64,000 nt of DNA from Methanobacteriota archaeon (GCA_020697715.1 JAEHCO010000001.1:576001-640000), one strand, 5' to 3'; shown: positions 1 to 64,000, counted from the stretch's first letter. Numbers and translations are program-made. Notes: generated from the sequence alone by a model not told the origin.

Positions 1-330
1 GATCTCCTGGTCAATATACCGACATCTTCTGAATATCCAATAATGAACATTTCCCAGGCCGCCACGGTCATAATGTACGAGGTCGGAACTATGGGACAAA
101 CGACCTCTTCTAAGCAAATGGCTAGATCCTCGGATAAGGAGACCCTTCACGCTCTATTTGATGAGATGTTGGAGGAGACCAATTATCCAAAGCACAAGAT
201 GCCAAAGACCAAGGTGATGTTCCGTCGGATCATTACCCGGGCGGAGCTGACCAAGTGGGAATTCCACACACTGGCTGGGACAATTAGTCGGTCTAGTCGT
301 ACTATACAGAGATTGAGGAAGCAGAAATAA
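1..330 (+). CDS. trmJ: SPOUT tRNA/rRNA 2'-O-methyltransferase (TrmJ/LasT family), C-terminal part; 5' end lies outside the window
   Basis: Frame 1 is open from base 1 and reads DLLVNIPTSSEYPIMNISQAATVIMYEV (SpoU motif 3), followed by a TrmJ-type tail ...FRRIITRAELTKWEFHTLAG. Confidence 0.8.
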   Translation, partial: DLLVNIPTSSEYPIMNISQAATVIMYEVGTMGQTTSSKQMARSSDKETLHALFDEMLEETNYPKHKMPKTKVMFRRIITRAELTKWEFHTLAGTISRSSRTIQRLRKQK

Positions 331-383
331 GCCAAACCCTGATCTATAGCCCGCTTTGTTCACAATTAAAAATTAAAGAAAAA

Positions 384-417
384 TAGTAAAAGGGGGGAAG
401 GCTGGATCGCCTTCCCC
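384..417 (-). terminator. Intrinsic-terminator-like hairpin plus U-tract after the 2078-aa gene
   Basis: Plus strand shows ggggaaggc (394-402), loop tggatc, gccttcccc (409-417). On the minus strand the stem is followed by CCTTTTACTATTTTT. Confidence 0.75.
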
Positions 418-440
418 ATTTTATTTTGGTTTTTACCAGA

Positions 441-3400
441 TCACTCTGTGACCAGATCGTCCGAAGATACGTCATCAGCTGGTCCTTCTGCTTCCGGCTC
501 TGGTGTTTCCTCGGGTTCTGGGGCTGGTTCTGGTGCTTCCTCGACAGGTGGTGCTTCACCTTCAGGCTTCTTTCCCTTCATCATTGCCTGAAGCACGATT
601 ATGACGACCAATATTATGATGATAATGATCCACATGAAGTCGTTTCCACCATCTCCATCTTCTGCATCATCATCGCCATCCACTGGTGTATCGTCGTCGT
701 CATCGTCAACAACAACATCATCGTCGTCGTCATCGTCAACAACAACATCATCGTCGTCATCGTCAACAACAACATCATCATCGTCGTCCGTGCCATTGGT
801 GTCATCAGTGTCGTCCGTGTCATCAATAGGCACAGTGGTGTTCAGAGCCGTCAGGAAACTGTCTGTGTGTGCGGTTCCCATATCATTGCCTGCCAGATCC
901 ATCGCTCCTGCTCCTACGACAAAGGTATATTCTGTATCGTATCCCAACTCGTCAAATGATACAGTGACGTACCTGCCTGTTGTGTCCCATGTGAAGCCAG
1001 TGACATTGGTTCCCGCAACTGTGAATACAGATTCAACAGATGCCGTGTCCATTGCCTCGGTGAAGACGACTATCAGATCCCAGTCAAGTGGGACATCCTC
1101 CAATCCATCTCCAGGTGCTATTACCAGAACTTCAGGTGCTGTCATATCAACGACATTCACCCATGTGGTGAGTGTGTCCTCATTTCCAGCCGCATCCCAT
1201 ACTTTCAGAACCAGTGTGTGGTTGCCGAGTACGCTGAATGTGTGGTTCATGATGTCATTGGTTATTGTGACAACATTGGCTCCATCATTGAAGGTCCACT
1301 CATAGCCCACAATACCGACATTGTCAGTACTTGCGGATCCGTCCAAGGTAACTTCGGTTCCAGGTGCGACCGTCTGTCCATCACCATCTATTGCTGTTGG
1401 TGGCGTTATATCGAGCACGGTCACGGTGATCATGCTGGTACCTGTGAGACCTACTGCATCTTCCACGGTCAATGTCACATCATATGTTCCTGGCTCGGTG
1501 AAGTTATACACAACATCTGCTCCGTTCAAGGTCTGGGCAGTTCCATCATTGAAGGTCCATGTATAGCTCACGACACCGACATTGTCAGCTCCTGTTCCAT
1601 TGAAGGTCATGTTCGTGTCCTCATTGACCGTCATGTCCATACCTGCATCTGCTGTTGGAGGTGTGATGTCCAAGACAGTTATGACAACTATATCCGTATC
1701 TGTGTAACCTTCTGCATCGGTGACTGTCAGAGTGATGTCGTATACACCAGGCTCTGCGATCATGTAGTTCACTGTCTCACCGCTCAGCGCAAGTCCCAAT
1801 CCGGCATTGCTCCAGTCCCATGAAACTATGTAGAAATCATCTGTTGTTCCAGAGCCATCCAGGGTAAAGGTGGCATCTTCATCCACTGTCTGTGGTGGGC
1901 CTGCATCTGCCACTGGTGGTGTGGTGACATAGTCCAATATGATGACAACATCTTTTGTCGTGTCCATGATCGGCTGTGCGGTACCACTTGCTGGTGCTTT
2001 TGTTGCAGTGACATCATGTGCTGTGTAGTTTGTCTGTGTTGTGGATGTCTGGTAGTACTCATCAGAAACGATCCATCTAAGATATCCGTCATTGCCTGTC
2101 ACTCCGCTTGCGAGTATCTGTGTGCCAAATGCATCCCAGACATCTATCAAAGTGCTAGGCAGCCCGAATCCAGTTCCCTGCTGCTCTGCCTTGACGTGCA
2201 TGTACCATTTCAGAAGCAATGTTGAGCTTATGCCTGCTGTGACCGTCGCATTGCCAGCACAGTCCATCCACCATCCAGCAGCACTCATCGTGGTACCGGA
2301 AATATCTGTTCCGGCTCCACCACTGTGAGCGGAGAGGATGGTTATGGATGATTCAAATCCCTGTGTTGGAGAGTAGATCACGAACTCTGTTCCAGTCCAT
2401 GTTACCGTGACGCCTGCAATACCTGCGCCGATTATGGCATTTCTAATATCAAGAGCTACATCATTCATCAAGACAGCACCAGCGAAGCTGAAAGGTCCGA
2501 CATCTACTGATGTACCATCAATGGTTATGTTGAATGTAGCATTGGTGATAAGGGCCCAGGCACTGACATTTGTCTCAGGGTTCGAGCCTCCTGTCAGGTA
2601 TGCGGACATATCATTGAGATACACACTATCTTTGTTGAAGTACGTGTTCAGAGCTGTGACATCAGTGATACCATCAAGATCCAGTTCATAATCCGCATCT
2701 GGGTTGTCGAAGGTACAGTTCTCCATGTAGATGACGGCATTGAATGCCTCTATTCCATTTGAAGAACCAACATCTCCATTGTAGTCATTGGCATTGTCGA
2801 TTATGTTACATTCCATTATGTTGCTGGTCACAGTTCCCATATCGGAGTTCAGGTAGATACCGTTGTAGTAGTTGCCTATGATGTCACAGTTGATTATATC
2901 GACATATGAATCATTGTAAGCACTTGCATATATTCCGGCTCCGCGGTTATCGATGATAGTAGCATCCTGGATCAATGCATTGAGGGTATTTCCTGCCTGC
3001 AATGATAATCCATTTCCATATGCGGGTTCTGTAGTGTAGGAATCGCAGTAGAACGCATTTTGCAGTGTTCCTCCGATGAAATCAAAGGTCAGGTTGTTGT
3101 TAGCACCAACAGCCAGGGCGGATCCTACTGCTCCTGGACCAAATATGTTGTTGCTCATGTGGAGTATGACGTCATCGGTGAGGATGCCATTGCTCTCACA
3201 CTCGTACCCTATCCTTACTCCAAGGTCGTAGATATCATCTTCATTTCCAGTCATGATGAATGCCTGCATTACATTGTCGTTCATGACCACGTCAACAAGG
3301 TCGGTCGCGGACATTCTCAATATCTGTCCACCATAGTTATATTCATTTGTGTTCACAACTATGTTATTACCGCTGATCGTTCCCTTAACGACCTCCGCTG

Positions 3401-6400
3401 TCTCATCATCACTGCTTCCGGTCCTACCTATTCTGAGGACACCACCCAGATCTATGTCGCTATTATCTCCTCCTAATAGATCGACCGTGATGTCATTTCC
3501 TATCATGTCTATGAACACATTCTCTATAGCGAGTATTTTGAACAATGTTCCAAGGCTAACACCATCTGACAATTCAACGTGGATATTGTTATTCATGATC
3601 TTCGCGGTCGTGTTGATGGATTGTGCATTTCTGTAATAGTATCCGATCTCGAAGAACCCGCCTCCTGATACTCCGGGCTTATAATCGGCGAATATCTCAT
3701 TTCCACATATATTGGCCACAAGCTGATCATCACACTCGACCATCACGAATCCATTTAAGTCAGTGTCATGTCCCATATCGAGATCGAACATATTATCGTA
3801 CATGTTCAATGTGGTGTTTGTCGCGATATTATCCGAGCTCTTCTCATATCCGATCCACATGAACCCACCTACGTAGGCCTGGCTGCTGTAATATGCTGTT
3901 TTGAATTCAAATGTATTACCACTGATATTCGCATCAAGCTCTTCAGCGTAGATGATGAATATATTGCCGAAATCCACTTCACCAGATGATATGAGTCTGA
4001 AATCATTGTCTATCATTCTGAAGTCCATTTTCTCAGCATATAGATCATCGTCTAATGTGTATCCGAAACTGAACACCACACCAAATGATGGATGGTCGTC
4101 CGTATATTCATTCAAGACCTCGATGAAGTTCCTCTCTATGTTGACATTCTGATATTCAGTAGCGATTATCCTCCATAGTCCGCCAGCATGATTACATGCA
4201 CCCGGGGTATTGAGTATGATCATATTGTCCGTTATGTTCGCGAACAAATAATCCGATGCATCTCCCCAGCTATTATGCCCTCCCATTTTGAAGAACTGGA
4301 TGTTAAGTTCATAGGCTGCGACATTTTCCAAATAGAACAGATTATCGATCATGTCTATCTTCGTGGTGTCCGTACCCATTATATGAAGGTATACTGCAGA
4401 ATATTGTGTGTAATATCCAATAAGGGAATTACCGATCAATCTGGCAGTAACGTTCTTGGCTGGATTGTCAGATACATATCCTCCGATCTTGATGACGCCG
4501 CCATCGTAATAGTTGCTCTTGATGTTAATGTCATTATCGTACAGATATGCTTTTACCTCTCCGAGGTCTGGCTCTGCCAAGATCTGTATTACGCCGCCCA
4601 GGTTCTCGGAAGTGGTCTTCATGTCCACTTCTATAACGTTCCCGATCATCCACACAGTGGTGTTGAGCGTGTAGTAATCATTATGGCCGTCCCAACCTGC
4701 CTCTACGATCGTGCCAGTGTTCCCACATTCAGTGTATGCGTAATTGTTGATCATGGTCATGTTCAGGTCGAAGAGGGCCATGGTCTGGTAGAAACCGCCT
4801 ATATCTGGAGAATCACTAACTGTGTAATCATAATACATCTTGATGCTGTTCCCTTCAAAGTAAGCATTCACTACCTCGCAATTCGGGTATCTAGCATCCA
4901 TTGGGTCCATATTGCTGTATGATGGATGTCCTATCTTGAACACTCCACCAATGTAGTAACCGCCTTCAACATCATTATCGATCACGACCGCATTAGTGAC
5001 CTTCTTGGCCGCGGTACGTAGCCATCCGCCAATATTCCAGCCATCGCCATACATTCCCATATCTGCAGTGTTCCTAGAGAATTCGACCGTTGTGTATTCT
5101 GGGAACTCATCTTTATCTGATGAACCTATGTTACTACTGGTAGCAAATCCGAATCTGAATGAATCAAAGTTCGTGTCTCCATCTAGACCGGTCATGTAAT
5201 TGTCAACTACCTTTGCATTGACATCGTTCTTCGCATTGAAGTTGTTGTGACCGTCATTGGCGATCATCGTATTGTTGGCTATCAGGACCGTTGTGTGGTT
5301 GGCTGCTCTGAAATCATCGAGCCAGCCGATACCGCCCCAGATCATTCCGCCTTCATTGTGGTATAAGAGATTTCTCTCGACGGTCATGTCTATCGTGCCT
5401 TCTTCATCAGCCATAGCGAATATGACTGACGCGTCCATCTCACTGAGTCCATCCTGTCTCCAGAAGTCACAGTCGTGCACGTTCATCGTCACACTGCTGC
5501 CACCGTAGGTATTGACACCCCATCCATTCGCCGAAATGTTCATGTTGAATACCTCGACATTGATGGTATCTGCCATAAGGTAGACCGCGTGTTGGCCATT
5601 ATTGATTATCTCATAATCCGAAACAATGTAATTGATATTGAATCCTGGATCGCTCCAGTTAGTGATGCCGAGTCCTATTCCTGCATTACCATCTATGAGA
5701 TTGCCGGTAAAGGCAGCTGGATAGCAACTGTCGAATATCAAACCATGTCCGCCATCGCCGATCAAGCTGTTGGTGATGCTCACACTGTTGGATTCGATAT
5801 AGGTTCCGATCATCATTTTGTCCGCACCGTAAGATGTGGCATTGACCGTACAATCCAGCCAGTTGCCCCCTGATATGTCCGTACCATTTGCAGTACTGTT
5901 CATTCCAACAGCGACGGTTGAATCGACTCCGACCTGTGTGTCTAGGTCTATTGTGGTTCCAGATATTATCTCGAAGTGGTCTGTATTCCATATAACGGTC
6001 GCTCCAATGAATCCGCCGGTACCAATTGCCTGTATGGCATTCTGGATTATTGCGGTCACCTGTGCCATGACGACAACTCCAGTGAAGTCAAGACCCCATA
6101 TGTCTGCTGGTACCCCATCAATGGTCACGCTTAATTCTCCATCTGTGATGGGAGCCCAGTTAGCAACGACATTCTCCACATTTGGGCCGCCGACCAGGTA
6201 TCCGTTGATATCTGTGCGTCCCACATTGAGTATCTCACTGTTCTGGACATCCAATACTGCTCCTGCATCCACATACATGTATGTTTCGAAGGCAGGGTTG
6301 CTTGAAGTTATGACAGACGCATCTGCATCGCCAGCTTCCAAAGGTGTAAGTCCATCTCCTCCATCCTGAAGGTACATGTTTCCACCTACGTAGATCATGT

Positions 6401-6677
6401 ACTGTCCTATCATGGTGCAGTTCATTTGGATCGTCGTGTTAACAAGTGTAAGGGTTGCCCCTGGCGGTACAGACAGGTTTCCCGTCAACACAATTATCTC
6501 ATCTGTGTATGTTTCGGATCCTGCGACCGTCCAATCGCCGTCGATATATTGAATACCGTCCGGGACGTCGCTCGGTGGAGCTGGTGTACCTGCAAGCACT
6601 AATGAAGTATTCGCAAATACCACGCTCACCATTACTATGCTCATTATCAAAGCACTAAGTTTATTTTTCATAGTCAT
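441..6677 (-). CDS. Giant membrane-anchored surface protein (2078 aa): signal peptide, right-handed beta-helix, two sheath-like inserts, 3 PKD domains, Ig-like (SbsA/Big_5-type) domain, Asp-rich linker, C-terminal TM helix, Pro/Glu-rich tail
   Basis: N-terminal hydrophobic signal, Asn-ladder repeats, PKD motifs (PVADAG...YTWTF...EPGTYDVTLTV), an Ig motif (FTEAMDTASVE...LAGN), and TM segment FMWIIIIIILVVIIVLQAM. Confidence 0.9.
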   Translation of the reverse strand: MTMKNKLSALIMSIVMVSVVFANTSLVLAGTPAPPSDVPDGIQYIDGDWTVAGSETYTDEIIVLTGNLSVPPGATLTLVNTTIQMNCTMIGQYMIYVGGNMYLQDGGDGLTPLEAGDADASVITSSNPAFETYMYVDAGAVLDVQNSEILNVGRTDINGYLVGGPNVENVVANWAPITDGELSVTIDGVPADIWGLDFTGVVVMAQVTAIIQNAIQAIGTGGFIGATVIWNTDHFEIISGTTIDLDTQVGVDSTVAVGMNSTANGTDISGGNWLDCTVNATSYGADKMMIGTYIESNSVSITNSLIGDGGHGLIFDSCYPAAFTGNLIDGNAGIGLGITNWSDPGFNINYIVSDYEIINNGQHAVYLMADTINVEVFNMNISANGWGVNTYGGSSVTMNVHDCDFWRQDGLSEMDASVIFAMADEEGTIDMTVERNLLYHNEGGMIWGGIGWLDDFRAANHTTVLIANNTMIANDGHNNFNAKNDVNAKVVDNYMTGLDGDTNFDSFRFGFATSSNIGSSDKDEFPEYTTVEFSRNTADMGMYGDGWNIGGWLRTAAKKVTNAVVIDNDVEGGYYIGGVFKIGHPSYSNMDPMDARYPNCEVVNAYFEGNSIKMYYDYTVSDSPDIGGFYQTMALFDLNMTMINNYAYTECGNTGTIVEAGWDGHNDYYTLNTTVWMIGNVIEVDMKTTSENLGGVIQILAEPDLGEVKAYLYDNDINIKSNYYDGGVIKIGGYVSDNPAKNVTARLIGNSLIGYYTQYSAVYLHIMGTDTTKIDMIDNLFYLENVAAYELNIQFFKMGGHNSWGDASDYLFANITDNMIILNTPGACNHAGGLWRIIATEYQNVNIERNFIEVLNEYTDDHPSFGVVFSFGYTLDDDLYAEKMDFRMIDNDFRLISSGEVDFGNIFIIYAEELDANISGNTFEFKTAYYSSQAYVGGFMWIGYEKSSDNIATNTTLNMYDNMFDLDMGHDTDLNGFVMVECDDQLVANICGNEIFADYKPGVSGGGFFEIGYYYRNAQSINTTAKIMNNNIHVELSDGVSLGTLFKILAIENVFIDMIGNDITVDLLGGDNSDIDLGGVLRIGRTGSSDDETAEVVKGTISGNNIVVNTNEYNYGGQILRMSATDLVDVVMNDNVMQAFIMTGNEDDIYDLGVRIGYECESNGILTDDVILHMSNNIFGPGAVGSALAVGANNNLTFDFIGGTLQNAFYCDSYTTEPAYGNGLSLQAGNTLNALIQDATIIDNRGAGIYASAYNDSYVDIINCDIIGNYYNGIYLNSDMGTVTSNIMECNIIDNANDYNGDVGSSNGIEAFNAVIYMENCTFDNPDADYELDLDGITDVTALNTYFNKDSVYLNDMSAYLTGGSNPETNVSAWALITNATFNITIDGTSVDVGPFSFAGAVLMNDVALDIRNAIIGAGIAGVTVTWTGTEFVIYSPTQGFESSITILSAHSGGAGTDISGTTMSAAGWWMDCAGNATVTAGISSTLLLKWYMHVKAEQQGTGFGLPSTLIDVWDAFGTQILASGVTGNDGYLRWIVSDEYYQTSTTQTNYTAHDVTATKAPASGTAQPIMDTTKDVVIILDYVTTPPVADAGPPQTVDEDATFTLDGSGTTDDFYIVSWDWSNAGLGLALSGETVNYMIAEPGVYDITLTVTDAEGYTDTDIVVITVLDITPPTADAGMDMTVNEDTNMTFNGTGADNVGVVSYTWTFNDGTAQTLNGADVVYNFTEPGTYDVTLTVEDAVGLTGTSMITVTVLDITPPTAIDGDGQTVAPGTEVTLDGSASTDNVGIVGYEWTFNDGANVVTITNDIMNHTFSVLGNHTLVLKVWDAAGNEDTLTTWVNVVDMTAPEVLVIAPGDGLEDVPLDWDLIVVFTEAMDTASVESVFTVAGTNVTGFTWDTTGRYVTVSFDELGYDTEYTFVVGAGAMDLAGNDMGTAHTDSFLTALNTTVPIDDTDDTDDTNGTDDDDDVVVDDDDDDVVVDDDDDDDVVVDDDDDDTPVDGDDDAEDGDGGNDFMWIIIIIILVVIIVLQAMMKGKKPEGEAPPVEEAPEPAPEPEETPEPEAEGPADDVSSDDLVTE
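690..790 (-). repeat. Coding tandem repeat encoding (D5-7 VVV)x3
   Basis: Repeated tcgtcgtcatcgtcaacaacaacatca-like units; a related tract lies at ~7100-7190 in the paralog. Confidence 0.85.
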
Positions 6678-6740
6678 TCCTCTCTCAATTCTCTACTTAA
6701 ATGTGTTTATACTTATTACGTATGGTTAATATAAAGGAAT

Positions 6741-6773
6741 TTAACAATGTTATATATAAATATCCTTAACAAT
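6741..6773 (-). promoter_or_regulatory. TATA box flanked by two TTAACAAT motifs
   Basis: TTTATATATAAC on the minus strand ~75 nt upstream of the ATG; the segment aligns with the paralog promoter at ~12088-12120. Confidence 0.6.
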
Positions 6774-6845
6774 AGATAATACCGTGCTTTTTGGCACATA
6801 TCTTGGATACAGATATCGAAATAGGAAATAAAAAATCAAAATAAA

Positions 6846-6879
6846 AAGTAAAAGGGGGGAAGACTGGCTCGTCTTCCCC
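6846..6879 (-). terminator. Intrinsic-terminator-like hairpin plus U-tract after the 1702-aa gene
   Basis: ggggaagac (6856-6864), loop tggctc, gtcttcccc (6871-6879), then CCTTTTACTTTTT on the minus strand. Confidence 0.75.
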
Positions 6880-6901
6880 ATTTTCTCTAGGCCTTTATCG
6901 A

Positions 6902-9900
6902 TCACTCAGACACTGGATCATCAGCAGGAGCCTCTGGTGCCGCTTCTGGCTCAGGGGCTGGTTCTGGTGCTTCCTCGACAGGTGGTGCTGCATCAGGTTT
7001 ATTTCCATTCTTCATTGCCTGAAGCACGATTATGACAGCCATTATGATGATTATGATGATCCACATGAAGTCATTTCCTCCTGTGTCTTCTGCGTCATCG
7101 TCGTCATCCACGGGTGTATCGTCGTCGTCATCGTCGTCAACAACATCATCGTCATCATCATCGTCGTCGTCATCAACGATCGGTGTGTCGTCGTCAATAT
7201 CATCGATTATCCCGTCGCCATCATCATCCAAGTCCTCGGTCAGGTTCGTGTCGTACTGATCATAGCCTGGGTTGTACACATCCGGCATTCCATCAGCATC
7301 TGTGTCGATAGATGCTGCTGGATCGTTCGGGAAGGCATCATCCACATCATCCACACCATCGCCGTCTGTATCATCAACAGTTGGCTCTACAGGTGGTGGT
7401 GGCGTGTGATCGATAGCTGTCAGGAAACTGTCTGCGTGTGCGGTTCCCATTTCATTGCCAGCCAGATCCATTGCCTCTGGTCCCACAGTGAAGTTATATT
7501 CTGTGTCATATCCCAGTTCTTCGAATGATATCGTCACATACCTGTCTGTCATATCCCAATCAAAGTCAGTGACATTTACTCCCGATATGTTGAAGGCCGC
7601 TTCTACAGATGCTGTGTCCATTGCCTCGGTGAAGACGATTATGAGGTTCCAGTCCAGTGGGACATCTTCTGAATCTTCACCAGGTGCTATGACCAAGACC
7701 TCGGGTGCTGTCACATCAATGACATTCACCCATACGGTCAATGTGTCGCTGTTTCCAGCCGCATCCCATACTTCCAGCGTCACGGTGAAGTTACCGAGGT
7801 TCATGAAAGTGTGGTTCATTACAGGTCCATTCTGCACGACATCATTAGCCCCATCATTGAAGGTCCATTCGAAGGCCGTGATGCCAACATTATCAGTACT
7901 GGCCGTACCATCCAAAGTCACCTCCGTTCCCTGTGGAACTGTCTGACCATCACCATCTATCGCTACTGGTGGTGTCATGTCGATTATGGTTATGCTCACA
8001 TCATTGGAGTCTGTCAATCCAGCTCCATCTGTCACTGTCAGGGTAACATCATATACCCCTGGTTCAGCAAAGACGTAGTCAGGGCTGCTTCCCCATATTG
8101 TCTGGCTAGTTCCATTATCCATAAAGGTCCATGTGTAGTTCGTAATACCTACATTGTCGTAACTGGCTGAGCTATCGAAGGAAACCGTAGTGTCTTCATT
8201 AGCGCTCAGATCCATTCCTGCATCTGCTACTGGATTTGTCACATCCAATACGGTTATCGTCACCATGTCGGTGTCAGTGGCACCTACATTGTCGGTCACT
8301 GTCAGGGTGAAGTCATACACACCAGGATTGGCGAACATGTAATTCACGGTCTCACCAGAGAGTGTGATGGTTCCTGATCCATCTACCCAGCTCCAGGAAA
8401 CTATCTGTATATCATCCGAGGACCCACTTCCATCAAGGAGTGTGCTGGTATCTTCATTTATGGATATTGATGTTCCAGCATCTGCATTAGGTGCCAGATC
8501 GGTATAGTCCAATGAAACGATGACATCCTTGGAACTGAACATATTCGCGTTCACAGAACCTGTTGTCACGCCCTTGACCGCTTCTACTGTATGTGGTGTG
8601 AACAATTGGCTGTAAGAGTTGGTCTGTAGTGACTGGTCAGCAATTATCCATCTTCTGTAACCATCCCAGGATGACATTCCTGAGTAGACCACATTGCTGT
8701 CAGCATCCGATACTGTGATGCTCGCACCTGGTATTGCCATTCCAGTTCCCTGCTGCTGGACCTTCACGTTCATGAACCATTGGTTCAATAACCAGCTTCC
8801 AGTTCCTTGCATCGGAGTGCCATTGGCACAGGACATCCAGAAACCACCGGCGCTTGCATTGATACCAGATATATCGGTTCCCATGGTTCCAGTCGATTGC
8901 ATCAATGGTGATACATATGTGAGCACTCCACCATTACTAGATTCTATTTCGAAGTGGTCCGTGTTCCAGGTACATGAGGCAGAGAAAAATCCGTCAGTGG
9001 GACTGGCGGAAGCAGCTTGCAATGCCATTGTTATTGTGCCAGCGACATTGAACATGTCTAGACAACCAGTGAAGTCTATTCCGTCAATGTTCTTGACGTC
9101 ACCATCAATGTCTATCATGAAGGAACCGTCGGTTGTGGTGTTCCACAAGGTGAGGTTTGTCTCGACCCATTGGGTTCCAATGAGGCTTCCCCAGGTGAGA
9201 CTTTCGATATCTGTGTCCCCTCTGTCGAAGAAGGAGTTCAGTGCAGTGGCATTGGTGAATCCTCGGAGATCTAATTCATAATCACCGTTCATGTCATTGT
9301 TCAGTGTGCTGTTCTCCAACAATAGGATGACATCCTCTGCGTAGATCCCACTTCCTGCACCACAATTTCCGTCCCAATCTGCACCATTGCCTATGATGGC
9401 TGAATCTGCGATCTCGAAATTACCGTCGCCGTTACCATCAGTATCATACAAATAGACACCGTGCCAGTAATTATCATGTATGAAGCAGTTCTCGATGGTC
9501 ACATCAGCTTCTCCAACGGTCTCGATACAGATACCTGCGCCTTCATTATCATAGAACTCTCCATTCATTATGGTTGCATCAAGGGAATTCTCGGCCATTA
9601 GGGTCAAACCATTTCCATATGTAGTATAGGATGTGAAACTTCCAGTTCCACCACAATCTCCGTAATAAGCGCCGACCATAGTGTCCCCATCTGAGGTGAA
9701 GGTCAGGTTGTTGTTGGCTCCGACCACGTAGTTGCTTCCGATTCCAGCATTCTTGAAGTAATTGTTGCTGGATGTCACAACTGCATTCTCATTCTGAATA
9801 CCATAGGAATTACAATTGTAACCGATCCTCATGCCGTAGTCATAATCGGCTGTTCCATCTTCCCATACGGCTTCGATGTAGTTGTTGTTGATGTCTGCGG

Positions 9901-12010
9901 TGATATTGTTGTTGGCTACAGCCCGCACAGCACCGCCTGAATCTGCATCATGGTGGAAATTACCTTGGATCGTGTTATCATTGAAGACAAGGTATAGATC
10001 CTCGCAATAGGCCCAACCATAGCTACTTCCGATCTTAAAGGCGCCCTCAAAGTCTGCCCAGCTACCAGACCCATCATCAATACGTGATTGTGTTATGTCA
10101 TTACCAGTTATGTTACATACCAATTGATCATCAGAAGTAATGACGATCGCCTTAACACCAACTTCTCCGCCACCATATATGTTCTGAATTACAGTATTAT
10201 CGATGAAATTACATGTGACATTAGGGGTGAGATAATCTGTATATTGGTCATCTCCACCTATCATCATCATCGGAATTGTGTCCCATGTTAGGAATGGTGC
10301 ATCATTGTTCTCAACATAATTATCAACAAAATCCAGGTTGAGCTCTTCATTCGCCCATGCATAGAACAGTGCTCCGAGCTGGCCTGAAGAGTAGGTTTGA
10401 TCATCCACTGGCTTCAATACAAACGTATTTCCACTGACCGTGGCATTACAATAATCTGCATTACCCATATGGAAAGCATGCCCTTTCTCATCAACAGCAA
10501 CCATGTAATCATGTTTGGCAGATGAGAAGAAATAATTGTCGGTATATTCAATGTCCATTTCCTTCTCAGCATTGAATTGGATAGATGTCCTATGATAGGA
10601 ATCTGTGCTGTCGTCATCAAGAACTATGAATTCGTTACGGGAAACAAAGGCATCCAAAGTCTGTGGGAAGACCCACTCACTGTAGAAGTAATGTCCAATG
10701 TTCAGCATGGTCCTGCTCTCATAGATACCACCATGTAAGATGCGGTTATCTGTGAAAGTGACGTCCATGTGGTCCCAAGCTCCCATCTTGATGGCATGTG
10801 GGACATCCCATCCATCCGTTGGAAGACCATAATAGAATTCATTGCCGACCATGGTCACGGTAAGGTTCCCACAACGGGTATTCTCTTGATAGTAACCGAT
10901 CTGCTGCATTCCTCCTTCACTGTGATAATCCGAACCACCCATGTAATTGTCGTTAATTGTTATGTCTAGGTCGCCCAAGGCTGTATATCGGCATCCGCCA
11001 TTATTTCCGTAGATATTGTTATTGTTGACCACAACTTTCGCATATGAAGGGCCATCTACACCACCGTTATCGTGGTCGAATCCAACGAATACACCGTTGC
11101 AGCCGTTCTCAATGATGTCATTACCTACAATATTTGCATTCAGGACTCCGTTGGTCAAAATGTAAAGAGCGGAATATCCAGACCCATCATTGCGCCAGAT
11201 CTCATTGCCGTGAACATCGGCGTTCAATGTTCCGTTTCCCATCACAACTATCCCATTTTCATTGAAGGACACGTTCATGCCGAATATCTCGATATTCACA
11301 TTCACTCCAGACAGGTAAACACCTGGCCCTCCATTGTTCAGGACAACGTTGTTGGAAAGGACACCGCTGATATTGTAGAATGGGTCTGATATATCTCCAG
11401 CTCCAATTCCGATACCATCATTGTCCTCGACCAGGTTGTTCTGCAAGGATGCTGGCCAGCAGCTGTCAAAGATCAAACCATGTTCTCCGTCCGCAATACG
11501 GCTGTTATCAATATTTGCCATACTTGTTCTGATGAAGACACCGCTCCATTGATCTGGAGGCATATTGGTATTGTTACCAACATTCAATATCTCACTGTTC
11601 TGTATGTTCAGCACAGCATTAGGCCCAGTCCAGAAGTTGTATCTGGATACATTAGCATCTATAACACTCGCATCTGCATCCATTGCGTCTGATGGGTCGT
11701 ATCCATCGCCACCATCATACATGTTCAGCGTCCCCTGAACATCGATATGCGTCCTGTTGGCTACTGAGCAGTTCATCATAATTGTGACATTGGTCAATGT
11801 CAATGACGCTCCTACTGGAATGGTTATATTTCCTTCCACGTATATTGTCTCGTTCACATAGCTTTCAGCTCCTGCGATCACCCAATCTCCCGGAACATAG
11901 AAATCGTTAGTCTCCAATACGGGAGAACTAGCCATAACCAAGCTCGTGTTCAGGAATATCATGGATATCATTGCAAAGCTGATCAATATTGCTGATATTC
12001 TTTTATTCAT
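6902..12010 (-). CDS. Giant surface protein (1702 aa), tandem paralog of 441..6677: beta-helix, one sheath-like insert, 3 PKD, Ig-like domain, TSP3-like Ca-binding repeats, TM anchor
   Basis: Collinear with the 2078-aa protein (shared QNSEILNVG, HGLIFDSC, MHVKAEQQGTG/MNVKVQQQGTG) and nearly identical in the Ig and anchor region. Confidence 0.9.
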   Translation of the reverse strand: MNKRISAILISFAMISMIFLNTSLVMASSPVLETNDFYVPGDWVIAGAESYVNETIYVEGNITIPVGASLTLTNVTIMMNCSVANRTHIDVQGTLNMYDGGDGYDPSDAMDADASVIDANVSRYNFWTGPNAVLNIQNSEILNVGNNTNMPPDQWSGVFIRTSMANIDNSRIADGEHGLIFDSCWPASLQNNLVEDNDGIGIGAGDISDPFYNISGVLSNNVVLNNGGPGVYLSGVNVNIEIFGMNVSFNENGIVVMGNGTLNADVHGNEIWRNDGSGYSALYILTNGVLNANIVGNDIIENGCNGVFVGFDHDNGGVDGPSYAKVVVNNNNIYGNNGGCRYTALGDLDITINDNYMGGSDYHSEGGMQQIGYYQENTRCGNLTVTMVGNEFYYGLPTDGWDVPHAIKMGAWDHMDVTFTDNRILHGGIYESRTMLNIGHYFYSEWVFPQTLDAFVSRNEFIVLDDDSTDSYHRTSIQFNAEKEMDIEYTDNYFFSSAKHDYMVAVDEKGHAFHMGNADYCNATVSGNTFVLKPVDDQTYSSGQLGALFYAWANEELNLDFVDNYVENNDAPFLTWDTIPMMMIGGDDQYTDYLTPNVTCNFIDNTVIQNIYGGGEVGVKAIVITSDDQLVCNITGNDITQSRIDDGSGSWADFEGAFKIGSSYGWAYCEDLYLVFNDNTIQGNFHHDADSGGAVRAVANNNITADINNNYIEAVWEDGTADYDYGMRIGYNCNSYGIQNENAVVTSSNNYFKNAGIGSNYVVGANNNLTFTSDGDTMVGAYYGDCGGTGSFTSYTTYGNGLTLMAENSLDATIMNGEFYDNEGAGICIETVGEADVTIENCFIHDNYWHGVYLYDTDGNGDGNFEIADSAIIGNGADWDGNCGAGSGIYAEDVILLLENSTLNNDMNGDYELDLRGFTNATALNSFFDRGDTDIESLTWGSLIGTQWVETNLTLWNTTTDGSFMIDIDGDVKNIDGIDFTGCLDMFNVAGTITMALQAASASPTDGFFSASCTWNTDHFEIESSNGGVLTYVSPLMQSTGTMGTDISGINASAGGFWMSCANGTPMQGTGSWLLNQWFMNVKVQQQGTGMAIPGASITVSDADSNVVYSGMSSWDGYRRWIIADQSLQTNSYSQLFTPHTVEAVKGVTTGSVNANMFSSKDVIVSLDYTDLAPNADAGTSISINEDTSTLLDGSGSSDDIQIVSWSWVDGSGTITLSGETVNYMFANPGVYDFTLTVTDNVGATDTDMVTITVLDVTNPVADAGMDLSANEDTTVSFDSSASYDNVGITNYTWTFMDNGTSQTIWGSSPDYVFAEPGVYDVTLTVTDGAGLTDSNDVSITIIDMTPPVAIDGDGQTVPQGTEVTLDGTASTDNVGITAFEWTFNDGANDVVQNGPVMNHTFMNLGNFTVTLEVWDAAGNSDTLTVWVNVIDVTAPEVLVIAPGEDSEDVPLDWNLIIVFTEAMDTASVEAAFNISGVNVTDFDWDMTDRYVTISFEELGYDTEYNFTVGPEAMDLAGNEMGTAHADSFLTAIDHTPPPPVEPTVDDTDGDGVDDVDDAFPNDPAASIDTDADGMPDVYNPGYDQYDTNLTEDLDDDGDGIIDDIDDDTPIVDDDDDDDDDDVVDDDDDDDTPVDDDDDAEDTGGNDFMWIIIIIIMAVIIVLQAMKNGNKPDAAPPVEEAPEPAPEPEAAPEAPADDPVSE

Positions 12011-12060
12011 GTAATACCCTCGTCTTTTCTATATTTCTTTTCTTCCTCACCTTTTTAACT

Positions 12061-12080
12061 TTGTTAAGTATAGTTAACAA
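12061..12080. promoter_or_regulatory. Palindromic operator candidate TTGTTAA-N6-TTAACAA between divergent genes
   Basis: Perfect 7-bp inverted repeat ttgttaa gtatag ttaacaa. Confidence 0.5.
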
Positions 12081-12179
12081 TACAATAATAACAGTGGTAT
12101 ATATAATCAATCTAAACGATTGTTAATTCCATATTACATTAAATTGAGGGGATATAGTTAAATCCAAACAGACCATTGA

Positions 12180-14738
12180 ATGAATAAGAACGAGAAAAGG
12201 ACAGGTAATATGCTAACCTTGAATGAACGAAGGATCAATGCAACTATGTTGTTGGCCGCCATACTTATCATCCCACTATTGTCTGGCTTTGCCTACAGTG
12301 ATGTGGATAGGGCCATTTCCGGATGTGGTGGAAGCAAATGCCATGGAATTCTCAATCCCGCGACAGTGGTCAATATCTCCGGTCTTCCCCCTGCATATAT
12401 CCATGACAGGACATACACCCTGATATTGTCCATATCTGGTGATCCTCCAACAGGAATGGGAGGGTTCAATGTAGAGGCTTCCTCAGGTTTTTTCACGACC
12501 TCTGACCCCACCAATGTGAGGATAGTTGGAGATGGTGATAGACAGGCAACCCATTGGAATCCGGACCATCGAACATGGACCGTGGATTGGCATGCCCCCG
12601 CTGTCCGCACAGGAGACATAGGCTTCTGGCTATCAGGAACATGCGTGGATGACGACCATGATGGGAATGCCAATGATACTTGGGGGCAGGGTTCATGGGT
12701 GGTCCCCGAGTTCATACCAGAGATCATCCCTCCTGAGATATCCAATGTCCTGATAAATGGCCAGTCAAACCAGATATACAATTTCTCATCGATACCCGGT
12801 CTATCACTTACAGCAGTGCTGGATGATTCAAACACTGGCAATTTCAATGTGACGGGGGCGAACTACACAACAGGCCTAATGAACTGGCCATCTTCCAAGA
12901 TAATGGCCATGCAGAATCCCCCAGCTGGCCCGACAGAGGCTTTCATTGCTACGGTTCCAGCACCATCAGAGGCTGGAACTTACGATCTCTATGTCTATGG
13001 TTGGGATGAGCATTCCAATTTCAATGATACGAACACGGATATGCTGGCCACATTGCAGATAGTGGACGATGTGCCGCCATCTACTTCCAACATCTTACTG
13101 AATGGTGGTCCCACGTTCTCAGTGTACCAGGGAACATCTGTCGAGCTATCAGCGACCTTGAGCGATGCGGCATCGGGGAATTCCGAGATAAAGACAGCGA
13201 ATTACACTATAGGGTATCAGAATTGGAGCAATAGCCAGACCATACCTCCAATTGATGGCAGCTATGATTCCGCAGAAGAGGATGCGGCGGTGGTCATTGA
13301 TACAACCGGGTTCCTTCCAGGTACATATTCGATATTCGTCTATGGTGAGGACAGTATTGGTAATTTCGACAGCGAGCCAGATGTCAATGCCACTCTTATC
13401 ATATTGGAGGATCAAACCCCTCCCGAGCTGGTCAATGTGACCATCGATGGATCACAAACTGTGGAATACCTGTTCAGTGAAATCCCACAATCCCTCGAGG
13501 TCCAGGTCCATGTCAATGACACCGATACTGGCAATTCAGATATCCAGAGCGCTAATGTAACCAGTGGCTTGGATGATTGGTCCACCTCTCTTCCTCTTTC
13601 ATTGCTCCATCCCCCATCCAGTCCAGATGAGGTATTCCACGCCAATCTGAGCCTGCCAATGGTATCAGGCTCATTCAAATACTACGCACATGCCATTGAT
13701 TCTTCTAATAATTCCAATTCCACGAATGCCGACGCATTTGCAGAATTGAGAATACTGGATGACGTCCTTCCCATGATATCCAATGTCACCGTGGAGCTCG
13801 ATCCTTCTGACAATACAGACCCCATGATCATCAATGAGGGCGATGAGGTCCGGATATCAATGACACTGGATGACTCAACCAGAGGCAATTCCCTCATCAA
13901 AGGAGTGAACATGACCTATGGGCCGAATAATTGGTCGTATTCGATGGAAGGCGTTCCATCCGATGGAGCATTGGACTCCTCCATCGAAGATCTTCATTTC
14001 ATCATAGATACTACTGGCTGGTCATATGGTGAGCATGTATTGTCCTTCCATGCTGCGGACGATCCCGCACTTCCAGCCCCAGTCATTGATGATCCCCATT
14101 CATTGACTATTGTGATAAACACACCTCCAGAACTTCGATTCCTGCAGGATGTGGAATACCTCAATGGCCTTGATCCTGAAGAGGGAGAGGCAGGCACTAA
14201 TTTCACCTTCAAGATACTGTATATTGATGATGATGGGCATTTGCCCGAAACAGGGTGGCCCATGCTGCACTTGTTCAGAAACAACAGGAGGGTACCTGGG
14301 TACCCTTTCAGTATGGTGAATGTTGGTGGGAACACATCCACTGGTTCGATCTATGAATATGTCATAGGTCTTGATGAAGGCAATTATTCATATTATTTCA
14401 CGGCCACCGACGCAGGAGGTCTGGAGGCTATACGGACATCTGAATTGATGGGGCCTATCGTATATCCAATAAATATCACGGAGGATCCTGGCGAGGATGA
14501 TCTTGTTGATGATCATCCTGATGACGATCATCCAGATGATGAAGATCCTACCATTGTAGATCCTGATGCTGACGATCCAGCAGATGGGAACATTACCGAT
14601 GGTGATGACAATGACGACGACAATTCGACCACAGGGTCTGATACCACACCCAGTAGCAGTTACTGGCTAGTGGCGATCCTGATGATCGTTATCATAATGG
14701 TCATAGCGGCATATTTCATCATAATTAAGAGACGCTGA
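12180..14738 (+). CDS. Membrane-anchored secreted protein: CX4CH motif plus Reeler/choice-of-anchor-V-like domain, four related Ig-like repeats, one further Ig-like domain, acidic linker, TM helix (start may be 12210)
   Basis: GCGGSKCHG...GLPPAY...GGFNV...ATH...W.VDW.AP; four repeats of the type PPEISNV..DDS.TG...ANYT.G..NW; C-terminus YWLVAILMIVIIMVIAAYFIIIKRR. Confidence 0.8.
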   Translation: MNKNEKRTGNMLTLNERRINATMLLAAILIIPLLSGFAYSDVDRAISGCGGSKCHGILNPATVVNISGLPPAYIHDRTYTLILSISGDPPTGMGGFNVEASSGFFTTSDPTNVRIVGDGDRQATHWNPDHRTWTVDWHAPAVRTGDIGFWLSGTCVDDDHDGNANDTWGQGSWVVPEFIPEIIPPEISNVLINGQSNQIYNFSSIPGLSLTAVLDDSNTGNFNVTGANYTTGLMNWPSSKIMAMQNPPAGPTEAFIATVPAPSEAGTYDLYVYGWDEHSNFNDTNTDMLATLQIVDDVPPSTSNILLNGGPTFSVYQGTSVELSATLSDAASGNSEIKTANYTIGYQNWSNSQTIPPIDGSYDSAEEDAAVVIDTTGFLPGTYSIFVYGEDSIGNFDSEPDVNATLIILEDQTPPELVNVTIDGSQTVEYLFSEIPQSLEVQVHVNDTDTGNSDIQSANVTSGLDDWSTSLPLSLLHPPSSPDEVFHANLSLPMVSGSFKYYAHAIDSSNNSNSTNADAFAELRILDDVLPMISNVTVELDPSDNTDPMIINEGDEVRISMTLDDSTRGNSLIKGVNMTYGPNNWSYSMEGVPSDGALDSSIEDLHFIIDTTGWSYGEHVLSFHAADDPALPAPVIDDPHSLTIVINTPPELRFLQDVEYLNGLDPEEGEAGTNFTFKILYIDDDGHLPETGWPMLHLFRNNRRVPGYPFSMVNVGGNTSTGSIYEYVIGLDEGNYSYYFTATDAGGLEAIRTSELMGPIVYPINITEDPGEDDLVDDHPDDDHPDDEDPTIVDPDADDPADGNITDGDDNDDDNSTTGSDTTPSSSYWLVAILMIVIIMVIAAYFIIIKRR

Positions 14739-14779
14739 TAGATCGAATACATGGTCTATTATTACTCTTCAACATCTGT

Positions 14780-17700
14780 TTATTCATCATCCTCTGGTAC
14801 AGATGTTTCTTCAGTTATCTCTTCAACCTTTTCAGGGGCTTCTGGCTTCTCCTCAATACCTTTTGATCCCCTTCCTTTCATCAACATCAAAACCACTGAT
14901 ATGACGATCAAGACCACCACGAGAATGATGATGTAAATGTAATCATTGTCCGAGCCTTCATCAACAGTACCATCATCAGTTGTGGTATCATCCGTATCCG
15001 CATTATCCCCTATGCCATCTCCATCCGAATCAGTATCCTCATTCGGATCATATGGGAATGCGTCATCCTCGTCCAGTGTTCCATCATTATCGTCGTCAGG
15101 GTCTGCATTGTCCCCGATACCATCGCCGTCGGCATCGGCGTGCTCATCCGGGTCATTGGGGAATGCGTCATGGGAATCTCCAATCCCATCTCCGTCTGCA
15201 TCCGAGCCCTCGTTTGGATCCAATGGGAATGCGTCATCCTCGTCCATTATTCCATCATCATCGTCATCAGGATCCGCATTGTCCCCGATACCATCTCCGT
15301 CGGTATCGGTGTCCTCATACGGATCATCAGGGAACGCGTCATCAATATCCAGTGTGCCGTCTCCGTCCGTATCCGCATCATCCGCAGGTATAGTGAAGGT
15401 CCCACTCACCTCGTTCGAATATGGTGATTCATTTGGCGGACTTTGATCGTCAAAAGCAGTGATGATGTAGTAATATGTTGTGCCATGTACGGAAGTGACA
15501 TCCACGAAACTCGTATTGGAGGTAGCCAGTATGGAAGCCACTATAGAGTATCGTCTGCCAGAGCTCTCTGATCGATATACTATGTATCCTACCAGGTCAG
15601 TCTCAGTACTGCTGTCCCAGCTGAGCTTGATATCCCCATTCGCCATATTGCTCGCCACAAGGCCGGATGGAGCATCTGGAGCCTCATCATCCAGGACCTC
15701 TATGGTGATATTGGTCCACTCACCCCTGTTATCATGAATGTCGATCCCTCTTATCTCAAGCACATAGGTCCCTCTTTCCCATGATGTGGTATTGAACCAG
15801 AGCTCGATACTTTCCTTCCATTCATCAAATGCCAGATCCAAAGAACTTATGGATGACGCTTCTGTGAGGTTCACACCTGCTGGCCATTCTCCTATGAATC
15901 TCCAATCTATCCCTATTATGACCGATCTTCCTCTTGTCTCATCATCGAATGTTGTGGTGATGGTGATCTCGTCCTGGGAAGAAGCGAATGGATATGGCTG
16001 TATAGCGGGTGCAGATACAACAACAGGCCCCCAATCATCAAAGATGGTCAGGTTGATGCTCTCCCACTCGCCCCAGTTCCCTCCCTCATCAGAAGCGTGG
16101 ATCCAAAAGGTATTGACCCCCTTTGGATAGTCTGGAATTTCCAATATGGCCGTCACATTCTTCAGATAACTATCTAATGAAGAATTTGAGACATTGCACG
16201 GATTGCCAGTTCCATTGTCGATGGTCGGATAATGGGTGCTGTGATACCATTCTGCCTGGGTTATATTGGACCACCCGTTTGCCTCATCATCAACTGTGGC
16301 ATTCAGCCAAACCCAGTCACTGGACATACCAGTTATATTTGATGGAGATAGACTGATATTCTTGATCAAAGGCGCCTTTTTGTCCACCATATCAATGAAC
16401 AATACAGTGGTCTGATCCATATTGGCGGTTGTGTTGAGATCCTCGAACCCTTCCTTCATGACCGTTATATTATAAGGTGATCTGTTCTCAGTGATATTTC
16501 CTTCCAATATCGTATACTCGGTTATCATCAACTGTTCTATCCATCCATCTTCATTTGTTATATCATCAAATACATTTGTGCCATTGACATCAAAGATCTG
16601 AATATCGGCTCCTGAGACATTATGATCATTACAACTAACATGCATCCTCAGATACCAGCTTACATTCAAACTTGAAAATATGTCTTCTATGTGGATCATG
16701 TCCTTATCAAAGGTCGTGTTTATCAAATTTGGATCTGAATCATAATTCAGGAACATGGACGCCGAGGCCGGGTTCTCGATAGTGGTGTTAGATAATAATG
16801 CGTCCGTTCCATATAGGTAAATGGAACGATCTCCATCTATCAAATGACAGTTCTCAATGTTCGATATGCCCACATTCACAAGATAAGCATTGTAGTTATT
16901 GGATGTGATGGTCACATTCGTCAACTCTAGATCATCGATAGTGGAAGCGACAACCCCGTTGTTATTGTTCAACAAAACACTATTTTGAACATCCGCCTTG
17001 ATGCTGTTGATGATGTAGATGCCATTAACACCACTTTGAATGTCCATATCATTTATCTGAATATCACTTGAGTTCACATACACTATTTGCCCTATGTTCG
17101 TCAAATAAGAGACCTGTATCTGCTCTCCAGTGGTAGAGTGTCCAGTTTCTCCAAAATAATATCTCACAATCTCCCCATTGACCGTATTATTCTCAAAGAT
17201 GGTGTTTTCCCATGAATATCCTGTCGTGCCGATGTATATGCCAGTTTGGGTGATCTCCTTTGTTATCAGATTATTCCAAAGGATATTTCCGGAAGTTATC
17301 CCCGCGACCCCCGCTCCATACACATTGTTCTTCAATGTATTTTGAAATACTGAATTATCACCAGAGATCTCTCGAATTGCCAGGCCGATCACATTATTAT
17401 CCTCGCAGTGATTATCGAACACCACTGAATTCTGTGTGTTTATCAATGACAATCCATAGGATCCATTATTGGCGACATTGTCCTTGACCTCCACATAGGA
17501 AGCATTGGCCACGATGACCTGTCCCTGGTTAGACATAAATGGTTCATGCACTACCTGGTTTTGGATCGGAATAAGAGCACCAACGGCTCCCACATCTCCA
17601 TAGAAATATCGGAGCCATTCGCCATTGACAGTATTGTTGGCAGGGTATGAATGATCAAGGGAATTTATGCCAATATAATAACCATATTGATAATCACTTT

Positions 17701-19168
17701 TCAATATGGTGTTGCTGTAGAACTTATTCTGTTTCGAGTATTGGTCCACACCCAACCCATAAAAATTGCTATTGAGGGTATTATCCTTCACGATGACATC
17801 TCTCGATCCATAAAGTCTGATCCCAACAGATTCGGAACCAGATATGGTGTTGCCTGATACTATATTATTGCCACTGGCTCCCTGTATCCGGATCCCATCT
17901 CCATTGGTCAATGTGCCTTCCCTTCCAGATATGTGATTGTCCATAACTACGGAATCGTTTAGTGAGTATAGCCAGATACCCTGATAGCGTCCCCCTGTCA
18001 ATGTATTATTGCTAATTGACCCATGAACATTCCTTGTAGGATAGGCCCACGGTTCTGGGGCATTTGAAGCATCCCCGTCTCCGAGCCACCCCACTCTGAT
18101 ACCGGGCGCATTGACACTACTGACTATATTGTTCTCAATGGTCACATTAAGATCGTATATCGCCTTCACACCAAAGCCAATTGTGTCAGCCACTTTATCA
18201 AGTACATTGTTCTTCAATATCACTGTCGCGTTCTTTGGTGTGGATGAATCCACGCCAGCCTTGAACCATCCAATTGTCACGGCTCCGCATGTTATTCCAG
18301 TCGTGTGGTATATGTGATTATCCGACACATTGGCATACATTGTCTCGGTGGAGCATATTATAAGAGCACCAGCCGCGATATTCGTCAGTTCATTGTTTAT
18401 GAAATTCACATCCACGGCTTTGACCCCTGGGTTTTTGGAGTATTCGTTCGACATTTTACCAATATGCACTCCATTCTGTGTCTGAGGTGTATTGAAATTA
18501 TTATCCACGATATTTGCCTGGATGTATTCCGTGGCATATATCATGACTATCCCATCTAGATTTCCACTTGGATTTATTATGTCATTGTTAGTTATATTCG
18601 TGTATATTGAATTCACTGGCAGATCATCCTGTGCTAGGATCAATTTGCTGCCAAGTCTGATGGGAGCCAGCCCCACATTTTCGGAAATGATATTGTCATG
18701 GATCTCCGCTCTTATGATGGAAGTTTCAGGTACACCAATCATGCCGATCCCACCAGCACCATTGTTCATTATTGTGCAGTTTGTCACATTCGCGTTTGTG
18801 TCACCATATATCGATACACCACTACCATCTGCATTTTCAAGTGTGCAGTTCCTGATGGTGAAATACTTGATAGTATTCTGAATATATATGCATGCTTCCG
18901 CGCCTGAGCCATCAATTTCCAAATTCTCAATTATGTACGGATTGCCTGCTGTTCCATTACCACCAGATACTCCGTTGGCTGGGATAAAATCACCATCTCC
19001 ACTTATCCACAGAGGCGGCGATACTGTCAATATGCCGTCTGGAAGGGTAGATGAAATATAATTATCTGCAGTATCTACCTCATAAGCACTGTTAGCTGGA
19101 AGCATGGTCAACACATTGGCCAGGAAAGCCAATACCATAAGTACAGACAATATTTTTCTATTCATCAT
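14780..19168 (-). CDS. Surface protein (1462 aa): NosD/CASH-type beta-helix, Ig-like domains, FN3, thrombospondin type-3-like repeats, TM anchor
   Basis: GNGTAGNPYIIENLEID cap, NNTVNG repeats, FN3 motif (PDAPSGL...LSW...GYIVYRS...YYYIITAFD), repeated DTDGDGIGDNADPDDD, hydrophobic C-terminus. Confidence 0.9.
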   Translation of the reverse strand: MMNRKILSVLMVLAFLANVLTMLPANSAYEVDTADNYISSTLPDGILTVSPPLWISGDGDFIPANGVSGGNGTAGNPYIIENLEIDGSGAEACIYIQNTIKYFTIRNCTLENADGSGVSIYGDTNANVTNCTIMNNGAGGIGMIGVPETSIIRAEIHDNIISENVGLAPIRLGSKLILAQDDLPVNSIYTNITNNDIINPSGNLDGIVMIYATEYIQANIVDNNFNTPQTQNGVHIGKMSNEYSKNPGVKAVDVNFINNELTNIAAGALIICSTETMYANVSDNHIYHTTGITCGAVTIGWFKAGVDSSTPKNATVILKNNVLDKVADTIGFGVKAIYDLNVTIENNIVSSVNAPGIRVGWLGDGDASNAPEPWAYPTRNVHGSISNNTLTGGRYQGIWLYSLNDSVVMDNHISGREGTLTNGDGIRIQGASGNNIVSGNTISGSESVGIRLYGSRDVIVKDNTLNSNFYGLGVDQYSKQNKFYSNTILKSDYQYGYYIGINSLDHSYPANNTVNGEWLRYFYGDVGAVGALIPIQNQVVHEPFMSNQGQVIVANASYVEVKDNVANNGSYGLSLINTQNSVVFDNHCEDNNVIGLAIREISGDNSVFQNTLKNNVYGAGVAGITSGNILWNNLITKEITQTGIYIGTTGYSWENTIFENNTVNGEIVRYYFGETGHSTTGEQIQVSYLTNIGQIVYVNSSDIQINDMDIQSGVNGIYIINSIKADVQNSVLLNNNNGVVASTIDDLELTNVTITSNNYNAYLVNVGISNIENCHLIDGDRSIYLYGTDALLSNTTIENPASASMFLNYDSDPNLINTTFDKDMIHIEDIFSSLNVSWYLRMHVSCNDHNVSGADIQIFDVNGTNVFDDITNEDGWIEQLMITEYTILEGNITENRSPYNITVMKEGFEDLNTTANMDQTTVLFIDMVDKKAPLIKNISLSPSNITGMSSDWVWLNATVDDEANGWSNITQAEWYHSTHYPTIDNGTGNPCNVSNSSLDSYLKNVTAILEIPDYPKGVNTFWIHASDEGGNWGEWESINLTIFDDWGPVVVSAPAIQPYPFASSQDEITITTTFDDETRGRSVIIGIDWRFIGEWPAGVNLTEASSISSLDLAFDEWKESIELWFNTTSWERGTYVLEIRGIDIHDNRGEWTNITIEVLDDEAPDAPSGLVASNMANGDIKLSWDSSTETDLVGYIVYRSESSGRRYSIVASILATSNTSFVDVTSVHGTTYYYIITAFDDQSPPNESPYSNEVSGTFTIPADDADTDGDGTLDIDDAFPDDPYEDTDTDGDGIGDNADPDDDDDGIMDEDDAFPLDPNEGSDADGDGIGDSHDAFPNDPDEHADADGDGIGDNADPDDDNDGTLDEDDAFPYDPNEDTDSDGDGIGDNADTDDTTTDDGTVDEGSDNDYIYIIILVVVLIVISVVLMLMKGRGSKGIEEKPEAPEKVEEITEETSVPEDDE
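14990..15385 (-). repeat. Coding TSP3-like Ca-binding repeats (DxDGDG.GDNAD.DDD / DAFP.DP.E)
   Basis: Recurring gcattgtccccgataccatc and gggaatgcgtca nucleotide units. Confidence 0.85.
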
Positions 19169-19452
19169 GAATCACCACGAGTTTTGGAGCAAAGACGCAC
19201 ATGACTATATAAATATATTTAGCCAGTTAAAGATGTCATATTGTCTATCTCTAGTATACCCCATCATGTTTGTTCGATCATAATGGCTACTCATGCCTTT
19301 GACCAAATACCTGTGGAAAATTTATTATATTAATTATTGTTAATGGCGATGCGGATATTAATTCAATTGCTTAAGAATAGTTAATATAAATGGGCAAGCA
19401 ATTAAATAATCAATATACATGACGGATTTCAAATCCACAAGAGGAGATTCAA

Positions 19453-20589
19453 ATGGCTGGCATAACAATTCATGGTGTAATCGGTCTTTTAGTAATAGTT
19501 TATGTGATATTAGCTTTCATTTTTGATTTTGCCAGGAAGAAATCCAAATCCCTTGATGAAAAACTGAACAATATATCACCATCAAAACTCGTGCCAGACA
19601 AGATAAAATGGTGGTTCATGGCCTTATTCGCGATAGCCAACATATTCCTTTATCTTTATTGCTGGATATGCAAGATAACGGAGAATGATGGAGGCGACGA
19701 CGCCCTCTATCTTGATTTTATCTTCCGTGATCTTCTTGGAATATTGCCATGGTTCGTCTGGGGTTGTATCCTTGCTGGTGTGGTTATGAAATACCTCAAG
19801 CTCGGAAGACTAAGACTCCCAAGCACGATGATGGGTGCCGGTTTGTTCGCATCCATATTACCAATATGCTCCTGTGCCGCAGTACCAATGGCACATGGTA
19901 TGATGTTGGGCAAGCAGATGAGAGTTCGAGCCATTATCACCTTTTTGATAGTCGTACCGGTACTGAGCCCAGTGGTCTACATACTTGCTATTGGGGAGCA
20001 GATGTATGTCTATCTCATTGTGGAGATAATCGCAGTTTTCGTATTGGCTATCCTTACAGGTATGTTCGTCGAGCGCTTTGCAGGTAAAAAAGAAGCTGGT
20101 GATCAGCGATCTGGCTGCTATTCCTGTGATGGATGCAAATCAGTAGAAATGGGCAAAGGAAATGAATCCGCTCTTTTGGCATCATGGGACCATTTCATGT
20201 ACCTGTTGAAATACATATTATTTGGTATAATCATAGGTGCGGCCATCGCGACCTTCGCAGAACCAAGCCATTTGGCAGATCTATTTGGAAGCCAGACTGA
20301 TTTCTATGGCAGCATACCAGGGCTTGTTCTGATAGTCTGCATAGCTATCCCGATATTCATTTGCTCTGGCGAGGAAGTGCTCATACTGGCTCCTCTTTTG
20401 GCCCTGGGACTTCCATTGGGTCACGCAGTGGCCTTCGCGATCGCAGGTAATGCGATCTGCATAACCGCAGCCCCGGTATTGAATGCCACCTTTGGTAAGA
20501 AAGTGACAGTGCTGTTGTTCGCCGCTTTCTTCGTAGGCTCTATAGCGATCGGGCTGACGATCAATGGTATCATTTGGATGGTTGGTTGA
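19453..20589 (+). CDS. Predicted permease, ArsP/DUF318 family
   Basis: Multi-TM protein with two homologous halves carrying LPICSCAAVP and PIFICSGEE motifs, and a Cys-rich loop CYSCDGC; GGAG SD upstream. Confidence 0.75.
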   Translation: MAGITIHGVIGLLVIVYVILAFIFDFARKKSKSLDEKLNNISPSKLVPDKIKWWFMALFAIANIFLYLYCWICKITENDGGDDALYLDFIFRDLLGILPWFVWGCILAGVVMKYLKLGRLRLPSTMMGAGLFASILPICSCAAVPMAHGMMLGKQMRVRAIITFLIVVPVLSPVVYILAIGEQMYVYLIVEIIAVFVLAILTGMFVERFAGKKEAGDQRSGCYSCDGCKSVEMGKGNESALLASWDHFMYLLKYILFGIIIGAAIATFAEPSHLADLFGSQTDFYGSIPGLVLIVCIAIPIFICSGEEVLILAPLLALGLPLGHAVAFAIAGNAICITAAPVLNATFGKKVTVLLFAAFFVGSIAIGLTINGIIWMVG

Positions 20590-20725
20590 TGATGAAGATA
20601 TGAAATATGAAAAGCCAGTAGATAAGCTATTCATCATTGTATCTTCAGTGAAGACGGCCTAATACATTGTAATTATAATGAGTATGACGTAGCTATGATG
20701 ATGTACAGGTATGGATCATACTTAC

Positions 20726-22894
20726 TTACCGCTCATCAATCTTGGTATCAGCTTGCTGTTCAACGAGCTCGGCGTCTTCTTTCCGCTTACCGATCTCCTC
20801 TTCTGGCTTGCTGGTGTTTGAGCGCGGCTTTACCATATATAGAACACCCACACCACCTGCAATAATGAAAATTATGAAAGTGATAAATGTAGAGGTCCAG
20901 GCAATTTCATCATCGTCTATACCCGCCTCTCCTGGAGTGAAGCTGTCGGCTGTGGAATTTGTGTCAGAGCTATCATCCGATGTGCTGTTGGTGTCGTCTG
21001 AAGTGGTGTTATCAGAATCGTCGGTATCATTACGTACGATCTGATATGGAATAGCGGTCAGTACATCTGAAATATCTCCTTCTCCGATTGCATTCATTGC
21101 GCTAACTGCATAATAATAGGTCAAATCGTTGGTAAGGCCCAGGTCTACATACGTAAGTACTATGGGTAATGAGAATTTTGTGAGATTGTCCATAGAATCG
21201 CCCTTGTATATGTAATAGCCAGATATCTTAAGGCCACCATTATATGATGGGGGCAGCCAATCCAAATAGACAAGGCCGTTTCCAGTCTCGACAGTGAAAT
21301 TTATTGGGGCCATGGGCGCGGTGAAGTTGTTTGGCATTGCCTCAAATATGCTTGAGTGGTAGCTCTCTCCAATGGTATTGACAGCAGTCACTGAGTAATG
21401 ATAGGTCTGGCTGTTGACAAGACCTGTATCCATGAACTCAGTAATGTTACCACTCACATTTGCCACAAGGCTTCGATTGTCGACTTCAAAGCCCCGGTAT
21501 ATTGAATAATGAAGTAATTGGGAATTGCCATTGGTCTTTGGAGATGACCACGACAAGGCAATATAAGCATCGCCTGCCTTTCCTTCAAGGTTCTCTGGTT
21601 TTGATGGAGGGGTTGGTATGGCTCCAGTTTCTGCTATCACCTCATTGGACAATGAACTTTCCCCCATAACGTTCACTGAAGATATCCAATAATAGTAAGT
21701 GGTTTGGTTCTGGACAGTTGTGTCGTTGTAGCTATTGGCTACCCCAAGTGCTTTTAGAAATGCGGGAGCGTTAATGTCCTGGCTTCGATATATATTGTAG
21801 CCAGTAATAGCAGCGCCACCGTCGTCAAGCGGATTCTCCCAATATAACGTCACAGAGTCATACCCCGCTATGGCCTCGATATTAGTTGGTGGCTTAGGAG
21901 TTGACATAGGTACTGCCTCCACTTCTGAAGAGGATGGCCCTTCTCCAACAGCATTGATGGCTGTCACGGTATAGAAATAGCTTTGACCATTCTCGACACC
22001 CACGTCCTTGAAAGTGAGAACATCGCCAACAGTGGTCAGATAGGATAGGGCTCCAGATGCTGTCCCCCTCATTATCTTGTAATTGGTGATCTCCTTTCCA
22101 CCATCTTCAATTGGCTCCTTCCATGTGAGGTTGATATGTTCATCTCCAGCTTCACAAGTAAGGTTGGTAGGCGCATCTGGAGGATCGTACACAAGTTCTT
22201 CTGTGATCACACTGACCGATTGAAAATAAGTGGGGTAAGTACAATATGGAAAGCTCTCATAAGTCAAGAATCCTATCTCCAAATAATTCAATCCATTATC
22301 TTTAGGTGTTGCAGTGTGTTTTAATTTCCCATCTATATAGAATTCCAGGTCTGTTGAGGTCCTCACCAGGCTCAATGGCTTGTCTATGAAAACAGAATAG
22401 GTGGAGCTGGCCCCGGTTGAGAATATCAGGTCACCATCACTATCTCCGTTCAGGTATATCCAGGCCTTATTGTCCGCTACCGATGAGTCTATCCAACCAA
22501 ATGAATAAATTTGATTGTCCATTGAATCAAATAATCTGACCTCAACTCGAGCTAGATTGTCTGGAGATGTTTCTGCAATGCACTTGATGACTGCGGTTAT
22601 ATTGAAATTCCCAGTAAGTGATAGGTTCGTCCTCAGGTATGGGCCATGCCAGCCATTAGCATACTCTGGATCCGCTGTGAAGGACACGGCCGTTAAATAA
22701 GAGTCATCGTCCACGACCAATGCTCCATAGCCTCCTTTTGTCCATCTAGCATCCCATAGGGATCCACCACCATCAAAATTATCGATCCAACTCTCTGCCT
22801 CAACCTCATTTGGAAATACAATAATAGCAGTAAGAAGAAATAATGCAAGGCTTAAGGCCAATGTACTTTTTCCTAAATGGATCTTTTCAATCAT
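20726..22894 (-). CDS. Membrane-anchored surface protein with an N-terminal beta-sandwich (lectin-like) domain and four FN3 repeats
   Basis: Four repeats of P.AP.NL....GD..I.L.W..P..DGG..I..Y.IYR...YYY.V.A.N..GE, then a Ser/Thr/Asp linker and a TM helix. Confidence 0.88.
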   Translation of the reverse strand: MIEKIHLGKSTLALSLALFLLTAIIVFPNEVEAESWIDNFDGGGSLWDARWTKGGYGALVVDDDSYLTAVSFTADPEYANGWHGPYLRTNLSLTGNFNITAVIKCIAETSPDNLARVEVRLFDSMDNQIYSFGWIDSSVADNKAWIYLNGDSDGDLIFSTGASSTYSVFIDKPLSLVRTSTDLEFYIDGKLKHTATPKDNGLNYLEIGFLTYESFPYCTYPTYFQSVSVITEELVYDPPDAPTNLTCEAGDEHINLTWKEPIEDGGKEITNYKIMRGTASGALSYLTTVGDVLTFKDVGVENGQSYFYTVTAINAVGEGPSSSEVEAVPMSTPKPPTNIEAIAGYDSVTLYWENPLDDGGAAITGYNIYRSQDINAPAFLKALGVANSYNDTTVQNQTTYYYWISSVNVMGESSLSNEVIAETGAIPTPPSKPENLEGKAGDAYIALSWSSPKTNGNSQLLHYSIYRGFEVDNRSLVANVSGNITEFMDTGLVNSQTYHYSVTAVNTIGESYHSSIFEAMPNNFTAPMAPINFTVETGNGLVYLDWLPPSYNGGLKISGYYIYKGDSMDNLTKFSLPIVLTYVDLGLTNDLTYYYAVSAMNAIGEGDISDVLTAIPYQIVRNDTDDSDNTTSDDTNSTSDDSSDTNSTADSFTPGEAGIDDDEIAWTSTFITFIIFIIAGGVGVLYMVKPRSNTSKPEEEIGKRKEDAELVEQQADTKIDER

Positions 22895-23033
22895 GATATT
22901 ACCTTAACTATACCATGTAAAATATCAACATTACCTACTTAATTCCTTCGCCTCATCATATATATCCCATTTGCAGACCAAATATGCCAAAATCAAAATA
23001 TACAATATCCGCTTGCTATGTTGAAGTGATATC

Positions 23034-24389
23034 ATGCCGAAAGTCGTAGTTGTAGGAATGGGATATGTAGGTATACCAGCCGCCGCTCTCTTTGCCGATG
23101 CAGAAGGATTCGATGTTGTTGGAGTCCAGCGAAGATCAAAGCGTTCTGGATGGAAGATCGATATGCTCAATGAGGGTAAGAACCCTATTGGGGGAGATGA
23201 GCCAGGCCTTGATGACCTTGTCAACAGGGTGGTTAAGGAAAAAGGCACTTTCAGTGTGACCGATGACATATCCACATGCAATGATGCTGATGCCATACTT
23301 CTTGATGTCCAGACGCCGACAGACGCGGACCGTGTCCCAAGGTATGAATCATTGAGAGAGGTCTGCCACAATGTGGGTGAGCACATGAAAAAAGGTGTGC
23401 TGGTGGTCATAGAATCCACTGTCGCCCCTGGTACGACCGTCAACATAGCCCAGCCAATTCTCGAAAAAGCCTCTGGTATGAAGGCAGGCGAGGATTTCTA
23501 TCTGGCCTTTTCATATGAAAGGGTGATGGTCGGCAGGCTTATCCATAATATCGTGAACCTTCCCCGTATTTGTGGAGGAATTGATGATAAAAGCACTGAA
23601 CTGGCTGTCGATCTTTATTCCAATATCGTCAAGGCCGAGCTACATCCTACAGATTCCCTCACAGCGGAGATATCCAAGGTGGTGGAGAACACCTACCGTG
23701 ATGTGAACATCGCGTTCGCCAATGAAGTAGCCTTAATTTGCGAATCACTGGGCGCCGATTGCTTCGAGGTAAGGAAGCTGGTCAACACATTGCCCAATGA
23801 TCCCAGTAATCCTGCTGCCAATCCGGTAAGGAACATGCATTTCCCAGGAGCTGGAGTGGGAGGGCATTGCCTGCCAAAGGATCCATGGCTTCTGAAATAT
23901 GGCCTGGATGAATACGGCACAAAGGCTGTCAATCCCGAGATAATAGTCAATAGCAGATTATTGAACGACCGCATGCCCATCCACACTGTGGACGTGCTTG
24001 AATCAGCAATGACCAAGTCCAATATCGAGTTAAAAGGCTCGAAGATCGCGGTACTGGGTGTGGCTTTCCTTGAGAATTCCGATGATACTCGAAACACTCC
24101 TTCTCTCACAATATATGACGAGCTCGTAGAACGAGGAGCTGAGCCAATGCTCCATGACCCACTTGTGCGTGAGTTCGATAGGCCATTCTCCGATGATCTG
24201 GATGCAGTTTTGAAAGATGCGAAGGCCCTGGTGCTTGTGACCAGCCATAGGGAATATGCGAATATTGATCTTCAGGACCTGAAGACCAAAATGCAAGGTA
24301 ATGTCATGATCGATGGCCGTAATTTCCTCTCGGAGGCAAAAGCAAAGGAAGCGGGCTTCGAGTACAGATGCATTGGAAAAGGAAAATAA
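23034..24389 (+). CDS. Nucleotide-sugar dehydrogenase (UDP-ManNAc/UDP-GlcNAc dehydrogenase, WecC-like)
   Basis: GMGYVG Rossmann motif, ESTVAPGTT, KVVENTYRDVNIAFANE, catalytic GVGGHCLPKDP. Confidence 0.92.
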   Translation: MPKVVVVGMGYVGIPAAALFADAEGFDVVGVQRRSKRSGWKIDMLNEGKNPIGGDEPGLDDLVNRVVKEKGTFSVTDDISTCNDADAILLDVQTPTDADRVPRYESLREVCHNVGEHMKKGVLVVIESTVAPGTTVNIAQPILEKASGMKAGEDFYLAFSYERVMVGRLIHNIVNLPRICGGIDDKSTELAVDLYSNIVKAELHPTDSLTAEISKVVENTYRDVNIAFANEVALICESLGADCFEVRKLVNTLPNDPSNPAANPVRNMHFPGAGVGGHCLPKDPWLLKYGLDEYGTKAVNPEIIVNSRLLNDRMPIHTVDVLESAMTKSNIELKGSKIAVLGVAFLENSDDTRNTPSLTIYDELVERGAEPMLHDPLVREFDRPFSDDLDAVLKDAKALVLVTSHREYANIDLQDLKTKMQGNVMIDGRNFLSEAKAKEAGFEYRCIGKGK

Positions 24390-24482
24390 GCACAGACCGG
24401 TCGATCATTATTGACATGAGCTTCGATAATAGCCCATGGTCTATGGTTGCTAATATCCAGAACCCAAATGAATTGATAGTTC

Positions 24483-25703
24483 TCACATTAAACAGAGTAA
24501 GGCGAAAACCTTCGCATCACTTATGAGATTCTCTATCTTGATATACTCATTTGGCTCATGCGCCATCTCTTCATTCGTGGACCAGACCGCGGCTGGATAA
24601 CCAGCCTCTCTGAAGATCGCGGCACAAGTACCGCCACCGATACCAACTGGCTTCGCATCCACTCCCATGACCGTCTTGATCGCACTCTGAAGATTGACAA
24701 CTATACTCGAATCAATTGGCGTGGCCGGAGGGGCGATAGATGAGCTAATCTCGATAATATCGATACTGGCTCCGGTCTCGATCTCTATCCTCGTTGCCAC
24801 ATTCTTCATGAATTCCAATATCTCATTCAGATCCTCTCTTGGGAGTATTCTGCAATCCATGTAGAAGACATCGTCTCCAGGAATTGTATTGATATTGGGA
24901 ACATTCGCCTCTCTTTTCGTGGCCTCGAAAGTCGATATGGGTGGTCCGAACATCGGATCCTCATTAGCGTAATGCTCGTAAAGCTCATTGGAAACTCGAT
25001 CTATGAAGGTGGAAGCCACTCTGAAGGCATTGATCCCCTTGTTCGGGCGACTGGCATGCACTTGCTTTCCCTTTGTTATGACCTTCAATTGAAGATGGGA
25101 CTTCTCCACGACCTCGATAACACTCCCATCTGGAAGTCCATAATCAGGAACAAGAAGCAGGTCATCTGGTGTGAACAATTTCTGTTTCACAAGGTACTGG
25201 ATACCGTATTTGCTTCCGACCTCTTCATCGGCCACGAAAGCTAATTTGACAGTTCTTTTTGGCTTCATGCCTTTATCCAGTATCGCCTTCACCGCGTATA
25301 GAGAAGCGATCAAAGCCTGGCCATTATCCTCCACACCTCTTCCGAAGAGCTTTCCATCTTTTTGTATCGGATTGAAGGGTTCGGTATCCCATTTTCCCAG
25401 ATCCCCGGTCGGAACAACATCCATGTGGGAGATCATCCAGAGCGGAGGAAGATCCGGTTCCGAGCCTTCTATGGTGGCCACGATATTTGGACGATAGCCA
25501 GCAGACACTCTCCTGTCTTCAGCTTTATAGACCTCGATATCCGTGATCCCGTTCTCTTTCAGGAGGTCGACAAGGAAAGAAGCTCTTTTAGCCTCCCCGT
25601 CACCATCACTATCTGGAGCGATGGCCGGTATCCTGCACATGTTAGAAAGGGCAGCGACCATTTCACCTTCAAGGTTCTCAACAGCTTTTAGAATATCATC
25701 CAC
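24483..25703 (-). CDS. M20 family metallo-hydrolase (DapE/ArgE-like)
   Basis: SHMDVVP, GRGVEDNG, DEEVGS, AHEPNEY motifs. Start moved to GTG 25703, which lies 5 nt after an AGGTGA SD. Confidence 0.9.
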   Translation of the reverse strand: MDDILKAVENLEGEMVAALSNMCRIPAIAPDSDGDGEAKRASFLVDLLKENGITDIEVYKAEDRRVSAGYRPNIVATIEGSEPDLPPLWMISHMDVVPTGDLGKWDTEPFNPIQKDGKLFGRGVEDNGQALIASLYAVKAILDKGMKPKRTVKLAFVADEEVGSKYGIQYLVKQKLFTPDDLLLVPDYGLPDGSVIEVVEKSHLQLKVITKGKQVHASRPNKGINAFRVASTFIDRVSNELYEHYANEDPMFGPPISTFEATKREANVPNINTIPGDDVFYMDCRILPREDLNEILEFMKNVATRIEIETGASIDIIEISSSIAPPATPIDSSIVVNLQSAIKTVMGVDAKPVGIGGGTCAAIFREAGYPAAVWSTNEEMAHEPNEYIKIENLISDAKVFALLCLM

Positions 25704-25821
25704 TAGTATCACCTATTGGGTCGGTGAATGAAAGCCAGTTGAAATAATTTTTCCCTGGAAAATATCAGGCTCAATACAAAGTTTCCTCAAAATATTTAGA
25801 GTTTGAAGATCAAAGAATAGA

Positions 25822-28800
25822 TTAATTAAATTCACGGCCAGATGTCTTATCATACCAGTCCATGATCTCATCTTCACTTATGGCACCCTCCTTCTCTTTG
25901 ATGGTCATCCGCCGCCCTATATCGATGGCGTAATCACGGATCATGTCCCATCCCTCTTCCTGGCCTCTGTATTCTCCGACCAGGAGCTCGGTCCTTCTCA
26001 TATTCGCTCTGAAGACCCCGACAATGGCCCCTCCAGATATCACGATGAAGCACGACCCGAATCCGAATTTCTTCCTAGTGAAGGGCATGAGGTAGGTGGA
26101 TAATCTATCATAGGCAGATGGTGCGAGAATGATATTCACATCATGCGGTTCCATGGGCAATTTGGGTACATCTTCTTTGACCAGCCAGTATAGTAAATTA
26201 TCATCCTCCGATATGTAACCTTTCACTAATTTCCCCTGCTTTTCGAATTTGCTCAGAGCCCTCCTTATCTCTCCCATTTTATACTCGCTCTTGGTGTACA
26301 AGGAGAGGTTCTCGGCACTGAATATTCCGAAGGAATCGATGATAAGCCAGAGTACTTCCTCTCTGCCTTTTTCCTGGCTGTAATTTGTCATCGGAGATAG
26401 ATAATGTAAATTTCTTTTCCCTCTAAGAACATGAAGACCTTTGATAAGACGGTTGAGAGCTTCCACCCCATTTTCATAGCTAAGTGGGACTGCTTCGATG
26501 AGCTGGTTCCGTTTCATTTTATGCTCCCTATCCAGTATACCGACGATATAGCTCATTTCCCGATCGACCTCCACACCCTTGGCTGCCTTGTACATGGCCA
26601 ATTCATCAGGGAGAACGAAGGTCAGGTACTCGGGAATGACCTGACCTCTCTCCACCATGTCGTCCTTCAGCATCTGTTTTAGATCCATGGCATCATCCAC
26701 TCTTAGCGCGGCCTCGTGATCGGATTTGAACCCTCCCAATTTAATAAGGCCAGTCTCCATATCCTCGAAGTGTCTTTCAGGCAATATATGTTGTTTCCAT
26801 AGAAGGTATGAAACAACATTTTCATCGGTGAGTGTGAGATCGACCACGTCACCTTTCAATAGCCAGTTGCGTGATCTGAAGTACCCGGCCTTTTCGAATA
26901 CCTTGATATATTTCTTGTCCATTTCAACTACACTCTCTCTAAAGGCTCCCGTGATCCTGATGACTTCATGATAATTACGCTTGTAGAATTCTGAAAAATC
27001 ATCAATGGCCTTCAGGACATCTGGCAGGTCGTCTGGATCGTCGAGATCGAGTTCCCGGATCTCGAGACACCCGCTCATCTCCCACATCTCCATCATACCT
27101 ATGAGCTTCGAGCCGCGGAAGATGGTGTAATACCAGGCATCCCCATACTTCATCCTTATCTCATTCTTGTGATGGAAGGTGGATGGGTCGAATATGGTCA
27201 AGATACGGACGGCTTCCTTCACCTGCTTATAGCCTTTTCCTCCTCCACTACGAAGGCTCTTCACTTCCTTTTCCCAGATATAGAGCTTCTGCCCCTCGCT
27301 ACCTATGACGGAGACCTCGGCCAGCTTTCCTGTTTTTCTTAGTTCCAGCAAATAATTCCTTATCTCATCCCGTCTCATACCGGCGGATCTGGCAAGGTCG
27401 TACATGGATACTGGTCCGTAAGCGGATATCAACTTTTTCAATAGCCATGCCTTGCCATCGACAGAAGATCGCTTGCTGCCCAGCTTGTAATATTTATTCC
27501 TGGTCGCCCATGATTCGTAATTGGGGTTGAAACCGGTCCTATCTGCTGGTTTCCTCGCTATATGCATGTTCCGATCCAGTTTTTCCACAATGGGCTTGAG
27601 CGCGTCCTTCGGGATCTCCGAGATCTCATGTATCTTGATTATGTCCGCCCCTGGATTATCGGATATGATCTTCAGTATCTGCTTGTCCACCTTGCCCAAT
27701 TCCTCCTTTCTGAAGGCATTGATGAACTTCGGCGCATCCTGTTTTCTGACAAAGCAAACACTTCCATCCCAGAACCTTCCTTGAAGGACATCTCCGCTTC
27801 TTCTTTTCTCACCCCAATCCTCGATGCCCTCCAGCCCCATCCTGGTAACGACATCATTGAGCATCCCGACACTTCCATACCTTTCAAAGAAATCATCAAT
27901 GTTCTTGAATCCATTGAAATGCTTCCAGGTGCGGTAATTGCTCAATTCCGATGGTGAGATGGTGATCTCCTCGCCCGTGCTCTTAAGATCTGAATAATCC
28001 TGTGCCAGCATGTACTGGACATAGGGTTCTGTGAAGGACTTCGCCATAACTTCCACTTCGGATTGCATACTTTCCAATACACCTTCCAGCACCTCTTCCG
28101 GGAGGCGCATTTCGAAGGACAGTTCCTCAATTGACAAGGGTGCGAAAAGATCCAGATGGTTCATCACGCGATCTTTCAGATACTTCTCGCCTTCTGGAGC
28201 AGGTTCTACCACCAATTCCCCCCAGAGTCCGAAGCCTTTTCCATCCATCTGGGTCTTGGCCGTGAGATATCTCCTTTCGAGAGAGTTCAATACCTTTCTC
28301 GTACTCGCATTGTCCCATTCGATCCCGTCCATGGCTTCTAGTTTATTGGATATGATCCTTGTGGAGATGGGCTTTTTCGCATCAGCCATTATGTCCATCA
28401 CCTTCTGACCATCCTGTGTTATTTCATCATCCGATCTGTAAATCGAAGCATAGCTGGCTGCTATATCTGACGGTATCCAGAGGCTTCTCCCAGCCCATAT
28501 CGAATGAACTTCTCCATCATTGACCAGTTCCTTGCACCATTCTGCCAAGATATCGGCCTCGACATCGGAGAAATCATAGATGCTCCTGTCCTTTCTCTGG
28601 AACAATTCCATGGGGCCAGTCATTCGCATAAGTGGAATTATATCATCTTTTTTCCTCACATGCATATCCAGTAATTTGCCAGCAAAATGCTCCTTAACAA
28701 CAGATGTTTTGAACTCGGGCTTTATCGATCCAGCTCCCCCGATCCTATCAAGAACCTTTCTATGCATTTCTTTGAGCAATGCACTTCGATCATGCATCAG

Positions 28801-31338
28801 CACGATATCCGACATGCCAGATAGGACTACACTATGTGAAAAGGGCGATGGTATCTCATTATTCCTGGAGTAATGCACCACCCTCTTGCCTGCCTCGATA
28901 GATCTTATGATGTCTCGCGCATTCTCCAGATCCATGACCGTGGTCATGATCTCCCTGTAGGTTTCCTTCACCAGGGGGAAATCATCCGCATCACTGATGG
29001 CCCTCAGAACCTTCTGCGCCCTCTGCTGCTGCCTGCCAACAGGTACTGATCTTCCCTGATAGTTACGAAGGACCATCAGGCCCCTCGTACTACAGTGCCT
29101 GAACCTGTGCTTGAAAAGCTCGGTCTCGCCAACCGCTCTTTCCAAAAGCCCTACCAGTTCTTTTTCATTTATCAATCCATCAAAGTTCTCCAGGGGTATT
29201 TCCTTCGGCAAGGTGAGCATGAAATTATCATCAGTTATCGAAACACTGATGTTCGTGTCATATTTGTCGGATAATATCATGGCATAGGCTCTGGAAAGCG
29301 CGTCATTCACCCTTCTGCCAAAACAAAAGTGGAATATCAGATTGGTATTGCCTTTCTTGTCCACATACTCTTCCACCAGCAGGTCGCGATCGGATGGGAC
29401 ATTCTCACTAAAGGCCAGTTGCTCCCTGAAATACGAGATTATGCTATTCGCCCCTTGGCCGTCCAGATGGTAATTCTCGATGAGCCATTCCCTCAATTCT
29501 TTGGTCTTTTTGTCCACTTCTTTCTTCGATAATTTTTCAGGATCAAGTTCTCTTATTCGGTCTGTCACCAGCTCTCTGAACTTCCCTATATTGACCGAAA
29601 GATCGAAGCTTCTGGGAAGCATCTCCCCGGTCCAAGAAGGGACTGTCGGCCTCTTACCAGTCGCGTCCTTGACATAGAGGCTCATGCCCCTGGCTCTTTC
29701 AAATCTGTAGCTCTTACCACCCAGCACGAAGACATCACCAGGGCCAAGCTTTTCCACGAATCCCTCGGATAATTCTCCCAATCTACCGCCTTTGTCAGAG
29801 AAGACCTTGAAGTTCGCCTCCTCCGGTATGGTGCCACTATTGAGATAGTAGATGAGGCGACTTCCCTTTTTTAAGCCGAATGTGCCCTCCTCTTCATCCA
29901 GCCAGATCTTGGAATACACATTGGGCATGTCCCGGCTCCCAAGGTATCTGAGGACCGACATGTAGTCCTTTTTTGTCAATTTGTGATATGCATAAGAATT
30001 CCTGATAAGCGAATAAGCCTCTTCAATGTCCCACCTCTTCTCCAATGACAACCCTACAATGGTCTGCGCCAGCACATCCAGCGGGTTCTCCGGGATGCTC
30101 ACCCTATCAATATCATGATCCACCGCGCTTTTAGCCAGTACCGCACATTCCACCAGATCGTCATTATCAAAGACCATGAAACGCCCTTTGCTTTGCTGAC
30201 CGACACCATGGCCGGCTCTGCCCACTCTCTGTAATCCTTTAGCGATGGACTTTGGAGAACCTATCTGGCAAACAAGATCGATGCTTCCAATATCTATGCC
30301 CAGCTCCAGGGATGTGGATGAAATTGCTGCCTTCAACTCCCCATTCTTCAATCTATCTTCCACATCCAGTCGAGTTTCTCGACTCAGACTGCCATGATGG
30401 GCCGCGATGTCTTCCAGTCCCATCTCCCCCAGCTTCAACATCACCTGCTCTGTCCCGCTCCTGGTATTGGTGAAGACCAGAGTTGTCCGAGTGTCGTCGA
30501 TCATCTCCTTCAGACGTTCGTACATCCTGGCATTGACGATCTCAAAGGGCAGTGAGGTTATATCATCCACTGGAGTGATGACCTTGATGTCGAAATCCTT
30601 CCCTCCTTCTGCCTGGACCAGCGATACATCCCGTTCCTTGCCATTTTCATATCCGCCCAGGAATCTCGCGATCTCTCTAATGGGAGATTGCGTGGCAGAC
30701 AGTCCGATCCTCGCCGCATCTTTTTCCAGCCTCGATTGCAGGCGTTCGAGGGTGATGGATAGCATCGACCCCCTTTTTGAATTGCATATTTCATGGATCT
30801 CGTCGGTTATCAACCATTCCACCGACTTCAGATTCTCGCTGAACTTCGGTGTGGTCAGGACAATGGCCAGTGATTCCGGGGTGGTGATCAGGATATGCGG
30901 TGGCTTTCTGGACATTTTCTGCCGCTCGTAGGATGTCGTGTCGCCAGTTCGCACGCCGACACGTATCTCCGGAACCTCCATGCCAAGCTCCTTGGCAAGC
31001 TCTCCCAATTCGGCAAGTGGTTGCTTTAAATTTTTATCAATGTCATTGGCCAGAGCCTTCAATGGAGAAACATAAACACAGTATATCTCGTTCTTCAGTT
31101 CGCCCTTTTCCTGCTTGAGCATCAACTCATTTATAATGGATAGAAAAGCAGTGAGGGTCTTCCCAGAGCCAGTTGGTGATGATATCAGAACATTCTTGCG
31201 TTGGTGGATGACGGGGATGGAATAAGCTTGGGGCTCTGTGACATCCTCAAAGCTCCTCTCGAACCATGTCTGGACAAGGGGCAGCATTAGCCCCAATACC
31301 TGCTTTTTACTGTGTTTTTTCTTGACGGTGCGTATCAT
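25822..31338 (-). CDS. lhr: ATP-dependent Lhr-family SF2 helicase with a long C-terminal winged-helix-rich extension (1838 aa)
   Basis: SPTGSGKT, YVSPLKALANDI, DEIH, GLSAT, SLELGIDIG, QRVGRAGH, PLDVLAQ, FGRRVNDALSR, PSPFS. Confidence 0.93.
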   Translation of the reverse strand: MIRTVKKKHSKKQVLGLMLPLVQTWFERSFEDVTEPQAYSIPVIHQRKNVLISSPTGSGKTLTAFLSIINELMLKQEKGELKNEIYCVYVSPLKALANDIDKNLKQPLAELGELAKELGMEVPEIRVGVRTGDTTSYERQKMSRKPPHILITTPESLAIVLTTPKFSENLKSVEWLITDEIHEICNSKRGSMLSITLERLQSRLEKDAARIGLSATQSPIREIARFLGGYENGKERDVSLVQAEGGKDFDIKVITPVDDITSLPFEIVNARMYERLKEMIDDTRTTLVFTNTRSGTEQVMLKLGEMGLEDIAAHHGSLSRETRLDVEDRLKNGELKAAISSTSLELGIDIGSIDLVCQIGSPKSIAKGLQRVGRAGHGVGQQSKGRFMVFDNDDLVECAVLAKSAVDHDIDRVSIPENPLDVLAQTIVGLSLEKRWDIEEAYSLIRNSYAYHKLTKKDYMSVLRYLGSRDMPNVYSKIWLDEEEGTFGLKKGSRLIYYLNSGTIPEEANFKVFSDKGGRLGELSEGFVEKLGPGDVFVLGGKSYRFERARGMSLYVKDATGKRPTVPSWTGEMLPRSFDLSVNIGKFRELVTDRIRELDPEKLSKKEVDKKTKELREWLIENYHLDGQGANSIISYFREQLAFSENVPSDRDLLVEEYVDKKGNTNLIFHFCFGRRVNDALSRAYAMILSDKYDTNISVSITDDNFMLTLPKEIPLENFDGLINEKELVGLLERAVGETELFKHRFRHCSTRGLMVLRNYQGRSVPVGRQQQRAQKVLRAISDADDFPLVKETYREIMTTVMDLENARDIIRSIEAGKRVVHYSRNNEIPSPFSHSVVLSGMSDIVLMHDRSALLKEMHRKVLDRIGGAGSIKPEFKTSVVKEHFAGKLLDMHVRKKDDIIPLMRMTGPMELFQRKDRSIYDFSDVEADILAEWCKELVNDGEVHSIWAGRSLWIPSDIAASYASIYRSDDEITQDGQKVMDIMADAKKPISTRIISNKLEAMDGIEWDNASTRKVLNSLERRYLTAKTQMDGKGFGLWGELVVEPAPEGEKYLKDRVMNHLDLFAPLSIEELSFEMRLPEEVLEGVLESMQSEVEVMAKSFTEPYVQYMLAQDYSDLKSTGEEITISPSELSNYRTWKHFNGFKNIDDFFERYGSVGMLNDVVTRMGLEGIEDWGEKRRSGDVLQGRFWDGSVCFVRKQDAPKFINAFRKEELGKVDKQILKIISDNPGADIIKIHEISEIPKDALKPIVEKLDRNMHIARKPADRTGFNPNYESWATRNKYYKLGSKRSSVDGKAWLLKKLISAYGPVSMYDLARSAGMRRDEIRNYLLELRKTGKLAEVSVIGSEGQKLYIWEKEVKSLRSGGGKGYKQVKEAVRILTIFDPSTFHHKNEIRMKYGDAWYYTIFRGSKLIGMMEMWEMSGCLEIRELDLDDPDDLPDVLKAIDDFSEFYKRNYHEVIRITGAFRESVVEMDKKYIKVFEKAGYFRSRNWLLKGDVVDLTLTDENVVSYLLWKQHILPERHFEDMETGLIKLGGFKSDHEAALRVDDAMDLKQMLKDDMVERGQVIPEYLTFVLPDELAMYKAAKGVEVDREMSYIVGILDREHKMKRNQLIEAVPLSYENGVEALNRLIKGLHVLRGKRNLHYLSPMTNYSQEKGREEVLWLIIDSFGIFSAENLSLYTKSEYKMGEIRRALSKFEKQGKLVKGYISEDDNLLYWLVKEDVPKLPMEPHDVNIILAPSAYDRLSTYLMPFTRKKFGFGSCFIVISGGAIVGVFRANMRRTELLVGEYRGQEEGWDMIRDYAIDIGRRMTIKEKEGAISEDEIMDWYDKTSGREFN

Positions 31339-31437
31339 GTTTTAATACCTGTTTCATAGCTCTGGATGGCGATGAACGACAGGGATTGGGTTGAGGGGTT
31401 ATGTAGTTTCCGGCTGAATATGGATTAGATTTTTTGA

Positions 31438-31613
31438 GTGTTTAGGAATCTCAGAGAGATGGAACATCCCCGCCCTAGATCATCAATGTGTCATTGAACC
31501 AGACGGGGTTTTCGAATAGGTAGCACTCTGTGACTGTCACTCGTAGAGATACAGAATATAGTACCCCGCCCTCCAGTTGCGTAAATGCTGTAATTCAGAC
31601 GGGGCATGTTGCA
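31438..31613 (-). repeat. Copy A of a dispersed twin-hairpin non-coding element
   Basis: Its reverse complement shares ordered blocks with 44573-44712: aacatgccccgtctga, ggagggcggggtactatattc, cgRgtgacagt, ctattcgaaa, ccccgtc, agggcgggga, ccatctctct, ctaaacac. Confidence 0.88.
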
Positions 31614-31706
31614 GGGAACATGTTGATAGTATGATGGCTCATTGTTGATTATTAATGGGTTAGATTTATAAGCACGACCAATTATCAGCCTTCAACTGAG
31701 GATATT

Positions 31707-33062
31707 ATGTCATTAACACAATGGTACCTGTTCGCCTTCGGGCTGATCTTTCTCTGGATAATAGTAGAGTATATCATCTGGAAGAGCAAGTACTATGCCA
31801 AGCTGGACAAGTACAATCTCAGTTTCTACGGTCCCTTCTTGATGTGGAGGACGAAGAAAGGCCGTGACATTATTGAAAGGGCATCGCAGAACAAGAAATT
31901 CTGCAAGTTTTATGGCAATCTCGCTATCCTCATAGTAGGTGGTGCTATGGTGTCCATGACGGCTGTCTTGGCCTGGGTGGCCACCCTGGTCGTGAAGATC
32001 CCGGATAGAGCGATCATCGAACCACACATGATGCTCGGATTGCCTGGGATAAATCCAATAATACCTCTTTGGTATGGAATTCTCGGTCTGGTCGTCGCTA
32101 TCATAATCCACGAGTTCTCACATGGTATAATGGCCCGTCATGCGGACGTGAAAGTCCTATCACTCGGCCTTACTTTCTGGATAATCCCAATGGGCGCCTT
32201 CATGGAGCCAGATGAGGAGAAGATTCTGAAGATAGATGCCAAGCACAGGACAAGGATGTTCGCTGTTGGCCCTGCATCTAATCTCATAGTCGCTGCTGTT
32301 TGTGCGATGATATTTTCCGGCTTGCTCATGGGGGCTGTTGGCCCTGCGAACAATGGTGATGGTATTGGAATTACTGGCATAGTGGCTGATTCCCCAGCCT
32401 ATGATAATCTAACTGCAGGTGCTATCATGGTGTCTTTCAATGGCACCCCAGTTCAAACTTATGGTGATTTCTCGGATCTTGTTCAGGATACCACCGCGGG
32501 ACAGAACGTGACCATCGATACCTATCACAAGGACACAGGGTCCGATTCGATCACTTTGACCATGGCCAATAGATATGATTATACAGATGAAGAAGAAGAT
32601 AATGGCACAGGATATCTGGGTGTTTCCACTCAGGACATATCCACCGACGCCTTCCATCCCTTCAAGGGGGCGGATGAGCAGGGCGGCATTATCCAATCAA
32701 TGGCCTTGTACATCACTCTGCCATTGCAGAGGATGAGCCCGGTATCGGAAGACACGAGCGTCTTCTACGAGATAACAGGTCCACTTTCATCCATCCCCGA
32801 ACCTATCTTCTGGGTCATAGCCAATTCCATCTACTGGATCTTCTGGCTGAACCTTATGGTAGGGCTTACTAATGCATTGCCAGCTGTTCCTCTGGACGGC
32901 GGATACATATTCAAGGACTGGCTCGAAGGCCTTGTAAAGAGGCTGAAACCCAATATGGAAGAGGAAAAGAGAACAAAGGCCATAGATTCGACGACCATGT
33001 TCCTGGCATTCTCCATTCTATTTCTAATACTGTGGCAGATCATCGGGCCGCGTATACTTTAG
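31707..33062 (+). CDS. Site-2 protease (M50 intramembrane metalloprotease) with PDZ domain
   Basis: HEFSH zinc motif, GAFMEPDEE, AVGPASN, a PDZ-like segment and NALPAVPLDGG. Confidence 0.92.
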   Translation: MSLTQWYLFAFGLIFLWIIVEYIIWKSKYYAKLDKYNLSFYGPFLMWRTKKGRDIIERASQNKKFCKFYGNLAILIVGGAMVSMTAVLAWVATLVVKIPDRAIIEPHMMLGLPGINPIIPLWYGILGLVVAIIIHEFSHGIMARHADVKVLSLGLTFWIIPMGAFMEPDEEKILKIDAKHRTRMFAVGPASNLIVAAVCAMIFSGLLMGAVGPANNGDGIGITGIVADSPAYDNLTAGAIMVSFNGTPVQTYGDFSDLVQDTTAGQNVTIDTYHKDTGSDSITLTMANRYDYTDEEEDNGTGYLGVSTQDISTDAFHPFKGADEQGGIIQSMALYITLPLQRMSPVSEDTSVFYEITGPLSSIPEPIFWVIANSIYWIFWLNLMVGLTNALPAVPLDGGYIFKDWLEGLVKRLKPNMEEEKRTKAIDSTTMFLAFSILFLILWQIIGPRIL

Positions 33063-33085
33063 ATATCACTATATCCGTATGTAGG

Positions 33086-36001
33086 TCATCGACTTTGATC
33101 CAGTAATGCATCACAATCCTTCATCATCTTGACCATTCCAGATCTCTCAAATATCTCTTTAGCTTCTTCAATCAGCCTACGGCCTTCTTCATTACCTTCA
33201 TCTTTCAATAATAAGATCCCATGCTCGAAAAGTGTCTTGGCAGCCTCAGCCTCCATCCCCAGTTCTCCGAAGGTACTGGCCGCTAATTCCAGGCAATCAC
33301 AGGCCTTATTTTTCTGCCCCTTTGCCGCATGGATCATGCCTTGTGCCCTGAGTCCCCATATCTCTGTTCTTTTAGATCCTATCTCCAGTGATAGGGTTAT
33401 ACCCGCCTCACAATCGGCCGCTGCTTTTTCCATCTGGCCAAGGGCAACCCTCGATGGGATCACAGCCGTTAGATTGTTCACTATCTGCTGTTTATCGCCT
33501 ATATCGCGAGCGATCTTCAATGCTTTATCATAAGCCACTATGGCCTCTTCATGCCTTTCCTGCTCGGCCAGCACATTACCGATATTGTTCAGTGATGAGG
33601 CCATTCCACTGGGGTCCCCGGTCTTCTCCATTATCCTTAGGCATTCCTCATAGTATTCCAGGGCCTTATCGAAATCCCCCATGTTCTTTCTTATGATGCC
33701 GATATTGTTCAGTGTGTAGGATTTACCCTGCAGGTCCTTGGTCTTTTCCAAAAGCTCCAGAGCCTCTTCATAATACTTCATGGCCTCAAGGAATGAGCCT
33801 TTGGCCAGATACACATTTCCAATGTTGTTGTAAGCCGCACTCAGGCCATAGAGGTCGTTCAATTCCTCTCCCATCTTCTTCCCCATATCGTGACACCTCA
33901 GGCTCTCATCATGATTTCCCATGAGCAGATGGCAGACACCCAGTATCTTCCAGGCCCGACCAGCGGTCTTCTTCGCATCTATACTGTCCACATCCTCAAG
34001 GATCTCTATACCATTCTGTGCCATGCTTATCGTATCATCAAAATGCCCTTTATTGAGATTCACGAAGGACCTGGCTATCATAAGGAATCCCATCTCATCA
34101 TGTTTTATTTCCTCCAGTAGTTCTTCGGCTTCAGTGAGCTCCGCAAGAGCATCATCGAACTGCCCGTGCATTGTCATGATATAGGCTCTTCGTCTGTGTA
34201 TACGGGCTTTTGAACCATCATCATCCGCCGCATCCAGTGCCTTTGAATAAGTTTCTAGAGAACTCTCAAACGACCCCAATAGACCTTTCATCTCCCCCAC
34301 CCTTTCCAGAAGCATGAACTCATGCTCGCGAGCGAGAGGGCCTAATTTCATTTTAGGGATCGCATCCACTGCCTTTAGATAGAATTCTGTGGCCAGATCT
34401 GGTGAGAAGGAGCTTTCTGCCTTTTCGCCAGCTAATCTGGAGTAATCAAAGCTCTTTGTATGCTCCCTTGAGTTGGAAAAGTGTCTTGCCAGTTCATATA
34501 TGACCTCATCTTGTTTAGACGCATATTCCTTCTCATACCACTCTCCGATCTCCTTGTGATAGAGCATCTTCCACCTATCTGGAAGGCTATCGTACACAAT
34601 ACTCTGGAACATGGCATGGGAAAACTGATCGATATCATTGATATTGACGAATATCCCTGCTTTACCTAGCTTTTCTATTGAGCTTCCAGGGTCCTTCAAT
34701 GAGTTGGAGGTCAATAAGACCTTTCTGTCGAACTCCTTTCCTACGCAGGAGGCGAATTCCATGAGGGCCAAAGAGCCTGTATCAAGCACTTCCAATCTGT
34801 GCTGGACCACGGCCTCTATGGTATCCGGCATTGTGATATTATCATCATCGAGATAGTATTTCCCTTCTTTCTTCACAATACTACCAGTGTCCTCAAGGGA
34901 TCTGAGGAGCTCGGATGCGAAGAAAGGATTGCCACCACTCTGCGATGATATATCTGCTAGGAAGTCTTTTGGGAATCTATTATTTGGAAAAAGAGCGAAT
35001 GCCAGATCCTCGATGTTATCTTCATTGAATTTGCCAAGGTCCAAGATATTGATCCCCCCATCATCTTTGACATCCTCCAAAGAATCCAGCACCTGCTTTC
35101 CTTCCCTGGGTCTAAGGGTGCCTAATATCATGATCTTTCGGTTTCGAATGTTCCTCGATATGTAATTCAGGACAAATATCGAGGATTCATCGGCCCATTG
35201 AAGATCCTCCAATAGTAAGATCATGCTCTTGTCATCACTAAGAGCATGAAGGGCTTCCAGCACCTCTTCCGATATCCTTGTCCTCTCTTGCTCCAGGCTT
35301 ATACCTTCCAGGCTCTTCCGAACTAGGAACTTGGACTGTGCCAGAAGTACGATCTCATCCTGGATCCCTTTGATATCCTCCGTACTGCCAGACCAATTTT
35401 CGAGTATATGACCGTATTTGCTTTCGATCCGATCCAAAGAGTTGCGGACCATGGATTTCATGTTCTCATGTTCGGAGCCAGTGAATACCGCTGTTAGGAA
35501 TAGATGGTCGCCATGTTCGATTATTATCTTCATATTGCCGTATTCTAAACGACCCAGGGTATTCTTGTTCTCTGTGCTTCTGTCGAAAGAATCTCTTACA
35601 AAATCCTGAACTGCTGAGAGCATACCCGCAAATATGTCTCCATCCAGACCTTCATCCTCAGGTGCTGCCTGCCCTACAAGTATGCCTGCTCTGTCCACTG
35701 CAAAGAGTTCGGTGAAAGACCTGTATTCATGATCTTCAAAAAGTGGTCTTTCAGCACTCTCGCCAAGAGCTCTTGAGAATATCTGGAACGGCTCAGAAGA
35801 TTCATCCAATGCAGTACCCATAAGGATGTCTGATGTATCACTTGATGAAGAAGCTAGGAACTCTCGTATAAGTGTGGTCTTTCCCAGACCGGCCTCTCCA
35901 GATATAAGTATGGTATTTCCCTTTCCCTCCAAAGCTCTTTCGAGTCCTTTTCTAAGTTCAGCCAGCTCCTTCTCCCGTCCAATAAATCCTTCCAAGCTCA
36001 T
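33086..36001 (-). CDS. STAND-class AAA ATPase (AAA_16/MalT-like) with an internal longin/roadblock-like insert and a C-terminal TPR array
   Basis: FIGREKEL, Walker A GEAGLGKT, Walker B LLLEDLQWAD, GGNPFF, FSHAM, and multiple TPRs (AYNNIGNVY...YYEEALE). Confidence 0.88.
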   Translation of the reverse strand: MSLEGFIGREKELAELRKGLERALEGKGNTILISGEAGLGKTTLIREFLASSSSDTSDILMGTALDESSEPFQIFSRALGESAERPLFEDHEYRSFTELFAVDRAGILVGQAAPEDEGLDGDIFAGMLSAVQDFVRDSFDRSTENKNTLGRLEYGNMKIIIEHGDHLFLTAVFTGSEHENMKSMVRNSLDRIESKYGHILENWSGSTEDIKGIQDEIVLLAQSKFLVRKSLEGISLEQERTRISEEVLEALHALSDDKSMILLLEDLQWADESSIFVLNYISRNIRNRKIMILGTLRPREGKQVLDSLEDVKDDGGINILDLGKFNEDNIEDLAFALFPNNRFPKDFLADISSQSGGNPFFASELLRSLEDTGSIVKKEGKYYLDDDNITMPDTIEAVVQHRLEVLDTGSLALMEFASCVGKEFDRKVLLTSNSLKDPGSSIEKLGKAGIFVNINDIDQFSHAMFQSIVYDSLPDRWKMLYHKEIGEWYEKEYASKQDEVIYELARHFSNSREHTKSFDYSRLAGEKAESSFSPDLATEFYLKAVDAIPKMKLGPLAREHEFMLLERVGEMKGLLGSFESSLETYSKALDAADDDGSKARIHRRRAYIMTMHGQFDDALAELTEAEELLEEIKHDEMGFLMIARSFVNLNKGHFDDTISMAQNGIEILEDVDSIDAKKTAGRAWKILGVCHLLMGNHDESLRCHDMGKKMGEELNDLYGLSAAYNNIGNVYLAKGSFLEAMKYYEEALELLEKTKDLQGKSYTLNNIGIIRKNMGDFDKALEYYEECLRIMEKTGDPSGMASSLNNIGNVLAEQERHEEAIVAYDKALKIARDIGDKQQIVNNLTAVIPSRVALGQMEKAAADCEAGITLSLEIGSKRTEIWGLRAQGMIHAAKGQKNKACDCLELAASTFGELGMEAEAAKTLFEHGILLLKDEGNEEGRRLIEEAKEIFERSGMVKMMKDCDALLDQSR

Positions 36002-36268
36002 TCTTTCCCTCCTATGTCATCGATGACCGCTTTTCGAACATATATGATTTATGTTATCCTTCTACGATCATGCATACTTTGGTAACCCATATATCGTGGG
36101 CGATATTAGAAGTTGATAGGCAAACCTCTGAATTGCCCGCCCTATTTAATTGTTCAACCCCCCACCCTGCGCTCCTCCGCTGACAAAACCCGTCCCCCCC
36201 TTTTGTCTGCTCGGAGCTCACTATGGCTATCACTAGTAATTAGAATATTATGATATCTCATATTCTGC

Positions 36269-36964
36269 TTAATCCGAAACTATCTCGAATCCATCCTTGT
36301 CGAATATCAGTGGTGAGTATCCTCTCTTGTGGCTGGTCTGCCTCATCTTCACAACACCAAGGAATAAGTTAACCTGGTTCCCTTCTCTTTTCAGATCAAG
36401 GTGCATGATACCATCTGACAAGAAATCCTCATCGTACTTGCAGAACTGGTCCGATCCCTGTTGCATCTCGGTAATCAAGAAGGCTGTGACGTTCATATCT
36501 CTCAGCCATTCGAAGAAATGGAATAGTTCTTCTCTCGGATGCTGGAATCTGGCCATAACCTCCAGAACAGGTAATGAATCAATTACCACGACCTTGATGT
36601 CCATGTTCTTCTTCAGGTTCTGGATGTACATCTTGAAGACTTCCATCCAGGTCTGATTGGTAAGCTGGGTGAGCTTCTTCCTAATCATTCCCAGATCAAG
36701 GACACTTATCTCTTTTTCCAGACCGCCCAGCTTCATTCCCAGGCCGTCCATATTTGTTAAAAGGCTTTCCCTGCTTTGCTCCAAAGTGACATAGACTCCA
36801 CTGACATCTTCAATATTCGCATTGTGATACAAAATATTGAAAGCCAGTGAGGATTTCATTGTTCCAGGCTTGCCTGCGATAAGTATGACACTGCCATCTG
36901 GAACGCCTCCACTCATTTCCTTGTCCAGTCCCTTGATAAAGGTCTTAACTCTATTGATCTTCAT
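36269..36964 (-). CDS. KaiC/RAD55-like single-domain RecA-superfamily ATPase
   Basis: RVKTFIKGLD...GGVP, Walker A GKPGTMKS, YVTLEQ, VVIDS, LITE, KMRQTSH. Start set at ATG 36964 after a GGAGGA SD. Confidence 0.9.
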   Translation of the reverse strand: MKINRVKTFIKGLDKEMSGGVPDGSVILIAGKPGTMKSSLAFNILYHNANIEDVSGVYVTLEQSRESLLTNMDGLGMKLGGLEKEISVLDLGMIRKKLTQLTNQTWMEVFKMYIQNLKKNMDIKVVVIDSLPVLEVMARFQHPREELFHFFEWLRDMNVTAFLITEMQQGSDQFCKYDEDFLSDGIMHLDLKREGNQVNLFLGVVKMRQTSHKRGYSPLIFDKDGFEIVSD

Positions 36965-37187
36965 TGAGCTTCCTCCGATTCGATTCCCATAGTTCACTAT
37001 AATGATAAAAGCCTATCGGTTATTGAATAAGTCAAAAGTGTCAATATGGATAATTCTGGCTGGTCATTTTGACATTATATTAGTTATCATTGTTAATATT
37101 TGAGTCATATATCCGTCTATATCTTTTTATATCATCACTTATTGTTAATCTTATAATAAGTATATAATGAACCCAGGGGCTGAATTG

Positions 37188-37463
37188 ATGGTAGATGACA
37201 ATATAATATATATCGGCAAAAAAGAAACAATGAGCTATGTTCTGGCAGTGACAGGTCAGCTCAATGGAGAAGCAGGCAAGGTGACCATCAAGGCCAGGGG
37301 TAGAAGCATAAGCAAGGCGGTCGATGTGGCCGAGATAACAAGGAACAAGGTAATTACAACGGCCGTGGTGGATGATATCAAGATATACACCGAGAACCTG
37401 GAGAACGATGACGGCAGGAAGACTAATGTGTCTTCCATCGAGATCCTTTTAAAGAAGGAATGA
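37188..37463 (+). CDS. albA: DNA/RNA-binding protein Alba
   Basis: IYIGKKETMSYVLAV...IKARGRSISKAVDVAEI...NVSSIEI. Confidence 0.95.
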   Translation: MVDDNIIYIGKKETMSYVLAVTGQLNGEAGKVTIKARGRSISKAVDVAEITRNKVITTAVVDDIKIYTENLENDDGRKTNVSSIEILLKKE

Positions 37464-37518
37464 TCAGATCAATGGATTTGAATAATATATAACATAATTG
37501 ACTAGGCTGGTGCTTCCA

Positions 37519-38790
37519 ATGACTTTGAAAACTTTTCATGATAGTGTAGAACCTTTATTGGGTCAGATAGATTTTACTTTTCTTAAGGACAATAGGATAT
37601 GTTTCACATGCCTAGGCAGGATATTTGCCAAGCTCGGGCAGGATGGGGATGAAGAAGGACTGTCCAATCAGGTAAGAGGACAGGAAATAAAGAGGATGAA
37701 GGATGTGCCCGACCCAACAGAGCCTGAGGATTGCTGGCTCTGCGAAGGCATAACCAATGATTATCCAAGATTTGCTTCAATGGCGATCGAAAAGATGAAG
37801 GAATGGGAGCATGACACATTCCTCTTAGGATCCAAGTTCGATGCCGAGATGGTGGAGAAAGAGGAATTGATATGGTCGGAGATATCCGGAGAGTTCAGCG
37901 AACCCATAAAGGCCGAGTTCAACAGAGAAGTGGGCAAGCTGGTACATATTGAAATGGGCAAAGAGCCAGAATTCAGCAAGCCAGACATCGTGGCCGTGAT
38001 AGACACCATGTACGAATCAGTGAACCTTCAAATATCTCCACTGTACATTTATGGTAGATATACAAAATCCAAAAGAGGCATACCGCAGACAAGATGGCCA
38101 TGCCGGCAATGCATGGGCAAAGGTTGCAGTAAATGTGACAATACCGGCAAGCTTTATCAGACCAGTGTGGAGGAGATCGTCGCCCAGGAGGTCATGAAGT
38201 ATTCCGGAGGAAAGGATCACAGATTCCATGGCATGGGTAGGGAAGACATTGACGCTCTCATGAAAGGAAGAGGTAGGCCCTTCGTGGTGGAGATCAAGGA
38301 GCCGATGAAAAGAGCCCTTCCATTGGATAAGATAATGGAAGCTCTGCAAGATCCCGATCTGGGAGCCTCGGCCACGGAAATGCGCCCATCTGATAATGAC
38401 GAGGTGGTTCGTATCAAGAGTGCCAGATCAGATAAACAATACATGATATCAGGCATAATTCAAGGTGACTTCTCCGAGGAAAAGCTTAAAGAAGTAGTTG
38501 CATCTCTTGGTGAGAAAACGATCGATCAAAAGACCCCCACTAGAGTGAAGCATCGAAGGGCAGATAAGATCAGGAAAAGGAAAGTGAAAACAATTTCCAT
38601 TCTTGAACTGTCTGGAGATCGGGTGGCATTTGCCATTACCGCGGAAGCCGGTACCTATATCAAGGAACTGGTCCACGGGGATGATGGCCGAACCATCCCA
38701 AGCGTCGCTGGTGAGTTGGGTGTGGAGATCAAAGTAGAAGAACTGGATGTACTGGAAATATTAGACAGTGATGATCCAGGGGCTGATTGA
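37519..38790 (+). CDS. pus10: tRNA pseudouridine(54/55) synthase Pus10
   Basis: CxxCLGR.FAKLG, GRYTK..RGIPQTRW, catalytic GREDIDA, QKTPTRV, AGTYIKELVHGDDGRT. Confidence 0.95.
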   Translation: MTLKTFHDSVEPLLGQIDFTFLKDNRICFTCLGRIFAKLGQDGDEEGLSNQVRGQEIKRMKDVPDPTEPEDCWLCEGITNDYPRFASMAIEKMKEWEHDTFLLGSKFDAEMVEKEELIWSEISGEFSEPIKAEFNREVGKLVHIEMGKEPEFSKPDIVAVIDTMYESVNLQISPLYIYGRYTKSKRGIPQTRWPCRQCMGKGCSKCDNTGKLYQTSVEEIVAQEVMKYSGGKDHRFHGMGREDIDALMKGRGRPFVVEIKEPMKRALPLDKIMEALQDPDLGASATEMRPSDNDEVVRIKSARSDKQYMISGIIQGDFSEEKLKEVVASLGEKTIDQKTPTRVKHRRADKIRKRKVKTISILELSGDRVAFAITAEAGTYIKELVHGDDGRTIPSVAGELGVEIKVEELDVLEILDSDDPGAD

Positions 38791-38791
38791 A

Positions 38792-39085
38792 ATGGTAAAA
38801 AGGTCCAGAGGAATAAGAAGTAGATCAAGAATGATCTTGCGGAAATCCGTGAGACAGAAAGGCATGCCGCCATTGACCAAGACATTCGCTAATTTTGAAG
38901 ATGGCGAGAAGGTCAATATAGTTATCGAACCAAGTGTTCATAGTGGAATGCCGCATGTTAGGTTCCAAGGTTTATGTGGAACCATAACTGGAAAGCAGGG
39001 CAATGCCTTTATCGTGACTTTGAAGCACGGCAACAAGGAAAAGCAGCTTATTGTCGGTCCAGAACACCTGAAAAAGCAGGGGTGA
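38792..39085 (+). CDS. rpl21e: 50S ribosomal protein L21e
   Basis: MVKRSRG.RSRSR...GMPHVRFQG...PEHLK. Confidence 0.95.
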   Translation: MVKRSRGIRSRSRMILRKSVRQKGMPPLTKTFANFEDGEKVNIVIEPSVHSGMPHVRFQGLCGTITGKQGNAFIVTLKHGNKEKQLIVGPEHLKKQG

Positions 39086-39089
39086 TATT

Positions 39090-39410
39090 ATTTCTGATAC
39101 ACAGTGTTTGACACTAGCAGAGGTAAAGGAGTTGCTCGAGAAAGAACAGAATGGTCGAGAGCTCAACACGGAGCAGAACTATGCTCTGACTCACGCCCTG
39201 AAGTTCGCCAAACTGGATGCGAAATCATCAAGGAAATTGGTGGAAGAGCTCCAGAAGATCGAGCCTTTATCCGAGCTTCATGCTTGTAAATTGGCAGATA
39301 TCATGCCCAAGTATCCGGATGAGGTCAGGACAATATTTGCGAAAGAAAGGTTCGTACTAGATGCGCCCCTTATCGAGCAGATATTGGAGACAATAAGGAA
39401 AAGTGAATAG
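39090..39410 (+). CDS. rpo4: RNA polymerase subunit Rpo4 (RpoF); probable ATT start at 39090 (ORF-track start TTG 39108)
   Basis: TLAEVKELL...EQ.YAL.HA.KFAKL...KLADIMP...EVRTIF; sits in the conserved rpl21e-rpo4-DUF655 gene order. Confidence 0.9.
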   Translation: MSDTQCLTLAEVKELLEKEQNGRELNTEQNYALTHALKFAKLDAKSSRKLVEELQKIEPLSELHACKLADIMPKYPDEVRTIFAKERFVLDAPLIEQILETIRKSE

Positions 39411-39423
39411 GCGGGGTATAGAG

Positions 39424-39972
39424 GTGGAAGACTACGCATTTATATTGGATCATTTACCACACGGGAGAGCCGACAAGAGGGGCTTCCGTCGTGAACCAAT
39501 AGCATATGCTGTAGGCGAGAGTGAGTTCAAACTGTTTGAACTCACACCCAAAGATAATGCTCCTTTGACAATTGGCGATAGGGTGTATATCGGCAAGAAT
39601 GCGGAGCTCAGGCACGATATATTGCATGTCAAGCGCAGGGTGAGATATGAAGATCTCACAAATGCATCCCATAGTGAATTGCCATATGTGCTTTTGCAGA
39701 TAGTGAAGGACAGAGAGGAATTCTTTGTCAAATTCTACAATGATGCAAGAGCCATCACCACACGTTTCCATATGCTGGAATTGCTCCCTGGATTGGGTAA
39801 AAAATCCATGTGGGCCATCATAGATGAGAGAAAGAAGAAACCTTTCACGTCCTTTGAAGATCTTGGTGAGCGCGTCTCATCTGTACATCACCCGGATAAG
39901 CTGATCGCCAAACGTATCGAGCAGGAGCTTTCAGAGGCAGAGCAGAAATACCACATATTTGTGGCAAAATAG
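39424..39972 (+). CDS. DUF655 family putative RNA-binding protein
   Basis: EDYAFILD...GDRVYIGK...HMLELLPGLGKK...PFTSFEDL; GTG start inferred. Confidence 0.88.
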   Translation: MEDYAFILDHLPHGRADKRGFRREPIAYAVGESEFKLFELTPKDNAPLTIGDRVYIGKNAELRHDILHVKRRVRYEDLTNASHSELPYVLLQIVKDREEFFVKFYNDARAITTRFHMLELLPGLGKKSMWAIIDERKKKPFTSFEDLGERVSSVHHPDKLIAKRIEQELSEAEQKYHIFVAK

Positions 39973-40009
39973 ATAAGATCACATTTGAAAATATAATAGA
40001 GGAATTAAC

Positions 40010-40297
40010 ATGAAAGCACTTAGTACATGTAAGGGTTGTGGCCGAAAAAGGCTGTTGAACATACTGATGTTGTGCAAGAGATGCAACAAGGACGCGGGCA
40101 AGTACGTCAGCAAGAAAGAAATGGAAAAGATCCAGGCAGATTCAGCAGCGGCATCCGCAGCAGCTTCAGAAGCCAAGGCAGCCGATGCAGAGGCAGCAGC
40201 AGCCAAGGCGGAAGATGCAGCAGCAGAGGCAGCCGAGGGCGAGGAAGGAGCAGAAGGCGAGGCTCCTGCCGAGGACGCGGCTGAAAAATCTGAGTAG
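40010..40297 (+). CDS. Small hypothetical Zn-ribbon protein with Ala/Glu-rich tail
   Basis: AGAGGA SD; CKGC-x11-CKRC basic N-terminus; acidic low-complexity tail. Confidence 0.7.
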   Translation: MKALSTCKGCGRKRLLNILMLCKRCNKDAGKYVSKKEMEKIQADSAAASAAASEAKAADAEAAAAKAEDAAAEAAEGEEGAEGEAPAEDAAEKSE

Positions 40298-40338
40298 GCA
40301 GCTTCCTATAGCCCAGCTCGTAGTTACCGAGGGATCAT

Positions 40339-40360
40339 CATCCAGCTATAATGCTGGATG
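40339..40360 (+). terminator. Hairpin after the alba-to-Zn-ribbon gene run
   Basis: catccagc-tataat-gctggatg forms a perfect 8-bp stem followed by pyrimidines. Confidence 0.45.
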
Positions 40361-40475
40361 TCTATTCCTTTCAAATTATTATATCAATATCGATCCTAAA
40401 TTTCGAACCCTTTGTGGGTGGGTATAGGGTATTCCCATCTACACCTTTATGTATAACAATTAGATACAGGCATAT

Positions 40476-43172
40476 ATGACAGACAGTCAGTGGCACTCTC
40501 TATCGGTGGAAGAAACATTCAATAAGCTTGCTTCTTCAAAGGATGGTCTTAATGAGACCGAAGTATCTGGAAGACTGGAAAAGTATGGTCCCAATGAGCT
40601 GACCATGCAAAAGGGCACATCGCCTTTGATAATTTTCCTGAATCAGTTCAAAGACCTGATGGTCATTATTTTGATCATCGCGACCATCATATCAGCAGCA
40701 CTTGGAGAATATATTGATTCTGTTGTTATTTTGATCATTCTGATCTTAAATGCCATCATCGGCTTTTCGCAAGAGTACAAAGCGGAAAAAGCAATCATGG
40801 CACTTCAAGCACTTGCCGCGCCCAATGCCACCGTCATTCGCAATGGCAAAGAGCATATAATCCCTGCAAGAGACTTGGTGGTAGGGGATGTCGTGCTTCT
40901 ACAAACAGGTTACATGGTGCCTGCAGATTGTCGTCTCATAGAGGCTATTAATCTAAAGGTGAACGAATCCTCGCTTACTGGAGAATCCAAAGCAGTTAAC
41001 AAGGATGCGAACAAGATATGTGACAAAAAGACCTTTTTGGGAGACCGACTCAATATGGTATTTAGCTCCACCACAGTGGAGTATGGACGTGGCATGGCGA
41101 TCGTCACCGCGATAGGTATGCAGACCGAGATCGGCCACATTGCGGATATGATACGCAAGGTGGAGTTCGAACAGACGCCCCTTCAGTTGAAATTAGAAAA
41201 ATTGGGAAAGCAAATCGGTGTCGCTATACTGGCATTATGCGCACTCGTATTCTTTGTTGAGATCATCCGCTCTGGTAGTGATAATGTCCTCCATGTTCTT
41301 CTTGTATCTGTGAGCCTGGCAGTAGCAGCGATCCCTGAAGGATTACCCGCTGTTGTTACCATTAGTCTAGCCATAGGCCTTCAAAGGATGTTGAAGAAAC
41401 GGGCTTTGATAAGACGATTACCTGCTGTAGAGACACTAGGTAGCACTACGGTGATATGCTCGGACAAGACTGGTACTTTGACAAAAGGTGTTATGAACAT
41501 CAGACTGATCAAAACTTTAGATAATACATATGATGTAACTGGGGAGGGATATGAGCCTGTGGGTGATTTTGCTTCTGAAGGAATTCAAATAGATCCATCA
41601 GAAGACACAGGATTAAGATCTTTGTTAACGGCAGGAGCTCTGTGTAATGATTCCAAGCTGGAGCAAGAGGATGGCCAGTGGGTGGTTCATGGAGATTCCA
41701 CTGAAGGTGCTTTCATTGTAGCTGCCAATAAAGCAGGCATAAATGGACCGGATATTGTGGAACATATGCCCCGATATGCTGAAAATCCTTTTGATTCAGA
41801 AAGAAAGCGCATGTCAACCGTGCATAAGGACGGATCTGGCAATTGCCTGGTGTACGCCAAGGGAGCGATGGATAGTATATTGCCTTGCTGTACCAGAAAG
41901 ATGGTTGGGGGATCGATCCAGCCTCTTGATGATGCCGATAGAACCCAAATAGAGGAAATGAATGCCAGTATGGCAAATAACGCCTATCGTGTATTGGCTC
42001 TAGCTTACAAAGATTCTGAGTGTATGATAGATACCAAGGATGCCGAATCCAATTTGGTCTTCATTGGTCTTGTTGGCATGATAGATGCTCCAAGGAAAGA
42101 AGCTATCCATGCGATCCAGGAATGTAAGAAAGCTGGTATCCATGTAGTGATGATAACCGGTGACCACAAGCTCACAGCTATGTCCATTGCAAAGCAGATG
42201 GGTATAGCATCCGAGGATTCTATCTCCCTCACAGGTGTCGAACTTGACAATATGTCCGATGAACAATTATATGATGTTGTGGAGAAGGTGGCGGTGTACG
42301 CCAGGGTCTCGCCAGAGCACAAGATGAAGATAATCGAAGCCTGGAAAAAACATGGCCAGATCGTCGCAATGACCGGTGATGGTGTTAATGACGCCCCCGC
42401 TCTGAAATTGGCAGATGTCGGGATCGCGATGGGGATAACAGGGACCGATGTTTCCAAAGAGGCTGCGGAAATGGTCTTGACCGATGATAACTTTGCTTCA
42501 ATAGTTGGTGCGGTGGAAGAGGGGAGAAGATGCTTCGATAATATCCGTAAATTCTTAAAATACACTTTGACATCCAACTCGGGCGAGATATGGGTGATGT
42601 TGATGGGCCCTTTCATAGGCATGCCACTGGCATTGCTTCCATTACAGATATTGTGGATAAATCTGGTGACAGATGGATTACCAGGCCTCGCTCTGGCCTT
42701 CGAGCCTACAGAGCGGGACACAATGAGCCGATCCCCATATCATCCAACAGAGGACATCATAGACAAGAGAATGAAATACCATATACTCTGGGTCGGAATA
42801 TTGATGGGAAGTATATCCCTGGGCGTTGGTTACTATGCTTGGAAGACCGCGGATCCTCTGTGGCAGACGATGATATTCACCACCCTGACTCTATCTCAGA
42901 TGGGTCATGTAATGGCAATTCGTTCCGGTCGTGAATCATTATTCACCGTAGGTGTGTTCTCTAACATGAAGCTAATAGCAGCAGTTTCATTGACCTTCGT
43001 ACTTCAATTGATGGTCATATACATGCCTTTCATGCAGGAGATATTCAAGACCATCGCTCTACCCATTGATGTCCTGATCTATTGTCTGGCTCTGAGTACG
43101 GTAGTGTTCTGGGGTGTGGAATTGGAAAAATGGATATATCGAAGAAGGGCTAGATCTTCAGAGCAGGGCTAA
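40476..43172 (+). CDS. Cation-translocating P-type ATPase (P2A, Ca2+-type)
   Basis: TGES, IPEGLP, CSDKTGT, MITGD, TGDGVNDAPAL, QILWINLVTDGLP. Confidence 0.93.
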   Translation: MTDSQWHSLSVEETFNKLASSKDGLNETEVSGRLEKYGPNELTMQKGTSPLIIFLNQFKDLMVIILIIATIISAALGEYIDSVVILIILILNAIIGFSQEYKAEKAIMALQALAAPNATVIRNGKEHIIPARDLVVGDVVLLQTGYMVPADCRLIEAINLKVNESSLTGESKAVNKDANKICDKKTFLGDRLNMVFSSTTVEYGRGMAIVTAIGMQTEIGHIADMIRKVEFEQTPLQLKLEKLGKQIGVAILALCALVFFVEIIRSGSDNVLHVLLVSVSLAVAAIPEGLPAVVTISLAIGLQRMLKKRALIRRLPAVETLGSTTVICSDKTGTLTKGVMNIRLIKTLDNTYDVTGEGYEPVGDFASEGIQIDPSEDTGLRSLLTAGALCNDSKLEQEDGQWVVHGDSTEGAFIVAANKAGINGPDIVEHMPRYAENPFDSERKRMSTVHKDGSGNCLVYAKGAMDSILPCCTRKMVGGSIQPLDDADRTQIEEMNASMANNAYRVLALAYKDSECMIDTKDAESNLVFIGLVGMIDAPRKEAIHAIQECKKAGIHVVMITGDHKLTAMSIAKQMGIASEDSISLTGVELDNMSDEQLYDVVEKVAVYARVSPEHKMKIIEAWKKHGQIVAMTGDGVNDAPALKLADVGIAMGITGTDVSKEAAEMVLTDDNFASIVGAVEEGRRCFDNIRKFLKYTLTSNSGEIWVMLMGPFIGMPLALLPLQILWINLVTDGLPGLALAFEPTERDTMSRSPYHPTEDIIDKRMKYHILWVGILMGSISLGVGYYAWKTADPLWQTMIFTTLTLSQMGHVMAIRSGRESLFTVGVFSNMKLIAAVSLTFVLQLMVIYMPFMQEIFKTIALPIDVLIYCLALSTVVFWGVELEKWIYRRRARSSEQG

Positions 43173-43272
43173 ATCAAATAACTTATATCTGATAACATTC
43201 TCCGTAGTTGCGCACATATGGAATGCACATATGCAAGTATGAGCTTCAGGTGTGTGATCAGGAGACTGAACC

Positions 43273-44553
43273 ATGCTGGACATAAAGTTGATCAGGGATA
43301 ACCCGGACATCATCAGGGCTGACCTTCGCAAGCGAAAGGATGAGGATAAATTGCAGGTTCTCGAGGACATTCTGGCGGATGATGCCAAATGGCGAGAATC
43401 AAATATCAAGGCTGATGAGCTCAAAGCCAGCCGTAATAAAATATCCAAGGAGATCGCCAGCATCAAGAAAGCTGGCGGTGATGCCTCTAAACAACTTGAC
43501 CAAATGAAGGACATCAATGATGAGATCCAAAAGCTGGATGAGGATACCAGATATTTGAAAGATTCAGTTGACAGCAAGAAAATGATCTTGCCTAACATTC
43601 TCCATGAGAGCGTGCCAGTGGGCGAGGATGATCAAAAGAATGTCGAGCTCAAGAAGTGGGGACAGCCCCCGGAATTCGATTTCGACCTGAAACCACATGC
43701 GGAATTGGCCGAAGATCTCGGTATCGCGGACTTCGACCGCGCCGGCAGGGTTTCCGGCGCGGGTTTCAATTACCTCATGGGCGACCTGGCCTATCTCGAC
43801 CTGGCCATCATAAATTTCGCAGCCGAGTTCATGATCGGTAAGGGCTACACACTTGTTGAACCGCCTTTCATGCTCAAGCGCAAACCGTACGAAGGCGTGA
43901 CCGATATGGGCGACTTTGAGGATGTGATGTACAAGATAGAGGGCGAAGACCTGTATCTCATTGCCACTTCCGAGCACCCGATGGCCGCCATGTTCCAGGG
44001 TGAGATAATGGATGAGGAAAAAATGCCCATGAAACTGGTCGGTTTCTCGCCATGCTTCAGGAAGGAGATCGGAGCACATGGCGTGGATACAAAGGGATTA
44101 TTCCGCATGCACCAGTTCAACAAGATAGAACAATTTATATTTTGCAAACCGGAAGATTCCTGGAAGTATCATGAGGAGCTCCTGGCAAACACCGAGGAAA
44201 TGTACCAATTACTTGGGATCCCATACCGCGTGGTCAATGTCTGCACCGGAGATATTGGCAACCTGGCAGCTAAAAAGTACGATATCGAGGCATGGTTCCC
44301 GAGACAAGACAAATATGGCGAGGTCGCATCATGCTCCAATTGTACAGATTACCAGGCCAGGCGACTTGGAATTAGAATGGGCAAGGTCGGCGGCAAGGAT
44401 AAGAAATCCATCCCACACACATTGAACAACACCGCACTGGCCACCTCCCGAACCATGGTGGCCATTCTGGAGAACTACCAGAACGTGGATGGTACAGTTA
44501 CCATCCCCGAGGTCTTGCGCAAGTACATGGGCGGGAAAGAGCTTATTCAATAA
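43273..44553 (+). CDS. serS: Serine--tRNA ligase
   Basis: MLDIKLIR coiled-coil arm, LIATSEH, PCFRKE, RMHQFNKIE, SCSNCTDYQARR, HTLNNT. Confidence 0.96.
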   Translation: MLDIKLIRDNPDIIRADLRKRKDEDKLQVLEDILADDAKWRESNIKADELKASRNKISKEIASIKKAGGDASKQLDQMKDINDEIQKLDEDTRYLKDSVDSKKMILPNILHESVPVGEDDQKNVELKKWGQPPEFDFDLKPHAELAEDLGIADFDRAGRVSGAGFNYLMGDLAYLDLAIINFAAEFMIGKGYTLVEPPFMLKRKPYEGVTDMGDFEDVMYKIEGEDLYLIATSEHPMAAMFQGEIMDEEKMPMKLVGFSPCFRKEIGAHGVDTKGLFRMHQFNKIEQFIFCKPEDSWKYHEELLANTEEMYQLLGIPYRVVNVCTGDIGNLAAKKYDIEAWFPRQDKYGEVASCSNCTDYQARRLGIRMGKVGGKDKKSIPHTLNNTALATSRTMVAILENYQNVDGTVTIPEVLRKYMGGKELIQ

Positions 44554-44572
44554 TCATGCAAAGCGATGATCA

Positions 44573-44712
44573 TGCGAACATGCCCCGTCTGATTGAACCG
44601 ATAGAACCAAGGAGGGCGGGGTACTATATTCAATGAGTATGCGGGTGACAGTTCTCTATTCGAAACCCCGTCCAAAGGGCGGGGAGGTCCATCTCTCTAA
44701 AATTCTAAACAC
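44573..44712 (+). repeat. Copy B of the dispersed twin-hairpin non-coding element
   Basis: Two ccccgtc...gggcgggg hairpins with the same ordered blocks as 31438-31613 (minus strand). Confidence 0.88.
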
Positions 44713-44786
44713 GATGAGCAGGTTTCTTCTCCAAACTACCGAAACCCACATATAATTCATAGACGGTATACGGGGTCGGTGTTAAT

Positions 44787-46127
44787 ATGCCCGTATGCCC
44801 GCTTGAATTCAGATATGGCCGAGAAGAGATGAAGAGGATTTTCGATGAAGAAGTACGTCTGCAGCTGATGCTGGATGTCGAGGCAGCTATTGCCAGGGCC
44901 CACGCGAAGGTGGGGAATATCGACAAAGAGCACGCGGACATCATCACCCAAAAGGCCAATAGCCAGATAGTGAAATTAGAGCGTGTTTGGGAGATCGAGA
45001 AGGACACCAACCACGACATAATGGCCATGGTCAAAGCACTCACGGAACAATGCGGGCCAGCAGGGGACTATGTCCATCTGGGAGCCACCTCCAATGACAT
45101 CGTGGATACGGTCACAGCGCTGCAGTTCAACAAGGCCATAGAGATGATCATCGACGATCTGATGATACTGGAGCATACGATGATCGACCTAGCGGAAGAA
45201 CACAAGCACACGGTCATGGTCGGTAGGACCCATGGCCAGTTCGCCATACCACTGACATTCGGAATGAAGATCGCGGCCTATGCCCTGGAGACACATAGGC
45301 ATCTCCAGCGTTTGGAGGAAGCCAGATCCCGGATCTGCGTCGGGAAATTGAGTGGCGCGGTGGGCACAGGAGCGGCATTGGGCGAGCATGCGAAGGATCT
45401 GCAAACTATAACCATGGAGGAACTTGGACTCGGATATGAAGAGGCCAGTCTTCAGTTAGTGGGCAGGGACAGGTATGTGGAATTTATCTCGATATTGGCA
45501 AATATCTCGGCCTCTCTAGAAAAATTCTCGGTGGAGATCAGAAATCTCCAACGCAGTGAGATAGGCGAGGTTGCCGAGGCTTTCGATAAAGCCAAACAGG
45601 TCGGTAGCTCCACCATGGCGCATAAGAAGAACCCGATCATGTGCGAGAACATCACTGGATTGGCAAGGGTCCAGCGAGCTTTCATAATTCCGACATTGGA
45701 AAATTCACCACTTTGGCATGAGCGAGATCTATCAAATTCATCTGCCGAGCGTTTTACATTGGGCCACAGCTGTGTGCTGGTGGATGACATGCTGGTGAAG
45801 ATGAACAAGGTCTTCGCCAATCTCGCGGTCTTCCCCGAGAAAATGAAAAAGAATATCGAGATGAGCAAGGGCTTGATCATGGCTGAAGCCCTGATGATGG
45901 CTCTGGTGAAGAAAGGAATAGGCCGCCAGGACGCGCATGAAGTAACTCGCCGAATATCCATGAAATGCATTGACGAGGGGCATGATATTCGAACCGGCGC
46001 GATGCAGGATGAGATCATATCCGATCTATGGACACCGGAAGAACTGGACGTCATACTGGACGCGGCCAATTACACCGGAAGGGCAGCGGAGATCGTTGAT
46101 GATGTCGCGGACATCATCAACGGATAG
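44787..46127 (+). CDS. purB: Adenylosuccinate lyase
   Basis: HDIMA, HLGATSND, GRTHGQ, SGAVG, GSSTMAHKKNP, WHERDLSNS. Confidence 0.96.
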   Translation: MPVCPLEFRYGREEMKRIFDEEVRLQLMLDVEAAIARAHAKVGNIDKEHADIITQKANSQIVKLERVWEIEKDTNHDIMAMVKALTEQCGPAGDYVHLGATSNDIVDTVTALQFNKAIEMIIDDLMILEHTMIDLAEEHKHTVMVGRTHGQFAIPLTFGMKIAAYALETHRHLQRLEEARSRICVGKLSGAVGTGAALGEHAKDLQTITMEELGLGYEEASLQLVGRDRYVEFISILANISASLEKFSVEIRNLQRSEIGEVAEAFDKAKQVGSSTMAHKKNPIMCENITGLARVQRAFIIPTLENSPLWHERDLSNSSAERFTLGHSCVLVDDMLVKMNKVFANLAVFPEKMKKNIEMSKGLIMAEALMMALVKKGIGRQDAHEVTRRISMKCIDEGHDIRTGAMQDEIISDLWTPEELDVILDAANYTGRAAEIVDDVADIING

Positions 46128-46202
46128 ACTAGTGATAGACTAGTACTGCATTGGTAAAAGTTTATATCCATATCTTTATTCCTAGTTCTATCTAAACTGA
46201 TT

Positions 46203-46276
46203 GGGCACATAGATCAGCTCGGAAGATCGCTGCCTTCGCAAGGCAGAGGCCGCGGGTTCAAATCCCGCTGTGTCCA
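46203..46276 (+). tRNA. tRNA-Ala (CGC)
   Basis: Acceptor stem GGGCACA/TGTGTCC with the G3:U70 Ala determinant; anticodon arm ctgcc-ttCGCaa-ggcag; T-arm gcggg-ttcaaat-cccgc; TTTATA box upstream and T-run downstream. Confidence 0.96.
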
Positions 46277-49200
46277 TTTTTTTTCTTCCCCTTCTTTCTC
46301 CCCAATAAGACAAATGTGGCCACTACCATGGCAATGGCCAATCCCACGAGCATGATGATGAAGAATTGATTGTCGGTCTCTGTCGTCGTAATAGGCAGGT
46401 CGTCAGTCTCTGTCGGGGTGGGGTAAACAGATAGATCGACGGGCAATACTGTCAATGAGATCTGATGCTGTCCATCCAAGAATCCGTCCATGGAGGCATT
46501 TATAGAGACTATACATTCCTCAGTGTGATTCACTTCGGTGGCGGTTATCCTCAGTTTGAGATAGCCCTGGGAATTCGTGGTTCCGTTTGGAGGGTCTATG
46601 ATCATCCGCGCACCATCGAGCTCGACCATGACAAACGCGCCGGCAACGAGGCTCCCATGCGGGTCGGTGACCTGGATGTGGATGTCCGTGTACCCCGCCT
46701 GGCTGGGGGAGAGCCAGTCCTCTATCACATCCGTATCTGGATTGGCCTCGACATAGAGAACGGCGTAATTCTCCGGGTATACCCGTATTTCCGATTCCTT
46801 ACCCTCGGCATCCTGGTAGCCGTCTTTTGATACGGACAATATGGATACCGTCACGGATGTTCCGTTGGTCGAGTTCTCCCCGGGAGGGACATCGGGCGCG
46901 ATGAAGGATGTGGTGAAGTAACCCTGCCCATCTGTAAATCCGGTGTATGCGGACAGATTTCCTGACGAGGACTCCATGGTGACAAGTGCGTGGCTGATGT
47001 ATTGGCGGTCCTGGTTGGTCACCCTCACTTTCACCTGGGACGTGGAATTCGATATGGTTTGAATAGGTATCGTGGTGAAGCGGGCATTCAGCCAGTCCTT
47101 ATCAGGAGGCCTTATGCTGGCTATGGTGCTGGGGTTCAGAAGAGAACCGGAGCCATCGTCGACATAGCCCAAGAAGGTATCGGACCTGTGAACCTCGTAT
47201 TTGTACTGATAATAGAGATGCTCCTTCGGTAGATCATATGCCAGGGCGGTGACCGCGTCCTGGACAAGCTGAACTTCCGCACCCCGGTCAATTGTGAACA
47301 TGGCTTCCTCTATCAACCGGTCATACGATGCATTCTGATATCCGTAGATGTTTAGACCATCCTTTATATTATCAGAATGGAAAGAGCTGAAGAAAAAGTT
47401 TTCAGGTCTTTTCAGGTACATGCTCGGGAATCCCTCCTCTTCGACACCGGAAGAACCACCCCGGGTTCCGGATTTGGTAAAGAAACCCCAGATTTTTGAT
47501 TCTCTCTGGGAAAACGTATCATTCACAATGACATACCAGGAGTAATAAGTGGAGGGTTTAAGATCCGGCCACGAGACAAGAGCTTGAACACCCTCATCGG
47601 TGTCCCAAAAGATTATGTCAGTATCTATTACATTGTTGGTCGAAGCATCATAAAATGTGACAGTTATAGGGTCTCCGTCAGGATCCGATACAAAAACGCG
47701 TAAACGTGCTCGATCTGGATCGACACGATTCTCCCCGTCTTTCGGAAAAGGACTACTGTCATAGGTGGTGGAGTATAGAATAATTCTGGGCGGGTCATTA
47801 TATAAATAGGGGTGATAAACGGGTACAGTCTGTATCTGGGAGGGGGTTTCATATTCCTGTGCCACAATGCACATATCGAATTCCTCGGCGAAGATCCTTG
47901 CCCATAATCCACCAATTCCCATTGGAACAAGCTCTATGTTGATCCCGACTTTAATCATCTCTTGGGTCACCATGGTGCCGATCTGGAACATCAATGGATC
48001 GATTTCTTGCTCGGAAATAAGCAACTGGATCGTGCCGCCAGGGCCACTGCCTATGGTGGTGCCATCCGGATTGAGCCACCAATTGCCATTTCCTGGAGGT
48101 AATGATGGGTTTTCCAGCAGATACCCTGCTTTTTCCAGAATACTCACTGCTTCGTAGGGGTCGAAAGCATATCGTGGAGCATAGGTATTTTTCCAATCAT
48201 AGAACAAGCCGATGCTTTCTCCGTCGGAGGCGAGATCCCCGATAGAATCTATTGTCTCGTCATCCACACAATGGGCGATGGCCCTTCTGAGGGGCTTTCC
48301 GTGATCAATACCTGATGCTGGCCATTCCATCAGATCGTATCCAAATGACTTCCTTCTCATATTGTATATAACATCGACCATCACCGCACCTTTCAGATAA
48401 TTGAACTCCAGATCGGGATTACTCGAAAACTGATTGAGATCTGACTGAGGCATTGTCCATCCTATGTGATCGAGATTGTTATTTTCCAAGTCTATTATAG
48501 CTTGATCTCGGTTATCATAGAACCTGAAAGATATCTCATCGATAGTAGGTTGGGATGCGAAGATATCATACTTGTATCCGGGTTTGTAAAAATGCTCCCT
48601 CCACGTGACTAAAGTTAACCGGTCATCCTCCATCCCCATCCACTTGAAAGGGCCGCTCCCGATGGGCTGATTATTGCTCCAAGATACAGCAAGTGATGGT
48701 TTCCAGGCAGAGCCATTCAAGGAACCGTCATAACCTTCATCATACCAGATCTTTTCCTCATCTTCCTCCTGGTTGGATATCTCGCTCCCCCAAATGTGAT
48801 AGGGTAGGATAGGTAATGAGAGATAATGCAAGAAAACACTGTAATGCGGTTTCTGCAAAACGAATTTCAACGCGGCCTTGGATGAGTCCTCCGATTCCCA
48901 GACTATGTCGATTGACAGCCATTGAGTATCGGAATAGTTATTTTCATCTATCAGCGGATGTCCAAGAGACGAGTATTGGGAAGTTGCCTGGGCATGGAAG
49001 GAGAACATTATATCACGTATGCTCATCTGCACATCATCATGCCAGTACACGTTCTCAAAATCATAGAATATGATAATCTCCGGCTTGCTCTGATTCTCCC
49101 AGAGGATCTTTCTGTTGTAGCCGAAATTGTCCACAGTGCAATCCTCCCAGGTTATGCTTGAAGAATTGCGGGACTCATTAGCAGAGCCCACTGCTATATA

Positions 49201-49446
49201 CGGATCAAGGCGGTTGGTTTCCTGATTGTATTTTATGGCTCCCTCGTAAACGAGACCGAGCACTTTCCCGCTGACCTTGTCGTCCACGAGAGGATTGGTA
49301 TTATATATTTGATTAATGGCGCAGCGGAAGGTAATAGGGGCATCATTGTCTTGGTCAAGATCGTCTTCCTGGCCGACACCTATTTGAAAGCCAGATAGCA
49401 AAACCGCCAATATGATGAAAGTGCAGGTCACCTTTCGTAGCCACAT
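46258..49446 (-). CDS. Family-5 (peptide/Ni) ABC substrate-binding-like protein with an internal beta-sandwich insert, two invasin-type Ig domains and a TM anchor
   Basis: WHDDVQMSIRDIMFSF, ILPYHIW, PIGSGPFK, LRRAIAHCVD; paralog of 50984..54040. Start set at ATG 49446, just before the signal peptide. Confidence 0.85.
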   Translation of the reverse strand: MWLRKVTCTFIILAVLLSGFQIGVGQEDDLDQDNDAPITFRCAINQIYNTNPLVDDKVSGKVLGLVYEGAIKYNQETNRLDPYIAVGSANESRNSSSITWEDCTVDNFGYNRKILWENQSKPEIIIFYDFENVYWHDDVQMSIRDIMFSFHAQATSQYSSLGHPLIDENNYSDTQWLSIDIVWESEDSSKAALKFVLQKPHYSVFLHYLSLPILPYHIWGSEISNQEEDEEKIWYDEGYDGSLNGSAWKPSLAVSWSNNQPIGSGPFKWMGMEDDRLTLVTWREHFYKPGYKYDIFASQPTIDEISFRFYDNRDQAIIDLENNNLDHIGWTMPQSDLNQFSSNPDLEFNYLKGAVMVDVIYNMRRKSFGYDLMEWPASGIDHGKPLRRAIAHCVDDETIDSIGDLASDGESIGLFYDWKNTYAPRYAFDPYEAVSILEKAGYLLENPSLPPGNGNWWLNPDGTTIGSGPGGTIQLLISEQEIDPLMFQIGTMVTQEMIKVGINIELVPMGIGGLWARIFAEEFDMCIVAQEYETPSQIQTVPVYHPYLYNDPPRIILYSTTYDSSPFPKDGENRVDPDRARLRVFVSDPDGDPITVTFYDASTNNVIDTDIIFWDTDEGVQALVSWPDLKPSTYYSWYVIVNDTFSQRESKIWGFFTKSGTRGGSSGVEEEGFPSMYLKRPENFFFSSFHSDNIKDGLNIYGYQNASYDRLIEEAMFTIDRGAEVQLVQDAVTALAYDLPKEHLYYQYKYEVHRSDTFLGYVDDGSGSLLNPSTIASIRPPDKDWLNARFTTIPIQTISNSTSQVKVRVTNQDRQYISHALVTMESSSGNLSAYTGFTDGQGYFTTSFIAPDVPPGENSTNGTSVTVSILSVSKDGYQDAEGKESEIRVYPENYAVLYVEANPDTDVIEDWLSPSQAGYTDIHIQVTDPHGSLVAGAFVMVELDGARMIIDPPNGTTNSQGYLKLRITATEVNHTEECIVSINASMDGFLDGQHQISLTVLPVDLSVYPTPTETDDLPITTTETDNQFFIIMLVGLAIAMVVATFVLLGRKKGKKKNGHSGI

Positions 49447-49569
49447 AGTTGGGCTAAATGAAATATGATAGATAAACATATTGCATGTTGTAGAACATGA
49501 CATACAATAGCCATCATGTCCAGAAATGTTTATAATAGAGTGGTCGATTCAAATGTGGGTACATCATAC

Positions 49570-50877
49570 ATGACACTGGGTAAGACAAAACATAAAAATT
49601 TAACGAATTTCCTGCCGATCACTTTGGGAATTCTCATTGTCATGATCCTGCTCATTCAGATCCCCGCAGCATCAGCCCAGACCGCGAGCCCGTTTATAGC
49701 CAGGGAACAATATGAAAGGATCCCATTTCCTGCCGGAGCCCTTGTCATTCCGATGGATGAGAAGCAGAATGACATCATAAAGAGCTTCGGACTGGTCCAC
49801 GCACTTCTGAGAAATGATACACCGTGCTATAGGCTTATAGGTCCACCTGACTCGATAATTCAAACCGAGGAATTTCCCACGGGTGCCAATTACTCTGGGG
49901 GCCCCATAATTCTCATAGGTCACGATGCCTTGCTGGTGGCGGATGTGATGGGTAAATTCCCCAGCGTGACTTTGCACACTGTCACTTCCGTGTTCATTTC
50001 GGATCGTGTGTACATTATCGAGAGGGCGACAAATATCCTGGTGGTTGGCAGAGAAGATGAGGATTATATGCAACACAGCTTTTCAAAACAACTTCTCCAG
50101 GAAATGATGATCCCATACGAATCCAAGCAAATATGGCATCTGGATCCGGATGTGGACTTGTTCAATTATGATCTGATAATCATAGAAAATCCGGGAGCCA
50201 ATGGAGATATGAACCGCGATCTCCAGATGGGAATAAAGACTGCGACGGACAATGGAAAGAATTTTGTTTTCATAGGAAAAGCAATGAGGGACCTACCATC
50301 GATATTCCCCGGTTGCTTCGGTGTGATGGCACTTAATGAGAATATGGAGTTCACCGCACAGTTCAATCATACGGGTGAATCGCCCGCACAGTATGCTGGC
50401 CCCACTACCATGAATGTCACTACAAGCAATGTTGTGGCCGTAACCCCTGGATCTGTGGAACTTAAACCCCTGGTATACGCGGATGCCAATGGAAGCCAAA
50501 TACTATTCGCTTCATATTTCAGATATGGAAAAGGCATGATCGAGACCTTTTCCTTTGATCCTGAGGATCAGTTGATGGTGGACAAGAATATGTACGATCT
50601 TGCCTGCATATTCTATGGCAATGGATTAGTTCAGGCTCCACCCGCACCATTGGTACCACCACTCCCAATGGCGCCATCTGGAATGCCGATCCCTACTCCC
50701 GCATTGCCGCCGCCACCGCCGCCACCACCGCCACCACCGCCAAGCGTACCGATGGCAACAGCCATCCCAGCACATTATCTATTCGCGGGTTTTGCTGGCC
50801 TTGCTTTGGGTGATAGGATGAAGAACAAGAGCAAAACGAAGACCGCTGTAAGGCAGAAGATCAAGATCAGTACATGA
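49570..50877 (+). CDS. Hypothetical secreted protein with poly-Pro linker and weakly hydrophobic/basic C-terminus
   Basis: Signal peptide ending ASA, an alpha/beta globular region (FPAGALVIPMD...), and a run of 12 Pro near the C-terminus. Confidence 0.7.
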   Translation: MTLGKTKHKNLTNFLPITLGILIVMILLIQIPAASAQTASPFIAREQYERIPFPAGALVIPMDEKQNDIIKSFGLVHALLRNDTPCYRLIGPPDSIIQTEEFPTGANYSGGPIILIGHDALLVADVMGKFPSVTLHTVTSVFISDRVYIIERATNILVVGREDEDYMQHSFSKQLLQEMMIPYESKQIWHLDPDVDLFNYDLIIIENPGANGDMNRDLQMGIKTATDNGKNFVFIGKAMRDLPSIFPGCFGVMALNENMEFTAQFNHTGESPAQYAGPTTMNVTTSNVVAVTPGSVELKPLVYADANGSQILFASYFRYGKGMIETFSFDPEDQLMVDKNMYDLACIFYGNGLVQAPPAPLVPPLPMAPSGMPIPTPALPPPPPPPPPPPPSVPMATAIPAHYLFAGFAGLALGDRMKNKSKTKTAVRQKIKIST

Positions 50878-50983
50878 TGTTCAGACGATCATTATTTTCT
50901 TAATCAAAACAACCTTCCACAAAACACTGTACCAATTTCTTTAAGTATCTTTATTCCAATATTTGATTGATGGTGGAAGATTT

Positions 50984-53900
50984 ATGATTGTAAAATCTAT
51001 AAAATCAAATTCTAGGTCGGTAAAAAGCAAGGGATTCGCAATTCTTTCAGTGGCCTTTGTGTTTCTCATGATAATTGGGGTTTTCTCACCTGTCATCTCA
51101 GGCACAGATGCGGGTACGAACACAGGCACGAGACAGCAAGACCAGGATTACATCCTGCGAGTGGCCATGCAGGATGATATCAAGACCCTGAATCCCCTTG
51201 TCACGAGCGATTCATGGACCTGGAATGTGATCGAATATATTTACGACAAGCCAGTGAAGTCCGACCCCATCACTGGCGAGCTCATCCCTTACATAGCCGT
51301 GGGTTCTGCCAGTGGCACTGGAAAGGGATTGAATGACGTATGGGGTTGGGAGGATCTGAACACTGGTGTATTCGGCAACACACCAGTGGCTGATTGGGAG
51401 CCCGGTATGACTGGTGTCTCTGAGGCCACGATATTCTATGACTTCACCAATGTCACATGGCATGATGGTATGCAGATGTCCATCAGGGATATTCAGTTCG
51501 CTTACCATGTACAAGCCCTATCGCCCACTGGCTCATCAGATGTCAATTGCCTTATGGACCTGGGCGGGGAGTTCGGTACGAATTATTCAAATACCAATTA
51601 TCTACATATTCAGAAGGTTTATGAGAGTGCGGATGGGCTTCAGGCGGCTCTAAGGTTCGAGATCCAGACGCCTTTTGAAAGCTTCTTCAGGAGCACTTTA
51701 TCTGTTTTACTATTACCATATCACGTATGGGGAAGTACTGTGTCTGGACAAGCTTATGATAATACGATGATATGGTGCGATCCAGGTTATTCAGTTGACA
51801 ATGTCATGGCTTGGGATGTTTCAGATGCTCTGGCCTGGCATAATCCAACATCAATTGGCAGTGGTCCAATGAAGTACGATTCCTGGAATATGGGTGTTAG
51901 CTCAAAGATCATCACATACAGGGATCATTTTTACAGAGAGAACTGGAATCCAGATTACGATATAAACGGAATTGCAAAACAACCCACCATCGAGGCAATT
52001 GTCTTCAAGATATACAAGACCGCGGAGCAAGCGGTCTTGGCTTTGAGAAATAATGATATAGATTACATAGCCTGGTCCCTTCCGCCAACCTTTGTTCAAG
52101 AGGTAATAGATGAGCCAGATATAGGCATCAAACAGTCCATGAGCAGTGGCTTTTACTACATGGGCTACAATATGAGACCCAATAAGAGATCCTTCGGATA
52201 TGATGATAATGGTGTGGATGTGGGCAAGCCACTAAGGAAGGCTATCGCTCATTGTATTGACAAAGATTTGATAGTTCAAAGGCTACTTCTGGGCTTTGGC
52301 TCACCAGGAGACGGTCCCATATCCGCGACCAGTGAATGGTACAATGATTCGATCCCACAGTACGACTTTGATCCCGAAGAAGCAAAGACGATCTTGGAGA
52401 ATGCGGGCTATCAATTGACAAATCCAACTATCGACCCTGGCCAAGGTAATTGGTGGCTCAATCCAGATGGCTCCAATATCGGAAATTCAGAGGGCGGTAA
52501 GATAGAGATATTGACACCACCTGCAGATTATGATCCGATAAGAGCACAGGCTGGTTTGATGATCGCCATGCAGATGCAGGAGATCGGTATCTATGCGGAG
52601 TCCATCGCTATGGACTTCGGGACCATCGTAAATCATATCGACTATCGGGACTTCGATATGTACATTCTGGGATGGAACATCAATAGCGCTCCACCAAATT
52701 TCATGTACGCGTTCTTCCATTCGGACAATGCAGCTGCTGGCCAGAACTACCCAGGATATTCCAATTCAAGTTTCGATGCGATAATAGACACTGCCAGAGC
52801 ATCCGGTGACGATGCTCTGAGGCTGGAGCTGATCAATGACGCCCAGGCCGCCATCGCATACGATCTGCCATACGACGTTCTCTACTTCAAGACGAATATC
52901 GAGGCCTATCGCTCGGACAGGTTCACGGGCTGGGTGTCGGACTCATCTGGCTCGATCTATAACTGGAGATCCATTCTCGAGTTGAGACCGCCATCGAATA
53001 TGTGGTTGGAAGCAAATTTTGTCAATGTAGCTTCTTCTATCGGATCCAATGCGACCACCGATGTAGAGGTGCTTGTCACTAAGAATAGAATAGAAGTTGA
53101 TAGCACCATCACAAGAATGCCTGTTGATAATGCATTTGTCAGGCTGGCGGTGTCAGATGGGTCGCTTTCCGCATACAGCGGGACAACAGGTTCAAATGGG
53201 GTCTTGAGAGTCACTTTCACAGCCCCCTATGCACAACGTGTCAATGAATTCAATAGCTATGGATCAAGTGTGCTTATCGAGATCGCGAGTGCGGAATTAT
53301 ATGGTTACGATGACGCCCCTAGTAAAATAACCATGCTGACCGTATATCCAGACGACATTGATTTTCTCACAGTCCATATGGAAGCAGAACCGATGACCAT
53401 CGATGATACAGATGCGACAGGAGCTCTCGGCATCTCAAATATAGTTGTCTCAGTAACAGACCGATCGAATGATCCTATCATTGGAGCTGAAGTGACAATA
53501 CAATTAGATTCTTTATATTCCCCATCTCCCTCTATTTCTCCAGTACTTGCCACCACAGGCTCAGATGGAACTGCGGTATTTACCTTTGAGGCTGCGGAGC
53601 TATGGGATGAAGAGGATAGGGAATATTCTGTAAGTGTTTTGGCCACCAAGGACGATTACGAAAGTGGAACTCAGTCCATTGTGATCAATGTCGTCGATGC
53701 ACATATTTATATTCCTCCGAACTCCGACATAGATGGAGATGGTGTGAATAATACGGATGATGATTTTCCAACTGATCCAGCAGCCTCTGTCGATACTGAT
53801 GGTGATGGAAAGCCAGATGATTGGAATGAAGGCTATACGGCTGAAGATTCCACTACTGGTCTTATTTTGGATGAAGATGATGATGGTGACGGCATCCCGG

Positions 53901-54040
53901 ATGATGAGATCCTATCATTGGATTCAAATTCAGGTGATGATGATGAAACCAGTTTGGTCGGAACATACTGGTGGTTGATCGTCATCCTCATTGTTGTCTT
54001 TGGCATTATGATCGCTATATATTTCTTTAAAGAACTATGA
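50984..54040 (+). CDS. Family-5 ABC substrate-binding protein fused to invasin-type Ig domains, TSP3-like repeats and a TM anchor
   Basis: LRVAMQDDIKTLNPL, WHDG.QMSIRD, IGSGPMK, LRKAIAHCID, FDMYILGW, GYSNSSFD. Confidence 0.88.
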   Translation: MIVKSIKSNSRSVKSKGFAILSVAFVFLMIIGVFSPVISGTDAGTNTGTRQQDQDYILRVAMQDDIKTLNPLVTSDSWTWNVIEYIYDKPVKSDPITGELIPYIAVGSASGTGKGLNDVWGWEDLNTGVFGNTPVADWEPGMTGVSEATIFYDFTNVTWHDGMQMSIRDIQFAYHVQALSPTGSSDVNCLMDLGGEFGTNYSNTNYLHIQKVYESADGLQAALRFEIQTPFESFFRSTLSVLLLPYHVWGSTVSGQAYDNTMIWCDPGYSVDNVMAWDVSDALAWHNPTSIGSGPMKYDSWNMGVSSKIITYRDHFYRENWNPDYDINGIAKQPTIEAIVFKIYKTAEQAVLALRNNDIDYIAWSLPPTFVQEVIDEPDIGIKQSMSSGFYYMGYNMRPNKRSFGYDDNGVDVGKPLRKAIAHCIDKDLIVQRLLLGFGSPGDGPISATSEWYNDSIPQYDFDPEEAKTILENAGYQLTNPTIDPGQGNWWLNPDGSNIGNSEGGKIEILTPPADYDPIRAQAGLMIAMQMQEIGIYAESIAMDFGTIVNHIDYRDFDMYILGWNINSAPPNFMYAFFHSDNAAAGQNYPGYSNSSFDAIIDTARASGDDALRLELINDAQAAIAYDLPYDVLYFKTNIEAYRSDRFTGWVSDSSGSIYNWRSILELRPPSNMWLEANFVNVASSIGSNATTDVEVLVTKNRIEVDSTITRMPVDNAFVRLAVSDGSLSAYSGTTGSNGVLRVTFTAPYAQRVNEFNSYGSSVLIEIASAELYGYDDAPSKITMLTVYPDDIDFLTVHMEAEPMTIDDTDATGALGISNIVVSVTDRSNDPIIGAEVTIQLDSLYSPSPSISPVLATTGSDGTAVFTFEAAELWDEEDREYSVSVLATKDDYESGTQSIVINVVDAHIYIPPNSDIDGDGVNNTDDDFPTDPAASVDTDGDGKPDDWNEGYTAEDSTTGLILDEDDDGDGIPDDEILSLDSNSGDDDETSLVGTYWWLIVILIVVFGIMIAIYFFKEL

Positions 54041-54073
54041 GCGACCATGAACCATAAATAAGAATACACCTTG

Positions 54074-54119
54074 ACCTGTAAACAAGACTACAAATTACCT
54101 GTAAACAAGACTACAAATT
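54074..54119. repeat. Perfect 23-bp tandem duplication
   Basis: acctgtaaacaagactacaaatt occurs at 54074-54096 and 54097-54119. Confidence 0.95.
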
Positions 54120-54306
54120 GAATGATAAACATATTGCCAAATATAATGTTAAATATTTCGACTACTTTATAACAACCCGACATCTATATATATAGATAGT
54201 GTAATAAAAGGTGGTGGAAACAAGTGACTTTTCGTAAGAGGTCATTAGTGGATGGGCTAATCAGTGGGCGAAGTGGTCACTTAGAGTGAGAAAGGGGTGA
54301 AACCGA

Positions 54307-56007
54307 TTGGTGCTCAAAAAAGCTTTAATGAAAAAATTCCTAAAGGCGGGTTCTAAATCACTTAAAGTGAAAGTTCCTATAGGCGAGAAGCTTAAAGAGC
54401 AAGAATATAGAGCTGGAAGAGGCTCTGAGATCACACCCATTCCTGATCTTGTTGGTTCTAAATTTGAAGAGAGAGAGGTATATCCGATAAATGAACCTTT
54501 TAGTTATGCTCGTATTAAATATGATACTGAAAAGAGCGAATACATTTACGAGGTCATTGAACCCACCACCACCCCCAAAGAGAAGGAGATCATTAAACTT
54601 ATAATGGACACCTTCGAAAAGGCACTGGAATATGAAATGGACAAGATGGGATTAAATGACAAAAGAGAGTATCTGAAAGGCGCGATCAATAGTTTCGTAA
54701 CCTCAAGAGGCCTAAAAATAGATCCAAAGACCAAAGAAAAGATAGATTATTTCATATTGAGGGACTTCGTAGATTATGGACCCATAGATTCTCTCATGCA
54801 CGATGATAAGATCGAAGATGTTTCTTGTGATGGGACCGCAGTCCCCCTCTTTGTCTTTCATCAGAAATACGAATCCATCAAGACTGCCACACTCTTCGAG
54901 GATGAGGATGAACTGAACAGTTTTGTTGTTCAGTTGGGTCAGAGATGTGGAAAGCAGGTATCTGTTTCCATGCCTATTCTGGATGGAACAACTGGCGAGG
55001 GTCACAGGGTACAAGCGACGTATTCTACAGAGGTCACTACCAGAGGTTCTTCTTTCACCATAAGGCGATTCAAGGAAAAGCCTTTCACGCCTGTTGACCT
55101 TATTAAATTCAATACAGCATCTCCCGAAATGGTTGCCTATATGTGGCTGGCCGTCGAGCTTGGGAAATCCATGCTGGTTGTTGGAGGCACTGCCAGTGGA
55201 AAGACAGCTACATTGAATGCTGCAGCTCTTTTCATCAGGCCAGGTGCGAAGATAGTTACCATGGAAGATACTAGGGAATTGAACCTGCCTCACGAGAACT
55301 GGATACCAGGTACGACAAGGACTGGCCAGGGTGAAAGGGATGCGGAAGGAAAGGCCGAGGGCGAGATCGATATGTACGAACTCGTTAGGGGCGCATTAAG
55401 GCAGAGGCCGAACTACATCATAGTGGGAGAGGTCAGAGGTAAAGAAACATCCACTATGTTCCAGGCAATGGCCACAGGTCACACCACCTATTCCACAATG
55501 CATGCGGATTCGGTCAAGTCCATGGTCAATAGGTTGGAAAATCCGCCGATCAACACTCCAAGGATATTGCTTACAGCTCTTAATTTCATAGTCATTCAGA
55601 AGCATGTGAGGGTCAGGGACAGTGTCGTTCGTAGGATAACGGAGATCGTAGAGCTGGTTGCCTATGAAGCAGATACCAATGAGATCGTCACCAACACCAC
55701 ATACCTTTGGGATCAGCGCAGTGATTCCTTCCTGTACAAGGGTCACAGTTTCATCCTGGATGGTATGATGGAGATAAAGAATCTCACCCATGATGAGATG
55801 GATGCGGAATTCAAAAGAAGGGTGGACATCATCAATTACATGGTGGAAAAGGACATCACTGATTTCATCGAGATCGCCAATATCGTAGTTGCATATTACA
55901 AAGAACCACTTGAGACCGTCCAGAAGATAAGGGATGAAATGGGATGGGTCGTGGAGGCCGTCTTTACTGGTGGCGATGAAGAGGAGGGATCGATCTTTGG
56001 CTCATGA
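54307..56007 (+). CDS. Type IV pilus/archaellum-family assembly ATPase (FlaI/TadA/VirB11-like), copy 1
   Basis: IEDVSCDG, SFTIRRF, Walker A GGTASGKT, EDTREL, LRQRP.YIIVGEVRG, His-box TGHTTYSTMH. Confidence 0.93.
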   Translation: MVLKKALMKKFLKAGSKSLKVKVPIGEKLKEQEYRAGRGSEITPIPDLVGSKFEEREVYPINEPFSYARIKYDTEKSEYIYEVIEPTTTPKEKEIIKLIMDTFEKALEYEMDKMGLNDKREYLKGAINSFVTSRGLKIDPKTKEKIDYFILRDFVDYGPIDSLMHDDKIEDVSCDGTAVPLFVFHQKYESIKTATLFEDEDELNSFVVQLGQRCGKQVSVSMPILDGTTGEGHRVQATYSTEVTTRGSSFTIRRFKEKPFTPVDLIKFNTASPEMVAYMWLAVELGKSMLVVGGTASGKTATLNAAALFIRPGAKIVTMEDTRELNLPHENWIPGTTRTGQGERDAEGKAEGEIDMYELVRGALRQRPNYIIVGEVRGKETSTMFQAMATGHTTYSTMHADSVKSMVNRLENPPINTPRILLTALNFIVIQKHVRVRDSVVRRITEIVELVAYEADTNEIVTNTTYLWDQRSDSFLYKGHSFILDGMMEIKNLTHDEMDAEFKRRVDIINYMVEKDITDFIEIANIVVAYYKEPLETVQKIRDEMGWVVEAVFTGGDEEEGSIFGS

Positions 56008-57013
56008 GACAGTTGATGCATTCTCAAAGCTCGATACAAAGGGCAGCCATCTCAAGACCAAGAGAACCAGAAAATATGAGGAGGTCGAGCGTGGCCCTCA
56101 TATCATCAGGTTAAAGAAAGGTTCGGTGCCAACATACATAAAACTGACACCCTTCCAGGAGTTCTCATGGGGATTAATGGGCAATTATGCCAAGAATAAA
56201 TACAAGGCTGATGAGGATCTTGAGAGCAATCTGATGAAAGCCCATATGCCGATAAGGCCAGAAGAACATATGGCAGTGGCCTACACGATGGCTCTTATTA
56301 TGGGAATTGTTGGCGCCATAATGCTGATAGTTATTCCTATCGTCCTATCTTTCCTGGACATGCTGGTCGTGGGAGTTCTGATAGGCGTGATGGCCGTGGT
56401 ATTGCTTCCAGTAATGGGCTTCTTCGGTGTCAAAAGTTCCCCTGGTGGGAAAGCGAAATCCCGGGGAAGGGATATCGATAAAAGGATTTCGGGAGTTATG
56501 AGTTTCATTTCCGCCATGGCCTCGGCCAATGTTCCGGTCGATGTCATTTTCAAGGAACTATCCAAGCAGGATGTGTACGGTGAGATCCAGAACGAGGCTG
56601 AATGGATAACACGAGACACGGAGCTTCTTGGTATTGATATTCTCACAGCCATCAGGAGAGGCTCACTGCGTTCACCATCAATTAAATTCCAGGATTTCCT
56701 TCAGGGTGTTGTAACAACCACGACATCTGGAGGTCAGCTGAAGCCTTATTTCATCATGAAGGCCGAGCAGTTTGAGAAGGAGAATAAATTAATGATGAAG
56801 CAGACCATGGAAACCATGGCCATGATGGCCGAGAGTTTCGTCACAGTGGTCGTGGCATTTCCACTTTTCTTAGTGGTCATACTTGCCATTATGGCTATCA
56901 TCGGAGGCAATGCGGCTTCCACTACCAATATATTGTTCATGGTCATAGGGATCATGATACCAGCATCACAATTTGGTTTCATATTCGTAATCTGGAGCAT
57001 AAGTCAAGAGTAG
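55997..57013 (+). CDS. Type II secretion F-family platform protein (TadC/FlaJ-like)
   Basis: TM pair, then FISAMASANVP...YGEI..EAEWI.RD..LLG.D...SPS..FQDFLQG. TTG start at 55997 follows a GAGGAGG SD. Confidence 0.85.
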   Translation: MAHETVDAFSKLDTKGSHLKTKRTRKYEEVERGPHIIRLKKGSVPTYIKLTPFQEFSWGLMGNYAKNKYKADEDLESNLMKAHMPIRPEEHMAVAYTMALIMGIVGAIMLIVIPIVLSFLDMLVVGVLIGVMAVVLLPVMGFFGVKSSPGGKAKSRGRDIDKRISGVMSFISAMASANVPVDVIFKELSKQDVYGEIQNEAEWITRDTELLGIDILTAIRRGSLRSPSIKFQDFLQGVVTTTTSGGQLKPYFIMKAEQFEKENKLMMKQTMETMAMMAESFVTVVVAFPLFLVVILAIMAIIGGNAASTTNILFMVIGIMIPASQFGFIFVIWSISQE

Positions 57014-57026
57014 AGGTGCAGAAAGA

Positions 57027-58055
57027 ATGGCAGCAACCAAAGAAGAAATGAGGAAACTGGCGATCGCCAGTAAAAAGGACCACACCAGGACAGTTATAGT
57101 GGTGGGTGCCATCATATTCTCAGCATTTCTGCTAGTCGGCATATTGAACTTAACAGAGCAGATCGACACATCATTCAAGTCATTAGAACTAATAGATAAT
57201 AACGAGGACGGAATTATAGATAAATGGGATGCGAACTCCGGATATGATAGTGATGGTGATGAAGTACCGGATCAAGGGCAAACGCCTATGATGAGATTCT
57301 TAAATCTATTATTTTTAGGTGCGGCTTTCCTTTTTGGCCCTTGGGCTTTCTATGCCTCATCCAAAGCGAAGAACATCGAAGCTATCGAGAGAAGGATACC
57401 TGATTTTCTTAGAGATGTGGCTGAAGCAGGTCGATTTGGTATGACACTGGCCGATGCTATCGTTGTCGCTTCATCTGGTAGATACGGTAAACTCACGCCC
57501 GAGATCAAGAAGATGGCAGCCCAGATCGAATGGGGTATCACAGCCACTGAGGCACTGAGGCTCTTCGCAGATAGGATGAATACCGCATTGGTGAACAGAG
57601 TTGTCGCGATCGTCATTAAATCCAGTGATGCTGGTGGCAGTGTTGCGGATGTTCTTACAATGGTGGCTCACGATACCAAAGAAGAACAGCTATCACAGCA
57701 AGAGAGGGAGATCACGATGAGTACCTACCTGGCTGTTATTTACATAGCTTACTTCGTGTTCCTGGTCACTATTATAATTCTTAATGCCACTTTCCTTCCA
57801 AAGATAAGGATCGCGGGAATGGCGGTAGCAAGATCGGCAGAGGCCGCGGGTCTAGGCAGTGCGAATGTCGGAGGCATGTCATTGGATGTATCAGCTATAC
57901 CCAATATCGAGGTAGCTTTCTTCCTGGCATCCATGATCCACGCTGTCGGAGACGGTGTGATGGCTGGCGTACTCCAGAATGGCAGGATATCTGATGGATT
58001 GAAGCACAGCTTCATATTGATATTCCTTGGAATACTGATATTAACATTTACATGA
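57027..58055 (+). CDS. Type II secretion F-family platform protein (TadB/FlaJ-like)
   Basis: IERRIPDFLRDVAEAGRFGMTL...YGKLTPEI...WG...GG.VADVL; C-terminal TM helices with GLKHS. Confidence 0.87.
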   Translation: MAATKEEMRKLAIASKKDHTRTVIVVGAIIFSAFLLVGILNLTEQIDTSFKSLELIDNNEDGIIDKWDANSGYDSDGDEVPDQGQTPMMRFLNLLFLGAAFLFGPWAFYASSKAKNIEAIERRIPDFLRDVAEAGRFGMTLADAIVVASSGRYGKLTPEIKKMAAQIEWGITATEALRLFADRMNTALVNRVVAIVIKSSDAGGSVADVLTMVAHDTKEEQLSQQEREITMSTYLAVIYIAYFVFLVTIIILNATFLPKIRIAGMAVARSAEAAGLGSANVGGMSLDVSAIPNIEVAFFLASMIHAVGDGVMAGVLQNGRISDGLKHSFILIFLGILILTFT

Positions 58056-58066
58056 GGTGACATGAA

Positions 58067-59893
58067 TTGGCAGATGCAGCAGAGAAGAAATCCATGAGCG
58101 ACCACCAAAAAGAACTAGAGGCCATAGATGATGAGAAGAAGTCGGCCGAAGAGAAATTGAACGAGCTCAAGGATGAAGAGGCCAAGACTGAGGCCGAACT
58201 CGAATCTTTAGAAGAGCGTAAGCAAGCATCTACTTTCTCAGCCTTCGATGACCTGAAGAAAAAATACATGACCATGCTAAGTGGCAAGAAAGCGATCAAG
58301 GTCAAAGTATCAAAGGGGGCCAAGGAGAGATCCAATATCAAGGATGTCACCACAATACCCAAGATAAGGGAGAAACATTTACAGGAGATCGAGATAATCC
58401 CAGTTATCGAAGGATACTCGTATGTCAGGATCCTTTATGATAATATATCCAGTGATTATTTCTATGAGTGTATCGAACCTGCTCTGAAGGAAGAGGAGGA
58501 GGATGTCCTCGAGGTTCTCAAGGAAATAATGGTGGACACCCTCGCGCATATAGAGGATGCTACTGAAGAGGTCAGAGAGCAATACCTGAGAGAAGGTGTG
58601 GACAGCCTGCTCAAAGATATGGGAGTTACATTGAATCCCATATCCAAGGAAAGGGTGATCTATTACATTTTAAGAGATTTCATCAGATATGGCCCTATCG
58701 ATGTTCCAATGATCGAAGGGGGCGTGGAGGATCTTTCTTGTGATGGTGTCGGTGTGCCTTTCTATATTTATACAAGGCAGTATGGTTCCATTCAATCAAA
58801 TATCAAGTTCGATACAGCCGAGAGTTTGGATGCCTTCGTCGTATGGCTGGCCCAGAAGTGTCAGAAGCACATATCCGTGGCAGAGCCCATGCTCGATGCC
58901 ACCATTCCAGATGGCTCCAGGCTGAATGCCACCCTGGGAACTCATGTTACAAAAAGAGGTTCTTCATTCACCATCAGGCGATTCAAGGAAGATCCTTTCA
59001 CACCACTTGATCTAGTAAGGTTCAAGACCATGTCGCCGGATATGATGGCCTACATATGGCTGTGTATTGAGAATGGGAAGTCCATTCTCGTTTGCGGTGG
59101 TACTGCGAGTGGTAAGACCACGACGCTGAATGCGGTTCTGATATTCATTCCGGCCCAGATGAAGGTCGTTAGTATTGAGGATACGAGAGAATTGAACCTG
59201 CCCCATGAGAACTGGGTGCCATTGCTTACAAGATCTGGCTTTGGCGGTAAGGATGCCACAGGAAAGGCGGCTGGAGAGATCGATATGTTCGATCTTCTAA
59301 TGGCGGCTTTGAGGCAGAGGCCACAGTACATGATGGTCGGTGAGGTAAGAGGTTCAGAGGCCAGTGTGGTCTTCCAGGCAATGGCCACAGGTAAGAGCGC
59401 GTACACCACTTTCCACGCGGAGAATGTCCAGGCAATGGTGAACAGGATGGAACAGCCCCCGATCGAAATTCCGAGGGCATTGCTCACGGCTTTGGATCTT
59501 GTTCTGATGCAGGCTCAAGTGAAGGTGGGAGATGGAATGACACGACGTGTGAAGTCTCTCACGGAGATCTTCGGCATGGATCCAGATTCTGGAGATCTGA
59601 TCACGAACTCCGTATATACATGGAATCCAGCGGATGACACATTCAATTACAGTGGACACAGCTACATTTACGAGAACATAGCCGATAGTAAGAACTGGAC
59701 CCAGAGGGAGATGATGCGAGAGGTCAAGCGTCGTATCGACCTGTTGGAATACATGAAACTCATTGGTATCAAGACGAACCGCCAACTTGCCAAGGTCGTA
59801 TCCGCATACTATACCAACCCAGAAGTTACTATGGAAGATGTCAAGGTCGTGCTGGCAGGTGGAGAATCAACCATACTCACTCATTTAAAATAA
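58067..59893 (+). CDS. Type IV pilus-family ATPase, copy 2, with N-terminal coiled coil
   Basis: VEDLSCDG, DGSRLNAT, GGTASGKTT, EDTREL, LRQRPQYMMVGEVRG; GAGGTGA SD before the TTG. Confidence 0.93.
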   Translation: MADAAEKKSMSDHQKELEAIDDEKKSAEEKLNELKDEEAKTEAELESLEERKQASTFSAFDDLKKKYMTMLSGKKAIKVKVSKGAKERSNIKDVTTIPKIREKHLQEIEIIPVIEGYSYVRILYDNISSDYFYECIEPALKEEEEDVLEVLKEIMVDTLAHIEDATEEVREQYLREGVDSLLKDMGVTLNPISKERVIYYILRDFIRYGPIDVPMIEGGVEDLSCDGVGVPFYIYTRQYGSIQSNIKFDTAESLDAFVVWLAQKCQKHISVAEPMLDATIPDGSRLNATLGTHVTKRGSSFTIRRFKEDPFTPLDLVRFKTMSPDMMAYIWLCIENGKSILVCGGTASGKTTTLNAVLIFIPAQMKVVSIEDTRELNLPHENWVPLLTRSGFGGKDATGKAAGEIDMFDLLMAALRQRPQYMMVGEVRGSEASVVFQAMATGKSAYTTFHAENVQAMVNRMEQPPIEIPRALLTALDLVLMQAQVKVGDGMTRRVKSLTEIFGMDPDSGDLITNSVYTWNPADDTFNYSGHSYIYENIADSKNWTQREMMREVKRRIDLLEYMKLIGIKTNRQLAKVVSAYYTNPEVTMEDVKVVLAGGESTILTHLK

Positions 59894-60096
59894 TTCATAC
59901 TTCGATCTCGACTATCTAATATCTTTACTAATATGATATATTATGATATCATTAATGATTATAAGATGTAATAGAGTCTTATGATATATACTATACAGCT
60001 AATGCACAAATTGCTCAACAATCATTCTTGTTTTTAAGATAAAGTATGTAAAAAAGTATATAGATGATGATGTGTTCCGCCCCATTGGTGAAATAA

Positions 60097-60264
60097 ATGG
60101 ATGAAGACGTGGTCTGTACATCTTGTAAGATCCCTTTGATCGAAACAGGTAGTTCCGTATTCAAATGCCCCAGTTGTACCAAAATCACAATTGGTAGATG
60201 CATCAGATGCAGGGATCAGAGTGTTAGCTATGAATGCCCAGAATGTGGATTTCAGGGTCCGTAG
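60097..60264 (+). CDS. Small double Zn-ribbon protein (DUF1610/HVO_2753-like), 55 aa, absent from the ORF track
   Basis: Manual translation gives MDEDVVCTSCKIPLIETGSSVFKCPSCTKITIGRCIRCRDQSVSYECPECGFQGP; GGTGA SD; usual position upstream of aEF-1beta. Confidence 0.92.
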   Translation: MDEDVVCTSCKIPLIETGSSVFKCPSCTKITIGRCIRCRDQSVSYECPECGFQGP

Positions 60265-60273
60265 GTGATATAT

Positions 60274-60540
60274 ATGGGAGATGTAGCAATAACTTACAAG
60301 GTCATGCCAGACGGATTGGAAGTAGATCTGGTAGAATTGAAAACCAATCTAACTGAAGAATTGACCAAGATATGTAGAGTGAACAGTATAGAGGAAAGAC
60401 CACTGGCTTTTGGACTGAAAGCATTGATCGTTCAGGTCATCATGAAGGATGGCGAGGGCGTGGTGGACAAGCTGGAACAGTTAATACGTGATGTTCCCGG
60501 TGTCCAGAATGCCGATGTAGAAGACATGGGTCTTATCTGA
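60274..60540 (+). CDS. ef1b: Elongation factor 1-beta
   Basis: MGDVAITYKVMP...PLAFGLKAL; ATG lies 5 nt after AGGTGA. Confidence 0.93.
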   Translation: MGDVAITYKVMPDGLEVDLVELKTNLTEELTKICRVNSIEERPLAFGLKALIVQVIMKDGEGVVDKLEQLIRDVPGVQNADVEDMGLI

Positions 60541-60602
60541 TAAAGCATACCAGCGATATTCAATTATTTCTATATGCTCTATTTCCAAAGGTAGGCTATG
60601 CC

Positions 60603-60968
60603 ATGGGCAAAAAGGGAAGATACGCTAAGCAGAAGGACCGGCGAAAGAAGATCGCCAGTGAAAGAATATCCATCCTCATGGAATTGGCTGATAAGGAAGC
60701 CATATCTGGCAAATTGGATAGGGCTAGTCGATATGGATATCTGGCAAGGAAGATCGGAAAAAAATATAATGTACGCTTGCCAGGTACCTTCAAGCATAAA
60801 TATTGCAAGCACTGTGGCACATACCGGGTACCATCAAGAAACACCCGGGTTCGAATATCGCGTGGCCACATAACCACACATTGCCTGGAATGTGGTGACA
60901 TATACAGAAGACCATACATAGTGAATGGAAATAGATCAATAAAGGAAAGTGAACTCAATGGACAATAA
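60603..60968 (+). CDS. rnp4: Ribonuclease P protein component 4 (Rpp21/Rpr2)
   Basis: IASERISIL...RY..LARKIG...CKHC...RVRI...CLECG..YRRPY. Confidence 0.92.
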   Translation: MGKKGRYAKQKDRRKKIASERISILMELADKEAISGKLDRASRYGYLARKIGKKYNVRLPGTFKHKYCKHCGTYRVPSRNTRVRISRGHITTHCLECGDIYRRPYIVNGNRSIKESELNGQ

Positions 60969-61218
60969 GACCAAAAGAGAATTGAGGGGCAAGGCGCAAT
61001 CCATACAGCCCACGGTTCGTGTCGGAAAGTCCGGGATCACGGAACAGTTGATCGATGAGATCAAGAGCCAGCTTTCCAATAAAGAACTCATAAAGATCAA
61101 GATACTTGGCTGTGACAAGAATGAAGTTAAACTAATTGCCACAGAATTATCCACCCACACCAAAGCAGAGCTCATAGATGTCAGGGGCAATACGATGGTC
61201 CTTTGGAAAAAGGGTTAA
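60958..61218 (+). CDS. YhbY/CRM-domain RNA-binding protein
   Basis: LRGKAQSIQPTVRVGKSGIT...ELIKIKI...VRGNTMVLWK. Confidence 0.9.
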   Translation: MDNKTKRELRGKAQSIQPTVRVGKSGITEQLIDEIKSQLSNKELIKIKILGCDKNEVKLIATELSTHTKAELIDVRGNTMVLWKKG

Positions 61219-61304
61219 ATATCCTTGGCTGTTTGTCAACCCGAGGCCAACCATATATTGGTCTCGTCTCGCTGTTAAGGTAGTGGGGTAAATATACGCA
61301 CAAT

Positions 61305-61388
61305 GCGGGGGTACCCGAGCATGGCCAAAGGGGCTAGGTTGAGGGCCTAGTGGTTAGTCCTTCGAGGGTTCAAATCCCTTCCCCCGCA
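61305..61388 (+). tRNA. tRNA-Leu (GAG)
   Basis: Acceptor stem GCGGGGG/CCCCCGC plus discriminator A; anticodon arm ctagg-ttGAGgg-cctag; long variable arm; T-arm gaggg-ttcaaat-ccctt; T-run after. Confidence 0.95.
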
Positions 61389-61413
61389 CTTTTTCTTTTA
61401 CCTTCGCTGCGCT

Positions 61414-61532
61414 GGCTCACCCTCCAAAAGAAAAAGGCGCACAAATCGAATCAAGCCAATTGGCTTGATCAAAATAAATGCGTAGGTTCCATAGGTAAAG
61501 TCGCATTTAAAAAAAGAAAAATCGGGTGAGCC
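61414..61532. repeat. Nested inverted-repeat element
   Basis: An outer 9-bp IR ggctcaccc/gggtgagcc encloses a 20-bp perfect palindrome (61450-61469) and an 8-bp IR taaatgcg/cgcattta (61475-61509). Confidence 0.8.
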
Positions 61533-61672
61533 TGCTCGCTCAGTAAGTATGTACCTTCCTTGCATTGCAAGACAACCAGTAAATTGAAAAGCTTTGTAGA
61601 TGTAAAATATTAAAACGAGAAGAGCATTATGGGATTGTAATATCTACCTATTGAAAGGATGGAGATGTAAAA

Positions 61673-61978
61673 ATGAATCAATACGATATCAAAAGAGGAC
61701 ATTTTGGAAATATCGAGGGCGATAAACTTAAAAATTTGATGAAAGACATATTTGGAAATGCCAAGAAGGATGGCGACAATTTTGTATCCACTTATGGCGC
61801 GCTTGACAAGCTCATTGTCGGATTCGATGGAAAGAAGAAGCTCAATGTCGAGACCGTGATGAACCCGAATGTCGATAATGATGTGGCTTCAGACACTATC
61901 AAGCAGTACAATGATTTTCTTCTGAGAGCAACTGGCTTCACATCCAAAGAGCGCAAGAAGAGAGCGAACAAAGCTTGA
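61673..61978 (+). CDS. Conserved archaeal protein, DUF5611-like
   Basis: MNQYDIKRGH...STYGAL...YNDFLLRATGFTSKERKKR; GGAG SD. Confidence 0.75.
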   Translation: MNQYDIKRGHFGNIEGDKLKNLMKDIFGNAKKDGDNFVSTYGALDKLIVGFDGKKKLNVETVMNPNVDNDVASDTIKQYNDFLLRATGFTSKERKKRANKA

Positions 61979-62021
61979 TCCAATATTCCGTCAAGCTTTA
62001 GCCTTTTTTCTTTATGCTAGC

Positions 62022-63488
62022 TCACGTCCTGTACGTACTTGGCGACAGCACAATTAGCCCTGTCAATATCTCAAGTCTACCTATCCACATGCAGAATGTC
62101 AGTACTATCTTCGCAAAGGAATTCAAATTATGAAATCCCTCTCCTGGCATGAAGATGCCGAGTCCGGAATTGGCCAAGCAGCTGGCGACTGCGGATAATG
62201 ATGTCTCGATACCAACACCAGTGCCACAGATCAATACTACAGCCACTACAAGCACAAGTAGGTAGCTGAAGAAGAGCAATTGCACCCGTGCCACCACTTT
62301 TTCCGGGATCACTCTGTTATTGAATTTCACTGCCAGGACGGCTCTTGGATGGATGGATTTCAATATACCATTCTTCATATTTTCCAGAAGAATGAGTATT
62401 CGGGATATCTTCAATCCTCCACTTGTTGAGCCAAGTGTCGCTCCTACCAACATTGCGAGGATGATGAGCGCATACACGATAGGTGGCCATTGAGCGATAC
62501 CATCGGCTGTTGAGAACCCACTAGTGGTTCCCGCAGATACGATCTGGAACATTCCTTTTCTGAAAGATTCTCCAAATCCAAATTCACCAGAAAGATACAG
62601 TGCGAATATCGAAATGAAAGCAAGCATCCCGATCCAGATGAGGAAAGCCCTCAGTTCGGGATCCATTATCACTTCCTTGTACTTACCAGTGATAACTCTG
62701 TAATGGAGGATGAAGTTCGTACTGCCTATGATCATGAACATCATGACTATCAGTTCCACACCAGGACTATCGTAGAATCCGATATTGTCCGAGTGCACGG
62801 AGAACCCGCCAGTGGACAAGGTGGAAAAGGATGTCGCCACTGAATCAAATGGAGACAGCCCTGCTATCAACAATAGAATTATCGACAGTAATGTGAATAG
62901 ACCATACACACCCCACAGTATCCTCGCTGTTTGGTGTAATTTGGGCTTGAGGCGGGTGACAGTCGCACCTGCCACCTCGGCCTTGAAGAGATGCACTCCC
63001 CCCTCTAAGAAACGTGCCAGTATCACGACACTGAAGACTATGATACCCATACCGCCAAGCCATGTGGTCACCGCCCGCCACATGAGTATGCTGTGCGAAT
63101 GAATGTCTATATAATCTCCATTGGAAGGGTCCAATATTGTGGCTCCAGTCGTTGTGAAGCCAGACATGGACTCGAAGTAAGCATCAATTGGGCTGGTGAT
63201 GGAACCGGAAATGAGGAAAGGCAGAGCTCCCAAAGCAGCGATGACCAACCATCCGATCCCCACGACCACGAAGGCCTCCCTTTCTCTAAGGTCTTGTCCC
63301 CAGTCCTTTGTGTAATACCACATGGTGGTTCCTAAAACAACAGATAGCAGCATGGGCAAGACGTATGTCTTGAACAGGAAGATCCCAGATTCTCCGTAGA
63401 TGGCTCCTGTTATCAGGGGGACAAAAAATGCAAAGCTGAAAAGAAGAATGATATACCCCATCACCGCAATTATGCCATCCTTTCTCAT
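62022..63488 (-). CDS. trkH: TrkH family potassium uptake membrane protein
   Basis: FESMSGFTTTGAT, WLGGMGII, LSTGGFS, GSTSGGLKISR, MWIGRLEI. Confidence 0.95.
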   Translation of the reverse strand: MRKDGIIAVMGYIILLFSFAFFVPLITGAIYGESGIFLFKTYVLPMLLSVVLGTTMWYYTKDWGQDLREREAFVVVGIGWLVIAALGALPFLISGSITSPIDAYFESMSGFTTTGATILDPSNGDYIDIHSHSILMWRAVTTWLGGMGIIVFSVVILARFLEGGVHLFKAEVAGATVTRLKPKLHQTARILWGVYGLFTLLSIILLLIAGLSPFDSVATSFSTLSTGGFSVHSDNIGFYDSPGVELIVMMFMIIGSTNFILHYRVITGKYKEVIMDPELRAFLIWIGMLAFISIFALYLSGEFGFGESFRKGMFQIVSAGTTSGFSTADGIAQWPPIVYALIILAMLVGATLGSTSGGLKISRILILLENMKNGILKSIHPRAVLAVKFNNRVIPEKVVARVQLLFFSYLLVLVVAVVLICGTGVGIETSLSAVASCLANSGLGIFMPGEGFHNLNSFAKIVLTFCMWIGRLEILTGLIVLSPSTYRT

Positions 63489-63495
63489 ATGATCC

Positions 63496-64000
63496 TCAGC
63501 CTTTTCTCGAACGCATGAATAATTTATCGATCTTCTTCAAGGATTCAGTGCCAGCAAATATGATCAATCGATCCCCTGGTCTCACAACATCAAATTGTGT
63601 GGGTCTGAGAACAGTGCCACCTCTTATGACCGAGCCAATGAAGCTATTGTTCGGTAGCTTCACCTTGCCGAACTCTTTCCCAACTATCCACAGATCATCG
63701 GAGACGAAGACCTCCAGAACCCGTGATTCATTTGATGGCAAGCTTGTTATCTGCTTCGTTGTGGGTCTTTTCTGACCAGGCTTTGCAATATGTTTCAACA
63801 TGGTATTGGCAGTTATCATCCTCGGGCTCAAAGCAACCGTGATGCCTATCTGCTCGAATAGTGGAATTAGATCCGGATCCTCTACCAAAGCCATTGTCTT
63901 CCTAACTCCCAATCTCATTGCGATCAAGCATGCCAGCATATTGAACTCACTGCTTTCGGTGGTGGCTACGAAAGCTCCAACATCCTCGATACCCTCCTCT
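63496..64000 (-). CDS. trkA: TrkA potassium uptake regulatory subunit, C-terminal part (continues beyond the window)
   Basis: Frame is open to the window edge (EEGIEDVGAFVATTESSEFNMLACL...ALSPR), followed by an RCK_C domain; adjacent to trkH. Confidence 0.88.
   Translation of the reverse strand, partial: EEGIEDVGAFVATTESSEFNMLACLIAMRLGVRKTMALVEDPDLIPLFEQIGITVALSPRMITANTMLKHIAKPGQKRPTTKQITSLPSNESRVLEVFVSDDLWIVGKEFGKVKLPNNSFIGSVIRGGTVLRPTQFDVVRPGDRLIIFAGTESLKKIDKLFMRSRKG

Follow-up and report, generated by a model that had tools for sequence, protein, structure and literature searches.

Two similar segments, each with constant stems and variable loops, lie on opposite strands of the 64,000-nt stretch of archaeal DNA analyzed here, which we call the window. 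Are they a new noncoding RNA, leaders that control the genes after them, or small mobile DNA? An earlier note had left the choice between a new noncoding RNA and a miniature element derived from IS200/IS605 transposons. Copies A and B, as we call the two segments, are not a new RNA gene; they represent a new family within a well-known class of selfish DNA. Very probably, the family consists of dispersed repeats that are mobile or once were, and not of RNA genes. We lean toward the narrower view that copies A and B are non-autonomous mobile elements of the PATE/REP-like kind, moved as single strands by a Y1 transposase.

The window comes from a 2.1-Mb genome (G000; 93.8% complete) of an uncultured, sediment-type Thermoplasmata lineage, in which copies A and B occupy 607439–607625 and 620562–620712 of contig C11. 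Further copies were sought in 22 genomes of the order, which fall into families f1–f4, and in a class-wide sample of 101 genomes. The family profile was built by iterated nhmmer, and a covariance model was run separately.

Structure of the element

Both copies lie where the earlier note had placed them, within covariance-model limits that are slightly wider (Table 1), and the common blocks that it listed were confirmed by aligning A with B (76% mean column identity). The stem pattern CCCCGTC..AGGGCGGGG occurs four times in the window, twice in each copy, and not once in 100 dinucleotide-preserving shuffles. Hairpin 1 of copy A has a constant stem of 8–9 bp and a variable loop of 25 nt; the difference in the hairpin-2 insert, also claimed from the sequence, is real, with a loop of 25 nt in A versus 3 nt in B. 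The genes that follow were correctly named, an Lhr-type helicase 101 nt downstream of A and PurB 75 nt downstream of B. Copy A sits between divergent lhr and M50-peptidase genes, a context atypical for the family; copy B begins 9 nt past the serS stop codon, the typical position behind a co-oriented gene.

Table 1. Features of copies A and B and of neighboring genes, in window coordinates
Feature	Position	Strand	Basis
Copy A, whole element, 187 nt	31439..31625	-	nhmmer E 2.2e-41; covariance model 131.8 bits
Copy A, CATG foot (31605-31608) and hairpin 1 (31564-31604)	31564..31608	-	sequence
Copy A, middle region with blocks TACTATATTC, GAGTGACAG, CTATTCGAAAA	31509..31563	-	alignment
Copy A, hairpin 2, repeating the hairpin-1 stem, 25-nt self-pairing loop	31468..31508	-	sequence, folding
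Copy A, 3' tail (..CCATCTCTCTGAG..CCTAAACA), family type-1 tail	31439..31467	-	sequence, alignment
Copy B, whole element, 151 nt	44562..44712	+	nhmmer, covariance model
Copy B, CATG foot (44579-44582) and hairpin 1 (44583-44621)	44579..44621	+	sequence
Copy B, hairpin 2, short form, 3-nt loop	44666..44684	+	sequence
Copy B, 3' tail (AGGTCCATCTCTCTAAAATTCTAAACAC)	44685..44712	+	sequence
Lhr-type large helicase gene, 1838 aa, AlkZ-like C-terminal part; neighbor, outside the element	25822..31338	-	
Seryl-tRNA synthetase gene; stop codon just 5' of copy B	43273..44553	+	
Adenylosuccinate lyase gene purB, downstream neighbor of copy B	44787..46127	+	

The element is ~150–260 nt long and consists, in order, of a ~20-nt leader, a CATG foot, hairpin 1, a middle region, hairpin 2, and a ~28-nt tail. 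All 23 aligned copies have the tetranucleotide CATG at the hairpin foot and, in both hairpins, the common stem CCCCGTC/GGGCGGGG in direct orientation; copies from family f4 likewise have a common stem in hairpins 1 and 2 on one strand. The T-G wobbles of the stems are kept in 21–22 of the 23 copies and, because these pairs are fixed, the stems fold only on one strand. The earlier observation that folding is better, through G-U pairs, on the strand sense to the downstream gene held across the genome, with summed energies for 33 copies of −2006 kcal/mol sense versus −1802 antisense; sense folding was also better in nearly all of 100 first hairpins drawn from five genomes.

Terminal inverted repeats were not found, as the longest inverted match in 23 copies averages 4.39 nt versus 4.40 in shuffles, and the element has no conserved reading frame. 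A hidden small protein starting at the conserved ATG was considered and rejected, as the ORF has a median of 12–26 codons and length changes of 1–2 nt break the frame. Single-hairpin "terminal-only" forms occur at C11:758982 and C32:44986; such orphan copies comprise leader, hairpin, and tail and are not transposon ends. Four G000 copies carry a ~55-nt foreign module lodged in the loop of hairpin 2.

Copy number and movement between sites

Rather than a pair, A and B are two of ~42–45 copies in their genome: the nhmmer profile gives 45 matches, 33 of them near full length, and the covariance model 42. One of the partial copies lies at C11 42489–42620. Among the 22 genomes of the order, the covariance model matches 18, namely 5/5 in f1, 13/13 in f4, 0/2 in f2, and 0/2 in f3, and the carrier genomes hold 1–67 copies each. 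Matches in the class-wide sample were confined to 8 of 101 genomes, all from f1 or f4, with no copy in the 93 others, and a reversed-pattern control gave 0 matches. Viral contigs contained no copy; the 11 pattern matches there are chance hits in GC-rich sequence. Among the matches listed in a wider contig search, the true ones were Thermoplasmata records, one labeled Candidatus Proteinoplasmatales, and many others were chance matches in GC-rich bacteria.

If the element is mobile, do its sites differ between relatives? For 25 elements of a sister species (G003), compared with the corresponding G000 sites using crude ORF calls in two related species (copies common to both are not independent), 13 sites were filled in both genomes, 11 were empty in G000, and one was ambiguous. 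The 11 empty counterparts consist only of a 23–213-nt gap, and in the converse case two G000 copies face gaps of 28 and 32 nt in G003. About half of the sites therefore differ between two species of one genus, a difference at the level of species, not strains. Copy A itself occurs in both G000 and G001, but the lhr site of G003 lacks it. The sister species does carry a copy at the site of copy B (locus L019), and modules are swapped even between orthologous copies such as these two. Since sites have been gained or lost between species, the sequences indicate that the element moves or has moved.

Nine filled/empty pairs were aligned, in which the flanks are too diverged for the element ends or a target tetranucleotide to be placed; no target duplication was seen in these highly diverged flanks, and one pair has a possible 2-nt AT overlap. 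Among G000 copies, best pairwise identity is 82% at the median and 90.6% at most; the copies are old and mosaic, without sign of a recent burst.

Position behind genes and alternative readings

All copies are intergenic, and most follow closely on a stop codon in sense orientation. By the same crude ORF calls, and with the same non-independence of copies common to the two related species, 65 copies divide into 30 between convergent, 27 between tandem, and 8 between divergent genes, and among the 27 in tandem contexts, 22 have sense orientation (binomial p 0.0015). Elements lie a median of 31–42 nt past a stop codon, and the upstream gene's stop codon is the regular neighbor across the 65 copies; the downstream genes are unrelated. 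On a 956-kb contig, the strands of the copies alternate within tens of kilobases in no obvious pattern, and orientation tracks the upstream gene. Such alternation, judged by inspection along the contig, is unlike the prediction of a strict lagging-strand rule.

This placement raises the possibility, which we hold tentatively and as less likely than a mobile element of the PATE/REP-like kind, that the element functions in RNA as a 3' UTR module. In this case, a transcript-end, stabilizing, or protein-binding pair of hairpins would have spread by any means and been kept in sense orientation by selection, which is compatible with a mobile origin. The sense bias, the spacing past the stop codon, and the small number of copies between divergent genes all fit, as do stems that fold only on the sense strand and a hairpin 1 whose length is held at 39–41 nt in 87 of 100 copies despite varying loop sequence. 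The kink-turn, a motif bound by L7Ae, comprises a C-helix, a 3-nt bulge, and tandem sheared G-A pairs. The internal loop resembles this motif (CUGA versus NNN-GA strands) in 37 of the 100 first hairpins, but the signature is missing in 63 and in all 13 of genome G004. Covariation is also absent, since RNAalifold recovers just two stems, both invariant in sequence, with a covariation term of −0.18, and the loops are no more structured than chance (mean z −0.02 versus shuffles, 81 unique sequences; the 14 loops with z below −1.64 all come from G000 or G003). Moreover, most copies in genome G010 lie in long, noncoding, repeat-rich DNA, not directly behind genes, with one copy antisense between tandem genes, and housekeeping genes in the sister species do without the element.

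The same folding results bear on the proposal that the element is a new family of small noncoding RNA genes, or that its copies are cis-regulatory leaders of lhr and purB, which we now consider unlikely. Both window copies are sense to the next start codon and lie 75–101 nt ahead of it, AT-rich, TATA-like blocks flank hairpin 1, and the strand-specific G-U pairs would suit an RNA. However, the position ahead of lhr and purB is an accident of copies A and B: across the family it is the upstream stop codon that stays constant as neighbor, and the sister species has no copy A at its lhr site. The earlier note had taken constant stems alternating with variable loops as a mark of selection on structure; in the absence of covariation this does not follow, and with loops that are no more self-pairing than shuffles the case for a new noncoding RNA finds no support. 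Modules swapped at orthologous sites also speak against it. Finally, a comparison with Rfam, proposed as a check, gave no family match for the element: the only window matches at gathering threshold are two tRNAs, nothing falls on copy A at E up to 5, and five other copies have only sub-threshold matches, the best to ArcZ at 26 bits versus a gathering threshold of 66.

It is very unlikely that the copies are double-stranded DNA sites for a chromatin or regulatory protein, with the hairpin potential incidental. This reading would account for the conservation of stem sequence and not merely of pairing, as well as for two features of the middle region, an 11-nt direct repeat in tandem, the units of which vary in concert (ATTCGA..ATTCGA or CAGTGA..CAGTGA), and the near-palindrome GTGACAGTCAC. 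However, the stem arms are asymmetric at fixed positions in nearly all copies, with T opposite G, as expected of a folded single strand and not of a symmetric dimer site, and gain and loss between species together with the mosaic structure better fit a mobile element.

Most improbable is a remnant or satellite of an IS605-type TnpB/IscB element, with the scaffold an omega RNA and the loops or flanks its guides: although the subterminal hairpins and approximate length resemble IS605 ends, the TnpB family PF07282 is unmatched in G000 and has no match above cut-off in 18 f1/f4 genomes, the loops are subfamily-specific rather than unique, and viral contigs hold no copy. A guide-carrying RNA, as the earlier note had suggested, also lacks targets, since 26 distinct hairpin-1 loops of G000 find only 13–19-nt chance matches in the genome outside the elements (E 0.001 or weaker).

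Several other routes of spread were considered and rejected. A MITE dependent on a DDE transposase would have terminal inverted repeats, and the genome, at 93.8% completeness, contains no match to DDE_Tnp_1 or rve; it likewise contains no match to reverse transcriptase. IS110 is represented by a fragment on a 502-nt contig, and the family occurs in 10 of 41 relatives with no tie to the element. The 2.4 kb between two G010 copies, a candidate autonomous copy, hold what by eye is a frameshifted ATPase-like gene, with no recognizable transposase.

A resident Y1 transposase and related repeats

The IS200/IS605-derived, PATE/REP-like reading put forward from the window fits best, given twin hairpins on the same strand without terminal inverted repeats. 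It is further backed by the missing reading frame, the presence or absence of copies at individual sites, and a cognate hairpin beside a tnpA gene. Which enzyme might act on the element? G000 has a single Y1 gene, which belongs to the IS200 class (NF033573, 109.7 bits versus a cut-off of 55) and scores 24.2 bits, below the cut-off of 80, with the REP-associated tyrosine transposase model NF047646. Genomes of the order have 1–3 Y1 matches each, largely following the family groupings.

The pattern ACAAG-CCTCGTCT..GGNCGGGG-TAT occurs 17 times, in 13 of the 22 genomes of the order. Each of the 13 genomes has one of these sites within 2.4 kb of a Y1 gene, which accounts for 13 of the 17. The hairpin at the gene has the stem type of the dispersed element but the foot CAAG instead of CATG, and is present in 1–2 copies per genome; in f3 it stands 79–96 nt past the tnpA stop codon on the same strand. 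The Y1 genes linked to this module all fall in one clade (97/98 support), and the other Y1 clades lack it. This hairpin type numbers 1–2 per genome in f2 and f3 and up to 35 in f1 and f4. In metagenome contigs, a Y1 gene lies within 3 kb in three of five informative module loci. Y1 was not found in six carrier genomes, all of them 59–83% complete.

The comparison with tnpA ends that the earlier note had proposed thus gave a cognate hairpin adjoining an IS200-class tnpA, in flanks otherwise unlike the element. The flanks of the resident tnpA have no significant similarity to the whole element; a profile of the left half matches the tnpA-linked module weakly (E 0.002–0.09 in four loci) and a profile of the right half does not match. 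The cognate hairpin is on one side of the Y1 gene only, and no element of the dispersed type adjoins a Y1 gene in the genomes examined. The tnpA-linked hairpin belongs to a larger conserved unit, which also contains an AT-rich stretch and CGTGACTTGG and lies at a hotspot beside a tRNA, where the downstream genes vary. The hairpin's proximity to tnpA could therefore reflect synteny by inheritance or an insertion hotspot common to both. As Y1 and the module are also present in f2 and f3 without dispersed copies, the two together are not sufficient.

On whether the Y1 transposase moves the family, we are evenly balanced; single-strand HUH transposition is our best guess for the mechanism. The stem-forming strand, as single-stranded DNA, would be recognized and cut in trans by a Y1 HUH transposase, most likely of the IS200-class TnpA lineage that is kept beside the one- or two-copy hairpin with the CAAG foot. 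The sense orientation behind genes may reflect what transcripts tolerate or use, possibly as a 3'-end hairpin, as for bacterial REPs.

How does the element compare with known repeats? The PATEs of Haloquadratum walsbyi and other haloarchaea derive from IS200/IS605-type transposons (PMC3119063). Elements of this kind insert beside a short target oligonucleotide without duplicating it. Both families are too short for a protein, lack terminal inverted repeats, carry at each end a like-oriented palindrome resembling the other, and are heterogeneous and mosaic; both also include "terminal-only" single-palindrome forms, as from deletion between palindromes, other small repeats lodged in palindromes, and insertion differences between related genomes (PMC3119063). 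The differences are that an IS605-type transposon with both element ends was not found, only one like hairpin beside an IS200-class tnpA, that carriers have no TnpB above cut-off, and that the host is a member of the Thermoplasmata and not a haloarchaeon.

With the REPs and REPINs of bacteria and their RAYT partners (REPtrons), the element shares a GC-rich intergenic hairpin with a conserved 5' foot tetranucleotide, a Y1 gene, one to three per genome, beside a cognate hairpin (here on one side only), and copy numbers that differ greatly between related lineages (PMC5581495; PMC6006769). It differs in its foot (CATG or CAAG versus GT[AG]G in REPs) and number (1–67 copies versus hundreds of REPs). 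In addition, its hairpins are direct in all aligned copies and do not form an inverted doublet (REPIN/BIME), the Y1 protein is of the IS200 class and not a RAYT, and the host is archaeal.

The ends of IS608 and ISDra2, members of IS200/IS605, are subterminal hairpins read by TnpA on one strand (PMC6006769). The element likewise has two like hairpins on one strand, a short foot before each, irregular strand-specific pairs, and no inverted repeats; in contrast, no transposase gene lies between its hairpins, no cleavage tetranucleotides were seen, and a replication-strand bias is not evident by inspection. Classical MITEs such as Correia/NEMIS have terminal inverted repeats and target-site duplications. 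The element is like them in being small, noncoding, intergenic, multi-copy, and present or absent between relatives, but has no inverted repeats, and duplication was not seen in the nine filled/empty pairs.

A full-text, non-exhaustive literature search found no description of the family, which extends the REP/PATE kind to uncultured, sediment-type Thermoplasmata. In bacteria and haloarchaea, small hairpin repeats of the REP, REPIN, and PATE types affect both the structure of genomes and the ends of transcripts, and their enzymes, the Y1 HUH transposases, serve as models of single-strand DNA transposition and of how transposases become domesticated. A more elaborate possibility, which we regard as doubtful, is that the order keeps a REPtron-like partnership with a low-copy, largely vertically inherited Y1 of the IS200 rather than the RAYT class, held beside a master hairpin in all four families, and that this partnership seeded twin-hairpin repeats in two, now retained in sense as 3' UTR RNA modules, some of them kink-turn-like. 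If so, a single-strand transposase would have been domesticated together with its repeats a second time, independently, in Archaea. Two families with only the one- or two-copy tnpA-side hairpin and two in which the hairpin type has multiplied to 17–67 elements offer a natural comparison. If the link to the enzyme is true, how a repeat family arises from a transposon end becomes directly testable; if it is false, the family is still a useful annotation, which explains assembly breaks and many "structured" intergenic regions.

A repeat family with copies gained or lost between species

Copies A and B, the two hairpin-bearing sequences of the window, belong to a family of dispersed hairpin repeats, mobile now or in the past, of the PATE/REP kind (PATE, palindrome-associated transposable element; REP, bacterial hairpin repeat). 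The family is new as such and confined to two families of one Thermoplasmata order. Reading and aligning both copies gives a single order: a CATG foot (the tetranucleotide 5′ of the hairpin), hairpin 1 (CCCCGTCTGA-loop-GGAGGGCGGGG), TACTATATTC, a GTGACAG block, a CTATTCGAAA block, hairpin 2, whose stem is identical to that of hairpin 1, and a tail with CTAAACAC at its end. The earlier note had described this layout, and had named the neighboring Lhr-type helicase and PurB genes, as we find them. Four occurrences of the hairpin pattern were counted in the window, against none in 100 shuffles.

Genome-wide, A and B are two of about forty copies. In the 2.12-Mb assembly to which the window belongs (G000; 34 contigs, 93.8% complete), a simple regular expression detects 41 such hairpins, an iterated nhmmer profile 45 element matches (33 near full length), and a covariance model made from 23 element copies 42 copies. 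Copies also lie on three contigs of less than 700 nt, which fits the tendency of assemblies to break in repeats. The copies are heterogeneous, with a median identity to the closest copy within G000 of 82% and a maximum of 90.6%, and modular: three types of middle region and three of tail are combined in various ways with several types of hairpin-1 loop. At the site of copy B in the sister species G003 (locus L019), hairpins 1 and 2 are nearly identical to those of G000 and the block between hairpin 1 and GTGACAG (window 44622-44655) is swapped for a different version, suggestive of exchange between copies by recombination or gene conversion. Between hairpin 1 and GTGACAG (window 31530-31560 and 44622-44655; columns 85-113 of the element alignment) lies an 11-nt tandem direct repeat, whose two units change in step from copy to copy (ATTCGA..TGA / ATTCGA..GTGA or CAGTGA..TG / CAGTGA..GTGA). 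The change is concerted, and it affects direct, not inverted, repeats.

To survey occupied and empty sites, we mapped onto G000 the flanks of 20 G003 loci around 26 nhmmer matches, which hold 25 elements; the two species share ~85% nucleotide identity in genes. At 13 of the 25 sites G000 also carries an element (in three cases too dissimilar for alignment), at 11 it has merely 23–213 nt between the same flanking genes, and at one the context is rearranged. Conversely, the G000 copies C2:14542 and C28:128704 correspond to G003 gaps of 28 and 32 nt. The site of copy B is common to both species. Copy A is present in G000 and in the related genome G001; G002 has other sequence in its place and G003 an unrelated spacer of ~62 nt. 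The empty sites proposed as a check on mobility were thus found, and element gain or loss is shown at the level of species, the insertion chemistry being a step that we infer. In nine aligned filled/empty pairs, the intergenic sequence has diverged too far for exact ends and target site to be read.

The hairpin-1 pattern with its foot is present in 17 of 41 relatives, among which a reversed-pattern control gave none. By family within the order (f1–f4, with G000 in f1), it occurs in all four f1 genomes besides G000, 12 of 13 in f4, and neither of the two genomes each of f2 and f3; 19 genomes in 15 other families had none. The covariance model matches 18 of 22 genomes of the order (f1 5/5, f4 13/13, f2 0/2, f3 0/2), with 1–67 copies per genome (42 in G000, 47 in G003 and 67 in a further relative, G010). 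With Infernal's stricter filters, at which weak matches are lost, it matches 8 of 101 genomes sampled evenly from the class, all f1 or f4. Elements of f4 retain the architecture (CATG, hairpin 1, middle hairpin, GTGACA, hairpin 2, tail), and all their sequence outside the stems is different.

A 599-nt G000 contig, C15, is 97.5–98.7% identical to G003 (locus L015, 7442-7977), whereas the matching region of G000 contig C2 has another version. The bin is likely to contain a fragment of a second, G003-like population.

Positions of the element copies, their neighbors and the tnpA-linked hairpin (C, contigs of G000; L, fetched loci; f1–f4, families of the order)
Feature	Position	Relation
Copy A	window 31439-31625	minus strand
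Copy B	window 44562-44712	plus strand
Lhr-type helicase gene	window 25822-31338	101 nt downstream of copy A
PurB gene		75 nt downstream of copy B
SerRS gene		end 9 nt upstream of copy B
M50 peptidase gene		diverging from copy A
~55-nt insert copies in G000	C34:4755-4970; C11:68314-68554; C22:109660-109904; C15
CAAG hairpin, f3	79-96 nt behind tnpA stop	same strand
CAAG hairpin, f2	381-425 nt behind tnpA	tRNA gene between
CAAG hairpin, f1 (G001, G003)	343 and 955 nt behind tnpA
CAAG hairpin, f4 and G000	upstream of tnpA	other strand
tnpA-adjacent conserved unit	G000 C1:17220-17400 (locus L001 ~2359-2540)	also L271, L272, L276, L277, L280-L283, L285-L287

Constant stems and likeness to PATEs

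The earlier claim that the sense strand folds better holds for the summed energies of 33 copies (-2006 vs -1802 kcal/mol for the antisense strand) and for nearly all of 100 first hairpins, and is explained by T-G pairs in the stems. RNAalifold predicts for 23 copies only two stems, of 9 and 7 pairs, which are almost invariant in sequence, the T-G pairs of hairpin 1 being retained in 21–22 of the 23. The covariation term was -0.18, so the check for covariation gave a negative answer; invariant pairs say nothing about selection for structure. Within hairpin 1, the variable inner part pairs with itself no better than shuffled sequence does (mean z -0.02 over 81 unique sequences), and the 14 sequences with z below -1.64 all come from G000 or G003. 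Hairpin-1 length is tightly kept, at 39–41 nt in 87 of 100 and 28–29 nt in the remaining 13. Rather than a covarying RNA, the constant asymmetric stems and the conserved foot suggest a folded single strand that would be recognized by its sequence.

No terminal inverted repeats were found in the element, and no ORF from the ATG of the foot is conserved. The Haloquadratum PATE is defined by its heterogeneous families, its lack of both coding capacity and inverted terminal repeats, and its similar near-terminal palindromes (PMC3119063), and our element agrees on all four traits. The same account derives "terminal-only" PATEs from deletion between the two palindromes and describes other small repeats lodged within palindromes (PMC3119063). 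Like PATEs as described there, our family includes single-hairpin copies, composed of leader, hairpin and tail (C11:758982, C32:44986), and houses a foreign repeat, a two-hairpin insert of ~55 nt (TTGCG..CGCAA and TAGTTCGAG..CGAACTA) within the hairpin-2 loop of four G000 copies and one G003 copy (locus L015). The insert occurs in element copies of different subtypes and behaves like a second small repeat that would target the palindrome.

The IS200-class transposase and its linked hairpin

The mechanism with the best support, to which we give about an even chance, is transposition of single-stranded DNA by the IS200-class TnpA of the order. G000 has one Y1 HUH gene (a single-strand transposase gene), and it is IS200-class, not of the RAYT class associated with bacterial REPs. 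Neither TnpB, a reverse transcriptase nor a DDE_Tnp_1 or rve match was found in G000. The IS110 (DEDD) family is rejected as the enzyme, being represented in G000 by a single fragment on a 502-nt contig (C26:23-223) and, among relatives, having no tie to the element.

The flanks of the G000 tnpA do not match the whole element. A hairpin with the element's stem and a CAAG foot, ACAAG-CCTCGTCTGTAAGGACGGGG-TAT, lies 511 nt from the gene, and in 12 of the 19 Y1 loci inspected, spread over all four families, the motif is found within 1.4 kb of Y1. The exact pattern occurs 17 times in 13 of 22 genomes, once or twice in each, and a Y1 gene lies no more than 2.4 kb from 13 of these occurrences, one per genome. 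In a Y1 protein tree every module-linked Y1 falls in one clade (97/98 support), which mostly follows the families, although the G000 protein clusters with one from f4; in the other clades, no Y1 gene has a linked module. Genomes of f2 and f3 have just those one or two copies of the hairpin type, and f1 and f4 genomes up to 35. The arrangement resembles the bacterial REPtron, in which a Y1 gene of low copy number adjoins its cognate hairpin (PMC5581495, PMC6006769), except that the enzyme here is IS200-class.

However, the linkage may instead reflect a shared hotspot or old synteny, since the CAAG hairpin belongs to a larger unit at a tRNA-side position, followed by a variable gene. In this unit, an AT-rich TATA-like stretch is followed by CGTGACTTGG and a further conserved stretch that ends in TGTGCC, with a short variable ORF start. 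One or two copies adjoin the IS200-class tnpA and often a tRNA gene; the gene that follows differs in every genome and mostly encodes a small membrane or secreted-looking protein. The unit resembles the fixed border of a hotspot for integration, or else a portable promoter-leader segment. It is matched weakly by a profile of the element's left half and not by one of the right half. Of nine occurrences of the unit in metagenome contigs, four are cut by the contig end on the informative side, and three of the other five have a Y1 gene within 3 kb. The f2 and f3 genomes have Y1 and the unit but no dispersed copies; in six carrier genomes, all of them 59–83% complete, no Y1 gene was found.

The orientation of tnpA relative to its msrA/msrB flanks is inverted between G000 (C1:14859-18209, L001) and G003 (L044), and the gene is only ~70% identical in DNA between them, vs 88–89% for the flanks. 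Together with the grouping of the G000 protein with an f4 genome, this suggests that the transposase was replaced or transferred at one hotspot.

Genomic placement and possible RNA roles

An additional transcript-level role behind genes is possible. Crude ORF calls of our own place 65 copies in G000 and G003 between convergent (30), tandem (27) or divergent (8) genes, and 22 of the 27 tandem cases are sense to the genes (binomial p 0.0015, copies common to both species not being independent). The constant neighbor is the upstream stop codon, at a median of 31–42 nt from the element's 5′ end. Copy B, directly behind serS, is typically placed; copy A belongs to the small group that lies between divergent genes. 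A cis-regulatory leader, suggested by the positions upstream of lhr and purB, is therefore a doubtful reading: those positions are incidental.

Of the alternatives in the earlier note, the PATE/REP-like mobile element stands, on anatomy and on gain and loss. A new RNA gene is judged unlikely: the 23 copies lack covariation, and an Rfam scan of the window returned two tRNAs only, the element copies having no match to any family even at relaxed thresholds. The guide-carrying RNA is likewise dropped, as a search of G000 with the hairpin loops found no targets and TnpB is absent from that genome.

Beside the constant stem, hairpin 1 can have an internal loop whose 5′ strand reads CUGA and whose 3′ strand reads NNN-GA, a candidate kink-turn (box C/D-like) signature. 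It occurs in 37 of 100 first hairpins (G010 19/24, G013 5/7, G000 8/32, G003 5/24, G004 0/13; all related genomes), copy A (31564-31604) included. The Lhr-type helicase encoded beside copy A has 1838 aa, with an AlkZ-like DNA-glycosylase region near its C-terminal half.

Placement is less neat in G010, where most copies are inside longer non-coding, repeat-rich DNA, 18 of 23 have no clear coding flank within 400 nt, and one is antisense between tandem genes. Tandem Repeats Finder (score 40) reported nothing in one of these loci, L177. The G010 elements (L158-L177) are flanked on both sides by GC-rich repeated units of ~20–40 nt (GGCTGGTTCCAGCC-like), and several copies are clustered within a few kilobases.
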